DNA of 64,000 nt. Origin: Candidatus Latescibacterota bacterium (GTDB lineage Bacteria; Latescibacterota; UBA2968; UBA8231). Position 1 is the stretch's first letter. Each line of letters starts with the position of its first letter. Below, piece after piece: positions 1 to 64,000 of this stretch. The stretch lies in NCBI GenBank assembly GCA_965223905.1, contig CBDCXV010000010.1, positions 1,280,001 through 1,344,000 on the forward strand, in the 5' to 3' direction. The notes under the pieces were generated by a model, which made no database searches, was not told the DNA's origin, and saw nothing but the letters and a program-made list of their open reading frames with translations. Made by a program: the position numbers and the translations under genes.

Positions 1-128
1 CCTCCGGGCGGCGGCGTTCCACGGGTCTTTCAGGAATGAGCGTAAGCCGACCTTGCAGCCTTCGGGGATGGCGCCAGGACTGGAACGACACGGGGGTGAG
101 CGTTTGCCGCGCCGTTTCCGCGGTTTCG

Positions 129-1139
129 TCAGGGGCGGAAGAGGTTGACGCTGAAGCGGCGCCCGGGGTCGAACCACTGGTGTTCGAGGGTCATCCCCGC
201 GGCCGCGGCGAGGGCCTCGATCTCCGCCGCGGAGTACTTGTAGGAGTTCTCGGTGTGGATGGTCTCGCCGTCGGTGAATCCGATCGCGAGCCCCAGCCCC
301 TCTATGGCGACCGTCTGGGCGCCGGTGCTCTCGAGGTGCATCTCGACGCGCCCGAGCTGCTCGTCCCAGACAGCGCGGTGGCGGAACCGCTCGAGGTCGA
401 AGCGTCCCCCGAGGTCGCGGTTGATGCGCGCCAGGATGTTCTTGTTGAAGCGGGCGGTCACTCCCTCGCTGTCGTCGTAGGCGCGCTCGAGCACGGCCGC
501 CTCCTTGCGCAGGTCGATCCCGGCGAGAAAGCGGTCGTCCGGGGACATGGCGGCGCGCACCCCGGCGATGAAGTCGGCGGCTTCGGCCCGCTCGAAGTTG
601 CCGACGTTCGACCCCAGCCACAGGATCAGCCGCCGGCCCCCGGGGTTCTGCCGGAGGTATTCGAGGCCGTCTCCGTACTCCCCGGCCACGGCGAGGATCT
701 CGAGGTCCTCGAACTCCTCGGTCAGCGCCGCGGAGCTTTCTTCCAGGGCTGACCGCGAGATGTCGACGGGAATGAACCGCAGGCCGCCCTGGCGCTCGAT
801 CAGGGCCTCGATCAGCAGCCGCGTCTTGACCGCGGAGCCGCTGCCGAGCTCGACGAGGGTGACCTCGCCGGCAAACAGGGCGGCGATCTCGGGGGCGCGG
901 CGCTCGAGGATGGCGTGCTCGGCCCGGGTCAGGTAGTACTCGGGGAGGCCGCAGATCTCCTCGAACAACTTCGAACCGGCCTCGTCGTAGAAGTAGCGGC
1001 AGGACAGCCGTTTCGGTGAGCCGGTCAGGCCGGCCCTGACGTCGCCGGCGAAGTCCGCGGTATGGACGCGGCCGGCCGCGGCCAGGAGAGTGATCGCGCC
1101 GGCGGCGGCGGGCGCGGGCTGGACGGCGAATCGGGTGAT
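129..1139 (-). CDS. egtD: L-histidine N-alpha-methyltransferase (EgtD family)
   Basis: Motifs PKRLSCRYFYDEAGSKLFEEIC.LPEYY, ELGSGSAVKT, AYDDSEGVTARFN, IHTENSYKY. The frame is open to 1142; likely start is ATC at 1139 behind GGGAG (the ORF track starts at TTG 968). Confidence 0.9.
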   Translation of the reverse strand: MTRFAVQPAPAAAGAITLLAAAGRVHTADFAGDVRAGLTGSPKRLSCRYFYDEAGSKLFEEICGLPEYYLTRAEHAILERRAPEIAALFAGEVTLVELGSGSAVKTRLLIEALIERQGGLRFIPVDISRSALEESSAALTEEFEDLEILAVAGEYGDGLEYLRQNPGGRRLILWLGSNVGNFERAEAADFIAGVRAAMSPDDRFLAGIDLRKEAAVLERAYDDSEGVTARFNKNILARINRDLGGRFDLERFRHRAVWDEQLGRVEMHLESTGAQTVAIEGLGLAIGFTDGETIHTENSYKYSAAEIEALAAAAGMTLEHQWFDPGRRFSVNLFRP

Positions 1140-1150
1140 GGCTCAGGCTC

Positions 1151-1345
1151 CCGGGCTATTCCACCGGCTCGAGGCGGGCGCATCCGCGGCAGGCTTCCGC
1201 CCATCTGTTGCTGGGACAGGACACGGGGTGATCGCTCCGGGCTATTCCACCGGCTCGAGGCGGGCGCATCCGCGGCAGGCTTCCGCCCATCTGTTGCTGG
1301 GACAGGACACGGGGTGATCGCTCCGGGCTATTCCACCGGCTCGAG
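1151..1345. repeat. 86-bp tandem repeat, about 2.3 copies
   Basis: ccgggctattccaccggctcgag recurs at 1151, 1237 and 1323; the unit includes the LEPVE-stop end of the ABC gene. Confidence 0.95.
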
Positions 1346-2845
1346 ACGCAGGCCCTTCGGCACCAGGACTCGCTCCGAAAGCTCGAACAGCCCCTGCACC
1401 GCCAGGGCGAGGAGCGCCGCGGGAATCGCCCCCTCCATGATCAGCCGGTTGTCGGCGAGCCGCAGGCCGGTCATGATCGGCTGTCCGTAGCCGCCGGCGC
1501 CGATGAAGGCGCCGATGGTGGCGAAGCCGACGTTGATGACCGCCGAGGTCTTGATGCCGGCCAGGATCGCGCGTGAAGCGAGGGGGAGCTCGATGCGCCG
1601 CAGCCGCACCCACGGAGGCAGGCCGAGGGCCGCGGCCGACTCCCGCAGGGGACCCGGTATGTCGCGGAGGCCGGTGCAGGTGTTGCGCACGATCGGCAGC
1701 AGGCTGTAGAGGAAGAGGGCGGCGATGGCCGGCGGTTCGCCGATGCCGAACGGCTGGATCATGAACACCAGCAGGGCGAGGGCCGGCAGCGTCTGTATGA
1801 CCCCGGTCATCCCGAGGATGACCTGTCCGAGCCGCGCCCACTTGGCGGCGAGGATCCCCAGGGGCAGGGAGACGGCGATGGCCGCGGCCAGCGAGATCCC
1901 GGTCAGGGCGAGGTGCTCCCGGGTGCGCCGCAGCAGGCGGTCCCACAGGGTCGTCTCGACGACCGTGCTTTCGATCTTCAGGGCCCCGGCGAGGAAATCC
2001 GCGGCGACCTTCTCCTCGGGCACGAGCTCGAGCTTGGCGCGGCCGTTGAGCCCCGACATCGTCCTGTCGTCGATGAGCCCCTCGAGCCGGAGGATCGAGC
2101 GCACCGCCTCCGGGGCCCTGCCGGCGAGGTCGGAGCGGTAAAGGACGACGGCGTTGTAGGCCGGGAAGTGGCGGAGGTCGTCGGCCAGCGTTCTCAGGTT
2201 GTAGAACTCGATCTCGGCATCGGTCGAATACATGTCGGTGACGTCGATGTCCCCGGACTCGAGCCCGCGATAGGCGAGGTCGTGCTGCAGTCCCTGGACG
2301 TTTCGATGCCGCAGGCCGTAGCGGTCGCGCAGGCTGGGCCAGCCGTCGCCGCGGTCGAGGAACTCGTTGCTGAAGCCGAAGCGGAGGCCGGGCTGCTTCT
2401 TCAGGTCGGATATGGTCCGCATCCCCAGGCTGTCGGCGAGCGCCTCCGGCATCCCCATCGCGTAGGTGTTGTTGAAGCCGATGGGGCGGCTCATCGCCAG
2501 GCCGTGCTCTTCGAGGGCGGCGCGTATCGCCTCCAAGCCGTGGACGCCGCCGCCCGCCAGGATCTCCTCGCTGATCGTGCCCGTGTACTCGGGGTAGGCG
2601 TCGAGGTCGCCGCGCAGCAGGGCCTCCCACAGGACCCGGGTGCCCCCCAGCTCGCTCTGGTGGGTGACCTCGGCCCCGGAGGCCGCGGCGAGCTGCGCCA
2701 CCATCTCGCCGAGAAGGACGTTCTCCGTGAACGACTTGGAGCCGACGCGGATCTGCGGAGCGTCGGTTCCGGCCCCAGCCCCGGCCGGGCATGCAAGAAG
2801 AAGGGCGGCTGCCGCGGCCGCGGCGCCGGTGCGGAGCGGGTTCAC
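1328..2845 (-). CDS. ABC transporter, fused substrate-binding protein + permease (OsmF/OpuBC/ProX family)
   Basis: Signal peptide, VGSKSFTE, YPEYTGT, NTYA, then TM permease with EAA loop (ESAAALG) and IGAGGYG. Confidence 0.9.
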   Translation of the reverse strand: MNPLRTGAAAAAAALLLACPAGAGAGTDAPQIRVGSKSFTENVLLGEMVAQLAAASGAEVTHQSELGGTRVLWEALLRGDLDAYPEYTGTISEEILAGGGVHGLEAIRAALEEHGLAMSRPIGFNNTYAMGMPEALADSLGMRTISDLKKQPGLRFGFSNEFLDRGDGWPSLRDRYGLRHRNVQGLQHDLAYRGLESGDIDVTDMYSTDAEIEFYNLRTLADDLRHFPAYNAVVLYRSDLAGRAPEAVRSILRLEGLIDDRTMSGLNGRAKLELVPEEKVAADFLAGALKIESTVVETTLWDRLLRRTREHLALTGISLAAAIAVSLPLGILAAKWARLGQVILGMTGVIQTLPALALLVFMIQPFGIGEPPAIAALFLYSLLPIVRNTCTGLRDIPGPLRESAAALGLPPWVRLRRIELPLASRAILAGIKTSAVINVGFATIGAFIGAGGYGQPIMTGLRLADNRLIMEGAIPAALLALAVQGLFELSERVLVPKGLRLEPVE

Positions 2846-3591
2846 GTATCCGCTCCGAGGACCTGCAGCGGCGTCCGCTGCGCGTTGATGAACCGGGACA
2901 CGAACGGATCCGCCGGCGAGTCGACCAGCTCCTGCAACGTCCCCTGCTGCACGATCTCCCCTTCCCGCAGGAGCACGAGGCGGTCGCCGAAGAAGCCGGC
3001 CTCGCCGATGTCGTGGGTGACGGCGACCACGGTTTTCCGCAGGGCCCTGAAGATGTCGCGCAGGTCCCCCTGCAGCTCGGAGCGCACGATCGGGTCGAGG
3101 GCGCCCAGCGGCTCGTCGAGGAGCAGCACCTCGGGATCGAGCATCAGCGCCCGCATCAGGCTGACGCGCTGTTTCTGGCCGCCGGAAAGCTGCGCCGGGA
3201 AGCGGTCGAGCCCGTCGAAGGGGAAGCGGGTCAGCTCCGCCAGCTCGCGCAGGCGGGCCTCGACGCGGTCTTCGTCCCAGCCGAGATGGCGCGCCAGCAG
3301 GGCGGCGTTGTCGCGCGCGCTCAGGTGCGGAAACAGGCCCCCGTCCTGGATCACGTACCCCATGCGGCGCCGCAGGTCGAGCACGTCGCCCCCGTCGAAA
3401 CCCCTGCCGTCGAAGGAGACGGTCCCGGTGTCGGGCCGGATCAGGCAGATCATCAGGCGCAGCAGGGTCGACTTGCCACAGCCGCTCGGACCGATCAGCA
3501 CCGTGGTGACGCCGGCCTGGATGGTCAGGTCGGTGGGGCGCAGGGCAACGGTGTGGCCGAACGATTTCGAGACGCCGGTCAGTTGCAGCAT
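2842..3591 (-). CDS. ABC transporter ATP-binding subunit (OpuA/ProV-like)
   Basis: Walker A GPSGCGKS, signature LSGGQ, Walker B LLLDEP, VTHD; overlaps the permease start. Confidence 0.93.
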   Translation of the reverse strand: MLQLTGVSKSFGHTVALRPTDLTIQAGVTTVLIGPSGCGKSTLLRLMICLIRPDTGTVSFDGRGFDGGDVLDLRRRMGYVIQDGGLFPHLSARDNAALLARHLGWDEDRVEARLRELAELTRFPFDGLDRFPAQLSGGQKQRVSLMRALMLDPEVLLLDEPLGALDPIVRSELQGDLRDIFRALRKTVVAVTHDIGEAGFFGDRLVLLREGEIVQQGTLQELVDSPADPFVSRFINAQRTPLQVLGADT

Positions 3592-3920
3592 GCTATTCTG
3601 TCAGGATTCAATGGGTATTCCGGTGACGCAGGGCTCCGCTCCTGCCGTCGAACATCCCGTTTTCGTCGGAGGTTTGGATTTTGTTTCGGGAAATGGACAC
3701 GTCTGGAAAAGCCGGGTGGGGATGGCGTGTACTGGATGGGGAGTCTCTCGACGCGGGGCGCCAAGAATAGCCACGGCCCCCGCGGCCGGCAACCTGGGGT
3801 GAATACTGCGGGAGTTCCGCAGCCTGGCGCCGAAAAAGCCGGGTGCGGCGCATGACCGCGGCCGGGGCAATGCCGGATGCGTGAGAGACACCTGCCGGGG
3901 TCGCCGCTGTCCCGCAACCG

Positions 3921-4694
3921 TCAGAGCAGCCGGCGCAACCGGAGCATGCGCAGCACCCAGAAGGCCCCCAGGGCCCCGAGCAGGTGCTTCAGGGAATGGC
4001 CGCTGACGAAGCCCACCGCCTCGTATACCGCCAGGTCCAACAGCTCCGCGGCTTTCGCCAGCAGGTAGAACAGGGCGACGACGTAGAGATCGGACCCGCG
4101 CGTGTACGGCGACGGCAGCAGGCGGACCATGAGGGGGACGAACACAATCGGGTAGCCCTGGGCGACGATGTAGTAGCGCAGGTCTCCGGCTCCGGCGCGC
4201 TCGGTGAAGTGCCAGTAGAGGACGCTGAAGATGCCGAAGGCGATCAGCGGCAGCAGGGCGACGGTGCCGGCGCGCCGGGCGAGGCGCTCGGACAGGACCG
4301 CGGAGAGGAAGGCCATGAAGGCGATGCTCATCGGCAGGCGGTCCCACAGCAGGGTATCGTTGCCGGGATCGAGGTGATACCAGGCCGAGCCGACGCCGAC
4401 GAGAGCCACCGAGAGGAAGAGGGCATGGTAGGCCAGCGAGTCGGCCGGGTGCTGGAAAGCCTGCTGCCCCGGGTCCGCGGCGAGGCGGAAAACCGCACCG
4501 AACCCCCACAGACCCACCAGCAGGAAGGGGAGGTTGGAGATCACGTTGAGGCAATGCGGGATGCCGAGCAGGGGGCGCTGATCGGCGAACTGGTGGTAGG
4601 CCGGATCCTGCGGAATCGGCGCCTGCAGGAAAACGGCCGCCCAGAAGGCGACCGTCAGGCAGGCGAGCAGCCGCAGGCGGTGGTCGCGCTTCAT
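3921..4694 (-). CDS. Alkaline ceramidase-like (CREST) membrane protein
   Basis: YHQFAD, NVISNLPF, GSAWYH, WDRLPM, GHSLKH; multiple TM helices. Confidence 0.8.
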   Translation of the reverse strand: MKRDHRLRLLACLTVAFWAAVFLQAPIPQDPAYHQFADQRPLLGIPHCLNVISNLPFLLVGLWGFGAVFRLAADPGQQAFQHPADSLAYHALFLSVALVGVGSAWYHLDPGNDTLLWDRLPMSIAFMAFLSAVLSERLARRAGTVALLPLIAFGIFSVLYWHFTERAGAGDLRYYIVAQGYPIVFVPLMVRLLPSPYTRGSDLYVVALFYLLAKAAELLDLAVYEAVGFVSGHSLKHLLGALGAFWVLRMLRLRRLL

Positions 4695-4706
4695 CTGCCG
4701 GCGCGG

Positions 4707-5135
4707 TCAGCCGGAGGAGGACTCGGAGGCGCCGGTGTGTCGCTCGCCGTAGGGAACCTCGCAGGTCTCGTCGGCGCACTCGACCCTGCCGAACCGGTGG
4801 CGGTTGCGGGCGACGAGGCCGTAGCCGGCGCGGAACAGCTGCCTGATAACCGGAAGGCGGTAGACCCAGGCGAGCAGGTGCCAGGGAGGGAGCCGGCGGT
4901 AGATCTCGTAGACCGCGTCGGCCCCGACGTCGACCCGGCCGCCGTCGTGAATCAGGCGCAGTCCGGTGTTGAAGTCGGAACTCGTGAGGACGGGAAACCG
5001 CTCCTCGATGCCGGCGGTCTGGCGCGGCAGGTACTCGAAGCGGCCGTTGCGGTCGAAGCGGCGGATGCGGCCGAGGCTCCAGAGGCAGAACCGGCATTCG
5101 CCGTCGTACACGATTGCGGGACGGGGTTCGCTCAT
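4707..5135 (-). CDS. DCC1-like thiol-disulfide oxidoreductase (DUF393)
   Basis: N-terminal YDGECRFC (DxxCxxC) and YxLVARNRHR. Confidence 0.88.
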   Translation of the reverse strand: MSEPRPAIVYDGECRFCLWSLGRIRRFDRNGRFEYLPRQTAGIEERFPVLTSSDFNTGLRLIHDGGRVDVGADAVYEIYRRLPPWHLLAWVYRLPVIRQLFRAGYGLVARNRHRFGRVECADETCEVPYGERHTGASESSSG

Positions 5136-5377
5136 GCCTTCAAGATAGCGAGGGGAAAAGCCAGCGCAAACGGCACGGCGGGTTGTCTTCCCAGTCCGGA
5201 GAATCGCTCCATATCACACTGCCGCAATGGGTTGAGCTGTTTCCCGAATCCAATTTCCGGAGCTGCATAAATACGACAGCCGGGCTGGCGTCTGCATCTT
5301 GTGATAGAGCCAGTACCAGCCCGCCGCCGGATCGCGCATGACGCTGAACCTATCGCCGCTCGCCCGCCAAGGGCCCC

Positions 5378-6835
5378 TCAGCCTTTAGGCGCCGTGAACT
5401 GCAGGCTGTACAGGTCGGCGTCGCTGAGTGCGAAGCGCAGGCGCACTGGTTTGCCGGCCAGGCCGCTGACGTCGGCGGCGCCCTTCCAGGTGACCGTGCG
5501 CTCCAGGTAGTCGCCGTAGATCTCGTCGCAGTCGTCCAGGGTGTGCCCCTTCAGCGCCTTGCCGTCGCCGTCCTGGATCTCGACGCGCACCGAGCCGGCC
5601 GCGGAGGTGCCCGTGTTCAAGCTCAGGGCGCCGCCCGCGAAGGTGAAGGGCCGGGTGATCAGCTCGCCCCCCTTCAGCGGCGCGTTGGCGGAGACGAAGC
5701 CGTCCAGGCGCAGCGTGAAGCGCCGCAGCCGGCAGGCCTCGCCGCGGTAGTAGCCCTCGGTGGTGAAGATCGACAGCTCCTTCGGCGCCGTCGGCAGGTC
5801 GTTGGCCGTCTCCAGGATGCCCCAGGCCGTCATGTTGTTGCGGTTCTCCCAGCGCTCCGGCTGCAGCCCGGGCCGCAGCAGGGCCTCGCTCCAGCGCTTG
5901 AAGTGCAGGCCGTCGCGGCTGGTCATGTACACCGCGTCCGACACGCCGCGGGCCGTATTGCCCCGCATGCTGCGATCCGGCACGAAGCGCTTGGGGAAGC
6001 CCATGTAGATATGCGGGGCCCGGTGGTAGGGCGTCACCGCGTTCGTGTAGAGGTGCTCGACAGGCGCGTCGCCGAAGTCGAGCCACCGCGGCTTCGTCCA
6101 CCGGCGGAAGTCCTTCGAGGTGCAGGTCATGATGCTGCGCACGCGCACCCCGCCGGGGTGGATGGAGTCGCGGTGGTAGTCGACGTAGCAGCCGCGCAGC
6201 GGGTCGTAGAAGGCGAGGTTCAGCGAGTCGAAAGCGCCCGCGGTGATCACCGGCTTCTCCGACAGCAGGCTCCAATGCACGCCGTCCGGCGACTTGAAGG
6301 CGTAGAGGGCCTGCTCGTCGGCCGTGCGCGCGAGGGCGCTGCCCAGGGCCTTGTACTCCTCGCCTTCCCGGCAGTCCGGGTTGCGGTCGCGGAAAGGCGC
6401 GAAGTTGTGCGCGCCTATGCCGTCCCAGACGATGTTGTTGCGCGTCGAGCCCTGGTAGTTGACCAGGCCCAGCTCCGGGCGGTGCCACTCGATGCCGTCG
6501 CGGCTTTCGGCGTAGCACACGACCGGCCGGTAGTGGTTGCCTGACGGGTCGTAGTGGGAACCGCGGTAGTAGGCGCGGAACAGCTTGCCGTCCCGGAACA
6601 CCGTGTGGTAGGCGCTGGTGTTGCCCTCCCACGGCACGTGGTGGTCGATCGCCACGTTGCGCGGCACCGGCTTGTTCAGGCGCAGCTCGACGCCGGACAG
6701 CCGCTCGATCAGGTAGTCGTCGACGAACAGCTCGCGCCGGTCGCCCAGCTCGATGACCCCCGCCAGGGCGGCCCCCGCCTGGGCTCTGCCGGCCGTCCTC
6801 TTCGTCGCGGCTTTCGCTGTCTTCCTCCTGGCCAT
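5378..6835 (-). CDS. Beta-propeller glycoside-hydrolase-like protein
   Basis: RELFVDD start, repeated SxDG motifs (ESRDG, SPDG, SRDG), LRLDGFVS, C-terminal beta-sandwich ending DLYSLQF. Confidence 0.7.
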   Translation of the reverse strand: MARRKTAKAATKRTAGRAQAGAALAGVIELGDRRELFVDDYLIERLSGVELRLNKPVPRNVAIDHHVPWEGNTSAYHTVFRDGKLFRAYYRGSHYDPSGNHYRPVVCYAESRDGIEWHRPELGLVNYQGSTRNNIVWDGIGAHNFAPFRDRNPDCREGEEYKALGSALARTADEQALYAFKSPDGVHWSLLSEKPVITAGAFDSLNLAFYDPLRGCYVDYHRDSIHPGGVRVRSIMTCTSKDFRRWTKPRWLDFGDAPVEHLYTNAVTPYHRAPHIYMGFPKRFVPDRSMRGNTARGVSDAVYMTSRDGLHFKRWSEALLRPGLQPERWENRNNMTAWGILETANDLPTAPKELSIFTTEGYYRGEACRLRRFTLRLDGFVSANAPLKGGELITRPFTFAGGALSLNTGTSAAGSVRVEIQDGDGKALKGHTLDDCDEIYGDYLERTVTWKGAADVSGLAGKPVRLRFALSDADLYSLQFTAPKG

Positions 6836-7059
6836 CTAAGGCTTCCCTTTCTGTATTGCGCGTCACCCCGCCGACCCGCTGCGCCGACGGTAGATCTTAT
6901 AAGCTGCGTCGGTTTGGATGTCGACTCTCTCGCCAGCGTGGGTCGGACCCAGTAAGGTCTATGAAAGTAGCCTACCTGCAACAATGAAGCCTGGACGCCG
7001 TCACGACCTGGGCCGGCAGGATGCCCCGAACGAGTTCGGCAAGGCCCTGGTCGACGCGG

Positions 7060-7598
7060 TCACGGCAGAGCCCGATCCCGCTTCCGGTACCTCTTCGGGC
7101 GGTTCGGCTTCGGCTCCAGCGCCTCGATGCGATCAGCGAGATCGCGAACCGTCCAGACCCGATATCGGCCACCCCCGCCTTGATCGCCGGCGTCGTCTCG
7201 ATGGTCTGGTGAACGCGGCAGAAGTTGTAGTGCATGAAGTGGAGGGCCACGGCGAGCGCGTGGTTTCGGAACCGCTTCGAGAAAGCGTTTGTGCGCCGCG
7301 TGAAGCGCCGCATCCCCATCCGCATGGTCAGATTGTTCCGCTCGGCGAACGACCAGACCTCGTCGACTTCGACGCAGCGGAGCCGCAGGTCTCGCAAGGT
7401 GATGTCCTGGAAGTCTTCCGCCATTTCCCCGGCGAGGACCTGCAGTCGCGCCACCGTGTTGGCGGACACGTCGGTGACGCGCGACGTGGCCCGGAGGGAC
7501 ATCCCGTCGATCAGGCACTTCAGGATCAGTTCGCGTTGGTTTTGAGTGAGGCGATACATGGATCGCCCGATGCCGCTTTTTCAGACTGAGGCACTACC
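7060..7598 (-). mobile_element. IS1-family transposase remnant (internal deletion plus frameshift) with one terminal IR
   Basis: HTH N-terminus; VDEVWSF joined directly to ERNNLTMRMGMRRFTRRTNAFSK and YNFCRVH; C-terminus in another frame; end sequence ttcagactgaggcactacc at 7580-7598. Confidence 0.8.
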
Positions 7599-7638
7599 GA
7601 GCATTGATTGTGCAACAGCCACAGGAGGAGATTGGCGA

Positions 7639-8529
7639 ATGACAGATCGGGAAATCAGGACTGCTTTTGAGCGGGACGGTTATGTGGTGGTCGAAGACCT
7701 TATCGATGCCCGGGATCTGGAGCCGATCCGCGAATTCATCGAGGCAAAGGTCGATGCGTACAGCCGCGAGTTGCATAGCGAAGGGAAGATATCGTCGTGT
7801 TATGAAGACGAACCCTTTGAGCGGCGGTATGCTGCTATCTGCGAAGAATTGGATATTTTACCGCGCAGTTGGGATTTCGGGATGTTCGGACCTGAGTTTT
7901 TCGATCTCTACAACCTCCCCGGTGTTCTCGACGTGCTCCGCCTTCTCCTTGGACCCGAGGTCTCGAACGTCGGCACCCCGGCGTTGCGGACAAAGCTCCC
8001 CGGCAGCGTGGTTACTTCGTTCCCCTGGCATCAGGACAGCCAGTACATGGACCAGCTTACTATCGGCAAGAAGGAGAAGCACACGGGCGGTCTGCACATG
8101 GTTACCGTGTGGGTGCCCCTCGTCGAAGCGACAGTCGAGAACGGATGCTGCTGGGTCATTCCGGGCAGTCACCGTTGGGGTTTGCTGGAAGGTGCACGGG
8201 GTACGGATTTAAACGTCCGGATGGAGGAGGATGTCGAAGCGCGCGGCACTCCAGTACCTGTTCCTCTCAAACCTGGCGGTGCGTTGTTCCTGTCGAACCT
8301 TTGCGTACACACCAGCAAAGTGAACAAGACCGGGGAATGCCGCTGGAGCATTGACTTCCGTTACTTTCCCACGCCTGACCGGGCCGACTTGACTGCCGTG
8401 GAGCGCGAAGCCGCCGAATTCGTGAAGAACAAATCTTTGGCGGGGGGCAGGGTGCCGCTTGCCGTGCTCACTGAAGGTCGCAAGCCGACGTGGGAAGAGT
8501 GGGAAGCCCGGCATCGCAAACTGGATTGA
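7639..8529 (+). CDS. Phytanoyl-CoA dioxygenase (PhyH) family Fe/2OG oxygenase
   Basis: FERDGY, WHQD, TVWVPL, NGC, PGSH, distal H and R; SD ggaggag before ATG 7639. Confidence 0.9.
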
Positions 8530-8542
8530 ATCCAATACTACC

Positions 8543-9277
8543 GTGACCAAAACCCTGGGCGCGATCTTGCGGCGGATCTTCGGTGCGCTGCGCGATCTGG
8601 CGCCCATCATCCTCGTCATCGCGTTCTTCCAGATCGCGGTGTTGCAGCAGCCCTTTCCGAATCTCGGGCGCGTCGCCGTTGGCCTGGTCTGCGTGATCGC
8701 CGGCCTGACGTTCTTCATCCAGGGGCTCGAAAGCGGTCTCTTTCCCCTCGGCGAGGCCATTGCCCAGGCCTTTGCGCGCAAGGGGAGCGCGACCGCGCTG
8801 TTGATTTTTGCCTTCTGCCTGGGATTCGGCACCACGGTCGCGGAGCCGGCCCTGATCGCGGTTGCCGCGGAGGCCGCGGAAGTCGCCGCGGAAGCCGGTG
8901 TCATCGCCGCCGACGATGAGGCGCGCGCCGCCTACGCCTTCGAGCTGCGCATGGTGGTGGCGGTCTCGGTAGGCGCGGCGATCGTGCTCGGCGTGCTGCG
9001 CATCCTCAAGGGCTGGCCGATCCACCGGCTGATCATCGGGGGCTATGTATTGGTGACCGCAATGACCGCGTTCGCGCCCGCGGAGATAATCGGCGTGGCC
9101 TACGATTCCGGCGGCGTCACCACCAGCACGATCACGGTGCCGCTCGTCACCGCGCTGGGTGTCGGGCTGGCGACGTCGATCCGGGGGCGCAACCCGATGG
9201 TCGACGGCTTCGGGCTCATCGCCTTTGCCAGCCTGATGCCCATGATCTTCGTGCTGGCCTATGGCATGGTGGTCTGA
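8543..9277 (+). CDS. DUF1538 membrane protein
   Basis: [34 protein letters not shown]. Confidence 0.88.
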
Positions 9278-10064
9278 GGTGGAGTTCCTGCGCACTGTTG
9301 CCGCCACCGGGTTGTCCACCGCGCTCGATGTGGCGCCCATTATCGGCATCCTCGTTCTGTTTCAGGTAGCGGTGCTGCGCCGCAACCTGCCGCACTTGGG
9401 CCGGATCGCGGCCGGGTTCGTCTTCGTCCTGCTGGGACTCACGCTCTTCCTCATCGGCCTGGAGGAGGCCCTCTTCCCCATCGGCGAGACCATGGCGCGC
9501 CAACTCACCGCGCCCGAGACCATCGGCAAGGCGAGTCTGGCCGACGGCGTCGACTGGTACGACTACCTGCTGGTCTACGCCTTTGCCGCGGCGATCGGTT
9601 TTGCTGCGACAGTGGCCGAGCCCTCGCTCATCGCGGTGGCGCTCAAGGCCGAGCAGATCTCGGGCGGCGCCATCCACGCCTGGGGCCTCAGAATCGCCGT
9701 TGCGCTCGGGGTGGCCGCGGGGGTGGCGCTGGGCTGCTTCCGCATCGTCACCGGCACCCCCCTGCCCTGGTACATCATCGCCGCATATTTCGTGGTGATC
9801 GCCCAGACCTTCCGGTCGAGCCGGACCATTGTGCCGCTCGCCTACGACAGCGGCGGCGTCACCACCTCGACCGTCACGGTGCCGGTGGTCGCGGCGCTGG
9901 GTTTGGGGCTCGCCGCCACGGTTCCCGGGCGCAGCCCGCTGATCGACGGATTCGGCCTCATCGCCTTCGCCAGCGTCTTTCCCATCATGTCCGTGCTGGG
10001 CTATGCTATGGCCGTGTCCTGGGTGAGCCGCCGGCGGAACGCCAAACATTCCGAGGAGACTTGA
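9261..10064 (+). CDS. DUF1538 membrane protein (paralog)
   Basis: [30 protein letters not shown]; start position approximate. Confidence 0.88.
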
Positions 10065-10067
10065 GCC

Positions 10068-10418
10068 ATGCAACTGAAGCTGATCGTCGCCCTGGTCAGC
10101 GACGACAAGACCGATACCGTGGTCGATGCCGCGCGCGCCGGCGGCGCGACCGGCGCGACGATATTTACCGGCGTGCGCGGCGAAGGGCTGAAGCCGCAGA
10201 AGACCTTTTTCGGTCTCGACCTGGCGGCCCGGCGCGATGTCGTCCTGTTCCTGGTAGTCGAGACGCGGGCGCGCGACATCCTGGAGCGCATCCGCGATGC
10301 CGGGCGCTTCGAGCAGGAGCCCGGCGCCGGCATTGCCTTCCAGGTCCCGATCGAGGACGCCGTCGGTCTCACCACCCAACTCCCCACCATTCTCGAAGAG
10401 GTGGATGACGAAATATGA
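10068..10418 (+). CDS. P-II-family signal transduction protein
   Basis: AARAGGATGAT..RGEG, GAGIAFQVPIEDAVG; 116 aa. Confidence 0.85.
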   Translation: MQLKLIVALVSDDKTDTVVDAARAGGATGATIFTGVRGEGLKPQKTFFGLDLAARRDVVLFLVVETRARDILERIRDAGRFEQEPGAGIAFQVPIEDAVGLTTQLPTILEEVDDEI

Positions 10419-10816
10419 GCGAGAAACGCATCATCCGGGTCGGAGACGTCATGGGCTCCAAGCTCTACACCATAGACAGGCTTGCGACCGTGGCCGAGGC
10501 CATGGCACTGATGAAGCAGCACGAGGTCAGTTCGCTCGCCGTCGACCGGCGCGACGACGACGACGAGTTCGGCCTGCTCGTGGTCGCCGACATCGCCCGC
10601 GAGGTGATCGCCAAGAACCGCGCGCCCGAGCGCGTCAACGTGTACGAAATCATGTCGAAACCGGTGTGGACCCTGCCGTCGGGCATGCTCGCCCGCTACG
10701 CCGTGCGCCTGCTCGTGCGCTTTGAAATCTCCCGCGCCGTGGTCGTCGACTACGAGCGCCACCCCCTCGGCATGGTGACTTTGCGAGATCTCGTCCTGAG
10801 CCACGTTGCGGAGTGA
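10415..10816 (+). CDS. CBS-domain protein
   Basis: Two CBS repeats (VGDVM, YEIMSKP, GMVT.RDL); ATGA overlap with the P-II gene. Confidence 0.88.
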   Translation: MSEKRIIRVGDVMGSKLYTIDRLATVAEAMALMKQHEVSSLAVDRRDDDDEFGLLVVADIAREVIAKNRAPERVNVYEIMSKPVWTLPSGMLARYAVRLLVRFEISRAVVVDYERHPLGMVTLRDLVLSHVAE

Positions 10817-10841
10817 TCGGGGAGGACTGCCCTCCGACCCA

Positions 10842-10881
10842 CCCGTAATTGCACCGGAGCGACCCCCGCCACAGCTCGAGT
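10842..10881. repeat. 40-bp dispersed direct repeat, copy 1
   Basis: cccgtaattgcaccggagcgacccccgccacagctcgagt; 36/40 identical to 15652-15691. Confidence 0.85.
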
Positions 10882-11200
10882 GGTAGTCCGCTTCTTCGAT
10901 GCGGAAGATCGTCTTGCCCGCCTCCACCCGGCCTCCGCTTTGGAATCCCGGATCCACCCAGACGATTTTGCCGCCGACTTGCGGAGAGACATCGATCTCC
11001 GCGCTCGGCCTGACGGTACCGGCCCCGTATACCGGTATGGGACCGGACCCGGCCGTAACCAGACCGGTCTGCGCGAACGGTACCTGGGGCGGCGGCTCGG
11101 TGCGGGCCGGCTCGGGCGCCAGTGAAATCATAAAGGCCGCCAATGCCACGGACACAACGAGAATGGCGCCGGCCGTTACATAGCTGGAAATGCGGGACAT
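10882..11200 (-). pseudogene. RND efflux membrane-fusion protein, N-terminal fragment
   Basis: TM anchor, GTVRP, VSPQVGGKIVWV, FQSGGRV..G; truncated after RIEEADY at the 40-bp repeat. Confidence 0.8.
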
Positions 11201-11206
11201 GACGAC

Positions 11207-11677
11207 TTACTCCGTGGAGGTCGAATGAAGAGGCGATAGGGCGGCAGGGACTGCGTTGCTCTGCCGGACAGCTTCCCCTTCGGCGGCGGTCCATGCGCCT
11301 CCCAGGGCGCGGTGCAGTGCAAGACGGGCGTAACCCAGATCACGCTCCGCCGCCGCCTGCACGGACTGCGCGCCCAGGGAAGTTTGCGCTGCCGTCAGGA
11401 AAGCCTCGTAGTCCCCCACACCGGAGACATACCGCTGCTCCTGCAACGCCGTTTCCGCCTGAGCCTCTGCCGCCAGGGAAGCGAGCAGCGAATGGCGCCG
11501 GCGGCTGGCTTCCAGCCCCGCGAGGGAGGCCTCGACCTCGCTGACCGCGGTTGCCACCGAACGCCCGAAAGCGGCGGCCGCTTCATTTAGGCGGGCCTGC
11601 GCAAGAGCGACATTGCCGCGAAGCCGCGACCCCTGAAATACGAGGCCCAGCAGGTTGAGGCTGAGATTGCGGAACCA
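11207..11677 (-). pseudogene. TolC/NodT outer-membrane efflux protein, C-terminal fragment
   Basis: FQGSRLRGNV, AVSEVEASL, RYVSGVGDY, LHRALGGAW; N-terminus missing. Confidence 0.8.
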
Positions 11678-11802
11678 TTGATCGGGATTGTCGCTCGCCG
11701 TGCACCCACGGTACGACTCGCTCAGCCGCCTCGCGAGCCGGGCGCATCGTCGGCGCCCTCGTTCGTACGCTTACTTACGCCCCCTGGCATCAGTAATTCC
11801 CC

Positions 11803-12603
11803 TTACTCGCCATCGGCAACGCCGGGAAGGGCCATGGTGCTGAGCAGACCGCCATCGACATCGAGCGCGACTCCCGTCAGAAAGGACGATTCCTCGGCGA
11901 GGAAGAACATGATGGCGTTGACGACATCTTCCTCGGTGGGGTTGCGGCCGAGCGGGATGTCCGCCGCGGTCGCCGCGAGGATCGCTGCGGGCGCTGCCCC
12001 AGCGGTCCGTTGTTTGTAGGCGAGCACGTCCTGGCCCATGCCGGTGGTCGAGACACCGACCGGACAGACGCAGTTGACGGTGACGCCGTCGGGGGCCAGC
12101 TCGCCGGCCAGCGCCTTGCTCAGGCCGACGACGCCGAACTTGGCGGCGCAATAGGAGGCAATCAGCGCGCTGCCGATCTTCGACACGTCCGAGCCGATAT
12201 TGACGATGCGGCCGCGCCGGCCGCTCTGGCGCAGGAGCGGGGCCGCGGCCTGGCAGCAGAGAAAAACCCCCTTGAGATCGATGTCGATGACCCGGTCCCA
12301 ATCCGCTTCGGTGGTTTCTTCCAGGGAGCCCAAGTGGATGACACCGGCGGAATTGACCAGGGTGTCCAGGCCCCCGAAGCGCGTCCGGCAGGCGGCTACG
12401 GCCTGTTGGACGGATGCCGGCGAGGTGACATCGAGCACCAGGGCCAGCACGCGGTCGCTGTGCAATTCATCGGCGGCCGCCCGCAGTTTTTCGCCGTCGA
12501 TATCGGCGATGGCGACCCGGGCGCCCTGGGCGAGCAGGGCCCTGGCGGTGCCCAGGCCGAAGCCGCCGGCCCCGCCGGTGATCAGCGCGCGTCTAGGATT
12601 CAA
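11803..12603 (-). CDS. Short-chain dehydrogenase/reductase
   Basis: TGGAGGFG, NSAG, YCAAK, VDGG. Confidence 0.92.
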   Translation of the reverse strand: MNPRRALITGGAGGFGLGTARALLAQGARVAIADIDGEKLRAAADELHSDRVLALVLDVTSPASVQQAVAACRTRFGGLDTLVNSAGVIHLGSLEETTEADWDRVIDIDLKGVFLCCQAAAPLLRQSGRRGRIVNIGSDVSKIGSALIASYCAAKFGVVGLSKALAGELAPDGVTVNCVCPVGVSTTGMGQDVLAYKQRTAGAAPAAILAATAADIPLGRNPTEEDVVNAIMFFLAEESSFLTGVALDVDGGLLSTMALPGVADGE

Positions 12604-13723
12604 AACGATATTTCTCGACGATCTCTTCGTTGACCTCGACGCCGAGACCGGGTTGGTCGCGGACGGCGAGATGGCCCGCTTCCTGCACCCAGGGGTCGGC
12701 GACGAGCTCGTGTTGCATCGGGGACTCGTGCGGTTTGAAGTCGAGGGCGACCCCGTGAGTCGAGTTGGCCATCAGGTGCAGGCTGGCCGCGGTGTTGAGC
12801 GCGCCGCTCCAGGTATGGGCGCTCCACTGCAGATTCTCCGCCTCGATCAGCCTGATATACTGGCGGCAGCCGGTGATGCCGTGACAGCGGCCCGGATCCA
12901 TCTGGATCACGTCGACGCCGCCGGAATGGATCAGGCGGCGATAGCTGTCCAGGTCCCACTCGTCCTCGCCGGTGCCGATCGGCGTCGAGGTGGCGTCGCG
13001 CAGCCGGGCGTGGGCGTCGAGGTCCGAGGGCAGCAGGGGCTGCTCGATCCAGCGCAGGCGGTAGGGTTCCAGGTCGCGGAAGCGCTGGATCGCGGTATTG
13101 AGGTCCCAGATATTGCGCGCGCCGGGGGTGTCGACGACGAGCTCGATTTCGTCGCCTATGACTTCGCGGGTGCGGCGGACAATCTCGATGTCTTTGTTGC
13201 GGTCGAGCCCGAAGACGGCTTCGGGCCGCATGCCCCAACCGGCCTTGACCACACCGTACCCTTGCGCTTTGAGCCAGCGAAACTCGTCGAGGGTCCAGTC
13301 GACGTCCTCCATGTCGAAGATGAACGAGGCCATGGCGACGACCTTGTCGTGGAGCTGCCCGCCGAGCAGCCGGCAGACCGGTTGTCCGAGCGCCTTGCCG
13401 GCGAGGTCCCACAGCGCCATGTCGATGGCGCTGATGGCGAAGGCGGCGATGCCCTCCGGACCGTACCACCAGACGTGGCCCCGCATCGCATGCCAGTGAC
13501 GTTCGACATCGAGGGCGTTCCCGCCGATCAGGAGAGGGGCCAGGCCTTGCTCGGCGATGAGCTTGCTCGCCAGGGCCGCCTCGCGAAATTGCGATATGCA
13601 CTCGCCCCAGCCGACCTGGTTGTCCTCGCCCTCGATGCGCACGAGGGTGATGTAGCGTTCGATGCCCTTGTAGTGGGGCTCGGGATAGGCCAGGGGGAAG
13701 GCCTGGATTTTCTGGATTTTCAT
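12593..13723 (-). CDS. Mandelate racemase/muconate-lactonizing enzyme family protein
   Basis: GWGE, SAIDMALWDLAGK, metal ligands D/E/E (VVD, WIEQP, TGE), PGLGVE. Confidence 0.9.
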   Translation of the reverse strand: MKIQKIQAFPLAYPEPHYKGIERYITLVRIEGEDNQVGWGECISQFREAALASKLIAEQGLAPLLIGGNALDVERHWHAMRGHVWWYGPEGIAAFAISAIDMALWDLAGKALGQPVCRLLGGQLHDKVVAMASFIFDMEDVDWTLDEFRWLKAQGYGVVKAGWGMRPEAVFGLDRNKDIEIVRRTREVIGDEIELVVDTPGARNIWDLNTAIQRFRDLEPYRLRWIEQPLLPSDLDAHARLRDATSTPIGTGEDEWDLDSYRRLIHSGGVDVIQMDPGRCHGITGCRQYIRLIEAENLQWSAHTWSGALNTAASLHLMANSTHGVALDFKPHESPMQHELVADPWVQEAGHLAVRDQPGLGVEVNEEIVEKYRFES

Positions 13724-13821
13724 GACAGTGGTCCTCGGTGACAGTAGTGGGAAACCACCCGCTCGCCGAGCGGCACCGCTCCTGTTTCAGCTTCAACGAC
13801 AGCGCCGCTCGATCTGTAACC

Positions 13822-14295
13822 CTATGCGTCCTGGGGATCGGATGCGGAATGGGTCGCTAACGGGTTGGCCGCCTCGATGCCTCCTGCAGCCTCGGGTTTT
13901 TCCCCGTCCGACCTGTCCTCCTTGACCTTCAGATAGTGGAATACCAACAAGGCAATGCCGATTAATAGGGGGATGATACCCCAAACACTCGCAGTAAGGG
14001 CAACGCGGTGGTCGGGCATGGCCAGGTAAGCGGCAATCCCGTAGCCGAGGCCCAGCGCAATCAGGATCAACGCTGGTTTGCGAGCATCAGTCGGCTGCCT
14101 GAGAGGAATCGGCTGGCCCTGCTCGATCGCGGCTCTCTGGACCTTGCTCTCGAAGAAATATCTCAATGTGAGAAAGACGAAAAGGCCGGCAGCCACGAAG
14201 GGTACCGAAATGACTGCTACCTCGGCCCCAGCCGCCATGGCATTCGACGCCGTCAGCAGGAGGAAACTCAGCACGATGAATGGTAAGCTTTTCAT
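13822..14295 (-). CDS. Small membrane protein (DUF6249-like), divergent from the ECF sigma gene
   Basis: ATG 14295 with aggag SD; AAIEQG motif and LIALGLG / GIIPLLIGIALL TM pair. Confidence 0.65.
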   Translation of the reverse strand: MKSLPFIVLSFLLLTASNAMAAGAEVAVISVPFVAAGLFVFLTLRYFFESKVQRAAIEQGQPIPLRQPTDARKPALILIALGLGYGIAAYLAMPDHRVALTASVWGIIPLLIGIALLVFHYLKVKEDRSDGEKPEAAGGIEAANPLATHSASDPQDA

Positions 14296-14367
14296 GGTTG
14301 ACTCCTTCGTCCGACTGTATCCGACGGACAAACCAGGGATGGAATATTGTGCCGCCTTTGACACAGT

Positions 14368-14395
14368 TAGAGCGGGGTAGGGAGGATTTGTTTCA
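14368..14395 (-). promoter_or_regulatory. ECF-type promoter TGAAAC-N16-GCTCTA (leftward)
   Basis: Reverse complement reads tgaaac aaatcctccctacccc gctcta; same hexamers and spacing as the rightward copy. Confidence 0.75.
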
Positions 14396-14419
14396 GAAGA
14401 AGATGAATGCACGGCATTT

Positions 14420-14447
14420 TGAAACATTTCCTGCGACAGGAGCTCTA
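14420..14447 (+). promoter_or_regulatory. ECF-type promoter TGAAAC-N16-GCTCTA (rightward)
   Basis: tgaaac atttcctgcgacagga gctcta directly upstream of the sigma gene. Confidence 0.75.
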
Positions 14448-14461
14448 TATGGGTAGGGAAA

Positions 14462-15064
14462 TTGCGGCATAAATCGCACACAGGGAAGCTCTCCGTGCAG
14501 GATGAAAGATCCCTCATCAGCCGCTGTCGACGAGGAGATGAAAAGGCGTTTGCGGAACTCGTGGATGAACACAAGACCAGGGTCTCAAATATCGTGTACC
14601 GCATGACGGGAGACAGTGATGCGACGGAGGACCTGACCCAGGAAGTTTTCCTCCGAGTACTGCGCGGTCTGCACCGGTTTCGTGGCGAAGCGAGGCTTTC
14701 TACATGGATCTACCGAATTACCTGTCGCGTTTGTTTTCAAGAGCTGCAGCGCCGCCGACACCGGAGCAATCAAGTCCAGTGGAATGATGAAACAGGGGAA
14801 TGGCACCTCCGGGAAACCAGCTCAGGCGAAAGTGTAAAGGAAGACAAGGCCGAAAAGGCTGAGATGGAGGAGGCTGTAGCGCGCTGGGTGGATGAGTTGC
14901 CGCCGCACTACAAGATGGTTATTTCTCTCTACTATGTTGAGGACAGGAAGTACAAGGACATCGCGGACATCATGGGCCTCCCGATGGGTACGGTGAAGAC
15001 ATACCTGCATCGGGCGAAGCAGTTCTTGAGAGCGCGCGCCATCGACGAAGGATATGTGACCTGA
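14462..15064 (+). CDS. ECF RNA polymerase sigma-70 factor
   Basis: EDLTQEVFL, FRGEARLSTWIYRI, region 4 IADIMGLPMGTVKTYLHRAK; start may be GTG 14495. Confidence 0.92.
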   Translation: MRHKSHTGKLSVQDERSLISRCRRGDEKAFAELVDEHKTRVSNIVYRMTGDSDATEDLTQEVFLRVLRGLHRFRGEARLSTWIYRITCRVCFQELQRRRHRSNQVQWNDETGEWHLRETSSGESVKEDKAEKAEMEEAVARWVDELPPHYKMVISLYYVEDRKYKDIADIMGLPMGTVKTYLHRAKQFLRARAIDEGYVT

Positions 15065-15603
15065 TGGATTGCCATCGATTCAAGGAGCTCGTGGAGGATT
15101 TTTTTGTTGGCGCATTGACGCCTGCCGACAGAAGAGCCGTCGAGCGACACGTGCGCGCGTGCAGCGCGTGCAGCCGCGACTTTGCCGCCGACCGGCTGCT
15201 CGATGACATCTTGTCAAGGCAAGAGCACGAAGGGCTGTCAGCTGCTTTCACCGAACGGGTTCTGGCGAGCTTTCGTCAAGAGAGAGAGCACCTGTTCGCC
15301 TCTCCAATGCGGGCACTGGGGAGTACTGGATACGCGGCCTCAGCCGCGGCCCTGCTCTACGGATTCACGAAATACCTCGCCGGCACGGGTTTCTCAAACT
15401 CAACGGTGACAGCACTTGCAGATGCCGCGAGGGAGGTGGTTCTCGTTCGGAGTGCCGGGCTGGAAGGGCCAGCCGCGCTATTCGCGGAGGCGTTCGGTCA
15501 GGCCGGCGTTCTGCCGGTGAGCGCGGCCGTCGGCGCCTTCATCATGATATGGGGATTGTATACGCTGCTGGAGGGAAGCCGCCTTGGATACAAGCAGACG
15601 TGA
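15064..15603 (+). CDS. Zinc-binding (zf-HC2) membrane anti-sigma factor
   Basis: MDC start, HVRACSAC (HxxxCxxC), TM segments; TGATG coupling to the sigma gene. Confidence 0.85.
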   Translation: MDCHRFKELVEDFFVGALTPADRRAVERHVRACSACSRDFAADRLLDDILSRQEHEGLSAAFTERVLASFRQEREHLFASPMRALGSTGYAASAAALLYGFTKYLAGTGFSNSTVTALADAAREVVLVRSAGLEGPAALFAEAFGQAGVLPVSAAVGAFIMIWGLYTLLEGSRLGYKQT

Positions 15604-15651
15604 GCACCTGCCCCGCGGCGCGGTCAGAGCTGGAATCCGAGCAGGGCAATG

Positions 15652-15691
15652 CCCGTCATCGCACCGGGACGACCCCCGCCACAGCTCGAGT
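15652..15691. repeat. 40-bp dispersed direct repeat, copy 2
   Basis: cccgtcatcgcaccgggacgacccccgccacagctcgagt; matches 10842-10881. Confidence 0.85.
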
Positions 15692-15738
15692 TCGCAACCC
15701 TGACCTCACGTTCTTGACCGCCGTTGCCAACGCCACCG

Positions 15739-16015
15739 GTATGCCCGAACGGTTGGCGCCTGGGCGATGGCCGCTTCATGTGCTGCGAGTGTGGGGCGCG
15801 CAGTTCGGTGACGGCGGGGACGATCTTTGACCGAACCCGGACGCTGCTGAGCGTGTGGTTCACCGCCTGCGGGTTGTTCGCTACCGGCAAGGACGGGATC
15901 TCGGCGTTGAGCTTGAAGCGGTGCTGGAGATCGGCTCGTACCAGACCGCGTCACCGACGGTGGCCGGCCTACCAGGGACTGGCGCAACTCGGCTACGTGC
16001 ATGATCGTCGCTCTC
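15739..16015 (+). mobile_element. IS1595-family transposase remnant
   Basis: Zn-ribbon remnant, SVTAGTIFDRTR, KDGISALSLKR, IGSYQTA joined to TDGW.AY; internal deletion. Confidence 0.8.
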
Positions 16016-16174
16016 AAGGCGTAGCCGGTGCTCCCCTTGGCGGACGCCGCCCCGGGCGGCCACTTGGAGATCCGGCTGCCCTCTCAGAACCCGCGATTTC
16101 TTTTCTGATTGGCCGGCCTCTGCGAAACGCCGCTCTGCCGCCAGCGTTTGCCGGCCGATGACAAAGCGGCCCCC

Positions 16175-19100
16175 TCATCTCAGCAGGGTCATCTTGCGCA
16201 CCAGGGCCCGATCCCCGGCCCTGAGCCGATAGAAGTAGACGCCGGCGGCCACCGGGCGGCCCTGTTCGTCGCGGCCCTCCCAGAAGACATCGTGTATCCC
16301 GGCTTTCAGGGTGCGTCCGGGGATCAGCTTCCTCACCACCTGCCCGGCGAGGCTGTAGACGACCAGGGAGACCTCCCCGGCTTCGGGCACCTGGAAGTAG
16401 ATCGTCGTGCTGGGGTTGAAGGGGTTGGGCGCGGCCAGGGCGGCCAGACCGTCGAGGCCTGTGAGGGCCAGCTGCTCGGCCAGGGCCTTGGCCGCGGCCG
16501 AGCGGGTTATGGCCGATCCCGAGTTTGACCAAGGCCCGGTGCCTTCCTTGCTGGTGGCCTTCAAGCGGACGGTGTACAGGGTGTATGCAGGCAGGCCCGT
16601 CAGCGTCTTACTGGTCACCCGGCCGAGCGTCGTTTCCGAGCATACGGCCTGACGCGGCGCATCGGAGTCGTCCTTCTCCTCCTCCGGCGGATCCTCCTCC
16701 GACCGGAAAGCAGGGTAGCAGTATTGCATGGTGTAGCCGGTGACGGGCGCGCCGCTCGTCGGGTGAGACCAGCTGACCTCGAGTTTGCCCGTGCCCGACG
16801 AAGGCACCCTGACCGTCGGGACCGTCATCTTGCTGGGCGGGCCGATGTCCTGAACGGTGGCGTTGATCAGCTTGTTGCTGTTCGCCGGAGGGTTGGCGTC
16901 GTCAGTAGCCCGGATCCTGACCACATAGATGTTGTTGGTATTCGCATCGGTGGGATCCTCGTAGTCCGGCGCCGACTCGAACCTCAGGGTCAGGCTCGAA
17001 CCCGACGAGGTGAAGGAGAACTCGTCGCTGTCCGTGCTGTAGATGTCCCAGGTAATGCCGTCCCCTTCGGCGTCCGTGGCCGTATACGTGCCCACGGCGG
17101 TGGTGTTCTCGTTGACATTCTGGCGCGCCGTGCCTGAAATCACCGGAGCCGTATTGGCCCGCGTGTAGGTCCTTCGTATGGCCGACCAGGGACTGTCTCC
17201 CTCGTCGCTGGTCGCTTTCACGCGAACCGAGTATCGGGTCCCGGAGCGCAGGTTCTCCAGGGTCGTGCTCGTGGTACCGGCATCGAAGGGCAAGGTGGTC
17301 GTGGAGCTGCAGGCGTTGGTTTGGCAATACTGCAGCTTCCATCCTGTGACTGGGGCATCGCTGGCCGACGTGGACCACCCGACGTCCAGTTCTTCGTGTC
17401 CATTGGTAGCCGGAACCGTGACGGTGACCGTGGGCTTTCCTGGCGGGCCTACGTTTCTGACGCTGACGGTCACCGCCCGGCTGGCCGAGGACGACGACGA
17501 GCAGCCGCCCCGGGCCCGGATCGTGACCTGGTACTGGCGGGAATCGGTCTCGTAGTCGGGGGCGCTGCGGAAGCTCAAGGTGCCCCCGGAGAAATTGAAC
17601 GCGCTCGCGTCGGCCCCTCCCAGCGGCAACCAGCGGCCGCCGCCGCCGTCCGGGTCGCTGAGGGAATAGCTGGCCACCGCGGTGGTGTTCTCGGGGATCG
17701 ACTGGGACGTGGGACCCGAGATCGTCGGGGCACCGCAGTCGGTGCGGCCGCTGCCGGCGGCCCAGCCGCTGGTGCCCTCGTCGTTGGCGGCATTCACCTG
17801 CACTTCGTACGCGGTGTTGGGCGTAAGGCTCGAAATCGTCGTCGAGGTCCCGGTGCCCGAAAACGAGTGCGTGCGCCAGTTTCCCGAGGCCCGGTATTGC
17901 ACGTCGTAGTCGGTGACCGGCGGCCGGCCGCTGGTGTTGGGCGCGTCCCATTCCACCTCCACACTCGTGCGCCCCGCCGCCGACACCCGCACATTGGACG
18001 GCGGTCCCGGCGGCTCGTCGACATCGGTCACGTTCACGGTTACCGTCTCGGTGTCGGACGCCCCCTTCGGGTCCGTCGCCCGGACGGTCAGGCTGTATGA
18101 AGTGGTGCCGCTTTCGTAGCTCGGGGCATTCTGGAAGCTCACCTCGCCGCTGCTACTGATCTGGAAGACGTTCCCGATCACGGACCAGGTGATGGCTTGG
18201 CCTTCCGGGTCCGTGGCCGTGAAGGTGGCTACGGACCGGGTGTTCTCCGGCACGGACTGCGTGCCGGTGTCGTCGATGACCGGCGGCCGGTTCGGCGCCT
18301 TCACCGCAGCGGTAGCGTCGCTCTGCGCGCTCTTGCCCGGACCGTGGGCGTCGGTGTAGCCGACCGTCGCCCGCAGCTGCTTGCCCACATCCGACGTCAC
18401 CGGCGTGTAGCGGGACGTGGCCGCAATGGGGTAGCGCGCCGACCGCTCGATAGGCACCCACCCCGAACTCGCGTCGGCCCGCCGCTGCCACTGCCAGCTA
18501 GTGTCCGCCACGCTCCCGTCTACGTCCACCAGGGTGGCCGTCATCCGCCGACCTACCTCCGGCGACGACGTCGACAAACGCACCGTGCCGGGGGTGTCGG
18601 CCGGCCTCACCGACGACGTCACCGCGCTCTGCGCGCTCTTGTTCGGACCGTGGGCGTCGGTGTAGCCGACCGTCGCCCGCAGCTGCTTGCCCACATCCGA
18701 CGTCATCGGCGTGTAGCGGGACGTGGCCGCAATGGGGTAGCGCGCCGACCGCTCGATAGGCACCCACCCCGAACTCGCGTCGGCCCGCCGCTGCCACTGC
18801 CAGCTAGTGTCCGCCACGCTCCCGTCGACGTCCACCAGGGTGGCCGTCATCCGCCGACCTACCTCCGGCGACGACGTCGACAAACGCACCGTGCCCGGGG
18901 AGTCGCCGTCGTCGTCAACCAGCCTCACCGTAGCGGTTGCGTGCGTGCCCGTGCTCACCCTCTCCGGCAGATCCCCGAATCCCAACGCCACCGACTCGTC
19001 GACCCGGTCGGCATCCTGAGTCGCCGTGACCGTAAACGACTGAGAGGTCGTGCTGCCCGAAAACGACAGCGTGTCTTCCACCCCCGGCCACGTCGCCGTG

Positions 19101-22100
19101 TAGTCGCCCGACTCAGGAGCTCTCGTGATCGGGATCTTCACCAACCGCTCCGCCGCCGCCGACAGCGACACCGTCACCGCCACCGACTCGCCCCCTTCGA
19201 CGGCCTCATACGACGAGCGGCCGAACGTGACCGTCAGCCGCCGGGGTGCAACCAACTCGGCGTACTCCCTGGCCGCCACCTTGCCGGACCCGTGCGCGTC
19301 CGCGTAGTAGACGCGGGCGCTCAGCAACAACCCGGCGTCCCCTGACACCGGCCGGTAGGTCGTGTCCGACGCCACGCGCTGGAGAGCGCGGCCGCCGGGG
19401 CCCGGCTGCCGCGTCTGCCACTGCCAGACCGCGCCGGTCACACCCCCGTCCGGGTCTCTCAGCTGCGCCCTCAGCTGGTGGCCGACCTGGGGCGACGTCG
19501 GCGGCGCCAGGGAGACCACGCCCGGATCGTCCTCGTTGGTGATGCGAACGGACACGCCCAACGTCGTATCCGCTGCCGGCGGCCCGGCGTCTTCGGCTTC
19601 CACGATCACGCTCCAGACGGTGTCCCCGTCAGCGTCCTTCGGGTGTTCGTAGTCGGGCTCCACCAGGAAGCTGAGAACGCCCTGGTCGCTCAGGACCAGC
19701 GTGTCAGACTTGGCATCGGCCCCCGACAGCGTCCACGTGACCCCCGTGGCCAGGCTGCCGTCGTCCGTCCAGCAGGCGCCGTAGTCTTCCACCAGGCCCG
19801 TAGCCCCCTCCGCGAACGTCGTGTCGGCCGCGCCCAGAATCTCCAGCCGCCGGACAGGAGGCGGGGGAGCTGTCGCAACGACCGGATGCGTTTCACCGCT
19901 CTGCGCGCTCTTGCGGTCCTCCTCGTCGGCGCTTTCCCCATCCAGGTAGGAGGCGGTCACCCGCAGCCGATAGCCCACATCGTCCTCCGTCGGCGTGTAA
20001 TAGACATATCCCGGATAGGTGGAGGGAGGCGTCCGCGTTTCCTCATCCGTGGTGGTGGGCTCCCAGCCCGACGAGCCCAGACGCTGCCACTGCTGCGAAC
20101 GCACGTCCACGTTCCCGTCCGGGTCGGTGAGCGTCCCCCTCACCCGCACGTCCACCTGGGGCGTCCCCGTGAGAAACTCGATCCGGCCGGGCCCCTCGTC
20201 CACGTTGGTCACCGTCACCTGAACGGTCAGCGGATTCGACAACAGCGATCCGTCGCTCGTGCGCAGGCTGACCTCGTAGACGTCGTTGCGGTCCGCGTCG
20301 GCGGTGCCCTCGAAATCGGGGAAGTCCGGCCTGTCGGCGAAATACAGCGTGTCGCCGCTGATCCGGAAATGAGCCGCATCCGGGCCTTCTTTCTGCAACC
20401 TGAGCACGTCGTCCGGATTCGGGTCGGTCAGCCGGTAGGTGGCCACCGAGTCCTCCCGGTCCTCGGCGAACAACACCGCGGTGGGACCGTCCGGAGGGTC
20501 CGGCGGCGAGTTGGTCGCCGGCTCCACCAGGGTCACCGCAGCGCCGGCCGGGGAGCCGGCGGTCACCTGCCAGGGCAGCGAACCGAACCCCAGCCTCACC
20601 CTCCCGTCGTCGCCGTCGCCGTCCGGTTTCGCCGTGATCGTGAACGTCCGCGCGGCGTCGCCGTTCGAGAAGGTCAGGGTGTTGCCGCTGCCCAGCCCGC
20701 CCAGGCTGTAGTCGTCCGACTCGGTGCCGGCTTCCCCGGTCGCCTCGATCGGAATGCCCAGCTGCCGGTCCGCGGCCGGTTCCATGCGCACCGTCACCGT
20801 CGCCGCAGCGCCCCCCTCGGCCGCCTGGTACGACTCGGCGCCGAAGAAGACCTGCGCATGAATCACCCGGGCGGTGGAATCGCTCTGCGCGCGCTTGTCC
20901 GGGCCGAGGGCATCCGCATAGCCGACCGTCGCCCGCAGCCGCTTGCCCGCATCCCCTGGTTGCGGCGTATAGCTGGTCAGCCCCGGATAGCGCCCCGCCG
21001 GCAGGGGGGGCTCCCACGCGTCCGTATCCCGGTCCCGGTGCTGCCAATGCCACCCGTCCACCCGGATGCCCCTATCCTGATCGGTGAGCACCGCGGTCAG
21101 CGGCGTGCCCACCCGCGGCGACGACGAGATCAGGGTCACCTCGCCGGGATCGTCCACGTTGGTCACCCGCACCGACACCGGCAAGGCCGCATCCGCCGCC
21201 GGCTGACCGTCGGCGTTGGCCTCCACCGTCACCTCGTAGACCGTGTCTCGGTTGGCGTCGGCCGGATTCTCGTAGTCCGGCGGCTCCTCGAAGCGGAGCC
21301 GGCCCGCATCGTCGATCGTCAGGGTGTCGGCATCGGCCCCCCCGAGGGACCAGGACACCGGCGCGACCGCCTGCCCGTCCGCGGAGAGCGCCCGGTACGG
21401 GGCCACGACGCCCTCCCTCCTCTCGGCGAAGGTGGTATCCTGGGTGCCCACAATCACCAGGGCGCCGGTCGGGCGCTCGGCCAGGGTCAGGGTGGCGCGC
21501 GACGGCGTGCCCGCGCTCACCCCGGCCGGCAACGGCGTCCCGAACCCCAGACTCACCGTCTCGTCGTCTGAATCGGGATCCGCGTTCGCCTGAATCGCAA
21601 ACGACTGCGCCGTGGCCCCCGACTCGAACCACAGCGTGTCGGCCACCCCCGGCCACGTCACCGTGTAGTCGTCTTCCTCGGTCTCCGAATCCGGGGTCAC
21701 CGAAATCGGGATCTTCAGCGCCCGGTCCGTCTCCGGCGATACCGATACCGTCACCGATGCGGTGCCTCCTTCCGTCGCCGAATACGATTCCCTGTCGAAC
21801 GAGACCGTCAGGTCCGGCGGCTCCGGGGATTCTGCCACCGGGCCGATGGCCGCGCTCGCGGCCCCCTTGTCCGGGCCGTGCCCGTCCGTGTAGCTCACCG
21901 TCGCCTGAAGGTACTGCCCTGCATCGGCCGACACCGGCGTATACGCCGCCGCCGTGGCCCCCGAAATCGCGGTCCAGGCCGCCTGATCCGAGGCCCGCCG
22001 ATGCCACTGCCAGCCCGTCACCGCCGCCACCTCGTCCGCGTCGCTCAGCGTCGCCGACAGCTCCGTGCCCACCTGCGCCGTGGCCGGGTCGATCGACACC

Positions 22101-25100
22101 GTCCCGGGCGCATCGTCGTCGTCGACCAGAGACACCGTCGCCGTCGCCGGCGTGCCGGCGCTCACCCCCTCCGGCAGCGGCGTGCCGAAACCCAGCGTCA
22201 CCTCTTCGTCGTCCCAGTCGTCGTCCTGATTCGCCGTGATCGTAAACGTTTGCCGCTCCGCGCCCGAAGAAAACGACAGCGCTCCGTCCGTCAGCCCCGC
22301 CACCGTGAAGTCGCCCGACGGGGGATTGACCGTGATCGGGATGCTCAGCGCCTCCGACGCCGACGGCGACGGCGACAGCCGCACCGTCACCGTCGCCGCC
22401 TCGCCCCCTTCACTCGCCTGATACGCGGCCGCCGCGAAAGACACCGTGCGCCCCGCCGCCGCGGGCGTGGCCGTGGCCTGGGCGGCAGGACCCCACTCCT
22501 GGGGGTTCCCCGCCCGCACCTCGAACGTGTGCGCCTCCCCGTTGGTCAGGCCCTCCACCTGCTGACGACGGGCCGAGCCGTCCCCGGGCACCCGCACCCA
22601 TTTCACCGCCTCCGGACGACGGTATTGATACCTGTCGATGGTGCCCCCGTTGTTGCAGCCCGCCTCCCAAGTCAGCGTCACCTGCCCATCCCCGGGCGCC
22701 GCCTTCAGGTTGGCGGGGGCGCACGGCGGACCCGGTCCCACCGCCCTCGACGCCGTCGCGCTTACTCTTTGCCCGCCGAAGTCGTCGGTATAAGTGACTT
22801 CAACCCACAACCACTGATTGAGATCGCTCACCTGGGGCCTATACTGACGCGTGCGGGCGATCACTCCTAGTTTCGATTCACCGGAGCGCGACCCAGGGGC
22901 CGGCGCCGACAGCGAATCGCCGTCATCGGACCGAGACCACCTCTGCCGGCGCCAGCGCCAGCGCGCCTCTGCCAGCGCCGGGTTGTCCGGGTCGATGAGC
23001 GTCGGCGTCAGCTCCTGACCCACCCGCGGCTGAGTCGTGCTCCACTCCACCCGGCCGCGCGTGTCCGGCCTCTCCGGCGTCGCCGGCACCACGAACGATT
23101 CCGGACCCGTCTTCGTCCCCCGGAGCGCCCGCACCTGAAATTCGTAGGACACCCCGTTGGTCAGACTCCCCACCTCAACCGCCGTCACCGTCGCCCCGGT
23201 GCCGGTCGTTTGCCAGCTATCCGCATCCCAGGTGCCGCCCTCCTGCTTGTACCGGTACGACCACCCCGTGATGCCGGTGAGTCCGGCCGGTACATCCCAA
23301 CTCAACCCGACCGCCCCGGCCCGGGCCTCGGACCGCAAGCCCAGCACCGAAACCTCATTGGATTCCGGACTCTTCTGCTCTTCCGGCCCGATCAGGTACG
23401 CCGTGAACCGATAGGTCTTCCGGTTGTCCAACCGGTTGTCCACCGCCGCCACCGGCGCCGAGAAGGTCAGGCTGCTCGATACCCGTCCCCGCGCTTCCGA
23501 CGATCTCTCACCTGGGGCGCCGAAGGGAATCCCCCCCGTAACGAGTTTCACGAGGTCGTCCCCGGTGAACTCCAGGCACGTCTCGTCCGAACTCGGTCCT
23601 GTACAGCGCTCCAGCACCACATCCTCGAACGGGACCGGGGACACCGGTCCCAGACCCCCGCACGGGACCAGGCTCAAAGACACCCCAAATTCCAACTCGC
23701 CCAACTCGGAAAGCACCCGCAGGGCGAGCGGCTCCCCCCACTCCACTGGCAGGGTCGCGGCGAAGGCCTCCGACTTGGCCTCGTCGCCGCTCATACTGTG
23801 CGCGTCCCGGTAGCGCACCGTCGCCCGAACGGTCCGCCCTACGTCCGGCAACGTGGGCAGGAAAGCCCGGGCAAGTTCACCCAAATCCTCCGGTGCCTGG
23901 AGCACCGGAGTGCCATCTACCAACTCGCCGCCTGCCAGACGGTCCAACGTCCACACCTCGTCAGTCACGGGCCCGTCCGGGTCCTCCAGCCTAACCGTCA
24001 TACAAACACCCATCTTCGGGCTGTCCGTACCAAAACTCACCGTGCCGTCCTCGTCCACGTCGGTCACCGTCACCGTCACCCCGTAATCAGCCGACACGTT
24101 ATCCAGGCTCCCCACCGCCCGCACCCGTACGCGGTAGACGTTGACAGGGTCGTCGGGGTCTCCGCCCTTCGGCTCCTCATAGTCGGGGGCCGAATCGAAA
24201 CTCAACCGGCCCTCCGGGTCGATCGATAAATCATCGTTGTCGTAGTCCTCGTTTTCGTCCTCCACCAGCGACCAGGTGACCGAATCACCGATAAGGGAAC
24301 TGGCCGTGTAGGTTTCCACCGGGTCCGTGCCGATCTCGGCAAACTCAACCGCGCTCTCCCCCGAGATCATGCCGCAGTCCGAAAACGTCGCGTTCGACAT
24401 CGTCAGGGTGCCGTCAGACTCCAGGCAGTTCGTCCCATGGCGGAAAGTGACGTTGCTGAGGTCGGCTGTGCCCCCGCTTTCGACCCGGATGCCGTGCCAG
24501 TCGTCGTTCGACGGCGTAGCGCTGGCCGAACCAAAGGCAACCTCCCCGCCGGCAACCCCGCTTACAACGAGGGTGCCGCCATCCGCCACGATGAGCTCCG
24601 AGCGGGACGCGTCACTGCCGCCGCCGGTACCGTCGCTGCCGGCCGCAAAGCGGACCTCGGTCCCCTCGGTGACGGTCAGCGTCACCTCCTCCGCCTCCGC
24701 CACACCGTCCACGATGACCTCGCGCACAATGACATCGCCGTCGACATGGATGGTGCCCGACCACTCGCTGTCCCCGACCAGCTCGCCCGACCACGGGGTG
24801 GGACCGGTGGAGACGTGGAAGTTGTCGAGAAACAGGGTGTTGTCGGCAGGAGAACTGTATTTGCCGCCGTAGTGGATGTCCGCCCAGGCTCGGTTGATCC
24901 CGATGGTATCGGCGGTCGTATATCGCAGCTCATAGTTGCACAGGGCATTCTCTTTCTTCCCGTTGATCCAGACTTCGATGAGGCCGTTGGATTCGATGAT
25001 CGGATCCGTATCGTTCATCTTGATGCGCTGCTCGATGCGATACCATTGGCCCATCTGATGGTGCGGCAGGAGGTCCCATTCTACTCCATCGCTGCCGGAG

Positions 25101-25801
25101 GGGAAATGATCTCCGGTCCCGCAACTGTGATCGGTGTTTCCGCACTTCTGGTCGAGGTGGTAGACGTAGGAGATCGGCGACCATTCATCGTTAGTATATT
25201 CCGGTCCCCTTCCCGCCAACATGCGGGCCGACCATCCCAGTGAGTCGGGTTCCTGGGGCCACATGCCCCCCGACCCTGATTTATGGGTGCCCGCCAGACC
25301 CGGGATCTTTACTACATGGGCTTTGGCGCCGGCGGGTCTGAAAACCCAGCTTGGATCCAATTTAATGTGATAGCGCAAGTACATCTCGTCATTATCCGGG
25401 ACAAACGAGTCGCGAATCGGTTGCCCCTTCTTCCAGGTGGTATCGACGGCAGCGTCCCCCCGGACGACCTGACCCCCGAGGTAATAGCTGATGCTTCGGC
25501 CATAGTGGGGGGATTCGGGATCCCCTTCCATATTTGGGATAAACACCTTCAAAGACCGGTTGGCAATGACTCCCGACGCGTAGGTTATATCGAGGGTTGC
25601 CCTTTCTGGAAGACCACCTTGGATATGATTGAACTTGACATGGGGCAGGGCTTGGTTCTCGGTGTTAATCATCTTGTCGTTGTGATCCGCCCAGGTGCGG
25701 AGGATGGCTCGGTCCTCGAAGTCCTGCGCGAAATAGGTCGTATCCTGTGCCGAAACATGGACGCTCAAACACAGCAGACTCAGGTATATCGCCTTTTTCA
25801 T
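16175..25801 (-). CDS. Giant secreted protein (3208 aa): polysaccharide-lyase-like N-terminus, cadherin/FN3/Calx-beta-like repeats, C-terminal FlgD-Ig sorting-type domain
   Basis: Signal peptide; KIPGLAG, GWSARM, YVYH, WYRIEQRIKMN, NGLIEVWING; many PDYE cadherin motifs; FN3 (GLTNG..Y); C-terminal APNPFNPSTTI...GVYFYRL...KMTLLR. Confidence 0.88.
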   Translation of the reverse strand: MKKAIYLSLLCLSVHVSAQDTTYFAQDFEDRAILRTWADHNDKMINTENQALPHVKFNHIQGGLPERATLDITYASGVIANRSLKVFIPNMEGDPESPHYGRSISYYLGGQVVRGDAAVDTTWKKGQPIRDSFVPDNDEMYLRYHIKLDPSWVFRPAGAKAHVVKIPGLAGTHKSGSGGMWPQEPDSLGWSARMLAGRGPEYTNDEWSPISYVYHLDQKCGNTDHSCGTGDHFPSGSDGVEWDLLPHHQMGQWYRIEQRIKMNDTDPIIESNGLIEVWINGKKENALCNYELRYTTADTIGINRAWADIHYGGKYSSPADNTLFLDNFHVSTGPTPWSGELVGDSEWSGTIHVDGDVIVREVIVDGVAEAEEVTLTVTEGTEVRFAAGSDGTGGGSDASRSELIVADGGTLVVSGVAGGEVAFGSASATPSNDDWHGIRVESGGTADLSNVTFRHGTNCLESDGTLTMSNATFSDCGMISGESAVEFAEIGTDPVETYTASSLIGDSVTWSLVEDENEDYDNDDLSIDPEGRLSFDSAPDYEEPKGGDPDDPVNVYRVRVRAVGSLDNVSADYGVTVTVTDVDEDGTVSFGTDSPKMGVCMTVRLEDPDGPVTDEVWTLDRLAGGELVDGTPVLQAPEDLGELARAFLPTLPDVGRTVRATVRYRDAHSMSGDEAKSEAFAATLPVEWGEPLALRVLSELGELEFGVSLSLVPCGGLGPVSPVPFEDVVLERCTGPSSDETCLEFTGDDLVKLVTGGIPFGAPGERSSEARGRVSSSLTFSAPVAAVDNRLDNRKTYRFTAYLIGPEEQKSPESNEVSVLGLRSEARAGAVGLSWDVPAGLTGITGWSYRYKQEGGTWDADSWQTTGTGATVTAVEVGSLTNGVSYEFQVRALRGTKTGPESFVVPATPERPDTRGRVEWSTTQPRVGQELTPTLIDPDNPALAEARWRWRRQRWSRSDDGDSLSAPAPGSRSGESKLGVIARTRQYRPQVSDLNQWLWVEVTYTDDFGGQRVSATASRAVGPGPPCAPANLKAAPGDGQVTLTWEAGCNNGGTIDRYQYRRPEAVKWVRVPGDGSARRQQVEGLTNGEAHTFEVRAGNPQEWGPAAQATATPAAAGRTVSFAAAAYQASEGGEAATVTVRLSPSPSASEALSIPITVNPPSGDFTVAGLTDGALSFSSGAERQTFTITANQDDDWDDEEVTLGFGTPLPEGVSAGTPATATVSLVDDDDAPGTVSIDPATAQVGTELSATLSDADEVAAVTGWQWHRRASDQAAWTAISGATAAAYTPVSADAGQYLQATVSYTDGHGPDKGAASAAIGPVAESPEPPDLTVSFDRESYSATEGGTASVTVSVSPETDRALKIPISVTPDSETEEDDYTVTWPGVADTLWFESGATAQSFAIQANADPDSDDETVSLGFGTPLPAGVSAGTPSRATLTLAERPTGALVIVGTQDTTFAERREGVVAPYRALSADGQAVAPVSWSLGGADADTLTIDDAGRLRFEEPPDYENPADANRDTVYEVTVEANADGQPAADAALPVSVRVTNVDDPGEVTLISSSPRVGTPLTAVLTDQDRGIRVDGWHWQHRDRDTDAWEPPLPAGRYPGLTSYTPQPGDAGKRLRATVGYADALGPDKRAQSDSTARVIHAQVFFGAESYQAAEGGAAATVTVRMEPAADRQLGIPIEATGEAGTESDDYSLGGLGSGNTLTFSNGDAARTFTITAKPDGDGDDGRVRLGFGSLPWQVTAGSPAGAAVTLVEPATNSPPDPPDGPTAVLFAEDREDSVATYRLTDPNPDDVLRLQKEGPDAAHFRISGDTLYFADRPDFPDFEGTADADRNDVYEVSLRTSDGSLLSNPLTVQVTVTNVDEGPGRIEFLTGTPQVDVRVRGTLTDPDGNVDVRSQQWQRLGSSGWEPTTTDEETRTPPSTYPGYVYYTPTEDDVGYRLRVTASYLDGESADEEDRKSAQSGETHPVVATAPPPPVRRLEILGAADTTFAEGATGLVEDYGACWTDDGSLATGVTWTLSGADAKSDTLVLSDQGVLSFLVEPDYEHPKDADGDTVWSVIVEAEDAGPPAADTTLGVSVRITNEDDPGVVSLAPPTSPQVGHQLRAQLRDPDGGVTGAVWQWQTRQPGPGGRALQRVASDTTYRPVSGDAGLLLSARVYYADAHGSGKVAAREYAELVAPRRLTVTFGRSSYEAVEGGESVAVTVSLSAAAERLVKIPITRAPESGDYTATWPGVEDTLSFSGSTTSQSFTVTATQDADRVDESVALGFGDLPERVSTGTHATATVRLVDDDGDSPGTVRLSTSSPEVGRRMTATLVDVDGSVADTSWQWQRRADASSGWVPIERSARYPIAATSRYTPMTSDVGKQLRATVGYTDAHGPNKSAQSAVTSSVRPADTPGTVRLSTSSPEVGRRMTATLVDVDGSVADTSWQWQRRADASSGWVPIERSARYPIAATSRYTPVTSDVGKQLRATVGYTDAHGPGKSAQSDATAAVKAPNRPPVIDDTGTQSVPENTRSVATFTATDPEGQAITWSVIGNVFQISSSGEVSFQNAPSYESGTTSYSLTVRATDPKGASDTETVTVNVTDVDEPPGPPSNVRVSAAGRTSVEVEWDAPNTSGRPPVTDYDVQYRASGNWRTHSFSGTGTSTTISSLTPNTAYEVQVNAANDEGTSGWAAGSGRTDCGAPTISGPTSQSIPENTTAVASYSLSDPDGGGGRWLPLGGADASAFNFSGGTLSFRSAPDYETDSRQYQVTIRARGGCSSSSSASRAVTVSVRNVGPPGKPTVTVTVPATNGHEELDVGWSTSASDAPVTGWKLQYCQTNACSSTTTLPFDAGTTSTTLENLRSGTRYSVRVKATSDEGDSPWSAIRRTYTRANTAPVISGTARQNVNENTTAVGTYTATDAEGDGITWDIYSTDSDEFSFTSSGSSLTLRFESAPDYEDPTDANTNNIYVVRIRATDDANPPANSNKLINATVQDIGPPSKMTVPTVRVPSSGTGKLEVSWSHPTSGAPVTGYTMQYCYPAFRSEEDPPEEEKDDSDAPRQAVCSETTLGRVTSKTLTGLPAYTLYTVRLKATSKEGTGPWSNSGSAITRSAAAKALAEQLALTGLDGLAALAAPNPFNPSTTIYFQVPEAGEVSLVVYSLAGQVVRKLIPGRTLKAGIHDVFWEGRDEQGRPVAAGVYFYRLRAGDRALVRKMTLLR
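18320..18895. repeat. Near-exact intragenic tandem duplication, 306-bp period (102 aa)
   Basis: ctctgcgcgctctt at 18321 and 18627; the PGTVRLSTSSPEVG...KSAQS module is repeated almost base for base. Confidence 0.93.
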
Positions 25802-25834
25802 TTGCTTTATTCTTTCTGTCTTCTTGGAAGTTGG

Positions 25835-26821
25835 TTACCGATAGTCGTTCTTGATCCGCCCCCAGCTGGAGGGATCAATGCTCGTCGCCCGGGAAAAAAG
25901 CGCATACCGCCACTTGGGATAATGGGCATCCCTCTCCCGCAACCCGGTGCCGTCCGTATTCACTTCGAAAATGCGGCGGACATACACCCGGTTCATTCCA
26001 CTGATGGTATAGTTCTCCAGTTCTATCTTTGTAAAGGCGATCCGACTGCCGTCCGGAGACCAGGAGATGTCTCGAACCGCGTAGTCGTCGCTGAAGGCGT
26101 CCTCCCCCAACAGCTTCTGCTTCAGGCTGCCGTCGACGGTGGAGACGAAAAGCCCCGGAACCCTTTCAGAGCCGTAGGCTTCGGAGCCGTAGGCGATTTT
26201 CTGGCCGTCCGGCGACCACGCACCGTAGTCGGTGTGAGGTGATATCTCTACGCTGGTGCCGGTTTCGAGGTCCAGGACCAGCAGAGTATAGCATGCGTCG
26301 AAGCAGTCGTTGTACAGCAGTTTGCGCCCGTCGGGCGAGAAGGGCGTGGGCCATGCCCTGCCGGGCAGGGGCAGACCCGCCCCTTTCCTGATCTCCTGAA
26401 ATTTGGTGCCGTCGATTTCTATCGAGTACAGATCGACTAGAAAAACATTAACCATGTCGAAGAAGATCGTTCTCCCATCGGGATGCCACTGGGGAATTCC
26501 AGGGTCCCGATTGAGAAGATAGGCCTCTTCATTATCCAGCAGGATCTTCTCGGCCATGGTTTCGATCTCGAGTCGATACAGACTGCTTTCCCTGACAAAA
26601 GCGACATGTTTCTGATCGGGAGAAAGACTCGGATAGGAACCTTCGACAAGCTCCCGTTCGCCGCTCCCGTCGAGGTTGCTCAGGTAGATCATAAATCGTT
26701 TTTCCGGTCTGATGATCTTTTCATAGACCTTGATTTCCTGGTCCTGCTCGGCTTCCTGGGCTTCGGCCGGCAATCCTCCCAGGCACAAAACAGATGCGAG
26801 TAGTACTACGAGCGCTTTCAT
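25835..26821 (-). CDS. Secreted TolB-like (PD40/WD40) beta-propeller protein with C-terminal WGRIK tail
   Basis: Signal peptide; SPD, WHPDG, FSPDG, WSPDG repeats; ends ATSIDPSSWGRIKNDYR. Confidence 0.85.
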   Translation of the reverse strand: MKALVVLLASVLCLGGLPAEAQEAEQDQEIKVYEKIIRPEKRFMIYLSNLDGSGERELVEGSYPSLSPDQKHVAFVRESSLYRLEIETMAEKILLDNEEAYLLNRDPGIPQWHPDGRTIFFDMVNVFLVDLYSIEIDGTKFQEIRKGAGLPLPGRAWPTPFSPDGRKLLYNDCFDACYTLLVLDLETGTSVEISPHTDYGAWSPDGQKIAYGSEAYGSERVPGLFVSTVDGSLKQKLLGEDAFSDDYAVRDISWSPDGSRIAFTKIELENYTISGMNRVYVRRIFEVNTDGTGLRERDAHYPKWRYALFSRATSIDPSSWGRIKNDYR

Positions 26822-26824
26822 GCG

Positions 26825-27550
26825 TTACCTCCGTGAAGGGTGTGGTGTCGATACTGGTTGCTCGTCGCCAAAGTTGTCCAACAAGGCGGCGTCAAATCCC
26901 CGAATTGCCGAGTGCGCTTCTCGTTTGATCTGCCCCCAGCTGGACCGATCGACGGTCGTCGCCTGGGAGTGTAGCGAATACCGCCACTTGGGGTAGTGGG
27001 TATCCCTTTCCCGCAACCCGGACCCATCCGTATTCACTTCGAAAATACGGCGGACGTACTCCCGGAAGGGTCCATCGAGGGTATAGTTCTCTAGTTCGAT
27101 CTTGGTGAAGGCGATGCGACTGCCGTCAGGAGACCAAGAGATTTCCCCGACGGCGTAGTCGTCGCTGAAGGCGTCGTCACCCAACAGTTTCTGTTTCAGA
27201 CTGCCGTCGACGGTGGAGACAAACAGCCCCGGATCCCATTCGGAGCGGTAGGCGATTTTCTGGCCGTCAGGGGACCACGCCCCGGAGGCGGTGTGAGGCG
27301 AGATCTCCACGCTGGTACCGGTGTCGAGGTCCAAGACCAGCAGAGTGAAGCATTCGTCGAAGCAGTCGGTAAACAAAAGTTTGCGGCCGTCTGGCGAGAA
27401 GGGGGTGGGCCATGCCCTGCCGGGCAGGGGCAGACCCGCACCTTTCCTGATCTCCTGAAACTTGGTGCCGTCGATCTCTATCGAGTACAGATCGACTAGA
27501 AAAACATTGGCCATGTCGAAGAAGATCGTTCTACCATCGGGATGATAGTG
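26825..27550 (-). pseudogene. N-terminally truncated paralog of the TolB-like protein
   Basis: Highly similar to 25835-26490 from HPDGRTIFFD to SSWGQIK; lacks the signal peptide and first blades. Confidence 0.85.
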
Positions 27551-27636
27551 CGGATTGGAGGCCCGCCCATGGTGCTTTCCTCTCCTCAATCGTTCAGCAG
27601 TGATGGGGGAAGAGTCTTGCATATCAAGACTCGGTC

Positions 27637-27885
27637 TGCAAATCCTGTGCCAATCTGTTAGAAAGCGGACTAACTTATTGCAAATGCAAGAGTTATATCG
27701 TATGTGAGTCTCCTTGCAAGATTTGGGGAAGCGTTGCAGAATGCGACACGTACATCGCTCCGAAGACCGAATGCCCTGTGGCAGAAGAAACTGCAACTGT
27801 TTGTTTATCAATAAGTTATAGAAAAGAATAAGAAGCAGGACGGGGAATGTGTTGCAATTTGGAACGCGAGTCGCATTTTGCGACA
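27637..27885 (-). promoter_or_regulatory. Sigma54 promoter with IHF site and bEBP upstream sites, copy 1
   Basis: TTGGCACAGGATTTGCA (reverse complement of 27637-27653); TATCAATAAGTTA at 27806-27818 fits WATCAANNNNTTR; palindrome gtcgcattttgcgac at about 27870-27884. Confidence 0.85.
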
Positions 27886-27889
27886 CACC

Positions 27890-28515
27890 TCACACATAGC
27901 AGATCACCAGCTCGATCCCCTGGATGCACTGGGAGTCCCGACCCTCGTACCGGGGTTTGCTGCTCAGGGAGGGTACTATATTCCAGTCGACCTCGGCATA
28001 AATAGCCTTGGTGTTTGGCAGCTCGATCCAGCGGGGATAACCTCCCGAATCAACAGGATTGATCATGCGCACGTTCAGCACGAACGCCCCGTTGGATACC
28101 GAGTCGTAATACGCCCGCCCACTGCCGAACACCTCGGGCAGCCTATGGTTGTTTGCCACCGTGACACTATTCCCTACAAATGAAGTGCTTGCGTCGAAGT
28201 TCCGCTTTCGTCGTACCCCCCTACGAACAACCTTTCGAAGTCGCTCAGCAGGTAACTGGAACTCGACGGCTCTCTGGTGGCGTTGTACCCGTGGGGGAGG
28301 TCGTGGTTGTGGTAGTCACATGCCTGAGGAGTGTTATTTCTACCCCCAACGCAGGACAAAGGGGTCATGGGGTTGGCCGTGGTCTCATCTTGAAAAGTGA
28401 CCAGGACCACGTCCAGAGTCATTGATCGATCCCAGGTGTCTGGGGACCCAGTGGCCAGGACCGAGTGCGCCCCGAGGAACGGCAGGAGGGCGATCCATAA
28501 GAAATGGCGACTCAT
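27890..28515 (-). pseudogene. Secreted protein N-terminus resembling M6 (immune inhibitor A) metalloprotease; frameshifted and truncated
   Basis: Signal peptide, DVVLVTFQD, FGSGRAYYDSVSNG, PRWIELP; split over two frames. Confidence 0.55.
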
Positions 28516-29325
28516 GGGCTGGTCCTCCCGTCATGGGCTAAAAACGTATTCTTGATTCTGCCCCAGGAAGAGGACGACGAAGAGGTGGGGATCAACGCAT
28601 CGGAAAGTTCTACCCGGTTGCCGCCGATTACCCCCCCGAAGGGGAGTCGCATCGTTTTCGAATAGCACGGCAACATCGGATCCGCTAATCCCCCAACCGC
28701 ATCCGTTGGAACCATACCCCCAAACAAAGCCGCATCCACGCCCCCCTTCATCGTTGCCCCAGAACGTGAACGAATACCATGGCACCGGTTCCCATCCCGC
28801 CCACACCTTGACTTGATTGTCCCCCTCTACCGTCGGGATCGCGTATTCCGTCTCGTACACGTTCCCCATCCCTTTAAAGCGCGGATCTGTCGATGCCCCG
28901 TACTCCGAGGCAGTGCCGTCAAAGCGAAAGATCGCATACTCTCCGTCCGGAGTGCGCTCCATCAGACGGGTGCCCTCCCAGCGCAGCTTCTTCCCGGCGA
29001 TGAAATGCGGCGGCGCCGGCGGCCAGTGGTCCGGCATGTCGCTGATCACGAAGTAGGTCTTGCTGTCAATCACCTCCGTGCGCTCCACCGTGATCGTGAA
29101 TTGGGGTCTCTTAGGGAACTGCGCCGTGTACGTAGGCCAATGGCTCTTATCCTCATCGTAGGGCGTAAGCCCTACGACAGAATGTCCGTAGGTCCACGAG
29201 TTGCCCACGGCCAGCGGCAGGTAGTTCGAGGCCGCGTAGTCGGTGGCTGCGGCCGGCAGCGCCCAGCTTGCTACGAGCAGAGCGGCCAAGGTCAGGCTAA
29301 TGCCCATCATTTTCTTCTTTCCCAT
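28512..29325 (-). CDS. Secreted YLPLAVGNxWTY-motif protein with WGRIK tail; frameshift in a G7 run
   Basis: Signal peptide; removing one G at 28631-28637 joins the frame ending SSSSWGRIKNTF; stop overlaps the next ATG. Confidence 0.7.
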
Positions 29326-29397
29326 GATGCTTTCCTCCGTCCTTTTAATTTTTGATTACTGTCCTTAAAGGAGATAACTGTCCGCTCTTGGTGTGAT

Positions 29398-29900
29398 TCA
29401 TGCGTACCCGTCATCAGGCCGCCTTGTTCGATTATTTATGGTAATCCGGGCGTATTCGGCCTTGGTGCCCGGCAGCTCGATCCAGCGGGGATAACCTCCC
29501 GAATCAACAGGATTGATCATGCGCACGTTCAGCACGAACCTGCCGTTAGATACCGAGTCAAAGTACGCCCGCACTGTCCGGCCCATGCGGATAGTTCCAC
29601 CAATAGGTCCAACGGTCACCCACCTCGAGCCCGTTGGGGAGGGGAAAGGGACAACATAGGGACGCCGCCGGTTTGGCAGCGCCAGCCAAAATCAGGACTA
29701 GCAACAGAATAAGGTTTTGCATTCTAGAAGATCCTCTCTTTCGAGTAGTAGACAGTTGCTTTATTCGCCGGAGAACGCCCGCTGATCGACCGCGTCGTTC
29801 ACCGCAGTATTGCCGGCATGTCTAGGGGTAGTATCCCCAAAGTGACCAAGACTACGTCCCAGGGTGCATTACTTGCCCAGATGGGTTGCAGGCGCCCTGG
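29398..29900 (-). pseudogene. Second decayed copy of the M6-like N-terminus
   Basis: 29471-29539 is identical to 28017-28085; degenerate DVVLVT motif near 29850. Confidence 0.6.
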
Positions 29901-30074
29901 TTAAGCCGGCCATGAAACCCGGATGTGCCGGCCGGAACCCCCCGGCCGACCGTCCCTGAATAATCTGGGATACCTTTCGCCCAAGAAGATAGCAACCAGC
30001 CGGGAGCCAGTCTGTGGGCGAATGTCTGATATTGGCCTTCCGAAATGCTGCTTTTTGTCTTTCGAAATGATCAG

Positions 30075-30207
30075 GGGCCATTTCGACGGCGGTGCGGCCG
30101 TCCCCGGCCACGCCGACGACTTTTATATCGTCTTCACGACCGAGCAATACCCGCAACCCTTCCTGCATGACCGAATGATCGGCTACCAGTAAAACGCGCG
30201 CTGTCAT
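30075..30207 (-). pseudogene. NarL/LuxR-type response regulator receiver fragment
   Basis: MTARVLLVADHSVMQEGLRVLL..EDDIKVVGVAGDGRTAV, then homology ends. Confidence 0.7.
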
Positions 30208-30254
30208 GAAAAAATCACTTTTCGATTCCTGAATTGGCCAAGTTGTATTTAAAG

Positions 30255-30709
30255 TCATACACTGGAACATCCTGCCCGTCCCATCGAAAAACCAGAAACC
30301 CTTCGTCCCAATTCGGGCAAGGGTGGCCACGCATAATCCGCGTCACTGAAGACATAGTACTCGAAGCCATCGATCCTCTCAGTATGAGTGATTTCAATGG
30401 TCAACCTCCTTTCTACATGGGTCAGGGATTCCGGCGGAACGGGATTGTCCCGTCCATGCGGATAACCCGGTATCTCGAAGGCCTTCAGGTATTCCGACTC
30501 GGTACCGGGATACGAGTCATTCGCATAGTGATGCTCGTACGTCCAGCGATTACCCACCGCCAATGGGACGTAGTCGTGCGGATCCATTTCTAACCGGAGA
30601 GAATCGGGCTCATGGATTTCATGGACGGCCACAGCGGCTGAATAGCCAACCAAAAAACGAGCATGAACATTGGCAATCTCATCCCACGACATTTCATCGA
30701 ATAGCCTCC
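30255..30709 (-). pseudogene. Truncated paralog of the PLAVGNxWTY secreted protein
   Basis: DYVPLAVGNRWTY, TIEITHTERIDG..YYVFSD...WPP; N-terminus frameshifted. Confidence 0.7.
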
Positions 30710-31147
30710 TATGGGTACCGGGGCAAGCATCTGAATTTCACGTCCCAAGTTATGGACTACTCTACTGATATCATCGCACACAAGATGACCCTCTGGTTGC
30801 CAAAACAAGCGTCCAGACACCGCCACCGCTTACGTGATTCGGGCCCTTTTGCATGAGCGCGGGGAAGTGCACGAGCACAGGACGCCTTCGCCGCTGCCAA
30901 AACCCACTCCATCATTCGCTACACACCGCGCCCTAAGTTTAATTGCGCCTAACTGCGAAGGGTTTCGCTTGGCCCGTACAAGAAACCCCGCCAATATGCC
31001 CTTGTCAATACCAATACCTAAATTTGTTTGGGAGCAAAAATATCCCCCCTTGCCCCCTTTATCTCTGCTATTGGGCGCCTACCTCTCCTATCCGTAGATC
31101 ACCGGGTTCGGGCGCGCTGTACCCTCCCTGCTTGTTAAGATCCGGTT

Positions 31148-31396
31148 TGCAAATTCTGTGCCAATTTTTTTGAAAACAGACTAACATACGGTATATGCGG
31201 GAGTTATATCGTATGTGGGTTTCCTGGCAAAATTTCGGGAAGTGTTTCAAAATGCGACACGCCCATCGCGCCCGACGACCGAATGCCCTGTTGCGGGGAG
31301 ACTTCAACTGTAAGTTTTTGAACAAGTTACAGGAAATATTCGGAGACGGGACGGGGAATGTGTCGCATTTTGGAACACGAGTCGCATTTTGCGACA
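31148..31396 (-). promoter_or_regulatory. Sigma54 promoter with upstream bEBP sites, copy 2
   Basis: TTGGCACAGAATTTGCA (reverse complement of 31148-31164); tgtcgcattttggaaca at 31361-31377 and gtcgcattttgcgac at 31381-31395; colinear with copy 1. Confidence 0.85.
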
Positions 31397-31904
31397 GTCC
31401 TCACGCATTGGGGATCACCGCATCGAGGCGCCAAAGCCCCTTTGAAGGCGGACCGTCTTCGTCCGTGAGCCGGTTCCAGATTCCCGAACCCGACTTCCGG
31501 AGAAAAGACCTTTCCGATGAGGATCGTCGCTGACCCCGGGGCCGATTACCGGGGCCCTGGTCGGGAACGCCTATGACCGGTGCGCGCTGGGGTACGCGAG
31601 GCAGCGGTCCCCCACTCCCGGACCAGAACTCGGCCTGATCACCGAGGACCTGGAGCCTGGTTCTATATAGTTCCCGGATTCTTCTGAAGTAAACCTACCA
31701 GCCGAAGGCGTAGCCGATGCTCCCCTTGGCCCAAGCCGCCCCGGAAATCACCCCGGATTCCCCGTCGCGGCGGATCGCCAGCACCTTTAGAATGAATTAT
31801 TCACAAAATCGCTAAGTTGAGCAGGATGGACTCGATGTTTAAGTGTCCCGTTCCTTTTGTGCTCGTGTGCCTGTCGAATCCAGGTTTCGCATCAAACTTG
31901 GGGG

Positions 31905-32205
31905 TTCGATCCGGGATGTTGGTGGTGACAAAGCGAGGATTGGCTTTGCCCTGGGTAACCTCGGCCTTGTAGAGGATGCGCTGCGGGCGCTTCCAGCTCT
32001 TGGCTTGGTAGTCGAAACTGGTAAAGAGCCGCACCGGCTCCTCTTCGGCGCCCTCCTCGGCTTGCGCCAGCGCCTGCTCCATCAGCGGCGCCCCGAGTTC
32101 GTGCAGCTTGCAGTTGGGAGCCTGGCCCAGGATAAACGACAGGCCGTACTCTTCGCACACCTCGTGGACCTCCGGGGTGCTGAAGTGCGAGTCGCCCCGC
32201 AAGCA
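31905..32205 (-). mobile_element. IS1380-family transposase fragment
   Basis: LRGDSHFSTPE, FDYQAKSW..P.RILYKAE, NPRFVTTN. Confidence 0.8.
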
Positions 32206-32314
32206 ACTGACGCTGTTCAACGCCGGTCTGCAGCCCGGCCCTGCTCTACGACCTGGGACGGGACGCCGACTGGGCGTACTGGTTCGCCCGCCAGGGCCAG
32301 TCCACGCCCGACCG

Positions 32315-32412
32315 GAAGACCTGCGCATGGATCCACCCGGGCGGTGGGATCGTTCTGCGCGCTTGTCCGGGCCGAGGGCATCCGCATAGCCGACCGTCGC
32401 CCGCAGCCGCTT
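32315..32412 (-). repeat. Orphan fragment of the giant-protein repeat module
   Basis: Near-identical to 20846-20944 (RLRATVGYADALGPDKRA). Confidence 0.85.
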
Positions 32413-32611
32413 ATCCTGCCTGCTATGCGCTCGCCGAAGACCACTTCGAAATCTTTCTCCTGGCTGAGCAGCAGTCCCCCCGGATGGTCTCGCCCGCGGG
32501 CAATCGGTGATCGGCCGCCAGAAGGCTTCCGGAGGCTTGCTCGCGGGCAAGCTTTCAGTCCACATCCCACCGCCGGCCCGCTCCCCGCTATATTCGGTAA
32601 CAGGAGAGGCC

Positions 32612-35182
32612 ATGACAGTCGAAACACGCGATCCGGTCTGCGGCATGACCGTGAACCCGGACAAGGCCCGGTTCACGCACGACTACGAGGGCACGACCTA
32701 CCTGTTCTGCTGCGGCGGGTGCCAGGCGGCTTTCCGGAACGATCCGGAGGCCTTCCTGCGTGCGCCCGACGAGACCGCAGGGAGTGGCGCGGCCCATCAG
32801 GGTCACGCGCCCGAGAGTCATGACACTCCCTGCCATGACCACGCGTCGCACGGCTCGGCAGCGGTGGCCGGCGGTCACACCGGGCACATAGCCGGAGCTT
32901 CAGGGGCGTCCGCCGCCGCCTACGTCTGCCCGATGTGTCCCGACGTGCGCGAGACCGAGCCTGTGCCCTGCCCCAGCTGCGGCATGGCGCTGGAGCCGGA
33001 GTACACCGCGGCGCCGGCGGCAACGGTCGAGTACACCTGTCCGATGCACCCGGAGGTCGTGGGCGCCGGGCCGGGGGCGTGTCCGGCGTGCGGCATGGCG
33101 CTCGAGCCGCGCGCGGTGACGCAGGACGAGGCGCCCAATCCCGAGCTGGCCGACATGGCGCGCCGTTTCCGGATCGGGGCGGCGATCGGGCTGCCGGTGT
33201 TCGCCCTGGCGATGGCGGAGATGGTCGCTGGGGCGTCGGCGCTGCCGCTGAGCCGCACCGTCTCGAACTGGATCCAGCTCGCCTGCGCCGCGCCGGTCGT
33301 GCTCTGGGCGGGACGGCCGTTCTTCGAGCGGGGGTGGGCGTCGATCGTGAACCGCAGCCCGAACATGTTCACGCTGATCGCGCTCGGCGTCGGCGCGGCG
33401 TTCCTCTACAGCGCAGCGGCCACCGTGGTCCCGGGCAGCTTTCCGGCCGGATTCCGGATGGGGGGCGGCGTCGAGCCCTACTTCGACACCGCGGTGGTCA
33501 TCACCGTGCTCGTGCTGCTCGGGCAGGTGCTGGAGCTGCGCGCGCGCCAGCGGACCGGCGCCGCGCTGCGGGGGCTGCTCGGTCTCGCCCCTCCGGTCGC
33601 CCACCGGATCGGCGGCGGCGACGCGACAGGTGACGATGCGGCGGCGCTGGCCGCGGCCGCTCACGAGGATGTGCCGCTCTCCGAGGTGCGGGCCGGGGAC
33701 CGGTTGCGGGTTCTGCCCGGAGAGCGCCTGCCGGTGGACGGAATCGTGGTCGACGGGCGCAGCGCGGTCGACGAGTCGATGGTCAGCGGCGAGCCGATCC
33801 CGGTCGAGAAGGGGCCGGGCGACGCGGTGATCGGCGCCACGCTGAACGGCACGGGGAGCCTGACGATGCGCGCCGAGCGGGTCGGCGCGGAGACGCTGCT
33901 GGCGCAGATCGTCCGGATGGTGAGCGACGCCCAACGCAGCCGCGCGCCGATTCAGCGGGTGGCGGACCGCCTGGCTCGCTATCTGGTGCCGGCCGTCGTC
34001 ACCGTCGCCGCGGCGGCGTTCGCCGGGTGGGCGCTGTGGGGCCCGGAGCCGCGTCTGGCCCTCGGGCTGGTCAGCGCCGTTGCCGTGCTGATCATCGCCT
34101 GTCCGTGTGCACTCGGACTGGCGACGCCGATGGCGATCATGGTCGGCACCGGTCGCGGGGCGACGGCAGGGGTGCTGATTCGGGATGCGGCGGCGCTGGA
34201 GACGCTGGAGCGGGTCGATACGCTGATCGTCGACAAGACCGGCACCCTCACCGAGGGCAGGCCGCGCGTCCGCACAGTGGCGACCGCCCCCGGAGCCGCA
34301 CTGGACGAAGGAGAGCTCCTGCGCCTGGCGGCCGGGGTGGAGCGCGCCAGCGAGCACCCGCTGGCCGCGGCGATCATCGCGGAGGCCGACGCCCGCGGCT
34401 TGCCGCCCGTGGTCGCGGCCGACTTCACGTCGGAGACCGGGCGCGGAGTGGCGGGGCGGGTCGGCGGCCGGCAGGTCGTCGTCGGCACAGCGGCGTTCCT
34501 GGAGACGCAGGAGATCGACGCGCGCGATCTGGCGCTGCAGGCCGAGGAGGCGCGCGGGCGCGGTGAAACGGTGGTGCTCGTGGCGGTGGACGGGGCTCAC
34601 GGCGGGGTCATCGGGGTCGTCGATCCAGTCAAGGCGTCGACCCCGGAGGCGATCGGAATGCTGCGGCGCGAGGGGTTGCGAATCGTGATGGCGACCGGCG
34701 ACAGCCGCGCGACCGCCGGGGCGGTGGCCGCACAGGTCGGGATCGATCCAGCGGACGTCGTGGCCGAGGTGCTTCCGGCCGACAAGCGCCGCCTCGTGGC
34801 GGACGAGCAGGCGCGCGGGCGGATCGTGGCGATGGCGGGCGACGGCATCAACGACGCGCCGGCCCTGGCCGAGGCCGCCGTCGGCATCGCCATGGGGACC
34901 GGCACGGACGTCGCGATGGAGAGCGCCGGCGTCACCCTCGTCCGGGGCGATCTGCGGGCAATTGCGCGGGCGCGGCGGCTCAGCCGGTCGACGATGCGCA
35001 ACATCCGCCAGAACCTGGCCCTGGCGTTCGTCTACAACGCGGTCGGGGTCCCGGTGGCTGCGGGTCTGCTCTACCCCGTGATCGGCCTGCTCATCAGCCC
35101 GATCTGGGCGAGCGCGGCGATGACCCTGAGCTCGCTGTCGGTGGTCTGGAACGCCCTGCGCCTGCGGCGGATCGAGTTGTAG
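32612..35182 (+). CDS. copA: Cu(I)-translocating P1B-type ATPase with YHS and two heavy-metal-binding domains
   Basis: DPVCGM..FCC..C (YHS), YxCPM motif twice, [23 protein letters not shown] and MxxSS TM ligands. Confidence 0.93.
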
Positions 35183-35280
35183 GGCGGCCGGCTCCGTCTC
35201 AGCCTCGGCGCGCAGGGATGGCGTCGATTCGCTTGCTGAAGACACCGTGGGTGGACGGCACCTCACCAAAGAGGAAAGCA

Positions 35281-35835
35281 ATGGAACCGAAACACCTCTC
35301 GTCACCGGAGCTGAACGAGCTCGCGCACATTCGCCAATCGCCTGCCGATGAGGGAAGGCTGCTGCTGATCTCGCGACGGCCACAGATCGGTGAGCGCGAA
35401 CTTCTGCGGGAAGGGAAGCTCGACGTTGACGAGGGATTGGTGGGGGACAACTGGCGGACCCGGGGCGAACTGGCGACACCTCCGCGCGACGCCAACCCGG
35501 ATGCGCAGGTGACCGTCATGAACGCTCGCGTCGCCGATCTGGTCGCCGGCAGCCGGGAGCGCTGGCCGCTGGCGGGCGATCAGCTGTTCATCGACCTCGA
35601 CCTCAGTCTCGACAACCTGCCGGCGGGGACGCGGCTCGCCATCGGCTCGGCGGTTCTGGAGGTCACGCCCGTTCCGCACACGGGCTGCAAGAAATTCGTC
35701 GAGCGTTTCGGCCTGGATGCGATGCTTTTCGTCAACTCCGACGAAGGCAGGCAGATGTGCCTGCGCGGCATCAACACGCGGGTCGTCGAGAGCGGAGCGA
35801 TCCGTGTCGGAGACCGGGTCACCAGGCAGCGGTGA
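35281..35835 (+). CDS. MOSC-domain protein
   Basis: GLVGDNW, AGDQL..DLDLS, PHTGCKKF, RGINTRVV..G.IRVGD. Confidence 0.85.
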   Translation: MEPKHLSSPELNELAHIRQSPADEGRLLLISRRPQIGERELLREGKLDVDEGLVGDNWRTRGELATPPRDANPDAQVTVMNARVADLVAGSRERWPLAGDQLFIDLDLSLDNLPAGTRLAIGSAVLEVTPVPHTGCKKFVERFGLDAMLFVNSDEGRQMCLRGINTRVVESGAIRVGDRVTRQR

Positions 35836-35926
35836 TCCGCCCCTCGTGCGGGCGCCGTAGGGCGCGGCTCCCGCTGTTTGTTCAGGACGCTGTCATCATC
35901 GCCCGAACAGATGACGCGAGGTTACC

Positions 35927-37531
35927 ATGCGATCCCGACCCCGGCCCAACATTCTCTGGATTTCGTTTGAAGACACCGGTCCGTTCTACGGGTGCTACGG
36001 CGATCCGGTAGCGCGTACCCCGAACATGGACCGCTTCGCCGCCCAAGGGTGGCGGTGGACGAACTGTTTCTCCACGGCGGGGGTATGCGCGCCGGCCCGT
36101 TCGGCGATCATCACCGGGATGTATTCCATCTCCATCGGCACCCACCACATGCGGACCACGCACGTCCATCCCGCCGCCCCCGAAATGCCCACGCCCTATT
36201 CCGCGGTGGTTCCCCACTACGTCAAGTGCTTCACCGAATACCTGCGCGCCGCCGGCTACTACTGCACGAACAACGCAAAGACCGACTACCAGTTCGAGCC
36301 GCCGTTGACGGCCTGGGACGAGCTCGGAGCGCACGCCCACTGGCGCAACCGCCCCGATCCGGAACAACCGTTCTTCGCGGTGTTCAACCTCGTGCGCAGC
36401 CACGAGAGCGGGGCCTGGCCGGAAAGGTGTCCTTCACCGGAGTTCGATCCCGGCGACATCCGACCGCCGCCCTATCTCCCGGACACGCCGGCAGTGCGGG
36501 AAGCCATGGCGCGCATGTACAAGCACATCGCCCACAACGACCGGGAATTCGCATCGCTCCTTGGCCAGCTGGAAGAGGACGGGCTCGCGGAAAACACCTG
36601 GGTATTCAACTGGAGCGACCACGGCCCCCTGCCCCGCGGCAAACGCTGGCCCTACGACGCGGGCATCCACGTGCCGCTGATCGTTCGGGGACCGGGCCTG
36701 GAACCGGGCCAGGTACGGGATGAGCTGGTAAGCACCGTAGATCTCGGGCCCACCGTGCTCTCCCTGGCCGGCGTCGAGATCCCCCGCCACGTCCAGGGCC
36801 GCGCGTTCCTGGGAGATCAGGCCTGCCCCCCGCGCGATTACGTCCATGCCAGCAGGGACCGCCACGACGAGTCCTACGACATGGTCCGCGCCGTTCGCGA
36901 CCGCCGCTTCAAGTACATCCGGAACTACCGGCCGGACCTTCCCTACCTTGGCTGGATTCCCTACCGCAACCGCCATCCCATCGTCCAGGAGCTGTGGCGG
37001 CTGCACCTGGAGGAAGCGCTGGACGAGGCGCAGTCGGCCCTGTTCCGGTATCCGAGACCGGTCGAAGAGCTGTACGACACCGCCGCCGATCCCCACGAGA
37101 TCCGCAACCTGGCGGCCGATCCCCGGTGGCGGGACGAACTGCAGCGCATGCGTCGCGCGCTCGATGGCTGGCTGGACGAAGTGGGCGATATGGGCCGCAT
37201 ACCGGAGAGCGAAATGGTCCGGAACTGGTATGCGGGCGGCCGGCAGCCCGAAACCGCCCCCGTGGTATGCGTGCCGGTAAGCCCCGAAAGCCCGGGGATC
37301 GAACCGGCCCCGGAGGGGGGCACCTTCGCCGGCCCCATGCTGGTTCAGCTTCACTGTGCCACACAGGGCGCCTCCATCGCCTATACCCGCGACACGGAGG
37401 ACGGTCCGCGATGGCGGCTCTACACCGAACCGATCCGTCTGTCCTCAGGCAACCACCAGGTGCGGGCGCGCGCCATCCGCATCGGGTACGGGGAGAGCCG
37501 GGAGATCCGGGCGCGCTTTGTCGTGAGGTAA
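35927..37531 (+). CDS. Sulfatase with C-terminal Fn3-associated (CHB_HEX-like) domain
   Basis: RPNILW, CAPAR (CxPxR), SDHG, RGKR, EELYD...DPHE; C-terminal GASIAYT.D...LYTEPI. Confidence 0.92.
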   Translation: MRSRPRPNILWISFEDTGPFYGCYGDPVARTPNMDRFAAQGWRWTNCFSTAGVCAPARSAIITGMYSISIGTHHMRTTHVHPAAPEMPTPYSAVVPHYVKCFTEYLRAAGYYCTNNAKTDYQFEPPLTAWDELGAHAHWRNRPDPEQPFFAVFNLVRSHESGAWPERCPSPEFDPGDIRPPPYLPDTPAVREAMARMYKHIAHNDREFASLLGQLEEDGLAENTWVFNWSDHGPLPRGKRWPYDAGIHVPLIVRGPGLEPGQVRDELVSTVDLGPTVLSLAGVEIPRHVQGRAFLGDQACPPRDYVHASRDRHDESYDMVRAVRDRRFKYIRNYRPDLPYLGWIPYRNRHPIVQELWRLHLEEALDEAQSALFRYPRPVEELYDTAADPHEIRNLAADPRWRDELQRMRRALDGWLDEVGDMGRIPESEMVRNWYAGGRQPETAPVVCVPVSPESPGIEPAPEGGTFAGPMLVQLHCATQGASIAYTRDTEDGPRWRLYTEPIRLSSGNHQVRARAIRIGYGESREIRARFVVR

Positions 37532-37765
37532 TGCAGGGAAGAGCCGGTGAGCCTGGTATCGCACTCGGGCGTCGGCGAGACCGCGGCGCTGCGCATTCGG
37601 ATGTTCCAGGCCAAGTTATTCGCCTACCGGGTATGAGGAAGGGACCTGCGGATGGAGAGATGGCATTGAAATTTGGGGAGCGCTTTGCTATTGTGATGAG
37701 AACAGAGATATGACACAGCAACGATCCACATCTGCGGCATATATCGGTAGACCGGGGGACAATTC

Positions 37766-39355
37766 ATGAATTCTGAAAGGTGCCGGCCTCGTTTCTTTAG
37801 ATACAGGATTGTCAGTGCGAAGATCCGGTATAGCGCGACAGTTTTAACCGCGTTGACATTTCTATGCGGCTGCAGCGGCCATACGCTACAACGAAGCCTT
37901 GTAAAACCGGAGCAGATTCAGTCACTCGATGGCAATTCGCCCTTCTTGAAAGTGCACATGCGGGATGGACGGGTATATATTTTATCGTCGTGGACGGTCG
38001 ATCAAGAAACCCCAACAGTGACCGGAAGTGGAGATGTTCTCAGTGTAAACCGGGATGTTGTGGAGACGGGTCAATTCAGGATCTCGATCGATTCAGTGGC
38101 CATTTTCGAGACCAACGTTGTGCAGAGCTCGCCTGGTGTGGCGGCTTTGGCGGTCATCACCGGGGTATCGGTGGCTCTAACGACACACTGCCTTGCAAAT
38201 CCAAAGTCGTGTTTCGGCTCATGTCCGACGTTTTATGTTTCGGACGGTGATCAGCGCATTCTCGCGGCAGAAGGTTTCTCGGCGAGTGTTGCGCCATCCC
38301 TCGAAGCAGTGGACATCGATGCTTTGCATAGTGCGGAGCCTGCGGGTAGCCGTTTCGAAATCCGAATGAAAAATGAGGCACTTGAAACCCATGTAGTGCG
38401 CTACGCCCATCTGCTGGCGGTTGAACGGTTGTCCGGAGGGGGAGTCTTCGCAACGGCTGAGGGTGCTTTTTGGGGAACTGGGACCAGCGTGGCTCCAAGT
38501 GCGGCTTTTGGTCCGGAAGGAGATTGTCTGGCGGCACTTCAGGCCATCGACGGGCATGAGCGATTCAGTGAAGCGGATTCCGGGAATCTCGCCCAGCGGG
38601 AGACGCTTGAAATCGCATTCGACACCGTGCCCGACGGCGGAACTGGAGTGGTAATCGCCGCCCGGCAGACCTTGTTGAGCACCTTCCTTTTCTATCAGGC
38701 TTTAGCTTATATGGGTCGCTCGGCTGGGGAATGGACTGCGGCTCTTGAGAAGGGGGATAATGGCCTGCAAAGGCAGATGACTTTCGATCATCTACTTGGA
38801 GGGATTGAAGTGTTTTTACAGGAGGACAGGGGTAAGTGGGTTTCCATCGGTGAAATCAATGAGAGTGGGCCCCTAGCCACTGATATTCACCTCGTTAAAT
38901 TGCCGCATGTCGAGCGTAAACGACTGAAGATGCGGCTGCGTCTGACACGTGGGCATTGGCGTCTCGACGCGGTTGGGTTGGTTGAATTAGGCCGACAACT
39001 CAGCCCGATGCGACTGCGTCCAGACGAAGTGCATCGCAACGGAATCGATGACCCTCGGGCAAAGCAGTTGTTGGCTGGGACAGACGCGGTTCTGACAGCG
39101 TTTCCGGGTGATGTGTACACCCTCGTTTACCATCTCCCGGAAGATTTTGAGAGGTATGAACTTTTCCTCGAGAGCCGCGGTTACTATCTCGAATGGATTC
39201 GCGAAGAATGGCTAGCGGATGAAAATCCTGCGCTCGCCGCGATGATGTTGTTCAACCCCGGATCTGCTCTCCGTTTGCTGGCCCCGGAGTTCAAGAAAGT
39301 CGAAGCCACCATGGAAGAACTGTTTTGGAACAGTCGCTATGAGCTGTCTCAATAG
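37766..39355 (+). CDS. Hypothetical lipoprotein
   Basis: Lipobox LCGC, NPKSCFGSCPTFY motif, 529-aa ORF, lower GC. Confidence 0.7.
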   Translation: MNSERCRPRFFRYRIVSAKIRYSATVLTALTFLCGCSGHTLQRSLVKPEQIQSLDGNSPFLKVHMRDGRVYILSSWTVDQETPTVTGSGDVLSVNRDVVETGQFRISIDSVAIFETNVVQSSPGVAALAVITGVSVALTTHCLANPKSCFGSCPTFYVSDGDQRILAAEGFSASVAPSLEAVDIDALHSAEPAGSRFEIRMKNEALETHVVRYAHLLAVERLSGGGVFATAEGAFWGTGTSVAPSAAFGPEGDCLAALQAIDGHERFSEADSGNLAQRETLEIAFDTVPDGGTGVVIAARQTLLSTFLFYQALAYMGRSAGEWTAALEKGDNGLQRQMTFDHLLGGIEVFLQEDRGKWVSIGEINESGPLATDIHLVKLPHVERKRLKMRLRLTRGHWRLDAVGLVELGRQLSPMRLRPDEVHRNGIDDPRAKQLLAGTDAVLTAFPGDVYTLVYHLPEDFERYELFLESRGYYLEWIREEWLADENPALAAMMLFNPGSALRLLAPEFKKVEATMEELFWNSRYELSQ

Positions 39356-40391
39356 GTACACGATTCTCCCGATCTCTGTTCTGACGCTTCATGTAGGGGG
39401 ATGTGCGACCACGACCGCTCCGCCAGGATGGCTTCCGTCCCCGCCTGTCGCACAATCCGACGGTTTCGGGGGTTGGATATCCGTCAAGTACGACACAGAA
39501 AATTCGAAAGCAGAGGAGCACGGAGAGTTGATTGCAGTGGGCTCCAACCAAATTTATGTTTTAACAGCGGAGGAGTTGCTTTCAATTTCGACCAGCAAGA
39601 TTTCTCATTTTAAACTAACGGCTTATGATTCAAACTCGCGTAGGCTCTCAGGTTGGACGCTTCTGGGTACACTGTCGGCCTATTCTCATGGGTGGGGGGC
39701 GATTTTGTCCTGGCCAGTTTGGATTATCGGGGGCAGCCTCTCGACGAGAGCTCAATCCCTCGCACCGGTCAGGTATTATACACCTTCGTTGGACGAGTTA
39801 CGCGCCTATGCGCGTTTTCCACAAGGTTTGTATGAAGAGAAGAGCTTGCGATCGCTGAAACCCAAGCCCGGGCCTTATCCGCTAGCTCAGCGGTCTTTTT
39901 CCCAGGTTCCCGGTCACCACGATGGGTTCCATTTCCGGCTTTCATCGGGAATCGGGCCCGCATCCGGAATAGGTGGCCACATCAGTAGTATGAAGATTGA
40001 GGCAGGATATGCGGTCGTCGACAATCTCATTTTCAATGTGCAGCTATTTGCGAGTGGTGGCCAGCAGATACGGGTTCCTGTCAGCGGGATCGGGCTTGGA
40101 ACAACTTACTACATCCTGCCGGCCAATTTTTATTTTTCCGGAACAATTGCCCTAGCACAAGGGACTACAGATGACTGGCTGGAACAAAGCGGTACCGCTT
40201 ATGCCGTAAACGTCGCGGTAGGCCGCGAATGGTGGGTGACCAAAAATTGGGCGCTTGGGACAGGGGGGCAGTTATTGCACACCGTTGTCCCCGTCGAGTA
40301 TAGCCGGCACAACCCTGTTCAGCTTAGAGGAAAGAAATTCGATTCGAAGGCCACCAGCATCGGACTCCTCTTCACTGTTTCCTTCAACTGA
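39339..40391 (+). CDS. Hypothetical lipoprotein with C-terminal outer-membrane beta-barrel-like region
   Basis: Lipobox VGGC; C-terminal amphipathic strands (HDGFHFRL, VGREWWV, ending FTVSFN). Confidence 0.6.
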   Translation: MSCLNRYTILPISVLTLHVGGCATTTAPPGWLPSPPVAQSDGFGGWISVKYDTENSKAEEHGELIAVGSNQIYVLTAEELLSISTSKISHFKLTAYDSNSRRLSGWTLLGTLSAYSHGWGAILSWPVWIIGGSLSTRAQSLAPVRYYTPSLDELRAYARFPQGLYEEKSLRSLKPKPGPYPLAQRSFSQVPGHHDGFHFRLSSGIGPASGIGGHISSMKIEAGYAVVDNLIFNVQLFASGGQQIRVPVSGIGLGTTYYILPANFYFSGTIALAQGTTDDWLEQSGTAYAVNVAVGREWWVTKNWALGTGGQLLHTVVPVEYSRHNPVQLRGKKFDSKATSIGLLFTVSFN

Positions 40392-40540
40392 TAATGTTTC
40401 GTTTCCCCTTCTGCGGGCTTATGTACCGAGCCCCCGTCAGGACGAGGCGGAGCCGGCAAGCCGACATCCCGTCCAGGAACGGGGCGCCCTGCAGGACACT
40501 GTTCGGGGACCGCGACGATGACCGGGAGGAGATCGAAGGA

Positions 40541-41257
40541 ATGACAGCGAGCAAGGATGCCGCAGACCTGCGCAGCGTGGACAGCTGCGAGGTGATCAAG
40601 GGGGTGGTGGCGCTCCTGTTCACCCCGTTCAGCGACGGCGGAACCCGCTTCGACGCCGCCGGCATGCGCCGCCAGCTCGACTTCGTGCTTGGGTCGGGGG
40701 TGTCGTCGGTGGTCGCCTGCGGCAAGGCGGGGGAGTTCGAGGGGCAGACTCTCGAGGAAATCGAGGAGGTGCTAGCCACGGTGCTGGAACACGTGAGCGG
40801 CCGTGTCCCCGTGGGCATGGGCATCATCAGCGTGGAGGAGGACCGCGGCCTGCCCGCGGCGGAGCTGGCGGCCCGGTGCGGCGCCGACTTCGCCATGACC
40901 GAGAAGCTGACCAGGGCGGGTCTGCACGGCTTCTTCAGCCAGATCGCCGAACGGATCCCCGTGATGCTCTACGACCAGACCAACGAAGGCAGCCTTGACG
41001 TGGACGGCGAAGTGCTGCCGCTGGTAGCCGCCATCGAGGGGATCATGACCGTCAAGGTGAGCGGCAACGTGTACTCCTTCGACCGGCTCAAGGGCGCGGC
41101 CCCGCAAGCGGCCTACATCTGCGGCTGGGACGCCTTCTCGCTGCCCGCCTACGTCTCCGGCGCCGACGGCGTGCCGGCAGCGCGGCCGTCATGCCGGATC
41201 GCTTACCGCACCCCGGACCCCTACGCCTTCTCCGTGTGCAAGCACATCCTGCACTGA
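40541..41257 (+). pseudogene. Dihydrodipicolinate-synthase-family aldolase, C-terminally degenerate
   Basis: GVVALLFTPF, G..GEF, GRVPV, VMLYD, VKVS; homology breaks after GADG. Confidence 0.7.
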
Positions 41258-41469
41258 AAGGGCCTGTTTGATTCACCCTTGGTCCGGCCGCCCTACGCAA
41301 ACGCCCCGACCTGGCTGCAGCGGGAACTGCGCGAGCTGGCCTAGCAGCTCGGGCTGCTCGACGGGGCCTGAACGCGTGGCTGCTTTCGCCCCACCCGCTA
41401 AACCAGGCCCTAAAAGAGCTGTGTGTTGGTGCTTGGTGCTGAACCGTTCGCGAGAGTCGGCCCGGCAAG

Positions 41470-41750
41470 CTCGAAGCTCCCGCAAATGGAAGCCGAAATC
41501 ATTCTCGAAGCACCGGATGGGCGAATCATCATGGATGCCAAGTACAACCAGGAGGCATTAGGAGGCCGTTACGGCGGGAAGTTGCATCCGAACAATCTCT
41601 ACCAGCTCTGGCCTACCTGAGAAACCGCGAGGCCACCGCAGCCCCAGGGCCGAAGCACGAAGGGATCCTGCTGTATCCGACAGTCGTCGTTCCCGAGGCG
41701 GGGTCGACCTCTGCCTGGAAGGCTTCTCGATCCGAACTAGGAGCATCGGG
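41470..41750 (+). pseudogene. mcrC: McrC-like restriction component, C-terminal fragment
   Basis: LPQME..I, IMDAKY, KLH..NLYQL, then frameshifted AYLRN..HEGILLYPTV. Confidence 0.75.
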
Positions 41751-41984
41751 ATTTGGTCAAGAAGAAGGTAACGGTCAGTGGCGATGTGCCAGCGGCTCTG
41801 ATGAGCGCCCCGGAGGCTGCGGCGCTGATGGAGTCGCTCGACGGTGTGGTCTATACCACGCCGTGCAGGGATTTGGTGGCAAAGCATGCGCCGAGATCTC
41901 TTGTCACACAGGAATTGATCTACGAACCCGTTCCAGACGATCTCGCTCGTCTGAAAGAGGAACTTCTCACCTAAGAACAAAGGA

Positions 41985-43782
41985 TGTCGACGTGTCTCAC
42001 TTATTCCCTTGTCTCGGCCAGGTGGCTTCCGTGCTTAATGTGGTCATCTGCCTCGCCATTCCCATTCAGGTGGGTTCTCGGCAAGAGCTCGGCGAGCATC
42101 TCAAGTCGATAGCGGTGATTGACCGCGAATACGAACTCGGAGATGAAGTCGAGCTCGTCTTTGCGCGCAACCAGGCTGCTCGGCTGAGATGCGCTGGCAA
42201 CCCCTACGGGTTGCAGGAAGTTCTCATTGGCTGGATCTCAGGGGACTACTTCAAGCAGGACGCTGACCTCGTCGACGTTCGCTTTGTGTCCGATGACGGG
42301 AAGGTCTCCGGTGGAAACTCCTCCTTCCCGGGATCCCAAGGCTGCCTGAGGCAATTCGGTCAAACCCCCTGCCTGGTGGTGGCCGAATACGGCCTGAGGG
42401 ACGGCGATCTCGCTGTGCGCTTCCGTCTCCAGACCGACCCGGTTGAGAACAGGCGCGCCTATCAGGAGTTTCGGAAGAGGGGCAGCATCAGCACGCAGCA
42501 ACGTGGCCCCTGGGAGGTCTTGACCGGTACTGATTGGATACCTGTCCCCGAACTTACCGCGGCCGAGAGAGTGGCGGCATTTACCAAGCTGTGGAGTGAG
42601 GTAAAATACAACTTTGCCTTCTTCGATCAGGTTCCCCACCTCGACTGGGACCAAGTACTAAGTGAATACATTCCGGCAGTCATGGAGGACCAGACGACTG
42701 GTGAGTTCTACCGACTGATGCAGCGATGCCTTGCCCGCCTGCAAGACGGCCATACCAAAGTGAAGTATGCCTGGCGTACCGGTCGACCAGCTCTACTGGT
42801 ACGCCCCGTGGCTGGCAGGGCCATTATCGCTGATCATGGGCTAACCGAAGAGATCACGAAGTCGGAACTGAAAAGAGGAGATGAGATTACCCATGTCGAT
42901 GGTCGTTCAGTACAGGAGATCCTGAAGCAGGACATCTATCCCTACGTTTCCGAGTCAACACCGCAGGGACGGGATTCTGAGGCCTACAGAGTACTTCTTG
43001 GGGGACCGGAAGGCACCGTGGTAGGCGTTCGCGTCCGAAGCAGCAGCGGTTCGACAAGGGATCTGTCGCTTACCCGACGCTCCGAGTGGAAACAAAGGAA
43101 ACAGATGCCATGGCTCCGGATACCGAAGTTTGAGCACAAGGAGCTAGCCGGTGGTATCACGTACGTGTCGATTCGCACCTTCGGTACAGACAAGGTCGTC
43201 GAGCAGTTTGATGAGGTCTTTGAGAAGATCCGTGCCTCCCGAGGACTCATTATCGATGTGAGGGGAAATGGGGGTGGCAGCACTATTAACGCGTATGGAA
43301 TCGTCAGCTATCTGACTGACGGGCCTCTGGAGGGGTCCCGTTGGAGAACCCGCAAGTACATGCCCGCCTTTCGAGCCTGGGGACAAGAAGAGGAATGGCA
43401 TGAAGGAGAGCACGACCGGGTTGAGCCAGGAGATAGTCCCTATCTCGGCCCACTGGTGGTGCTGATTGGCCCCGAAACTGTGAGTGCGGCAGAGGACTTC
43501 CTGATTCCCCTTCATCACAGCGGCAGGGCGACCCTAGTTGGGGAGAGAACCGCAGGGACGACAGGCCAACCTCTCATAGTGAGACTGCCTGTTGCGAAAG
43601 CGTGGATCTGCACCAAACGCGACTCGTACCCTGACGGGAGGGAATTCGTCGGGGTTGGCGTGATCCCTGATGTGGAGGTGCATGCGACTCAACAGGACAT
43701 CGCCAGCGGCCGCGATGCAGTTCTAGAGAGGGCACTTGAGGTGATTAGAGCCGGATTTGCTGGGAAAGGGGAAACCAGATAG
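41985..43782 (+). CDS. S41-family peptidase with PDZ domain
   Basis: LQDGHT, GDEITHVDG, IIDVRGNGGG, TVSAAEDF, GERTAG, GVGVIPD; start uncertain. Confidence 0.85.
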
Positions 43783-44032
43783 GCCGGAGGATGAATTCAG
43801 GTCAGGTGATTCCAGCCAGATGGGGCTGCTGCAGGCGATGCATTCGACTGCTCATCCGGGATTTGTAAACGCGATAACGTAGTTGCCCAGTTTGGAGCCG
43901 AGAATCGTGTGGCTTCCGGGGACGACGACGAGGTACTGCTTGCCCTGCGGCTTCAGCGCCCTCCCGGATCCGGCGAATTCTCCCGAGGAAAGGACTGCCG
44001 CTCCGTGACTGAACGAAACCAACGAGAGGCGC

Positions 44033-44560
44033 ATGGCGGTCTCCCAAATGGACTTGGATGACGCGGTATTCCACTACACCAGCGCGAAGGGTCTGTTGGG
44101 GATTCTGTCCTCGGGGCAGCTTTGGAGCACCGCGCACATTGCCACAAACGACGAGTCCGAGTTCAGGTACGGACAGGGCGTCCTGGCCTCCGTGCTCGAA
44201 GCCAGCGGCGCTGTCGGGCAGATGGATGCGCGTGTTCTTGCGGCGCTGGAGAAGCTCGGAATGAATCACGCGGAAGCCGCGGCCAGGTTTCGAGGACCAT
44301 CTCGTTTTCGTCATGGATCACTTCGTAACCGCGTACGTGACGTCGTTCTGCAGAGCGCGCTCCGAAAAGGACTATCTCGACGGCCTGCTGAGCCAGTGGC
44401 GGGGGTACGGCGGCGCGGACGGATACGCCATCGAGTTCAGTAGGACGAAGCTCCTAGACTGGATCGACCGGATTGGCCAAGAGGGGTTTGCCTACGGGTT
44501 TCACGACGTTTTCTACGAGCGCGACAACCCAGTCCGGCCAAAGTTGGCGACCCAGTATCC
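44033..44560 (+). pseudogene. DUF2971-domain protein, frameshifted and truncated
   Basis: FHYTS..GLLGIL, NDESEF; second frame YVTSFC, LLSQWRGYG, GYAIEF. Confidence 0.75.
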
Positions 44561-44774
44561 GGGTGGGCCACAACGGCGGCGGCGGAGCTAGACTCGGGAA
44601 TCTCATTGCCCGAGCTGCGCAAACCTTCGAGATGAAGGGCAAGAGCCTCCGCAGCCAGTTCCTTGGCCTCTTCAAAGGTGTGGCCGGCGGTGACACAGCC
44701 GGGTAAATCGGGGAAGCTGACCCCGTAGTCGCTCTCCCGCTCCTTGTGACCAAGCTGATGTACGTTCGCTTCAC
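44560..44774 (-). pseudogene. hicB: HicB-family antitoxin, frameshifted
   Basis: DYGVSFPDLPGCVTAG.TFEEA...A.EAL.LHLE; N-terminus in another frame; no hicA seen. Confidence 0.78.
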
Positions 44775-44807
44775 GGTGGTTTCCAATAGGGAAGCGCTTA
44801 GGAAAAC

Positions 44808-45806
44808 TCACGAAGACAGATCGAGCGACCGTCGAAGGGTCGCGACAAATTTTCCGCGGAATCCCTCGTCATCATCCCTGGACCAGAGAACGGTCGTACA
44901 GTGATTCGTATCGAAGTGGGTCTTTTGCTTCTCGAATTTTCCTTTTTCGCAGATGTAGATCACAGGCTTGTCCAGACCCTCCGCGAAACCGGCCTCCCAG
45001 TACGCGCCATGGTTGTCATGGGTTAGATCGACAATGACGAACTTCGCGTCCCTGATTTGGACCCGCATGATATTATCGATGATTCCTGCCTTCCCAACAT
45101 CGTTCATATCCACAAGATCGTAGCCGATCTCATCTTTCACAGCCGGTTTCAGAACTTCCTTGACAAAGGCTTTGAGATCGGGTTCATCAAACTGCATGGC
45201 GAAGAAACCGTAGTTTCCGGCAAATCTTCCGCGTTTTTCGGCTTCATACTGCTCCCATCCCTCCAGACTGAGATCAATGTTGGTAAACAAAGAGATGGGA
45301 CGTCCTGTAGCCGGATCCATCCCGACGGCAGTACCAAGGGGGTCGGCTTTTAGTGTTTTACCCTCAACCAATTCCTTTGTCAGTCGAATGGCCGCCTCAA
45401 AGTTCGGCGCCCCAATAATCGCATGGAGATGATCTGGAGCAACAGACAAGCTTTCTCCAGTTTGGGAAACCTGATCGCCTATGTACCGGATCAAGTTTGC
45501 AGCCCGTTCATGCGGAGTGGGAAGTCGACAATTCGATAAGAATTCCCTTAGCCATTTTGTGTCTACCATAGAGGGTTGTTTGTTCTCATGTTTCGTGCGC
45601 AATACATGACTTAGACATGCGCGTTGAACTGCTGCCAGCGCATCAGCTTGTTGATCTAACTGACCGCATAATGCCGTCCTGCTTATTGCGTACTGCCCAC
45701 AGGTCGTGCATTTGAACTTGGAGCCATCGAGGCCATCCGCCGGGTAACGCCAGCACCGACCACCATCTTCCTTCTGACAGACAGGATAATTCGCCGGTTC
45801 CATCAT
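44808..45806 (-). CDS. Zn-ribbon protein with C-terminal nucleoside 2-deoxyribosyltransferase-like domain
   Basis: N-terminal Cys cluster (CTTCG); C-terminal FFAMQF, IRDAKFVIVDLT..N.GAYWEAGFA..LDKPVIYIC, HFD. Confidence 0.75.
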   Translation of the reverse strand: MMEPANYPVCQKEDGGRCWRYPADGLDGSKFKCTTCGQYAISRTALCGQLDQQADALAAVQRACLSHVLRTKHENKQPSMVDTKWLREFLSNCRLPTPHERAANLIRYIGDQVSQTGESLSVAPDHLHAIIGAPNFEAAIRLTKELVEGKTLKADPLGTAVGMDPATGRPISLFTNIDLSLEGWEQYEAEKRGRFAGNYGFFAMQFDEPDLKAFVKEVLKPAVKDEIGYDLVDMNDVGKAGIIDNIMRVQIRDAKFVIVDLTHDNHGAYWEAGFAEGLDKPVIYICEKGKFEKQKTHFDTNHCTTVLWSRDDDEGFRGKFVATLRRSLDLSS

Positions 45807-45831
45807 TTTATCATGTAATTCCTGTGCAGCG

Positions 45832-48702
45832 TCACGCCGAGGTGGGCGGTTCCCCGCTGGCAAAGTTCATGGACAACAGTTCCCGCAGCGCCTGGTCCTC
45901 CGAAACATCTACATCCCACCCATAGGCCGCCGCCACAGATGCATCGAGAGCCGAGTGCGCGTCCTCGAGCCACTGAGGGCGGGCGTTGTAGAGGTTGGTC
46001 AGCGTGCGCTTCTTGAGCTCCTTCTCCGCTTCCTCGTCGCGGGGCACGGGGCGCCTGGGATAACCTGCAACAGGCTCCTCCACCCACTCCACCCATTCGG
46101 GCGGATTCAGCCACCGGTCTCTCAGCTCGACCAGCCGTCGGGCTGCGTCGGCAATGGCAACGGCGGGCGGATCATCCGCATAGTCCGTCGCGGGAACGTC
46201 GGGCGACAGCCCCTCCGGGAACGGGTAAGTCTCGAATGTTGTCGTCGGGGTGTAGCGCGGGCGGTCTTCCAGGCTTGTGCCCAGGCGCAGGGACCACGCC
46301 TCGTGAAAGCGGCTGTGCAGGATCCCGAAGGTGGTGTCGTCGTCGCGCGCGATGACGATCAGTTGATGATCAGGACAAACCCGCGCGTCAAGCCAGGCGA
46401 ACAGCCGGTGCTTTGCTACCGTCGGCGTAACGATGTAACGCTGCAGTCCGTCGAGTGCCTCCCACATACCCGGCCTCGGCTCGACGTGCCGCCACCAATT
46501 GGTGCGGTAGGCTTCTCGCCGGTTCCCTTGCCGCTTCGGATAGACGTGCTCCATTGCGTGTCGAAACGGGGCCTCGTAGAGCGCCGCCTCCTCCCGCACC
46601 ATGCTGGATCCGAAATCGACGATCCATTTGTCCGCCGGGCGCCGCGTGACGTCCATGCCGTTCATCCATGGTCCCAGGACATCGGAGTTGGGTCTCCCGT
46701 TCGGGTTGGCCGGCTCCCGCAGCCATTCCCGGGCCTGCTCTCCAGGGACGTCGAAGGGGCCGCCCTTCGTGTCCCCCATGAAGGCGACGCCCATGTTCCG
46801 GTGAAGCCGCCGAGCCTCCGTCAGATCGATGCCCGCCCCGCCGCGCTTCGCGGTCAGGTCGGCGTGAACCTCATCGACAAGTTGGCCGTCGAGTCTCCGT
46901 CCCGACACCGATCCGGCATCCTGCCCCGAGAAGCAGATCAGGGAAACGCGTACCGCGGCGCCGTCGATCACCCACGGCTCGTCGCTCCATGCCTCGAAGA
47001 TCGGACGGCCGTCGATCGCGGTCTGCAAGGCCCTCCGGTTCGCGCCCCCTCTAATTGAATTGGTCGAGACGAGGCCGGCTCGTTTCGCTTTGCCCGCTGC
47101 GAGGTGATCACCGGCCTTCACGAACCAGTAGCAAACGAGATCGACCTCGGCCGGCACGCGGCCTTCGTACGCAGCGAAAATTCTCCCAACGTACTCCTCC
47201 CCGAGGTGGGCGTTGAGGAGCTTGCCGCCGAGAAACGGCGGGTTGCCGATCACCACGTCGGCCTGCGGCCACTCCGGCTCGCTTCCCTCCGGCGACAGGA
47301 TCGCGTCGCGGCATTCGATGGTGTCGAGCGGCTTTAGGATCGGATCGCGCAACTCCCCGAATCCGTTGCGCCGCATCCACTGGATCTCGCCGATCCAGAC
47401 CGACACGCGGGCCAGTTCCGCGGCGTAGGGGTTGATCTCGATTCCCCTGACGTTGGCCGGGCCGACCCGGGGGAATTCGCGCTGGAGGCCCATGGCGTCG
47501 GCCTCCAGCTGCACCCGGTGCTCCAGGTCCTTGAGCGCGTGCAGCGCCAGATAGAGGAAGTTGCCGGAACCGCAGGCGGGATCGAGCACCGTGAAGCCGC
47601 GCAGGCGTTCGAGAAAGGCGCGCAGCAGCCGTTCAGCCTGTCCCCGCTGCCGTGTCCCTGCGGCCCTCGACCTGGTTCCGCCGGCGCGATCGAGAGCGGC
47701 TGCGATCTCCGCCTTCACCCTCTCCCATTCCGCCAGCAGGGGACGGACGACCACGGGCTCGACGATGCGCATGATCTTGTCCCGGTCGGTGTAGTGCGCC
47801 CCGAGCTGCGAACGCTTGTCCGGGTCGAGACCGCGCTCGAACAGGGTGCCGAGGATGGAAGGGTCGATCTCGGCCCAGTCGAGCGACGCGGCTTCGAGCG
47901 CCGTCTCGATCTCCGCCTTCTCGAGGGACAGGGCGGCATCGTCGTCGAACAGCCCGCCGTTGAACCACGCCACTGCCTCGAATCCGACGCGGCCCCCGTT
48001 GGACATCGCCGCGAACAGATCGCGGGCCATGCCGGCGAACTCCTGCGGTTGCCGGCGCGCCTGTTGCAGCATGCGCGTGAACATGTCCCCCGGCAGCAGG
48101 CCCACGTCCTCGGCGAACATGCAGAAGACGAGGCGATTGATGAAGTGCGCCACCGCCTGCGGGTCGTGGCCGCGCTCCCTCAGCGACTGCGCCAGCGCCG
48201 CGAAAGCGGTGGCCGCGCGCTCGGTGAGTGTCTGGCGCGTCTCTCCCGGACGCAGGCGCTCGGGATCGGAGAGCGCCCACTTGAGCTTGTCGCGGACCGC
48301 GGCGTCGGCGAGGTCGTCGATGGCGAACTCGAGGGTTTCGCTGACGCTGTTGGTCCAGTTGGTGCGGATGCGGAACCGCCGCATGTCGGAGACGATCAGA
48401 AGCGGCGGGTTCTCCAGGGCCAGGGCGTACTGCCTGAGCTGATCGAAGGCGGCGTCGAGGTTGGCTTGGCCGCCCTTGTACTCCCAGGCGAAGCAGTGCC
48501 GCTTCCACACGTCGGCCCAACCGCCGACGCCGGTCTCCTTGCGCGCTCCCTTCTCGAAGCAGTAGGTCTCGCCGGTCGGGTCGGCCTCGGCCGGTGTCGG
48601 TTCGCCCAGGAGCCGGCACAAGTCGATGAAGTGCTCCTGCGATGCCGAGCGTTCCTTCAGCTCCGACGCCCGCCACTTGGAGATGAATTCACCCGGGGTC
48701 AT
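45832..48702 (-). CDS. Fused restriction-modification enzyme, MmeI-like (Type IIG/IIL), N6-adenine MTase
   Basis: ADVW...WEYKG nuclease motif, FNGGLF, GAHYT, DPACGSGNF, GNPPF, RYTPTTTFETYPFP, LTNLYN. Confidence 0.9.
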   Translation of the reverse strand: MTPGEFISKWRASELKERSASQEHFIDLCRLLGEPTPAEADPTGETYCFEKGARKETGVGGWADVWKRHCFAWEYKGGQANLDAAFDQLRQYALALENPPLLIVSDMRRFRIRTNWTNSVSETLEFAIDDLADAAVRDKLKWALSDPERLRPGETRQTLTERAATAFAALAQSLRERGHDPQAVAHFINRLVFCMFAEDVGLLPGDMFTRMLQQARRQPQEFAGMARDLFAAMSNGGRVGFEAVAWFNGGLFDDDAALSLEKAEIETALEAASLDWAEIDPSILGTLFERGLDPDKRSQLGAHYTDRDKIMRIVEPVVVRPLLAEWERVKAEIAAALDRAGGTRSRAAGTRQRGQAERLLRAFLERLRGFTVLDPACGSGNFLYLALHALKDLEHRVQLEADAMGLQREFPRVGPANVRGIEINPYAAELARVSVWIGEIQWMRRNGFGELRDPILKPLDTIECRDAILSPEGSEPEWPQADVVIGNPPFLGGKLLNAHLGEEYVGRIFAAYEGRVPAEVDLVCYWFVKAGDHLAAGKAKRAGLVSTNSIRGGANRRALQTAIDGRPIFEAWSDEPWVIDGAAVRVSLICFSGQDAGSVSGRRLDGQLVDEVHADLTAKRGGAGIDLTEARRLHRNMGVAFMGDTKGGPFDVPGEQAREWLREPANPNGRPNSDVLGPWMNGMDVTRRPADKWIVDFGSSMVREEAALYEAPFRHAMEHVYPKRQGNRREAYRTNWWRHVEPRPGMWEALDGLQRYIVTPTVAKHRLFAWLDARVCPDHQLIVIARDDDTTFGILHSRFHEAWSLRLGTSLEDRPRYTPTTTFETYPFPEGLSPDVPATDYADDPPAVAIADAARRLVELRDRWLNPPEWVEWVEEPVAGYPRRPVPRDEEAEKELKKRTLTNLYNARPQWLEDAHSALDASVAAAYGWDVDVSEDQALRELLSMNFASGEPPTSA

Positions 48703-49124
48703 GGGTTCACCTGCAACCCGAGCTTTGTCCGCAAAGAAGTCACGATGCGCAAATCTCCAGCTCTCTCGAATCCTTCATATCTCAAGATGCCGCTGCCCGG
48801 TTCGGGCGGCAAACCAGTGGACTTGAAGACTGCGACGACTGCGGGGAGGGCCCGGTGGACCTTGCCTAATCACCGGTTTCGTTTCGGACTGAGCTACGCT
48901 GGTGAGCGAAAGGTTCGGGCGCCTTGCTTCACCGATTCCCGGTTCTTTGTGCCCTACTCCTCAATTTCTCCTCAGGCGGAACAACGCACACTTTCGCGAT
49001 CCCCTCGATCCTTTCCAAACCCACCCATAATCCCGTTTATCCTGCCCATGCGCTGCCCCCGCTTGGTGGACGCGCCCGTGACCCACTGCGACCCGCACGG
49101 GATTCCATAGCTGCCCAAATTGCG

Positions 49125-49390
49125 ATGAAAACCCGTCACAGAGCTTACGCCTATATCACCAACGGGAGCCGCCTGCTTCTTTTTACTCAACCCGAGGCAC
49201 CGGAAGCTGGCATTCAAGTTCCAGCTGGAACAATTGAACCAGGAGAGAATCCTCAGGATGCCGTGATGCGAGAAGCAAAGGAGGAGACGGGTATAACCGA
49301 GCTCAGATGTGAACGGTTTCTGGCCCAGGATACCCGAGACATGCGGGATTGCGGGCGCGATGAACTACAGTATCGCTGGTTCTTTCATTT
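49125..49390 (+). pseudogene. NUDIX hydrolase, C-terminally truncated (probable former cassette gene)
   Basis: Nudix box PAGTIEPGENPQDAVMREAKEETG; breaks at an attC half-site. Confidence 0.8.
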
Positions 49391-49440
49391 GGGCCTACGG
49401 CAACCCGCTTCCCGGGTTCGCAAACCGGGGATCGTCAGGG
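49391..49440 (+). other. Orphan 3' half of an attC site with degenerate R' (GTCAGGG)
   Basis: ggcctacggcaacccgcttcccgggttcgcaaaccgggg closely matches the attC at 61410-61457. Confidence 0.75.
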
Positions 49441-49490
49441 CAAAACCGGGTTCATGTTTTCGTATATTGTTGAGGGCATGGAGGTCAAGG

Positions 49491-49715
49491 ATGAATGAAC
49501 GAATCACAATCGATCCCTCGATCCGTCATGGCAAGCCGGTGGTGCGGGGGACCCGAGTGCCCGTGCACCGAATTATCGGGAACCTTGCAGGTGGGGCAAC
49601 CCCAGAAGAAGTCTGTGAGGAATATGGCATTACCGACGCGGATGTACGGGCTGCTCTTGAGTACGCTGAGGAACTCGTAGAAGCAGAAGAAGCTCATCCA
49701 CTACCTGCATCCTGA
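49491..49715 (+). CDS. DUF433 antitoxin
   Basis: RITIDPSIRHGKPVVRGTRVPV, EEY.IT.ADVRAALEY; ggagg SD. Confidence 0.88.
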   Translation: MNERITIDPSIRHGKPVVRGTRVPVHRIIGNLAGGATPEEVCEEYGITDADVRAALEYAEELVEAEEAHPLPAS

Positions 49716-49721
49716 ATCGGT

Positions 49722-49780
49722 TTGCAATTCATCATCGACGCTGATCTTCCACGCGCTGTAGCCCGTGTGATCGCCGATAA
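49722..49780 (+). pseudogene. DUF5615 PIN-like toxin, N-terminal stub
   Basis: MQFIIDADLPRAVA directly after DUF433, then truncated. Confidence 0.65.
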
Positions 49781-49808
49781 GTACGCATCAACCTCAAGGG
49801 AGGAAACT

Positions 49809-52433
49809 GTGAGCATGAAGACGATAATACCGCGCGCACTCACCCCTGGCCGGCTCGCCATCTTCGCCGCGCTGTTGTCCCTGTCGGCCACGGCCACCGC
49901 GACGGCCCAGACAACCGGAACGATCGAGGGCACGGTCGTCGACGAGAACGGCTTCTCCTTGCCCGGCGTCCTGGTGACGGCGACCGGTTCCGGCGTGCGC
50001 GAGGAAAGCGTGACCGACGTCGCCGGCTCCTACGGGTTCGCCGGCCTTGCCGCCGGGGACTATCTCGTAACGGCGACCCTGCCTGGTTTCGATCCCGTCG
50101 AGCGTCGGGTCTCTGTCCAGGCGGGCGCCACCGAAACCGTCCCGCTCGTTCTGCAGGTCCCATTGCTTCTCGATACGCTCAGCGTCGTCGCCGACGAACC
50201 CCGGACTTTCGCGCGCAACGTCGTCCCCGTGCCGATGATCCGGCAGCAGTCGAACATCACCAGCGTCGCCGCGGTGGTGGACAACCTCCCCGGGGTATCC
50301 ATCCAGGAGGGGGACGCGTACGGGTTCGACGACTGGTCGAACAATGCCGTCGTGCGCGGCTTCCAGGTGACCATCAGCGAGGCGCAGATCGGCACCACCG
50401 TCGACGGCTTTCCCAACGGCACCTCCGACTACTTCAGCGGCGCCAAAGCGAACCGGTTCATCGACCCGATGAACCTCGGAGGGGTCGAGGTGTCGCAGGG
50501 GACGGCCGACATAGCCTCCCGGTCGGTCGAGGCGCTGGGCGGCACCTTCAACTACCGGACGGACGATCCGGCGGCGGAGCGGACCTACACCGCGTCGACC
50601 ACCCTCGGCGAGAACGACGGCAAGCGCTTCTCCATGCGGGTCGACACCGGACCGTTGTTCGGCGGTGAGACGCGCGCCTGGATCGCCGCGGTCCGGCAGG
50701 AGGCGACCGACTGGGTGCAGGGCTCGGCGAGGAACGAACGGGAGCACATCGCCGCCAAGATGGTTTCGCCGCGCGGGCGCCTCGATCTCACCGGCTACCT
50801 CTCCTACGACGATATCCACGAGGATACCTACCAGCGGATCTACGGCGAGGCCGATTTCCGGGCGAACCCGCGCTGGGACCGGCTGGTCGGCGACTGGCCC
50901 GGGGTGCCCTACCTCAACCAGTTCTACCGGCCCGGCTGGCAGACCCGGCGCACCAACACGCTCGCCTACCTCAAGGCCGACTGGCCGTTCAGCGAGCTCA
51001 GCAACCTGAGCGCCGGCGCCTACTACCATCGCAACAGGGGCCGCGGCGACTGGCTGCCCCCTTACATAGTCGACGTGGTCGACGACGGGGATGGACCCGA
51101 GTCGGAGCTGGCGGGCCTCCCACCGGTGCGGGGCGGCGATCAGCCCGGGCTCATCCGCTTCGTGGACGGCAACGGCGTTGCCGTCGCACCGGCGCCCGAC
51201 TGCGAGTCGTCCTACATCTACAACTACTACGGCTCGGGAGGCCCGGAGGTCGACCCGGCCTGCCACCCGGGGGCCACGGCAGTGCAATCGTACCGCCACA
51301 GCCACTACGGGAAGGATCGCCTCGGCGCAACCCTCGACGGGGAATGGTCCACTTCCATTGGCGGGGCCGGCAGCGCCCTGCGTGCCGGGATCTGGTACGA
51401 GGGCTCGCGGCGCGACCTCGGCCGGGACTGGCACCGGATGCTGGATCCGGCGCTCAGCTTCAAGTGGGACGAGCGGCCCTACTGGCACCAGTACGAGTGG
51501 GACTTCCCGCAGCACGTCTTCAAGTGGTACCTGGAGGAGACGCTTTACGCCGGTGCGCTGGCCCTGAGCGCCGGCATCAAGCAGTTCCGGATCGGCGTGT
51601 CGCGCGAGGACAAGTTCGATGTCGACCCGGAACTGACGGTCGATTCCGATTCGGATCTGCTCTTCTCGGGGGGTGTCACCTACGAGACGCCGGTGGCGGG
51701 CCTCGACCTGTTCGCCGGCTATGCGGAGAACTTCAAGGCGATCAGCAGCACGCTGCTCGAAGTCCCGGGCAGGAGTCTGGACCTCCTCGAACCCGAGACC
51801 GCCTCGAACATCGACGTGGGGCTGCAGTATGTCGGCGAACGGGTCGCGTTGAGCGCCGCCTGGTACTCCATCGATTTCCAGAACCGGATCTTCTACCTCG
51901 GCCCGCAGACGACCGCCGGTCCCAACTACCTCATCCCCGGGGGCGGAGCCTACTTCAACGCGGGGGGTATCGAAACGAGCGGGGTCGAGCTGTCCGCCAC
52001 GGTGCCGTTGCCGAATCGGACCTCGTTCTACACAGCGGTCACCTTCAACGACTCGAAATACATAGGGACCGGCGATCCGCTCGTCGACGACAACCAGGGC
52101 ATCGTGCCCGGCACCGACGTTGCGGGCGTACCGGGCCGGCTGTGGGTCCTCTCGCTCGACCGCAGCGGGCCGCTTGCCGGCGGCCTGTCCGCCAAGTACA
52201 CGTCGCCGCGGCGCGTCAGTCTGGCCGCGGACTGGGACACGGACGCCTACTGGCTGGTGGACGCCTACGTCAGTTTCTCGGGGGGAGCGTTGAGCGATCA
52301 GCTGCGGTCGGCGGAGTTCTCGATCGTGGCGAACAACCCGCTCGACAAGGCCTATCTGTCCGCAATCACCGAGAATGCCGCCTGGCTGGGCGCGCCGCGC
52401 ACGGTTTCAGTGACTGCGACCGTCTCCTTCTGA
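49809..52433 (+). CDS. TonB-dependent receptor with N-terminal carboxypeptidase-regulatory-like domain
   Basis: Signal peptide, TGTIEGTVVD..G.SLPGV, plug (LPGV, VRGF, DGFPN), LEPETA, GVEL, NxLDKAY, GAPRT, terminal F. Confidence 0.9.
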   Translation: MSMKTIIPRALTPGRLAIFAALLSLSATATATAQTTGTIEGTVVDENGFSLPGVLVTATGSGVREESVTDVAGSYGFAGLAAGDYLVTATLPGFDPVERRVSVQAGATETVPLVLQVPLLLDTLSVVADEPRTFARNVVPVPMIRQQSNITSVAAVVDNLPGVSIQEGDAYGFDDWSNNAVVRGFQVTISEAQIGTTVDGFPNGTSDYFSGAKANRFIDPMNLGGVEVSQGTADIASRSVEALGGTFNYRTDDPAAERTYTASTTLGENDGKRFSMRVDTGPLFGGETRAWIAAVRQEATDWVQGSARNEREHIAAKMVSPRGRLDLTGYLSYDDIHEDTYQRIYGEADFRANPRWDRLVGDWPGVPYLNQFYRPGWQTRRTNTLAYLKADWPFSELSNLSAGAYYHRNRGRGDWLPPYIVDVVDDGDGPESELAGLPPVRGGDQPGLIRFVDGNGVAVAPAPDCESSYIYNYYGSGGPEVDPACHPGATAVQSYRHSHYGKDRLGATLDGEWSTSIGGAGSALRAGIWYEGSRRDLGRDWHRMLDPALSFKWDERPYWHQYEWDFPQHVFKWYLEETLYAGALALSAGIKQFRIGVSREDKFDVDPELTVDSDSDLLFSGGVTYETPVAGLDLFAGYAENFKAISSTLLEVPGRSLDLLEPETASNIDVGLQYVGERVALSAAWYSIDFQNRIFYLGPQTTAGPNYLIPGGGAYFNAGGIETSGVELSATVPLPNRTSFYTAVTFNDSKYIGTGDPLVDDNQGIVPGTDVAGVPGRLWVLSLDRSGPLAGGLSAKYTSPRRVSLAADWDTDAYWLVDAYVSFSGGALSDQLRSAEFSIVANNPLDKAYLSAITENAAWLGAPRTVSVTATVSF

Positions 52434-52452
52434 GGGGAATGCGGGTGCAGCA

Positions 52453-53372
52453 ATGAGGGCGACGTTGCTTCCGATGTTGGTGCTGGCATTCTACCTGATT
52501 GCCGCGGGCAGCTCCGTGCAGGCGCATTGGGGGGATCGGGTGTACCCCATATACGAACTGACGGAGAGCATGCTGGCAGATATCGATGTGACGGATGGCT
52601 TGATCGATGAATGGCAGGAGATTGGGCCGCCTTCAGCGACGGGTCTGGACTTTTCAGTCTTCTCCTTGTGGGAGGAGCCGGAATACGATCCATCCGATCT
52701 GGATTTACGGCTGTGGTTGGGTTGGTCGGCGTCTCAGAGCCGGATCTACGTGGCTCTGGCATGCGTGGACAACGTGGGGGTCAATCGGACCAACTACGAC
52801 CCCGCAGACGAACACTTGCCACTCGATGGATTCGGCTTCTACGTCGATGCCGATCACAGCGGCGGCGATTTTTTTCCGACGGCCGCCCCTGACTAAGTGA
52901 AGAGTACAAGCTGCAGGACGACGCCCAAGTACAGAGTTACGGCATCTCGCCAGATGTACCACCCGGCGAGGATAATATTCTGGGCATGTCGGCTTGGGCG
53001 GACTGGCCGGAGGAGCCGCCCTTTGGCCAAGGATTCGGAATCACACACGGGGAAAACCCGTCTATTTGGGTTGTCGAGTTTTACCTGACGCCGTTTGACC
53101 TCTTTGTGTATTCGGGGGCGGAAGAGAGTGCCGTCTCGGCCCTGTCCGCCGGCAAGGTCATTGGTTTCAGATGTCTGGTTAACGATGCCGACGGCGGCGT
53201 TTTATTCACGGAGAATTTCAAGAGATACCTTCTGCCCGCGATGGGTCTGGACGCACACCTAGAGAACGAAGTCAACGCGGATTCGTTTGCTGATGGGGTT
53301 CTGATCGGAGCAGAAGGTACGGTGGTCGAAGATCTCACCTGGGGCCGGATCAAGGCGTCGTTGGACAGATGA
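52453..53372 (+). pseudogene. Secreted sugar-binding-like protein with WGRIK tail; frameshift near 52893
   Basis: Signal peptide, DGLIDEW, DLDLRLWLGW, VDADHSGG; second frame VEFYLTPFD...TVVEDLTWGRIKAS. Confidence 0.65.
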
Positions 53373-53467
53373 TTGCGGCAGTGCCTGTCAGGGGACTTGA
53401 CCGCCGTAAGCAATACCACCGTGTGGGAGTATCTGATTACGACCGTTCAGCCAAATACGTACCATCG

Positions 53468-53532
53468 TTTCGGATAAGTAACCCTCGGGCGGTTGTTATC
53501 CGAACAATTGGTTCGGGTACAATCAGTTAGGC
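53468..53532 (+). other. Putative integron attI-like site heading the cassette array
   Basis: First GTTAGGC core (53526-53532) has no upstream attC hairpin; it is preceded by ttcggataa/ttatccgaa and ccgaac/gttcgg inverted repeats. Confidence 0.55.
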
Positions 53533-53865
53533 GAAGGCATAAGAAAAAATGGATGGATTTGGTGGAGTATAGATCATGAGAGGGTGTTGGAGAGTTCGGG
53601 CTGGCGCTTTGCAGTGGAGGAGCATTTACGGAGATGGTCGCCTCGTCGCACGTGATTTCCCAACCCCGTCCGGCGCGCTAATACCGCTTGGGCGTTGCGT
53701 TTTACCTGGTCAAGAAATGATGAAATCAATGGGCAGTTGGGGAGATCGGGACCTGCGGATTGGGAGACCGACGAAAGATGGAGGGCTGAGGAGGGGCGCC
53801 GGACGGCCTCTCCACCACCCAAGCCCGAGAGTTTCTCCCATCGTGGTCGATCCGAGCAGGCCCTC
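53533..53865. other. ORF-less cassette A (candidate ncRNA or promoter cassette)
   Basis: No credible ORF; paralog of 54924-55255. Confidence 0.7.
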
Positions 53866-53949
53866 GCCTAACACCTGTTCCCCCGGCTTCGGGCCCTGCG
53901 GGCCCTCCGCCAAACCGCTGTGCGGTTCGGGGGCACTGAGACGTTAGCC
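53866..53949 (+). other. attC 1
   Basis: GCCTAAC...GTTAGCC, 84 bp. Confidence 0.9.
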
Positions 53950-53953
53950 GCAA

Positions 53954-54721
53954 GTGGCATTACAACTGACCCATTCCGTGACCAACATGCTGAGCGAGAT
54001 CTACCGGACGAGTTTCGAGTGGGCCAAGCTGGGTGGCCATATCATCGAACACCGTTTTGGAGTCACCGTTTACAACTTGGACCACCCTGAGTACAACGAG
54101 AATAACTGCCTTTGGTATTTCGATCCAGGATTGGCGGATGAGTTTACTTTCCAGGTGGTTGTGGCGGAATTCGAAAGCCTGGGTGTGAGCTGCTCTCAAT
54201 GGGTTCCTTCCCCTTCCGCCAATCTGGATTTATGTGACAATTACTTCCGTGTTCATGAGATGGCTGATTCACCAGGAGAAGGCTTATTGCTCGATCTTGA
54301 TAGGGAATACCACGCTGACGCGAGAATCTGCGCGAAACGCAGCAACAAGCAATCCCTTGCGCAGGTCTATTCCTTGAGTGGCCAGAGATCAACTAGCACT
54401 GTCACGAGGAACAAAGCCTTATCTCTTTTGGGGATAGCGAACTACGAATCGTATGTTTGCTACTGGGATGGGGAACTGGCGGGCAGAGCTGGACTGCTGA
54501 GGGTTCCGGGAAAAGTCGCTCGATTGAAGAGCATTTTCGTCGGCGCCACATTTCGCCGTCAGGGAGTTGCTAGCAGCCTGATAAGGGTGATCGCCACCAA
54601 AGCGAGGGAACTGGGGTACCGCTATCTAGCGTCCGAAGTAGACCCTTCCAACGAGGCGTCGTCGGAATGTCATCGAAAGGTAGGGTTCAAAACCGCAGGG
54701 CTTGTTCACGCGTACAAATGA
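53954..54721 (+). CDS. GNAT-family acetyltransferase (cassette)
   Basis: FVGATFRRQGVASSL; N.AS..CHRKVGF. Confidence 0.85.
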   Translation: MALQLTHSVTNMLSEIYRTSFEWAKLGGHIIEHRFGVTVYNLDHPEYNENNCLWYFDPGLADEFTFQVVVAEFESLGVSCSQWVPSPSANLDLCDNYFRVHEMADSPGEGLLLDLDREYHADARICAKRSNKQSLAQVYSLSGQRSTSTVTRNKALSLLGIANYESYVCYWDGELAGRAGLLRVPGKVARLKSIFVGATFRRQGVASSLIRVIATKARELGYRYLASEVDPSNEASSECHRKVGFKTAGLVHAYK

Positions 54722-54839
54722 CTCGGAGATGGACATCACGCCTATTCCTCGGAGTGAAAGATCAAAACCAGTTGTGTACGTTGTGCCGGCTTTTTAAGGC
54801 CAACCGCGGTTTCTTCGCGTCGAAGGCCAAGCCACCAGC

Positions 54840-54923
54840 GGCTAACACGCCGGGCTGCGGCTCCGGCCATCCGGCCTTCGCCCAACCCGCTTCGCGGGTT
54901 CGCAGCCCACGAAAGCGTTAAGC
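54840..54923 (+). other. attC 2
   Basis: GGCTAAC...GTTAAGC, 84 bp. Confidence 0.9.
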
Positions 54924-55255
54924 GAAGGCCAAGGAAAATTTGATTGATTTGGTGGAGTATAGGTCATGATAGGCTGTTGCGGAGTTCGGGGTGGTCCCTC
55001 GCGGTGAGGAAGCATTTGCAGAGATGGGCGGCTCGTCGCACGTGATTCCCCACCCCGTCCGGCGCGCTAATACCGCTTGGGCGTTGCGTTTTACCTGGTC
55101 AGGAAAAGACGAGATCAATGGGCAGTTGGAGAGGTCGGGACCTGCGGATTGGGAGACCGACGAAAGATGGAGGGCTGAGCAAGGGCGCCGGACGGCCTCT
55201 CCACCGCCCAAGCCCGAGAGTTTTCTCCCATCGTGGTCGGGCAGAGCAGGCCCTC
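54924..55255. other. ORF-less cassette B (paralog of A)
   Basis: Colinear with cassette A, with long identical blocks and 1-bp indels. Confidence 0.7.
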
Positions 55256-55340
55256 GCTTAACACCTGTGTCCCCGGCTCCGGGCCCTGCGGGCCCCTCGC
55301 GCAACCGCTTCGCGGTTCGGGGGCACGGAAGACGATATAT
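55256..55340 (+). other. attC 3 (R' = GATATAT)
   Basis: GCTTAAC...GATATAT; body resembles attC 1. Confidence 0.85.
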
Positions 55341-55432
55341 GACATGGGTTGTCACAGTACCAGTGAAATTCGACAGAGGCAAAGCTGGCACGGTTGAAAT
55401 CATGAGCCTGCAGGCGCTGGAGAAAAACTGAC

Positions 55433-55924
55433 GTGGATCGCGTAGCCGTATTCGCAGATGTACAGAATGTTTACTACACAGTTAAGCAGCAACATAATTG
55501 CCATTTCGACTATGGTTCTTTCCTCAGGGAGGCGACAGCCGGCCGGAAACTGGTGAAGGCAGTAGCCTATGCTATTGACAAAGGCGACAGAAAGCAGGCC
55601 CAATTTCAGAAAATTCTGAAACGGCTCGGTTTTGAGGTAAAGCTCGCGCCTTATATTCAGAGAGCTGACGGCTCAGCCAAAGGGGACTGGGACGTGGGCA
55701 TTACGGTCGATATGTTGGAGTACGCAGATCGCGTGGATGTCGCTGTCCTGGCTTCAGGTGACGGAGACTACGCGCCTGCAATTGACAAGCTAATCAAGGA
55801 ATCCAAGGTATCCGTCGAGGTGTACGGTGTCCCAGGACTAACTGCTAGTCGTCTAATCGAATCGGCGACGCGATTTGTGCCAATTCAAGGAGATCTGTTG
55901 CTGCCTATTCCCACCACGTGGTGA
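55433..55924 (+). CDS. NYN-domain (LabA/DUF88) protein (cassette)
   Basis: FADVQNVYY, KGDWDVGITVD, SGDGDY, VEVYGV. Confidence 0.9.
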   Translation: MDRVAVFADVQNVYYTVKQQHNCHFDYGSFLREATAGRKLVKAVAYAIDKGDRKQAQFQKILKRLGFEVKLAPYIQRADGSAKGDWDVGITVDMLEYADRVDVAVLASGDGDYAPAIDKLIKESKVSVEVYGVPGLTASRLIESATRFVPIQGDLLLPIPTTW

Positions 55925-56021
55925 CGTGGAAGCGACACTGTTGCAAAGCCATGCACGCTAACGCACTCTCGCGTCGCTACCTCTCTGCGTTGATCAGCCT
56001 TGGAGCAATCATACCCACGTC

Positions 56022-56111
56022 ATATATCACAGCAATTCACGCTGCCGCCATTCGGCGCTTGGCCTTCGGCAAGTCGCTTTCGCGACTTCGTGAATTGTGA
56101 GAACGTTACAT
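56022..56111 (+). other. attC 4 (R'' = ATATATC)
   Basis: ATATATC...GTTACAT; caattcacg/cgtgaattg L boxes. Confidence 0.85.
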
Positions 56112-56154
56112 GAAATGCTTGATAGATATCTGCGATAGACGCTGACAACACGAG

Positions 56155-56784
56155 ATGGACGTAAATCTTCTCTCATCGCGACTTGCCTCGGAATTGGGCT
56201 CGAATAGACTCCTCGTAGCCGCACTCGATGGTCCCGGCGGAGCTGGAAAGTCAACCATCGCCAGGAAACTAAGCGAGAGGTGTAATCTCATCTCAATCGT
56301 TCACGGGGATGACTTCTATGCTCCAATGGAGGAGCATGCGAGAATGGCTCTAACGCCTGAAAATGGTTACATGAGGTATTTTGATTGGGCGAGAATACGG
56401 AGTGAGCTTCTTGAACCCTTATCGCGTGGAGATCGAGCTCGCTACAAGCGCTATGATTGGGGGAGCAACCAGCTGGCGGAGTGGGTTGATCAACCGGCTG
56501 AGGGCATCATCCTGATCGATGGGGTCTATTCATTTCGGCCCGAATTGAGGAAATTCTATGGCTACTCCATTTTCGTCGACACTCCGAAAGCCGAATGTCT
56601 GGATAGGCTGGTCAAGCGAGGTGAAAACACAGACGAATGGATTCGGAGATGGAGGGCAGCGGAAGATTACTATCTGACGCATATAGACACTGCCAGTGCT
56701 GTTTCCGTCGTTGTTTCAGGCATAGGAAGCGCTGGAGCATCGGATCCGATATCGCGACCGAGGATATCCGCGCACTTCATGTAA
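56155..56784 (+). CDS. Uridine-kinase-like P-loop protein (cassette)
   Basis: DGPGGAGKST, HGDDFY, IDGVY; stop codon lies inside the R'' ATGTAAC. Confidence 0.85.
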   Translation: MDVNLLSSRLASELGSNRLLVAALDGPGGAGKSTIARKLSERCNLISIVHGDDFYAPMEEHARMALTPENGYMRYFDWARIRSELLEPLSRGDRARYKRYDWGSNQLAEWVDQPAEGIILIDGVYSFRPELRKFYGYSIFVDTPKAECLDRLVKRGENTDEWIRRWRAAEDYYLTHIDTASAVSVVVSGIGSAGASDPISRPRISAHFM

Positions 56785-56859
56785 CACCGTGCCCCCGGCT
56801 TCGGGGCAAAGCCCCTTAGCCCAACCGCTACGCGGTTCGGGAGCACTGAAACGTTAGCC
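56779..56859 (+). other. attC 5
   Basis: ATGTAAC...GTTAGCC, 81 bp. Confidence 0.9.
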
Positions 56860-56929
56860 GAAATGTCGGTTTGAGGCTTACATCATTGCCTCGAGTTGTG
56901 ATTCAACAGAATCAGAAGGAGATGGTCCC

Positions 56930-58642
56930 TTGATAGGTGATTTTGATGTCGATCCGATCACAGGGCGCCTCGTTCTGTGGTGCCGGAGCATTTCCGGAGA
57001 AACCTGGTTGAAAATTACGGAGCCCTCAGGTGAGATCATTGGGGAAGTACCGCCTGAATTTCTTCCCCATCATCCGCGTTGGGCTCCAGATGGACTTCGT
57101 CTTACGTTTTCTGGGAACGATGGCCGCATCGGTGTCTATGAGCTATCTCAGAATGACATAAGGGTCGTCTACGAAGATCAATCCATGCAAGCGGGGTTCA
57201 GCCAGTGGTCGCCAAACGGCACAAGCCTCGTGTTTTCTGCCTACGAAAAGCACAGTACCGAGCAATTGAATAAACGGCCACCTGACATTTTTCACCTCAC
57301 ATTGGATAGCGGCAAACTTGATAGATTGACCGCATCGAAGGACAGTGTGGACAGGTTTCCAAATTGGTCCCCATCCGGTGACCTGATTGCATTTCATCGG
57401 CAAAACCTGGAGGAGCTTAACAAGCCTAAGAAAGTGCATCTATTTGATCTTCAACGTCAAAGAATATCCTTGCTCCTGCCCGAGGCAAATGGTAACCGAT
57501 TTGGTCGATTCCCCTGGTCACGTGACGAAAGCTGGTTTGCACTTCACGTGTCCGACGAGAAGGAAGGGACCGTTCACGTTGTAGATCTTACGGGCCGAGA
57601 TTCCGGGTGGATCTATGAAGATGGGCCTGTGAAAGAAGGTGCATTTTCAAACTCGACGAACAGGCTTCTCTGCGTCAGACCCGATGAGCTTGTTTGGGTG
57701 CAGTTTCCCGTAGGCCGCGTAGATTCACGCATCAGATTGGATTCCGGGGTTAGCGTGGCGAAGAACCTGACTTGGTATCAAATCGCCTTCAGAGCCGACA
57801 GCGATACCGTCTTTTTTCTTGGAACAGACCATAAGGTTTACCGCTGGAAAGAATCTGAAGGATGCACTGTCGTAGCTGAGCATACCGAACCCGTACCGAG
57901 TTTTAGGCTTGAGGAATTTACGGTTCCTGCTTCGGATGGTTTAGCTCTTCCAGCACAGCGGTTGGTTCCGCCGTCTCCACGAGAGCTCGCTGTTCTGTAT
58001 GTGCATGGTGGGCCTGGAGGCAGCCTCGATAGAAATGACTCATGGGCTTTAGGGCTGCTTCGCCAGGGATTCGAGATTGTGCGCGTGGCTTATAGGGGCT
58101 CTACCGGCTTCGGCGAGGACCTCGATCGAGCGAACACCGGGGTCGCCGGGGTCGCAGACGTTCAGGATGTATTAGACTGTGGAATCTACTGGCAGCAACA
58201 CTTTAGTACAGGCAGGAGAATCGCTCTGTTCGGTAATAGCTATGGCGGGTTTCTAAGTCTCCTTGCCCTGGCAGATGCATCTTCACCATTCGTAGGTGGG
58301 ATCTCCACGTGCACTTGCACAAGTCTTCGAATCATGCGCCTCCATCATGATAGATTCCTTCCAAGTAGTCCAACGGAACGCGAGAAAGCATTAGTTGAGC
58401 GATCCGTATTGACACATGCTACCCATATAAAGAGGCCAATCCTGCTGGTTCATGGCGCGCTTGATACCGTCGCGACCACAAGCGAAATGCAGCACGTCGA
58501 GAAACTCATTAATGACTCTGGCGGCAACTGTACGCTAATCGTCTTTGGCGACGACACACACAGTTTGGCAAAGCACCGCGAAGAAATATACGAAAAGGCT
58601 ATCCAATTCTATGAAAAGTGTTCAACGCCTGGACAGGATTGA
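56930..58642 (+). CDS. S9 prolyl-oligopeptidase-family protein with TolB-like propeller (cassette)
   Basis: WAPDG and WSPNG repeats, HGGPG, YRGSTGFG, GNSYGG, HGALD, DDTH. Confidence 0.88.
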   Translation: MIGDFDVDPITGRLVLWCRSISGETWLKITEPSGEIIGEVPPEFLPHHPRWAPDGLRLTFSGNDGRIGVYELSQNDIRVVYEDQSMQAGFSQWSPNGTSLVFSAYEKHSTEQLNKRPPDIFHLTLDSGKLDRLTASKDSVDRFPNWSPSGDLIAFHRQNLEELNKPKKVHLFDLQRQRISLLLPEANGNRFGRFPWSRDESWFALHVSDEKEGTVHVVDLTGRDSGWIYEDGPVKEGAFSNSTNRLLCVRPDELVWVQFPVGRVDSRIRLDSGVSVAKNLTWYQIAFRADSDTVFFLGTDHKVYRWKESEGCTVVAEHTEPVPSFRLEEFTVPASDGLALPAQRLVPPSPRELAVLYVHGGPGGSLDRNDSWALGLLRQGFEIVRVAYRGSTGFGEDLDRANTGVAGVADVQDVLDCGIYWQQHFSTGRRIALFGNSYGGFLSLLALADASSPFVGGISTCTCTSLRIMRLHHDRFLPSSPTEREKALVERSVLTHATHIKRPILLVHGALDTVATTSEMQHVEKLINDSGGNCTLIVFGDDTHSLAKHREEIYEKAIQFYEKCSTPGQD

Positions 58643-58662
58643 GCTTTACAGGTCCACACAGC

Positions 58663-58746
58663 AGCTAACACATGGGTCACGGCTTCGGGCCATACGGCCC
58701 TTCGCCCAACTCACTTCGTGAGTTCGTGACCCATCAAACGTTATAC
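58663..58746 (+). other. attC 6
   Basis: AGCTAAC...GTTATAC; atgggtcacg/cgtgacccat. Confidence 0.9.
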
Positions 58747-58757
58747 GCCCCAACAAG

Positions 58758-59507
58758 ATGCTGGAGGAACAGGTGGCCGGAAGTAGAGATGATCTCAGAG
58801 AGGCGGTAGAGCGCGGCGACCTCTCCACTGTCAAACGGCTGTTACATACGGAGCCAGGTCTTCTCCACGAGTCCATCCCTCCATGCGATGATCGCAAACA
58901 ACGAGGCCAGATTCTCAGATACCGACCGATGACGCTCGCCGCCGTGGAGTGTCAGACAGAAATTCTCTCTTTTCTGATTGCCGAGGGGGGCGATGTGATG
59001 GAGTACAGCAATTTTCCACTCTGTCGAGCATCACTCTACGACCGTTGTATTCCAACTCTGGAGTTACTGGTTCAGCATGGCGCAGAGGTAAATCGAGTCG
59101 GTAATGACTACGGTCCGCCGTTGATATTCGCGTGCGAAGGAATGGCCCTCGATTGCATCGCATGGTTGCTGGACAACGGCGCGGCAATCACAGGGACTGG
59201 TCCGAGTTTATCTGAAACCGTGTCTTGGAATGCCCTCAAACATGCGGGCTTCTTCAACCGGAAGTGTTCGGGCATGCTTGATTTGCTCCTCGAGCATGGC
59301 GCTGACGTCAACAGTTCAGTTGTTGATGAGGTTGGCGGAGATCCTGAGACTACGGTACTGCACAATGTCGTGGAAAGCGGGGATATTGCTGGCGTGGAGC
59401 TCCTGCTTACCCATGGGGCTGACCAAGATGCCAAAAATGGCAAGGGACAGCGCCCGGTCGAGGTGGCTCGGGAACGCAAAGTCAGAGAACTACTAGAGAA
59501 CATCTGA
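58758..59507 (+). CDS. Ankyrin-repeat protein (cassette)
   Basis: Repeated LL.HGA.VN and PL..A motifs; KNGKGQRP. Confidence 0.85.
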   Translation: MLEEQVAGSRDDLREAVERGDLSTVKRLLHTEPGLLHESIPPCDDRKQRGQILRYRPMTLAAVECQTEILSFLIAEGGDVMEYSNFPLCRASLYDRCIPTLELLVQHGAEVNRVGNDYGPPLIFACEGMALDCIAWLLDNGAAITGTGPSLSETVSWNALKHAGFFNRKCSGMLDLLLEHGADVNSSVVDEVGGDPETTVLHNVVESGDIAGVELLLTHGADQDAKNGKGQRPVEVARERKVRELLENI

Positions 59508-59516
59508 GGTTGGAGC

Positions 59517-59607
59517 GCATAACCGCACGTTTGGCGATGCGGCGCTTAGCGCGCCTCGGCCTTCGGCAACCCGCTAAGCGGGTTCGCAAACCGGCAACCC
59601 GTTAGCG
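59517..59607 (+). other. attC 7
   Basis: GCATAAC...GTTAGCG, 91 bp. Confidence 0.88.
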
Positions 59608-59662
59608 GCAATGGAGTTCAGGCCTGGCATGTTCCTCTGGCCAGTCATCAGGAGGCACCAAG

Positions 59663-60148
59663 ATGGAGAATATAATCCTTTCGTTGCAGGGTTTCTCTGT
59701 GTTCCTGCAAATCGCTTTCCTAGTCACTTTGATAGCAATCGCACAGACTCTTCGACGCTCAATTGGAATTTGGAGCCCCTCTTGGATTGTTATCTTTTTC
59801 TCTCTGAAATATTTGGGGGAGTATGCTAATCCCTTCCTGATGAAACTGCTGACTGAGGAATGGACGGCGTTAACAGTCCCAAACGCGCCGGTCACCTTAG
59901 GGCAGTTGTTTGTATTTCTCAGTTCCGCTCACCTGATATTCATACTGCTGGGTGCTTTCGGCCTCCTCGCCCTGGTCTTGTCGGACCTATCCCATTCTTT
60001 GTGGGGCGCAGACGACATACACCCCTCACGTTGGTTTCAGTGTTTCGAGTTGGTCGGCCGTCATCGACTCGGATTCGGGTTGGCTACGGTGCTGTTGGCT
60101 GTAGCGCACCCTGCCCTTCTGGTGGGCCTTCTGTTGAGTAACAATTGA
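59663..60148 (+). CDS. Hypothetical membrane protein (cassette)
   Basis: aggagg SD, about four hydrophobic segments, fills the cassette. Confidence 0.7.
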   Translation: MENIILSLQGFSVFLQIAFLVTLIAIAQTLRRSIGIWSPSWIVIFFSLKYLGEYANPFLMKLLTEEWTALTVPNAPVTLGQLFVFLSSAHLIFILLGAFGLLALVLSDLSHSLWGADDIHPSRWFQCFELVGRHRLGFGLATVLLAVAHPALLVGLLLSNN

Positions 60149-60165
60149 GACTGGCAGACCACAGC

Positions 60166-60247
60166 CGATAACACCGTGCCCCTGGCTCCGGCGCCTGCGC
60201 GCCTACGCGCAACCGCTTCGCGGTTCGGGGGCACTGAGACGTTAGAA
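60166..60247 (+). other. attC 8
   Basis: CGATAAC...GTTAGAA, 82 bp. Confidence 0.88.
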
Positions 60248-60344
60248 GAAATGGAAAAAAGAATCAGCGCTTAAGTAAGAAATCGCCTGAATAAAGGTAG
60301 AGGTACGATATATTCGCCGTTCAGTTTTTAGGCAGGAGTTTTTA

Positions 60345-61304
60345 ATGAATAGCAAGGCTAGTATCGTAGATGAGTTTTTGCTTAAAGGGGTCATCGGTAT
60401 GAGCAGGGCGATCGGTAAGAATCGTATGTCTGGCCATCCAGGCGCTGCGATGCTTGCTGCATATTTCTTTTGTGTTGAGAATGCCCTGTCAGACGAGGTT
60501 CAGGCCGAGGTCTATAATCTCGTGAGACGCATGGTCAACTCAGAATCAATGTGGTTCAGCAGAGATGGAGAATCTTCAACCAATGAGATCTTCTTTTCTA
60601 CCAAACCAGATCAGAGACCAAACGCGGATCTAATCCCGTCTGTTGCCACTGCACTAGAACCCAGTATCACCGAATGTCGGGATTCAGGACACAATACTAT
60701 CTTCGCGTCGTTAGTACTGAAGGCACTGCACACCGCGCCACATTATGCATTTCCTGCGATTATTGAAGGTATCATAAACTTGCTCAAAGCTTTTGAGGGA
60801 CGTGGGCCGGGATGGGCACGTGTACCAGGTAATGAGAAATTAGCAGATCCCCGTGAGTTTTCGGTACCTCAAGAACTGGATGATCCTTCCTATGAGAGCC
60901 ATATCGACATGATCGAAGCAGTATCCCGCTATGTCGTACCAGATAACTTCGCCAAAAAAGGCGTTGGTGGGCCGATCCATGTCATAGATCATGCCGTAGC
61001 TCTGTTAGATCTGCACGCGTTGGGGTATTCTTCGTTGGCGAATAGAGGACTGGCAGCTCATCAGCAACATATGAAGTTGTGGCTGGGCCTCCCTAAATTT
61101 CCGCAAGCTGAAAACAGCTACTCCGTGAAATCGAAGCACGATCCTCGCGCATTGGACTACTGGCGTGAGAAGATAACCATAAAAGATGGTGGCGGTGATG
61201 AACACCGACTGAAGATTCTCTATGGCGCGCACCGTTTTGCCGAGTGCATTACAGACGTAAACAAACGTCGAAGTTTTCTTGAAAGTGCGGCGCACCTGTT
61301 TTGA
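60345..61304 (+). CDS. Hypothetical helical protein with spaced His motifs (cassette)
   Basis: aggag SD; GHPGA, GHNTIF, HVIDH, EHRLK; fills the cassette. Confidence 0.7.
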   Translation: MNSKASIVDEFLLKGVIGMSRAIGKNRMSGHPGAAMLAAYFFCVENALSDEVQAEVYNLVRRMVNSESMWFSRDGESSTNEIFFSTKPDQRPNADLIPSVATALEPSITECRDSGHNTIFASLVLKALHTAPHYAFPAIIEGIINLLKAFEGRGPGWARVPGNEKLADPREFSVPQELDDPSYESHIDMIEAVSRYVVPDNFAKKGVGGPIHVIDHAVALLDLHALGYSSLANRGLAAHQQHMKLWLGLPKFPQAENSYSVKSKHDPRALDYWREKITIKDGGGDEHRLKILYGAHRFAECITDVNKRRSFLESAAHLF

Positions 61305-61370
61305 AAATGCGCCTAACGGCGAGCGTTGTTGGCTCTCTTTTTCTTTTACAGAAACTAAATATGCCACTTC

Positions 61371-61457
61371 TTCTAACACATCCATTTACGCTACGGCGCT
61401 ACGCGCCTTGGCCTTCGGCAACCCGCTGCGCGGGGTCGCAAACCGGGGACGTTAGAG
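61371..61457 (+). other. attC 9
   Basis: TTCTAAC...GTTAGAG, 87 bp. Confidence 0.9.
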
Positions 61458-61991
61458 GCCATGCGGCCAGACAAGAGGACAATCGCAAATGAGGCTTGGG
61501 AGAATCTGACGATGCTGGAAGAGGGTGAATCCGTCCAAGGTTGTGTCAATCCCGTTGTGCGGATTGGAGATACCGTGCGCAGGCCTATCCATAGCTGGAC
61601 TCCAGCCGTCCATTCCTTGCTGCACTACTTGGAGGCGGTTGGCTTTTCAGGATCTCCCCGTGTCCTCGGATTCGACGAACTGGGAAGAGAGGTGCTTTCG
61701 TTCATCCCAGGGGAAGTTGCTCTGCGACCATGGCCGGAGGTGATGGGTGAGGAGAAGGGCCTCGCTGAGGTCGCCCGTTTTCTCTCCAGATATCACAATG
61801 CCGTGAAAGACTTTGAGCCACCAGAGAATGCTGAATGGTATGTTCCCATGTGACGTGGCGACCAGGAATGACCATCCGACACGGGGATCTTGGACCCTGG
61901 AATACTATCTGGGAAGGGCGAACCTTAAACTGGAGTTGACCCGATTTCGTGGACACTTCATTTCTTGGAGAAAGAAAGGAGATGTCCAACC

Positions 61992-62306
61992 ATGCCGAAA
62001 TCACATAGCCCGTATCCGCCGGAATTCCGGCAACAGATGGTTGAGCTCGTACGGGCGGGTCGTAGCCCGGAGGCGTTGGCCAAGGAATTCGAGCCGTCCG
62101 GGCAGACGATCCGCAACTGGGTGATCCAGGCCGAACGCGATGAGGGGGTGCGTCGCGACGGGCCGAGCCGCCCCGAACAGGAGGAGCTGCGGCGCCTTCG
62201 CCGTGAGAACAAGCAACTGCGTATCGAACGGGGGATCCTGGCAAAAGCCACGGCCTGGTTCGCTCGCGAGGCCGACTCGGGGTCCGGCCCGTCTACGAGT
62301 TCATGA
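61992..62306 (+). CDS. IS3 OrfA
   Basis: YPPEFRQQMVEL HTH, EELRRLRRENKQL zipper; AAAAG slip site at 62243-62247. Confidence 0.9.
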   Translation: MPKSHSPYPPEFRQQMVELVRAGRSPEALAKEFEPSGQTIRNWVIQAERDEGVRRDGPSRPEQEELRRLRRENKQLRIERGILAKATAWFAREADSGSGPSTSS

Positions 62307-63187
62307 GAGCGCACCAGGCCGACTTTCCGGTGTTCACGATGTGCCGCGTGCTGAAGGTGTCCCCCAGCGGCTACTACGCCTGGTTGAAGCGCCCGCCGTC
62401 GGGTCGCACTCGGGCCGATGCGGTGCTCAAGGCGCGCGTCGAGCAGATCCACCAACGCTCCCGAGGCACTTACGGGGCGCCGAGGATCCGGGCCGAACTG
62501 GCCGAGGAGGGGCGCGGCGTCAGTCGCAAGCGCATCGCCCGATTGATGCTCGAGCTCGGGGTGCGTGGGGTATGCGGGCGGCGCCGGATCTCCACGACCC
62601 GCCGCAGCCGGCAGGGCCGGGTCGCCTCCGACCTGGTCAACCGGGTGTTTTCGGCCTCGGGCCCGAATCTGCTGTGGGTTGCCGACATCACCTACCTGCC
62701 CACCGCTTCGGGTTTTTTGTATCTGAGTGTGGTGGTCGACGCCTGGAGCCGCCGGGTGGTGGGCTGGGCTATGGCGAGCCATCTGCGTACGCAGCTGGTG
62801 CTCGACGCCCTTGACATGGCCCTGTACCGGCGTCGCCCCCACTCGGTAATCCACCACTCCGATCACGGCAGTCAGTATACGGCCCTGGCCTTCGGGCAAC
62901 GCTGTCGCCAGGCCGGGGTGCGCCCGTCGATGGGATCGGTCGGTGACTGCTACGACAATGCCCTGTGCGAAAGCTTTTTCGCCACGCTGGAAAGGGAGTT
63001 GTTGGATCGTCATCGGTTTGCTACCCATGCCGAGGCCCGGCTAGCTGTTTTCGAGTACCTGGAAGGCGGGTACAATCGCCAGCGGCGGCATTCCGCCCTG
63101 GGACAACGGTCTCCCGTCAACTACGAGAGATATCACCAATCAGAGAGTGTAGATCCAAACGCAAAACTGTCCGTGAAATCGGGGTAA
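62303..63187 (+). CDS. IS3 OrfB DDE transposase
   Basis: YGAPRI, WVADITY, HHSDHGSQY, DNALCESFF, YNRQRRHS; ATGA overlap with orfA. Confidence 0.93.
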   Translation: MRAHQADFPVFTMCRVLKVSPSGYYAWLKRPPSGRTRADAVLKARVEQIHQRSRGTYGAPRIRAELAEEGRGVSRKRIARLMLELGVRGVCGRRRISTTRRSRQGRVASDLVNRVFSASGPNLLWVADITYLPTASGFLYLSVVVDAWSRRVVGWAMASHLRTQLVLDALDMALYRRRPHSVIHHSDHGSQYTALAFGQRCRQAGVRPSMGSVGDCYDNALCESFFATLERELLDRHRFATHAEARLAVFEYLEGGYNRQRRHSALGQRSPVNYERYHQSESVDPNAKLSVKSG

Positions 63188-63562
63188 CCTCAAACGGGGT
63201 AATCGACTGGGACTTTGCTGAACCAGGTGATGCTCTCTGCGATGTTAGTCAGTTTGCTTGGTATGCGGTGCCTCTCCGAGGAGAAGACCACTGGAGAAAG
63301 GCTGGATTTTCTGATAAGCCTGATCTCAGGGCCAGACTAACCGTACTTTCTGACACCTATGGTACGGACTCCAAAGCAATCTTGGACACCCTATGCAATC
63401 TGCAATTGGAAGAGTATCGCAGGACCGAGACTCTGGGCAGGCAGGGACTCCTCCCCTGGTCCATCTTCTACGAACGTGGGGATCTTGCGGAACTCTCAAA
63501 AGAAAACACGTGGCTGAGAGAGAATTACGATTCGCTTGCCGTATAGAAGCGGTCCGCACGTC

Positions 63563-63658
63563 TTCTAACACGTCCACTTGCGCTGCGGCGCATATGCGCC
63601 TTGGCCTTCGGCAACCCCTCGACAAGCTCGGGGTTCGCAAGTGGCGAAAACGTTAGGT
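63563..63658 (+). other. attC 10
   Basis: TTCTAAC...GTTAGGT; ccacttgcg/cgcaagtgg. Confidence 0.9.
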
Positions 63659-63689
63659 GCCATCTGAAAGATTCCACTGTGGAGGACTC

Positions 63690-64000
63690 GTGAAAGGATT
63701 CGAATTGTCAGAGAGGTTCTTCCGGGAGATTGGGCTTCCCACCATTGAGCAACGATTGCCCGGGTGTGTCCCGAGACTGGCAGTGGGCGTTAGTGGAGGC
63801 TCGCAAGCGCACAAGAACGACGATGCAGTGTCTCGCGATCACGGTTGGGGGCCGAGATTCACGGTGTGGTTTGCCAAAGACGATTTCGATGATCACAGTG
63901 AGCGTCTACAGGAAGTGCTGGACACGCTGCCCAATGAGTATGAGGGATTTCGATGGGAGGATCCACGGGCCAGGACCTGTGGTGTAATCGAAATCGGTAG
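63690..64000 (+). CDS. DUF4037-like (nucleotidyltransferase-fold) protein, partial, cassette 11
   Basis: ggagg SD then GTG; MKGFELSERFF...GGSQ...DDAVSRDHGWGPR; runs off the window; absent from the ORF track. Confidence 0.75.
   Translation, partial: MKGFELSERFFREIGLPTIEQRLPGCVPRLAVGVSGGSQAHKNDDAVSRDHGWGPRFTVWFAKDDFDDHSERLQEVLDTLPNEYEGFRWEDPRARTCGVIEIG

Follow-up and report, generated by a model that had tools for sequence, protein, structure and literature searches.

No part of chromosomal integrons is understood less well than their gene-less cassettes, which, where they have been tested, switch silent arrays on. The 3' end of a cassette is formed by its attC site, with the inverted core sites R'' (RYYYAAC) and R' (GTTRRRY), and the start of the cassette, TTRRRY, is the other half of its own R' box and hence complements its own R''. 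For 29 gene-less cassettes of Vibrio, sense promoter activity has been reported in most, as far as the available text of PMC11014356 describes them, and ORF-less cassettes of oral origin have been found to carry antisense promoters (PMC6557892, according to the description given in PMC8876359). The latter source also cites Chen et al. 2011 for sRNA-Xcc1, a trans-acting small RNA of Xanthomonas campestris that is encoded by an integron cassette.

The two units described here lie at the head of a cassette array in Candidatus Latescibacterota and belong, as two of its copies, to a small family of gene-less integron cassettes, a known category. The window, that is, the whole stretch of 64,000 nucleotides that was analysed (positions 1280001-1344000 of contig C10, in a genome of 7.9 Mb), holds about 10 attC sites, as counted from repeat families together with a reading of the sequence, and attC-like matches run on for at least 5 kb past its end. 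To our knowledge the phylum has no cultured members; small parts of the stretch were met in two RNA runs, both labelled sponge metagenome. With the cassette boundaries set by cutting at the crossover between the G and the TT of the R' box, the units are cassettes 1 and 3 of the array (Table 1). A preliminary description of this DNA had spoken of two colinear units of about 417 bp that share long identical blocks and alternate with coding cassettes at the array head; the alignment bears out the lengths and both identical blocks, and Pfam assigns the intervening coding cassettes to the GNAT and NYN families. In pairwise alignment the two bodies agree at 295 of 335 columns (88%) and the two attC sites at 71 of 83 (86%), the mean column identity of both cassettes with their flanks being 91%, and their similarity is far above chance (BLAST E = 4e-144 within the genome). 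Three single-base indels (alignment columns 17, 135 and 313) separate cassette 1 from cassette 3, so that no reading frame is kept end to end, as the same description had pointed out.

The roughly 70 nt on the 5' side of cassette 1 are conserved with the region that adjoins an integron-integrase-like gene in G002, a genome of the same genus. There the attI-like region lies beside an open frame of 320 aa, which is matched by TIGR02249 in two pieces of 120 and 104 bits that, scored apart, fall below the cut-off of 265 bits; the N-terminus of this frame matches Phage_int_SAM_4. In the present window a search with TIGR02249 found no integrase gene beside the array, and the best match in the genome lies on another contig.

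Table 1. Positions of the array head and of the parts of the gene-less cassettes, in window coordinates
Feature	Position	Strand	Description
attI-like region	53456..53526	+	ends at the G of the first G/TT crossover; conserved with G002 by alignment
Gene-less cassette 1	53527..53943	+	417 bp; first array position
Conserved 5' block, cassette 1	53561..53579	+	GGTGGAG, TATAGA, ATG; 18/20 columns (41-60) invariant in four copies
Hypervariable module, cassette 1	53584..53655	+	alignment columns 62-133
Inverted-repeat left arm, cassette 1	53666..53676	+	CCGTCCGGCGC; 11 nt, 100% complementary
Inverted-repeat right arm, cassette 1	53796..53806	+	GCGCCGGACGG; 119 nt between arms
Conserved C-rich block, cassette 1	53807..53859	+	CTCTCCACC, CCCAAGC, TCTCCCA, TCGTGGTCG
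attC of cassette 1	53866..53943	+	R'' GCCTAAC to crossover G of GTTAGCC; repeat family D2
Cassette 2, GNAT acetyltransferase with its own attC	53944..54916	+	PF00583 E = 6e-15; ORF 53954-54721; attC families D5-D7
Gene-less cassette 3	54917..55334	+	418 bp; paralogue of cassette 1
Inverted-repeat left arm, cassette 3	55055..55068	+	14 nt, 93% complementary
Inverted-repeat right arm, cassette 3	55182..55195	+	113 nt between arms
attC of cassette 3	55256..55334	+	ends at crossover G, then ATATAT in place of TTRRRY
Cassette 4, NYN-domain gene	55335..56105	+	PF01936 E = 1e-37; ORF 55433-55924

The homologues collected by BLAST came from two genomes of a single genus and numbered four DNA copies, namely the two cassettes of the window and two copies in tandem in G002, where copy A is followed by copy B and then by the NYN cassette. 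Full copies occur in 2 of 61 relatives and 2 of 168 genomes of the phylum searched by BLAST, the latter search otherwise returning chance pieces of 20-29 nt in five genomes, and in 2 of 151 genomes searched with a covariance model, which recovered the four copies plus a third genome at E = 0.6. A search of the own genome with nhmmer gave no copy beyond the two, and because of this a reading of the inverted repeat (Table 1) as a MITE was rejected. An exact-pattern scan of a large genome collection returned three stretches, the G002 record and two unrelated ones; a gapped pattern of the two arms returned a single stretch among metagenome contigs, with nothing in common but both arms; and a plasmid collection searched in distant mode gave no match to the family. 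A few additional copies are revealed by mis-called metagenome ORFs: protein searches with the spurious plus- and minus-strand ORFs returned five mis-called metagenome proteins, P0001-P0005, on family-related DNA, one of which spans two tandem copies and another of which runs into an attI-like region. A further protein, P0006, is an unrelated repeat protein and was set aside as no member of the family. In the metagenome copy that underlies P0001 the body measures about 60 nt less, and the missing part, to judge from its deduced position, probably includes some of the C-rich block.

The cassette identity of the copies is seen most clearly at their ends. All four copies have a predicted attC hairpin, and the 5' hexamer complements the copy's own R'', as TTAGGC/GCCTAAC in cassette 1 and as TTAAGC/GCTTAAC in cassette 3 (R'' at 55256-55262) and copy A, the pair thus co-varying between cassettes 1 and 3; copy B has one mismatch between the hexamer and its own R'' (over the four copies, the pair is AU in two, GC in one and AC in one). 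The NYN cassette stands directly 3' of a family copy in both genomes, with an identical junction in G002. The attC sites of cassette 3 and copy A agree at 82 of 83 columns, yet the junction of cassette 3 with the NYN cassette is exactly that of copy B, from which it follows that the two genomes differ by the exact presence or absence of copy B. The hybrid attC of cassette 3 is the remnant to be expected if copy B had been precisely excised or inserted at G/TT, and we infer that the family moves as a unit by recombination at this point. Within the array the copies stand first and third here, second and third in G002. The earlier suggestion that the element travels as its own cassette thus agrees with both the separate attC of every copy and the precise presence or absence of copy B; on comparison of the two genomes, each copy stands as an independent cassette with its own attC, evidently moved and duplicated by the integron machinery.

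The body of about 325 nt, as read from the four copies, encodes no conserved protein, given indels that are not multiples of three, differing frames, the lack of a convincing synonymous excess, ORFs that hop between frames and the lack of a Pfam family. Copy B, 62-65% identical to the other copies, is set apart by indels of 2, 4, 4 and 1 bases. The common ATG, eight bases after GGAG, opens ORFs of 123, 13, 17 and 125 aa over the four copies, and the two long ATG-led frames read the conserved blocks in different frames; a translation-coupling role of this ORF was rejected because in two of the four copies the frame closes after 13 and 17 codons. A small protein gene or pseudogenes, for which the minus-strand frame of 161 aa in cassette 3 and the plus-strand one of 123 aa in cassette 1 are examples, would account for the existence of long open frames, for the proteins that gene callers predicted on family-related DNA and for one minus-strand frame in which, over columns 136-312 of cassettes 1 and 3, 6 synonymous changes stand against 4 non-synonymous ones. 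That count is the best one obtained when all six frames were examined for synonymous excess in every ungapped block, no frame being convincing, and it is one among many frame-by-block tests (n = 10). Moreover, the 161-aa frame has no start inside its cassette, since it begins in the next cassette and crosses the attC, and it is open in cassette 3 only, being shifted in cassette 1 and copy A and, in copy B, interrupted by a stop as well as shifted. Neither this frame nor the 123-aa frame has a Pfam match, and a search of 5.8 billion clusters and 1.84 billion representatives gave as true matches only the metagenome ORFs mentioned above, which switch among the frames of cassette 3 and copy A. With the frames broken and no convincing excess, a conserved small ORF with synonymous bias is absent from the four copies, and the protein-gene reading, which is already largely refuted, appears to us very improbable. 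As regards nomenclature, the gene-less class is delimited in PMC11014356, in the text available to us, by an ORF-length cut-off of 210 bp, which is exceeded by the spurious GC-rich ORFs of 123-161 aa in the copies.

The body is instead marked by a constraint that, judged from the alignment, is distributed unevenly along it. The 5' block, the inverted repeat, the C-rich block and the attC are conserved, and the 72-column module and the interior of about 115 nt vary freely. Three blocks are well kept outside the attC, the first holding GGTGGAG, TATAGA and ATG, the second the region of the left arm and the third the right arm with the C-rich stretch; per 20 columns, copy B agrees with cassette 3 at 19, 17 and 18 in these blocks and at 6-9 in the interior. 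In the C-rich block (columns 281-340), 14-18 of every 20 columns are invariant across the four copies. The 5' block has the look of a Shine-Dalgarno site followed by a start codon. When cassette 3 is compared with copy A, 30 of 72 columns differ in the module (columns 62-133), against 4 substitutions and 4 indel columns over the next 209 columns (134-342) and a single difference among the 83 columns of the attC. Cassette 3 is thereby a mosaic, with a 5' module nearer to cassette 1 and a 3' part nearer to copy A, and the divergence of the module beside a nearly identical flank implies that the copies are mosaic, with a hypervariable module between invariant flanks.

Mosaic copies could also be expected if the cassette were selfish or in decay. 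Its body would then be without function, the leftover perhaps of a former gene, and would persist and multiply solely because the integrase accepts its attC well; the patchy identity would stem from recent duplication and recombination among copies. The tiny size of the family, confined to one genus, the position of the copies in tandem or near the array head, the long non-homologous open frames on both strands and the shortened metagenome copy would all be in keeping with this. Neutral decay predicts an even divergence, however, in place of the contrast between blocks and interior seen in copy B, and the attC of copy B is about equally similar to those of the other three copies (73/82, 75/83 and 74/83 columns), so that recent gene conversion from its tandem neighbour is not an obvious cause of the patchiness. 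Further, only two changes are found among the 22 positions of the arms, and these are complementary partners. We rate a selfish or decaying cassette as rather unlikely, third after the two functional readings treated below.

The inverted repeat is the most regular feature of the body. The preliminary description had proposed two pairings, both of which exist: one is the 11-nt repeat and the other a 7-bp pairing of TGGGAGA with TCTCCCA. The repeat, which extends to 13 of 14 positions and has its arms spaced by 106-119 nt over the copies, is kept in all four: in copy B a C-G pair is replaced by U-A, a double change, and in cassette 1 one U-A pair is replaced by U-G. The domain that it bounds folds better than dinucleotide shuffles (z -2.0 to -3.8), and the minus strand gives an about equally strong signal (z -1.9 to -2.7). 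A signal on both strands would likewise be compatible with single-stranded DNA or with a symmetric protein site, and RNA and single-stranded DNA have been held to be inseparable by sequence alone (PMC5737381, in the text available). An 8-bp pairing, GATCATGA/TCGTGGTC, requires two G-U pairs and is therefore possible on the plus strand only. The interior alone (z -1.25 to +0.87) and the 5' region alone (z -0.01 to +1.92) are ordinary, and so are the folding energies of the whole body (z +0.29, -0.42 and -0.27).

Beyond this helix the case for an RNA fold is weak. The RNAalifold consensus contains 6 double changes against 1.5 in shuffles, a value reached in 1 of 500 shuffles, but the figure is biased because the structure was derived from those same four sequences. 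When a structure was derived from the three close copies and scored on copy B, 8-9 of 26-34 changed pairs stayed paired, which is no better than the 9-17 of 25-37 kept by slid controls, so that covariation did not rise above the control level. For four hand-picked helices, including TGGGAGA/TCTCCCA, the observed 2 double changes were reached in 37 of 500 shuffles. The pairing GGTGGAG/CTCCACC has no informative variation, and its right-hand partner may be absent from the metagenome copy behind P0001. A second complement of 12 nt, GCTTGGGCGTTG/CACCGCCCAAGC, is present in three copies and was rejected as lost in copy B, where about half of the 12 positions are complementary. Rfam 15, searched over the whole window at gathering scores, gave no match, and at E up to 10 it gave two chance matches only, with E about 7. 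Of the structured RNA proposed earlier, therefore, one helix of 11-13 bp has held up, kept in four of four copies with a compensatory change, and the remaining fold has not, since it fails on copy B, has ordinary energies and has no Rfam counterpart.

The same blocks may be read as promoter or other regulatory DNA, that is, as protein-binding or promoter sequence for transcription of the neighbouring cassettes; in the antisense direction it would point to attI/intI. The conservation is one of primary sequence, block by block, and not of interior structure, and the symmetric double change in the inverted repeat suits a dimeric DNA-binding protein as well as an RNA helix. No DNA copy lies beyond the third position of its array, the array here has no integrase gene beside it and hence may lack a Pc, and the invariant AGTATA reads TATACT on the minus strand. 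A promoter role has, in addition, a precedent in the gene-less cassettes of Vibrio and oral Treponema, as these are described in the texts available. On the other side, no acceptable -35 element precedes the minus-strand TATACT, and a scan for sigma-70-like promoters found none in cassette 1 or cassette 3, its sole match in the region lying inside the NYN cassette; a scan of the region for terminator-like sites found none. The promoter scan, which relies on a sigma-70 consensus that need not hold in this phylum, is weak evidence either way, and predictions of this kind did not agree with the promoter activities later measured in gene-less cassettes (PMC11014356, section 23, in the text available). 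The internal promoter that had been suggested at first is thus not supported by the scan, uninformative as such scans are for gene-less cassettes. Regulatory DNA ranks second among the explanations, and we consider it unlikely.

The preliminary description had also supposed that the element controls the gene behind it, and this finds no support in the arrangement of the copies. The 3' neighbour varies from copy to copy, being the GNAT cassette, the NYN cassette, another family copy or, in a contig from an RNA run, unrelated sequence, so that the family is tied to no particular downstream gene, the exception being the NYN cassette, which follows a copy in both genomes. Four of the 23 listed runs were compared. 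Their contigs include one of 238 nt from an RNA library (X22, depth 2.5), which covers 55138-55334 and then continues into different downstream sequence; being a low-depth assembly that has neither strand nor transcript ends and in which DNA carry-over is possible, it is at most a hint of transcription over the 3' half of cassette 3. Cassette 1 and the 5' half of cassette 3 are covered by no contig from an RNA library, a result that is uninformative at contig level.

Taken together, these data favour, as the likeliest mode of action, a sense-strand RNA with the long-range helix at its core, a preference that we hold only tentatively. The body would be transcribed along with the array and would act as a sense-strand RNA, in which a long-range helix of 11-13 bp would clamp the length-variable interior of about 115 nt. 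On its 5' side the helix would be flanked by the G-rich conserved block with its Shine-Dalgarno-like GGAG and ATG, and on its 3' side by the conserved C-rich block, which could pair with the G-rich one. Such an RNA may act on the expression or the processing of the cassette transcript, or in trans. It may be speculated further that the family is a new RNA class, carried as its own integron cassette in sponge-associated Latescibacterota, in which the helix clamping an insert stands beside a 72-nt hypervariable module that possibly specifies a target, and that it may be tied to the NYN ribonuclease cassette, for instance as an RNA partner or regulator; this more specific proposal we regard as doubtful, and distinctly less probable than any of the functional or selfish readings above.

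In comparison with described systems, the present units share with the gene-less cassettes of the Vibrionaceae superintegron (PMC11014356) and of oral Treponema (PMC6557892) the essential layout: as far as the available descriptions go, those too are bounded by attC and devoid of a real gene, are interspersed with coding cassettes in a chromosomal array and, like the present units, are thought to influence their neighbours. Unlike the promoter cassettes described there, the present units have no shown or predicted promoter, and their long spurious ORFs would fail the 210-bp cut-off used in PMC11014356. What sets them apart from both, as described, is that they are paralogues sharing a conserved long-range inverted repeat and carrying a hypervariable module, and their host belongs to an uncultured lineage of Latescibacterota. 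The likeness to sRNA-Xcc1, compared by its description in PMC8876359 only, lies in a non-coding cassette with a proposed RNA product; unlike sRNA-Xcc1 as described there, the present units have no end-defined transcript and no Rfam match. The DUF1874 motif and other attC-like motifs (PMC5737381, in the text available) are likewise conserved nucleic-acid structures in integron-like arrays, but the DUF1874 motif recurs between ORFs as a candidate attC, whereas the present helix belongs to the cassette body and is separate from a normal attC. The family adds an example to these systems, and not a principle, the structured-RNA case resting on one helix. It differs nonetheless from an ordinary single orphan cassette in being paralogous, mobile by comparison and unevenly constrained, and for these reasons it offers a defined sequence on which promoter and RNA functions can be tested in an uncultured phylum.

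The attI-like region upstream of the first cassette is common to the window and to the same-genus genome G002, where it is adjoined by an integron-integrase-like gene that is absent at that place in the window. The best integron-integrase-like frame of the genome carrying the window, of 323 aa (contig C1, 1175160-1175970, loci L007 and L008), matches the integron-integrase model TIGR02249 with 127 + 84 bits and lies on another contig, far from the cassette array. Upstream of the attI-like region the window holds a TonB-dependent receptor gene and two ORFs without a Pfam family; a T run is found near 52875 in this ORF pair, which may constitute a single frameshifted gene.

Coordinates of the features discussed
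Feature	Window	G002 stretch L013
3208-aa giant open reading frame (minus strand)	16175-25801	
TonB-dependent receptor gene	49722-52433	
ORF without Pfam family	52453-52896	
ORF without Pfam family	52986-53372	
attI-like region	53330-53526	240-480
Cassette 3; copy A	54917-55334	1501-1918
NYN cassette	55335-56105	2331-3029
Ankyrin-repeat cassette	58758-59507	
IS3-type transposase	62140-63187 (ORF 62303-63187)	

Within the gene-less family, cassette 3 shows a mosaic pattern that suggests recombination among the family copies: its hypervariable module is closer to that of cassette 1 in this genome, from which it differs at 16 of 72 columns, and its remainder is closer to copy A of G002. The array also contains an IS3-type transposase with rve core and HTH_21 domains, and one of its cassettes carries the gene for a protein with ankyrin repeats (Ank_2 in Pfam, E = 1e-18).

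The NYN cassette begins with ATATAT and not with TTRRRY. In G002 it is devoid of a full attC and finishes in a stub, in which ATATAT precedes roughly 10 nt from the end of a family-type attC. In the window genome the cassette's own attC opens with an R'' ATATATC that matches the 5' ATATAT; the R box would thus be a non-canonical G|ATATAT.

Follow-up and report, generated by a model that had tools for sequence, protein, structure and literature searches.

A probable integron-type cassette array with an attI-like head and no neighbouring integrase in Candidatus Latescibacterota

The defining feature of an integron is its integrase, in which an additional domain found in no other recombinase group reads the extrahelical bases of the folded attC site. 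Folded single-stranded DNA is also the substrate of XerC/XerD-type recombinases in CTX phage integration.

According to passages of PMC2727003, a canonical attC folded as the bottom strand has two or three extrahelical bases in its R''-L'' arm. In the same passages, the VCR sites of Vibrio cholerae have a large branched terminal structure and a longer R''-L'' arm (34 vs 31 nt) with three extrahelical bases. Passages of PMC9668308 state, citing Messier and Roy 2001, that the additional domain is needed for IntI recombination, and give the IntegronFinder definition of a CALIN as a cluster of attC sites lacking an integron integrase. A literature search found no account of integrons from Latescibacterota.

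The window analysed here is the whole stretch of DNA, 64 kb in length, for which an earlier note had described an integron cassette array with a lineage-specific attC family. The cassette array is real, and both its attC hairpins and the likely integrase of a relative are unlike those of the textbook integron.

Cassettes and attC sites in the window

With a probability of about 0.8, positions 53423-64000 belong to a chromosomal array of the integron type that starts with an attI-like segment and lacks a local integrase; they comprise its head, ten whole cassettes and about half of an eleventh. The units of the array consist of TTRRRY, the cargo, an attC site and a final G, and the crossover lies, like that of classical integrons, at G|TT. 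The features are listed below, with attC scores from the covariance model R1; sites outside its training set are marked as untrained.

49381..49444, + strand: relic attC of the long form, 3' half, lying 4 kb upstream of the array; contains GGCCTTCGGCAACCCGC with one mismatch; weak R1 match, 9.1 bits
53423..53529, + strand: attI-like head, conserved over ~90-107 nt up to the first crossover core, G|TTAGGC, with the G at 53526
53527..53943, + strand: cassette 1, ORF-less; attC 53866-53949, 86.2 bits
53944..54917, + strand: cassette 2, GNAT acetyltransferase (53954-54721; Pfam Acetyltransf_1, E=6.1e-15); attC 54840-54923, 66.7 bits
54918..55334, + strand: cassette 3, ORF-less, paralogue of cassette 1 (repeat families D1, D4, D5); attC 55256-55340, 88.6 bits
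55335..56105, + strand: cassette 4, NYN-domain protein (55433-55924; Pfam NYN, E=1.1e-37; PADLOC NYN, E=2.1e-14); attC 56022-56111, 33.5 bits, untrained
56106..56853, + strand: cassette 5, P-loop nucleoside/nucleotide-kinase-like protein (56155-56784; Pfam AAA_18); attC 56779-56859, 95.7 bits
56854..58740, + strand: cassette 6, S9 prolyl-oligopeptidase-family hydrolase (56930-58642; Pfam Peptidase_S9, E=3.5e-25); attC 58663-58746, 85.8 bits
58741..59601, + strand: cassette 7, ankyrin-repeat protein (58758-59507; Pfam Ank_2, E=1.4e-18); attC 59517-59607, 21.0 bits, E=1.3e-4, untrained
59602..60241, + strand: cassette 8, 161-aa protein (59663-60148); attC 60166-60247, 101.4 bits
60242..61451, + strand: cassette 9, 319-aa protein (60345-61304); attC 61371-61457, 28.3 bits, untrained
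61452..63652, + strand: cassette 10, twice-broken gene of an APH-like phosphotransferase (weak Pfam APH on both halves); attC 63563-63658, 46.4 bits, untrained
61931..63192, + strand: IS3-family insertion sequence in cassette 10 (orfA 61992-62306, orfB 62303-63187; Pfam HTH_Tnp_1 and rve; terminal inverted repeat I4)
63653..64000, + strand: cassette 11, 5' part; gene from 63657, continuing past the window

R1 was trained on 27 sites of the family, six of them from the window, and was run unfiltered over the entire 64 kb, which gave 27 matches at E<=10. Ten of these reach E<=1.3e-4, every one on the + strand between 53859 and 63669. The remaining 17 do not exceed 11.6 bits, with E>=0.29. The untrained sites are recovered at 56015-56122 (33.5 bits), 59510-59618 (21.0), 61364-61468 (28.3) and 63556-63669 (46.4). 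Both inner motifs that had been reported as shared by the hairpins occur far above chance: AACCGCTNCGCGGTTCG is matched four times with at most one mismatch (0.01 expected), and GGCCTTCGGCAACCCGC six times with at most three mismatches (0.68 expected), with four matches in the array and one in the relic site at 49392. A match of GGCCTTCGGCAACCCGC at 47238 is probably due to chance. Rfam gave no match in the array region.

The ten attC sites of the window are imperfect inverted repeats bounded by RYYYAAC and GTTRRRY, in a single orientation (+ strand) behind the gene. The R'' and the R' boxes are each canonical in nine of the ten, the exceptions being ATATATC, the R'' of cassette 4, and GATATAT, the R' of cassette 3 (G|ATATAT). 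Across the family, the cores contain TAAC in 114 and GTTA in 117 of 133 unique sites. One attC lies at each cassette end, behind a single + strand ORF in eight cassettes and behind ORF-less cargo in two, just as the earlier note had read it.

The ORF-less cassette 1 has, besides cassette 3, two further paralogous copies in locus L017 of a relative (OZ242214.1); cassette 3 is 88% identical to L017 9571-10035. A 123-aa ORF in cassette 1 was rejected as a gene, as it is not conserved and the same frame of the paralogue stops after 13 codons. In cassette 4, inverted repeat I22 joins the cassette start to its own R''. The cassette 5 protein matches NCBIfam kinase models, but below their cut-offs, and the proteins of cassettes 8 and 9 have no match in Pfam, NCBIfam or PADLOC. 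The attC of cassette 7 has three sub-hairpins and is of the long form. The gene of cassette 10 has become a pseudogene, frameshifted and IS-disrupted: compared with locus L010 (476/480 identical, one gap) it has a 1-nt deletion near 61844, and its counterpart there is an intact ORF of 273 aa. The IS3-family element is flanked by a target duplication of AAC, or of AAAC if its end lies one base earlier, and the empty site is present in L010.

A tyrosine recombinase is missing upstream of the first core site, in agreement with the earlier note. Pfam Phage_integrase (PF00589) matches none of the 45 main ORFs upstream of the array and none of the 15 array ORFs. Among all stop-to-stop ORFs of at least 80 aa in the window, phmmer found no match to IntI1 at E<=1 and none to the L017 integrase at E<=10. 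The window, which covers 53.5 kb upstream, thus holds no intI that adjoins the array and diverges from it. The neighbouring genes upstream of the array encode a secreted protein of unknown type and a TonB-dependent receptor.

The classification as a CALIN holds as far as the absence of an integrase from view is concerned; a bare attC cluster is ruled out, however, by the conserved segment at about 53423-53529, before the first core site. This segment is 80% identical to L017 8499-8591 and to L008 6454-6344, and the homology ends at GTTA in all three loci. In L017, it lies 60-140 nt from the start of a divergent integrase gene. The ~90 nt before the first core are regarded as attI-like because they are homologous to this integrase-adjoining region; it is the position that suggests an attI function for the conserved 90-107 nt. 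A consensus scan for sigma-70-like promoters yielded none near 53300-53600, at the array head, where a cassette promoter Pc would lie, and three in the whole region (6.2 expected); the promoters of this phylum may be of other types.

Cassette exchange and the fold of the attC family

The 10 nt preceding R'' pair with the start of their own cassette over 6.9 nt and with that of the next cassette over 3.9 nt. Pairing with the own start is the stronger in 85 of 105 pairs, the reverse is seen in 8, and 12 are ties (Wilcoxon p=1e-15); within the window the own start is preferred in 9/9. This complementarity of the R'' extension indicates site-specific recombination at G|TT.

The cassettes also recur elsewhere. 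Cassettes 9 and 10 are 98% identical to a segment of OZ244619.1 that has other cassettes on both flanks. Cassette 9 is 98% identical to L010 and L020 and 87.6% identical to L011. Cassette 11 is 99% identical to L008 3696-3346 (OZ242214.1), where a 336-aa ORF lies behind a different attC. Homology of cassettes between genomes breaks exactly at GTTA. A comparison of cassette order with related genomes, proposed earlier as a check, gave cassettes that are 98-99% identical but sit among other neighbours, a sign that cassettes have moved recently somewhere in the lineage. Together with the R''/R' cores and the pairing of the R'' extension, these displaced cassettes bear out the assignment as an integron cassette array.

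GC-rich hairpins behind genes could also have nothing to do with site-specific recombination and be common repeats of intergenic DNA, for instance terminators or REP-like elements. This explanation is extremely improbable and already contradicted by the RYYYAAC/GTTRRRY cores with their strict single orientation, by the R'' extension and by the breakpoints at GTTA. The hairpins are also unlike intrinsic terminators, given five terminator-like sites where 10 are expected. Moreover, R1 detects a genuine attC: it finds the canonical aadA1 attC of plasmid R100 on the correct strand with 25.1 bits (E=3.7e-7), the next best match having 8.6 bits.

Of 24 loci taken from public genomes, 23 contain the attC family, with near-identical inner sequence. 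The titles of the 23 loci name Latescibacterota/Latescibacteria or, in three MAGs, Gemmatimonadota; the latter three loci are 92-99% identical to Latescibacterota loci. The notion of a lineage-specific, branched attC is thereby upheld. In a relative, as many as 27 distinct attC sites lie within about 28 kb.

In predicted folds, all ten attC sites of the window form a stem with a tip that branches into two or three small hairpins. The ten hairpins noted earlier are recovered. The branched tip is predicted for 126 of the 133 family sites, the bottom strand is predicted to be more stable than the top strand in 104 of them, and GNA triloops are predicted 90 times on the bottom strand and never on the top. 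The predicted bottom-strand fold begins with an R box of 4-5 bp. The internal loop behind it is asymmetric, with about 5 nt on the R'-L' and 0-2 nt on the R''-L'' side, and leads to an L stem of 9-11 bp and a three- or four-way junction, the small hairpins of which bear the GNA triloops. Minimum-energy DNA folds were compared for the arms of 101 sites: R''-L'' is predicted to be the shorter arm in 82 of them, to equal R'-L' in 13 and to exceed it in 6. Single-base bulges on the 3' side are predicted no more than once per site (50 in total over 133 sites), compared with two in the predicted fold of the aadA1 control. As judged from the predicted folds, the family lacks the two or three R''-L'' extrahelical bases, and its arm asymmetry would be opposite to that of canonical sites.

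Part of the array is in decay, as seen in a cassette gene that has both a frameshift and an IS insertion. This cassette 10 pseudogene and the two sites with a GAT/ATC variant core suggest that part of the array may be inactive. In the relic attC, R' has decayed to GTCAGGG, and the flanks match cassette DNA of L014 and L022. A fossil array, built by a past integron, static and decaying after loss of the integrase from the genome, would account for these variant cores and the broken cassette 10, for the relic with ex-cassette genes at 49.1-49.8 kb and for a window without an integrase. It is nevertheless improbable in view of intact attC sites that are close to the family model (up to 101 bits), an attI-like head conserved up to the crossover, and cassettes with 98-99% nucleotide identity in other contexts in other genomes.

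The integrase of a relative and mobilisation in trans

The integrase beside the attI-like site of L017 is a protein of 293 aa, encoded divergently from the array. It matches IntI1 with phmmer E=7.6e-46, is 34-35% identical to IntI1 and VchIntIA, and has VchIntIA (2a3v) as its best PDB match (sequence 158 bits; predicted fold E=2.7e-15). Its domains are an N-terminal SAM-like domain (PF13495) and PF00589, and R146, K171, H277, R280, H303 and Y312 (IntI1 numbering) are invariant in 11/11 aligned sequences. Aligned to IntI1 and VchIntIA, this protein and nine homologues lack the additional domain that is specific to IntI and lies near patch III. The gap amounts to about 40 residues: IntI4 179-238 corresponds to only 18 residues and IntI1 ~196-248 is mostly gapped. 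Fifteen close homologues have 76-97% identity; the seven of them longer than 290 aa with at least 98% query coverage measure 293-314 aa, too short for the insertion. The protein falls below both curated cut-offs (TIGR02249 integron integrase, 223 vs 265 bits; NF040815 XerA, 211.7 vs 220). No recombinase was found within 10 kb in the 22 other family loci, and no canonical IntI in 460 kb of array-containing loci. The domain-less integrase is tied to these arrays at one locus, L017.

Under the proposed mechanism, cassettes would be excised and inserted as folded bottom strands, and a tyrosine recombinase encoded elsewhere in the genome would act in trans on the attI-like site. The most likely enzyme would be an orthologue of the 293-aa L017 integrase. 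Mobilisation in trans by such a domain-less IntI relative is possible, with chances that fall somewhat short of even. The earlier note had likewise proposed mobilisation in trans; the absence of an integrase is confirmed, and action in trans is plausible because OZ242214.1 has two homologous attI-like heads with an integrase beside only one.

Alternatively, the array may belong to a classical integron in which the cassettes are moved by a canonical IntI that has the additional domain and is encoded at another place in the genome, and the Xer-length recombinase of L017 has another function or is a degenerate remnant. The association at a single locus and the score below the TIGR02249 cut-off fit this explanation, as do the additional domain, which defines IntI and is described as needed for recombination in the cited passages of PMC9668308, and the recognition of a canonical attC by R1, which implies that a canonical IntI might accept the family sites. 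It is unlikely all the same: the L017 gene sits exactly at the intI position, divergent and 60-140 nt from the attI-like segment, retains every catalytic residue, and has an integron integrase rather than XerC/XerD as its nearest solved relative. A remnant is also at odds with 15 close homologues, the near-full-length ones being equally short, and a canonical IntI is lacking from the 460 kb of array loci.

The combined reading, which joins the domain-less enzyme to the altered attC sites, is put forward tentatively. The arrays would represent a distinct Latescibacterota branch of integrons in which the additional domain was lost from the IntI relative or was absent from the outset, with co-adaptation of the attC sites. 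A single integrase would act in trans on several arrays with attI heads in each chromosome, and domain-based tools would report all of these as integrase-less clusters. The missing domain fits attC sites that are predicted to lack the usual R''-L'' extrahelical bases. On the evidence of the modelled folds, co-adaptation would comprise this lack of extrahelical bases, a bulge on the cleaved arm that is rich in T and 3-5 nt long, and a tip of GNA-triloop mini-hairpins favouring the bottom strand. If an IntI-like enzyme without the additional domain runs a working system on attC sites of another shape, integrons need a wider definition, the choice of strand must be solved structurally in a second way, and many integrase-less attC clusters in uncultured phyla may have an unrecognised integrase. 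A large cassette pool common to Latescibacterota genomes, with cassettes 98-99% identical between genomes, is documented in any case.

Comparison with described systems

Like a CALIN, the locus has ten attC sites, against a minimum of two, and no integrase within 53.5 kb upstream. Unlike a CALIN, it keeps a conserved attI-like head, and the same head lies beside an integrase in a relative. This L017 integrase shares the SAM-like N-terminal domain, PF00589 and the full catalytic set with IntI1 and VchIntIA but lacks ~40 residues of the additional domain, and it would probably not be called IntI by IntegronFinder-type criteria. As a tyrosine recombinase of Xer length that may act on a folded hairpin, it resembles XerC/XerD; in contrast to the XerC/XerD-CTX system, there is no evidence of a dif-like site or phage, and the arrays have integron architecture.

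The array differs from the Vibrio cholerae superintegron in its phylum, Latescibacterota, in having no adjoining intI and in a candidate integrase without the additional domain, and its attC family differs from VCR in the R''-L'' arm, which is the shorter one in 82/101 predicted folds. Shared with the superintegron are the chromosomal location, co-oriented and mostly single-gene cassettes, attC sites that are highly similar within the lineage, the G|TT crossover, diverse cargo mostly of unknown function and insertion sequences within the array. The branched, variable terminal structure is likewise shared with the VCR sites described in PMC2727003, so a branched attC tip is not new in itself.

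The attC sites of the array and their family

The region at 53.5-64 kb of the window has a G+C content of 52-57%, compared with 62% for the whole window, and carries genes in series on the + strand, each followed by an imperfect palindrome of 81-96 nt. The two inner motifs pointed out in the earlier note proved to be enriched in the window: AACCGCTNCGCGGTTCG is found four times (0.01 expected) and GGCCTTCGGCAACCCGC, with up to 3 mismatches, six times (0.68 expected). A covariance model with an R box, the L stem and two sub-hairpins was trained on 27 aligned short-form attC sites (two sub-hairpins; 6 from the window, 21 from related genomes) and run unfiltered over the entire window. It yields 27 matches at E<=10, of which 10 have E<=1.3e-4 and the remaining 17 E>=0.29. 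All strong matches are located on the + strand within 53859-63669, and four of them (46.4, 33.5, 28.3 and 21.0 bits) belong to the long form with three sub-hairpins that was not part of the training set. This is exactly the number of sites proposed earlier; elsewhere in the window, only a single decayed relic is found (49381-49444). Rfam, which holds no attC family, gives no match in the whole window at gathering thresholds or in 53300-64000 at E<=1, and tRNA and tmRNA genes are absent from the window.

When applied to 5 kb of plasmid R100, the family model returns the aadA1 attC as top match on the coding strand (25.1 bits, E=3.7e-7), while the runner-up reaches only 8.6 bits. In the window, RYYYAAC opens and GTTRRRY closes 9/10 sites each; among the 133 unique sites of the family, TAAC is present in 114 and GTTA in 117.

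Related loci were collected by scanning public genomes with a 24-nt pattern, which returned 24 loci. One from Vulcanimicrobiota (L002) is a chance match that lacks both the TAAC/GTTA context and a model match. The remaining 23 bear the title Latescibacterota or Latescibacteria, save three MAGs titled Gemmatimonadota. Since the array DNA of the latter is 92-99% identical to that of Latescibacterota loci (L024 vs L007, L006 vs L012, L001 vs L016), these titles probably reflect a difference in labelling and not in biology. At E<=0.01, the model detects 150 sites in the related loci, corresponding to 124 unique sequences. All sites of a locus share one strand, and up to 27 unique sites occur in one chromosome region. 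Their inner sequence is conserved between genomes (consensus TAACACCGTGCCCCCGGCTTCGGGCCATTCGGCCCTTCGCCCAACCGCTTCGCGGTTCGGGGGCACGAAAACGTTA). The window is linked to Latescibacterota by the attC family, the attI-like head described below and several of the cassettes.

Folding of the attC bottom strands, as suggested in the earlier note, predicts a multibranch junction at the end of 126/133 sites. In 89/133 predicted bottom-strand folds, the loop past the R box leaves 2-4 nt unpaired at the 5' (R'-L') side but no base at the 3' side. Of the 101 sites whose cores are both canonical, 82 have a predicted R''-L'' arm that is shorter than the R'-L' arm, 13 have arms of equal length and 6 a longer R''-L'' arm (median 13 nt for R''-L'' and 16 nt for R'-L'). 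In a control fold, the aadA1 attC has two single-base bulges on the 3' side. GNA triloops account for 90/328 predicted hairpin loops on the bottom strand but for 0/337 on the top strand, and the bottom strand is predicted to be the more stable one in 104/133 sites. Hairpins of the d(GCGAAGC) type, with GNA loops, are unusually stable; such hairpins could favor folding of the bottom strand. With crossovers at R', the bottom strand would also be the recombined one if, as with IntI, the AAC strand is the one that is cleaved.

In some sites, GTT/AAC is replaced by a variant core, G|ATATAT with a paired R'' ATATATC; GATA occurs in 6/133 sites.

Variant-core sites
Window 55334-55340, + strand: variant core
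Window 56022-56028, + strand: variant core
Relative locus L017 (OZ242214.1), ~10440: variant core
Relative locus L008 (OZ242214.1), ~2585 and ~1830: variant cores

In two genomes, the variant is inherited together with the NYN cassette; in L008, another cassette carries it, which makes at least two different cassettes. In the window, it entails a core-triplet mismatch in both flanking sites. At L017 11100-11150, the NYN cassette has lost its attC, and its R'' half-site is fused directly to the terminal bases of a short-form attC (…ATATAT|ACGGAAGACGTTACC), possibly as a result of aberrant recombination.

Cassette boundaries, array head and a candidate integrase

If the crossover occurs at G|TT, the bases beyond it move with the cassette, so that the R'' extension of a cassette's attC should pair with the start of this cassette and not with that of the next one. 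This was examined in 105 consecutive site pairs from the window and related loci. The 10 nt 5' of TAAC match the own cassette start at 6.9/10 positions and the next one at 3.9/10; the own start matches better in 85 pairs, the next in 8, with 12 ties (Wilcoxon p=1e-15). All nine window pairs favor the own start, and the inverted repeats I22 and I24 also bear on this pairing.

Comparison of the cassette order with relatives, likewise suggested earlier, reveals shared cassettes in differing surroundings. Cassettes c9 and c10 are 98% identical to a stretch of OZ244619.1 (L010/L020), but the preceding and succeeding cassettes differ; c11 is 99% identical to its counterpart in OZ242214.1 (L008), where it is located behind another attC. 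Homology ends at GTTA in each case. The high identity may reflect recent transfer or close kinship, the source genome lying outside the scanned representatives; under either explanation, the differing neighbors argue for movement. An apparent cassette indel of 1.2 kb that distinguishes L024 from L007 was discounted as a sign of gain or loss because its junctions are not at GTTA.

The 90-107 nt ahead of the first core site (53423-53529) share ~80% identity with two places in OZ242214.1. The first (L017 8499-8591) is situated 60-140 nt away from the start of a divergent integrase gene (7477-8358); the cassettes behind it carry attC sites of the same family and include two copies of the ORF-less cassette as well as the NYN cassette. 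The second (L008 6454-6344) heads an integrase-less array like that of the window and abuts an unrelated gene. As homology of the three segments stops at CAATCAGTTA, the crossover point, 53423-53529 is read as an attI-like site, a candidate by position. In L008, the first cassette gene past this head (GNAT-like, ~4560-5960) appears, from sequence alone, to be split by a transposase-carrying insertion. Just upstream of the attI-like segment of the window, two successive + strand ORFs of 147 and 128 aa without family match are encoded (52453-53372); the former has a signal-peptide-like start, and both may represent one frameshifted gene.

The earlier statement that no integrase is in view holds: the window encodes no tyrosine recombinase. 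Pfam Phage_integrase matches 0/45 main ORFs upstream and 0/15 in the array. When IntI1 of R100 is compared by phmmer with the 2807 stop-to-stop ORFs (>=80 aa) of the window and the 24 loci, the sole match is in L017, and the L017 integrase as query finds only itself in the same set. A promoter and terminator scan of the array region showed no enrichment. A single integrase could serve several attI-headed arrays in trans, the array of the window among them.

The L017 integrase comprises 293 aa and is 34% identical to IntI1. Its best relative by sequence among solved structures is VchIntIA (2a3v; 158 bits, compared with 127 for an archaeal XerA-like protein), which is also the top fold match of the predicted structure (Foldseek E=2.7e-15, TM 0.49-0.54; mean pLDDT 82.6). 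An 11-sequence alignment that includes the L017 integrase shows no variation at the catalytic residues R146, K171, H277, R280, H303 and Y312 (numbered as in IntI1). The L017 integrase has only 18 residues opposite IntI4 residues 179-238, and IntI1 residues ~196-248 are mostly gapped against it, with the same break point. By alignment, the missing region is the IntI-specific additional domain, which PMC9668308 (citing Messier and Roy 2001) presents as the hallmark of IntI and as a requirement for recombination. Among the best 120 database matches, 15 are 76-97% identical to the L017 integrase; beyond these, identity is at most 65%, two partial matches excepted. Seven of the 15 cover >=98% of the enzyme and exceed 290 aa (293-314 aa). 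The short length is therefore a conserved trait rather than an isolated deletion. The protein scores below the curated cut-offs of TIGR02249 (223 vs 265 bits) and NF040815 (211.7 vs 220 bits).

Cargo and genomic surroundings

Cassettes of the array (window 53527-64000, + strand)
c1, c3: ORF-less paralogues (53527-53870, 54918-55260)
c2: GNAT acetyltransferase
c4: NYN-domain protein
c5: P-loop kinase-like protein
c6: S9 peptidase-family hydrolase
c7: ankyrin-repeat protein
c8, c9: proteins without known family
c10: APH-like phosphotransferase (pseudogene)
c11: product without assigned family, truncated by the window end

Relative to the intact 273-aa ORF of L010, the APH-like gene of c10 carries a 1-nt deletion in a C run at 61844 (476/480 identical, one gap). 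The cassette is further interrupted by an IS3-family element (61931-63192; target duplication 3-4 bp), the empty site of which is present in L010.

The ORF-less cassette is conserved (~340 nt) and located close to array heads in two genomes; besides the two window copies, it is found at L017 9615-9960 and 10033-10370 and at L018 9565-9965. Rfam does not match it, and it lacks a conserved ORF: a 123-aa ORF of copy 1 was rejected as coding, since copy 3 has a stop after 13 codons. Complementary long-range blocks, e.g. CCGTCCGGCGC with GCGCCGGACGG, include one compensatory change. A structured-RNA test on the five aligned copies gave double changes at 16/91 predicted pairs and many G-U pairs on the + strand; the covariation term is unfavorable, and the single-sequence folding z-scores are 0.38 (+ strand) and 0.29 (- strand). 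The element could be an RNA or regulatory cassette.

Further upstream, the window contains remnants of former cassettes (49114-49778, 4 kb upstream of the array) and defense-type genes (44437-48702).

Features upstream of the array
49381-49444: relic attC after a NUDIX ORF part, 3' half of the long form, R' decayed to GTCAGGG
45832-48702: type IIG restriction-methyltransferase (PADLOC E=1.6e-303)
44808-45863: protein with a weak TIR-effector match
44437-44811: HicB-like antitoxin

The NUDIX ORF part matches cassette DNA of L014, and the DUF433 gene after the relic attC matches DNA of L022 that begins directly behind an attC. For the chromosomal S41 peptidase gene at 41863-43782, a 99% match lies on a short contig, the next best being at most 68% identical. 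A DDE transposase fragment (31801-32676) is located inside a low-G+C stretch (24-32 kb, 56-57%), and 16175-25801 encodes a surface-type protein of 3208 aa with fn3, cadherin, Calx-beta and PL14 domains and a FlgD_ig-like C-terminus.

Comparison with known integrons

On the evidence of its sequence, the array is functionally a sedentary chromosomal integron cassette array; the earlier note thus described a real array and interpreted it essentially correctly. In the terms of IntegronFinder, it would fall among the CALINs (clusters of attC sites lacking an integron integrase). Taken alone, it is a further example of known integron cassette arrays. It differs from these in that an attI-like head is kept without intI.

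A branched tip also occurs in VCR sites (PMC2727003), and is therefore not new by itself. Canonical attC sites carry two or three extrahelical bases that are, by definition, on the R''-L'' arm, and the VCR arms measure 34 and 31 nt (PMC2727003). In the predicted folds of the present family, in contrast, the asymmetry of the arms runs the other way, with few extrahelical bases. The heritable variant G|ATATAT with ATATATC sets the cores apart from those of known integrons, and the integrase of the relative is IntI-like but devoid of the additional domain. In the titles, abstract openings and listings returned by the literature searches, no description of integrons in Latescibacterota or of such a system was found; supplementary tables of large surveys may list these arrays as CALINs. 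It is the combination of the attC geometry with an IntI relative without the additional domain that probably sets this system apart as new.

Follow-up and report, generated by a model that had tools for sequence, protein, structure and literature searches.

To our knowledge the GTT/AAC triplet is the only sequence common to all integron recombination sites. The integron crossover falls after the G of R', so that the first six bases of a cassette move along with it and, once it is excised as a circle, are paired with its own R''. Close counterparts of the site reported here were engineered in 2009, when the same double mutant, a compensated T2->A2 change, was made in attCaadA7 and attCVCRd (Frumerie et al., Nucleic Acids Res 2010, PMC2811028). 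In that study the compensated site recombined with attI1 by IntI1 at increased frequency, whereas an uncompensated GTT-ATC site fell from 2.2e-3 to 6e-6, a ~370-fold loss, and only the first nucleotide (G/C) had to match between partner sites. The authors stated that the triplet is present in every characterised integron and proposed that it is kept for cassette exchange and not for chemistry (PMC2811028). A GWT consensus at genomic insertion sites of IntI1, IntI2 and IntI3 is reported in a more recent preprint (bioRxiv 10.1101/2022.09.11.507474). No description of a natural attC with a compensated GAT/ATC core was found in the literature listings and passages searched; supplementary attC tables (e.g. 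PMC4889954) could contain some.

The unit described here, which encodes an NYN-domain protein, is very probably a functional integron cassette with an attC that bears a compensated transversion, GAT for GTT and ATC for AAC. Judged by sequence comparison, the site is a natural, mobile, compensated attC variant and not a product of decay, and it is the natural counterpart of the published laboratory mutant.

The window analysed is a stretch of 64,000 nucleotides (G000:C10:1280001-1344000, G000 being the genome from which it comes). An integron-type cassette array occupies it from ~53.4 kb to its end, with 10 attCs at 53866-63658, all on the + strand, and runs on past the window for at least six more attCs. 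At the head of the array is an attI-like module (53437..53526, + strand) reading ...TTATCCGAACAATTGGTTCGGGTACAATCAG|TTAGGCG, which is homologous to the site that lies between a recombinase gene and a second copy of the NYN cassette on contig C1 of the same genome; no integrase gene was found next to the module in the window. The conserved form of this ~90 bp module is TGCGACTGTTCA...CAGATAAGTA...TTATSCGAACCAWTKGTTCGSAT..CAG|, and 13 such sites were seen (that of the window and 12 in relatives), most of them without an adjoining recombinase gene. Its right half resembles the L'-R' end of attCs (GGTTCG... followed by G|TT).

Several other features of the array were observed. Two paralogous ORF-less cassettes of 417 nt each, at 53527-53943 and 54918-55334, were 81-94% alike in blocks, and the cassette was also found twice in genome G011. 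The ORF-less cassette folded no better than its shuffles (z = 0.42), and a search of Rfam gave no match at 48500-64000 with E <= 0.01. An APH-like cassette (61452-63652) was interrupted, at about 61958-63200, by an IS with an rve integrase-core transposase. An attC-like remnant with what seems to be GTC at the R' position was seen at 49380-49460, ~4 kb upstream of the array, between the NUDIX part and the DUF433 part of one long ORF.

The NYN cassette itself spans 55335..56105 on the + strand (771 nt): it opens with the base that follows the crossover G and closes with its own terminal G. These limits are the points at which identity with the copy on C1 begins and stops. Its single gene (55433..55924, + strand) encodes 163 aa from a GTG start with a GGAGA ribosome-binding site upstream, and matches PF01936 with E 1.1e-37 and 130 bits. 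Upstream is the attC of an ORF-less cassette (55256..55340, + strand), which was scored by the covariance model (R1) at 73.0 bits over its full length (model 1-85), consistent with the alignment. Its R'' is a normal GCTTAAC (55256-55262) and at its R' position (55334-55340) stands G|ATATAT, not G|TTRRRY, the last six bases of which are part of the NYN cassette. The NYN cassette's own attC (56022..56111, + strand; R1 67.6 bits, E 5e-13, full length) has L'' AATTCACG at 56034-56041, L' CGTGAATT at 56089-56096, and ends in a normal R', G|TTACAT (56105-56111), in which the six bases after the G are those of the next cassette. GAT is thus the cassette's own R' triplet (G|AT at 55334-55336), and the 7-bp R'' at the other end of the gene is ATATATC (56022-56028), in which ATC (56026-56028) replaces the AAC of RYYYAAC.

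When the two arms were compared by reverse complement, the extended R' arm GATATATGACATGGGT (55334..55349, + strand; the crossover G and the first 15 nt of the cassette) proved complementary at 15/16 positions to the extended R'' arm ACCCACGTCATATATC (56013..56028, + strand). For one fixed pair a match of this quality has P ~1e-8, and among 63,305 site pairs of the same spacing in the window no other reached it, one other pair reaching 14. In a MAFFT alignment of the 10 window attCs the R'' column read TAAC in nine, TATC being confined to the NYN attC, and the R' column read GTTA in nine, with GATA only in the attC that precedes NYN. The two arms of one R box, in which a T:A pair has been turned to A:T, are therefore G|ATATATGACATGGGT and ACCCACGTCATATATC. 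The preliminary description had proposed just such a pair of arms, 15/16 complementary and with both triplets changed in a matching way, and both the comparison and the attC register bore it out; the extent that it had given, 55334..56028, was right in arms and register and wrong at the cassette end, which is the G at 56105.

It had also called for the two bases to be confirmed in raw data. In the Logan contigs of all four public runs inspected (three of organisms and one of a metagenome) 55334-56045 was covered, with no difference at 55335 or 56027. These are contigs and not raw reads, so that minor alleles are possible, and at that level the GAT/ATC bases are not an assembly error. The conserved triplets, AAC in R'' and GTT in R', are absent from the R'' and the R' that the NYN cassette itself carries. 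The site was nevertheless classed as a variant attC, since only the middle position is altered, on both arms, and laboratory data show that position to be dispensable (PMC2811028).

An inverted repeat of 15/16 around a single gene is also what would be expected of a MITE-like, non-autonomous transposon with 16-bp terminal inverted repeats that had inserted into an attC by chance. The mobile unit, however, reaches 77 nt past the right repeat, to the terminal G of the attC, and there is no target-site duplication, two observations that exclude an inverted-repeat transposon for practical purposes; moreover the repeats coincide with the R' and R'' positions of a complete attC, and all other cassettes of the array show a like complementarity between start and R''.

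That complementarity was quantified in 180 cassettes from nine related genomes over R-box positions 5-16, a range that leaves out the consensus GTTA. Cassette starts matched their own R'' at a mean of 8.03/12 positions, against 4.55/12 for the R'' of the upstream attC and 4.41 +/- 0.11 for shuffled partners. When the NYN attC was folded as DNA in its circle form, the bottom strand gave a 17-bp R stem, an unpaired spacer, an L stem with one bulged base and a three-way tip. The energy of this fold was -33.8 kcal/mol, compared with -23.2 for the bottom strand of the array form and -29.9 for the top strand of the circle form, the asymmetry of an imperfect palindrome that is characteristic of attC sites. 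For each of nine window cassettes the circle form folded better than the array form, and in 9/9 circle forms the bottom strand was better folded than the top. An A in the cassette start was often seen to face a C in the cassette's own R'' near R-box position 11 (e.g. 55344 with 56018); in the bottom strand such a pair becomes a G:T wobble, whereas the top strand has an A:C mismatch, and an ATG is often found there. RNAalifold applied to the first MAFFT alignment returned tip hairpins only, without the R and L stems, and the attC structure for the covariance model was then supplied by hand.

Searches for the cassette in other arrays, as had been suggested, were productive. When the 76 genomes of the order were searched at the DNA level, four related ones proved to contain the 771-nt unit with 98-100% identity, namely G000 (three copies), G010, G015 and G011. 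To the left of the near-identical copies stand five different neighbours (three attI-like sites, an attC common to the window and G011, and a further, unrelated attC) and to their right four, and the shared sequence starts exactly at G|ATATAT and stops at ...GAGAACG|, as a discrete unit with its crossover at G| on both sides. On C1 a tyrosine-recombinase gene and an attI-like site precede the copy, which is the first cassette there and differs from that of the window by five substitutions and two single-base indels between G|ATATAT and GAGAACG|TTA. First place at an attI-like site is also taken by the third copy of G000 and by that of G010; the G015 copy comes after an unrelated attC, and in G011 the preceding cassette is the ORF-less one known from the window. 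De Bruijn contigs of the four public runs break exactly at 55334, as a branch of the sequence graph at the edge of a cassette would cause them to do, and in one metagenome contig G|ATATAT follows a further attI-like flank. A single contig joint from 55321 to 56051 (runs X7 and X9, side 30), within repeated attC sequence, was also seen.

In principle the same copies could stem from a dead relic that segmental duplication or homologous recombination had spread, with the GAT/ATC match inherited without function. The only array-adjacent recombinase gene of G000 is frameshifted, and some copies are damaged: the attC breaks off directly behind ATATAT in G011 and G015, and the third G000 copy has an IS inside R''. 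Such a relic is very unlikely, because on either side, in five left and four right contexts, the identity goes no further than the crossover G. The three attI-like left flanks are only ~85% alike (read by eye, not computed) when the G000 cassettes are 99-100% identical, which argues for separate integrations and not for a duplicated segment. The unit is furthermore the first cassette at 3/13 attI-like sites, with another GAT-start cassette at a fourth. The assertion of the preliminary description that this is not random decay, and that the cassette recombined with a GAT core, is accordingly upheld. The evidence for mobility consists of sequence contexts, the published rates being those of IntI1 and the G000 gene being disrupted. 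AT starts were in excess at attI-like sites (4/13 attI-proximal cassettes as against GAT at 12/216 in-array junctions; Fisher p = 0.008, for cases that are not independent), which fits efficient integration and is no proof of it. In the third NYN copy (L028, G000:C10:1667900-1670800) a ~2 kb insertion was found inside the ATAT of R'' and an 80-bp element, with the same ends as the insertion, inside the gene.

The same search recovered diverged NYN homologues in G007 (87%), G006 (86%), G015 (84%), G055 (84%) and G010-C2 (74%). The G007 homologue has both changes, with G|ATTTAT and R'' ATGTATC. That of G015 keeps G|ATATAT, its attC being cut off just after ATATAT, and that of G010-C2 keeps ATATATC, only its R'' being readable, for its start was not found within the fetched locus. 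Homologues with only one of the two changes, which according to the preliminary description would have counted against compensation, were thus not found in the NYN family, and four single-change cassettes unrelated to it do exist.

The wider distribution of the variant was surveyed with the covariance model, built from 18 attCs of G000 with three GAT or ATC sites in the seed; an nhmmer attC profile served for a first look only, and all counts are those of the covariance model. Matches were obtained in 36 of the 76 genomes, and 29 loci from nine of the 36, picked as larger arrays, yielded 216 attCs. Their R'' triplets were AAC in 194, ATC in 13 and other in 9, and their R' triplets GTT in 186, GAT in 12, GTC in 4 and other in 14. 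GAT/ATC thus recurs at roughly 6% of sites in this bacterial family. Rarer off-consensus cores were also noted, R' GTC (4), ATT (3), CTT (2) and TTT (2) and R'' GAC (2), as candidates.

In 190 intervals between consecutive attCs the pairs formed by a cassette start and its own R'' were GTT/AAC in 157, GAT/ATC in 5, GAT/AAC in 6, GTT/ATC in 2 and other in 20. GAT and ATC were associated (2x2 table of interval pairs, Fisher p = 8e-6), a test that overstates independence, given the kinship of the genomes and the NYN-type 5' attC half found in several ATC sites. Several apparent mismatches turned out to be intervals that hold an undetected or truncated attC. When each GAT or ATC case was inspected, 11 loci in six cassette families were concordant and four were discordant, with one further locus ambiguous. 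The concordant families comprise NYN and a second family with the start ATATCYGAAATRGG, together with two cassettes of G014 and one each of G015 and G012; the discordant cassettes are GAT/AAC in a G012 kinase-like cassette and at G015:251200, and GTT/ATC at G015:254831 and in a G013 cassette of family 2. Part of the concordance is a matter of shared ancestry and not of independent compensation, in view of the common 5' half of the NYN-type attC and of hybrid attCs. In three GAT-start cassettes the truncated attC still ends in ATAT(A). A canonical twin of the NYN R box occurs in G000 (GTTATATGACATGAG...CACGTCATATAAC) and an apparent single-change intermediate in G015 (GTTATATGAC...GTCATATATC). 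With the twin, the discordant and the concordant cassettes taken together, it is clear that canonical, single-change and compensated states all exist.

A few loci fell outside these pairings. The start of the cassette that ends at a solitary ATC-type attC, G000:C10:1618834, was not found, and G015:259450 (G|ATAGGA), considered as a paired cassette, was left unpaired since what comes after it is an attI-like site instead of an attC of its own. The three GAT-start cassettes with a truncated attC, at L033 (G011), L026/L050 (G015) and L031 (G010), are fused to their neighbours: almost the whole attC is gone, and R'' ...ATAT(A) is followed after 0-9 nt by the G|TTA of the next cassette.

Two of the discordant cassettes bear on how the match between the arms arose. 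The homologue of the G012 kinase-like cassette is the one after NYN in the window; the G012 form begins GATATAT|GAAATGC, not GTTACAT|GAAATGC; this R' 7-mer is the exact complement of NYN's R'', and the cassette's own R'' stays ATGTAAC. In the G013 cassette of family 2 the swapped 7-mer is GTTAGAT against GATATCT. The two swapped 7-bp R' cores lie at L065 (G012:C3 ~4118000) and L060 (G013:C1 ~1758880); the rest of each cassette was unchanged relative to its homologues, and the exchange point in both was just after the 7-mer. Cores of this kind are what might be left if one arm had been copied from the other by mismatch correction or template switching in a hairpin or cruciform, instead of both changes having been selected as mutations. 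A deletion or recombination at the common ATGA/GAAATG motif immediately past the 7-mer would explain both equally well, however, and the apparent single-change intermediate of G015 also speaks against copying. The published 370-fold penalty for a mismatch (PMC2811028) suffices for selection, and arm copying is considered unlikely. The suggestion made earlier that one end was templated from the other finds a parallel in the G012 7-mer that matches NYN's R'', and is not needed as an explanation.

The arrays are accompanied by a recombinase of an unusual type. A short tyrosine recombinase, 293-301 aa when intact, is encoded divergently beside attI-like sites and arrays in G000-C1, G011, G013, G015 and G010-C2, in the order gene, attI-like module, array, and in G014 a short recombinase gene lies ~700 bp from the first attC. 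Loci of the gene are L029 (G000:C1) ~5252-6142 on the minus strand, L033 4490-5371 and L045 1183-2088. The G011 and G013 proteins matched TIGR02249 with 224 and 240 bits respectively, each in two stretches and below the cut-off of 265, and NF040815 with 212 and 207 bits against a cut-off of 220. The IntI-specific domain near patch III is missing, the gaps amounting to ~31 and ~13 columns relative to three canonical IntI of relatives. In the present assembly of G000 the gene is frameshifted, with the C-terminal catalytic part in another reading frame. Canonical IntI was not found in G000, G010, G011, G013, G014 or G015, four of which (G010, G011, G014 and G015) are one- or two-contig assemblies, and it was present in 9 of the 76 genomes of the order. 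In G006 and G007 the surroundings of the canonical IntI gene, out to ~14 kb, contained no attC of this family. The arrays headed by the short recombinase hold tens of attCs, which may be set against the account of Cury et al. A short-integrase scan of the genome collection outside the window's own lineage revealed only distant relatives, with 43-62% identity, in many phyla.

A mechanism can be proposed for the compensated variant by analogy with the published work on IntI1. The bottom strand of the excised circle would fold into a normal attC hairpin, with a perfect A:T in place of T:A, and the integrase would cut 5'-ATATAT|C-3' instead of 5'-RYYYAA|C-3' on the folded strand. Strand exchange with a canonical partner would need only the shared C/G, and integration at ordinary G|TT sites should work for that reason. 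Once the cassette was integrated, the hybrid attCs on its two flanks would both be mismatched at position 2 (AAC/GAT upstream and ATC/GTT downstream), as a consequence of which lower recombination is expected. That penalty would in turn select for a paired R box and so keep both changes together, and single-change cassettes may represent transient intermediates or products of core exchange. The mechanism predicts a cassette that integrates well and then hinders the excision of itself and of its two neighbours. The preliminary description had inferred a relaxed integrase specificity; at the second triplet position this is indeed seen in nature, and as an implication it is not new, having already been demonstrated experimentally for IntI1 (PMC2811028).

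It is possible, and is suggested here tentatively, that the short Xer-like recombinase, which lacks the domain regarded as the hallmark of integron integrases, takes the place of a canonical IntI in running the arrays of this bacterial family. GAT/ATC might then be a self-compatible minor core allele that integrates well at attI and afterwards partly locks itself and its neighbours through mismatched hybrids, and the swapped 7-bp cores of G012 and G013 would be a hint of exchange at the core's far side. A natural system with ~6% GAT/ATC, rarer single-change forms and a canonical twin makes the idea that the triplet is kept for exchange and not for chemistry a testable case. It raises the questions of whether such cassettes integrate normally, whether they are poorly excised through mismatched hybrids and whether they form a partly isolated exchange pool. 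A practical consequence is that pattern-based attC finders that require GTT/AAC miss these cassette boundaries.

In comparison with canonical chromosomal-integron attCs (R''-L''...L'-R', RYYYAAC/GTTRRRY), the NYN attC likewise lies 3' of a promoterless ORF and has R and L boxes, an unpaired spacer, a bulged base, a variable tip, a crossover at G| and a bottom strand that folds better than the top. It differs from them in the inverted middle base pair of the triplet (GAT/ATC) and in an R stem extended to ~16 bp, the latter a feature common to the other cassettes of this array. With the mutants of Frumerie et al. (PMC2811028) it shares exactly the same double change, and in its array form (R'' ATC, R' GTT) it corresponds to their 'non-complementary' construct. 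Those sites were engineered and recombined by IntI1 in E. coli, whereas the NYN site is natural, has another attC backbone and belongs to a host in which canonical IntI was not found. Secondary and genomic GWT sites (bioRxiv 2022.09.11.507474, and refs 21 and 6 cited in PMC2811028) also show that a G|AT crossover is accepted by integron integrases. They are double-stranded targets, whereas the NYN variant resides in a folded cassette site and is matched on the opposite arm.
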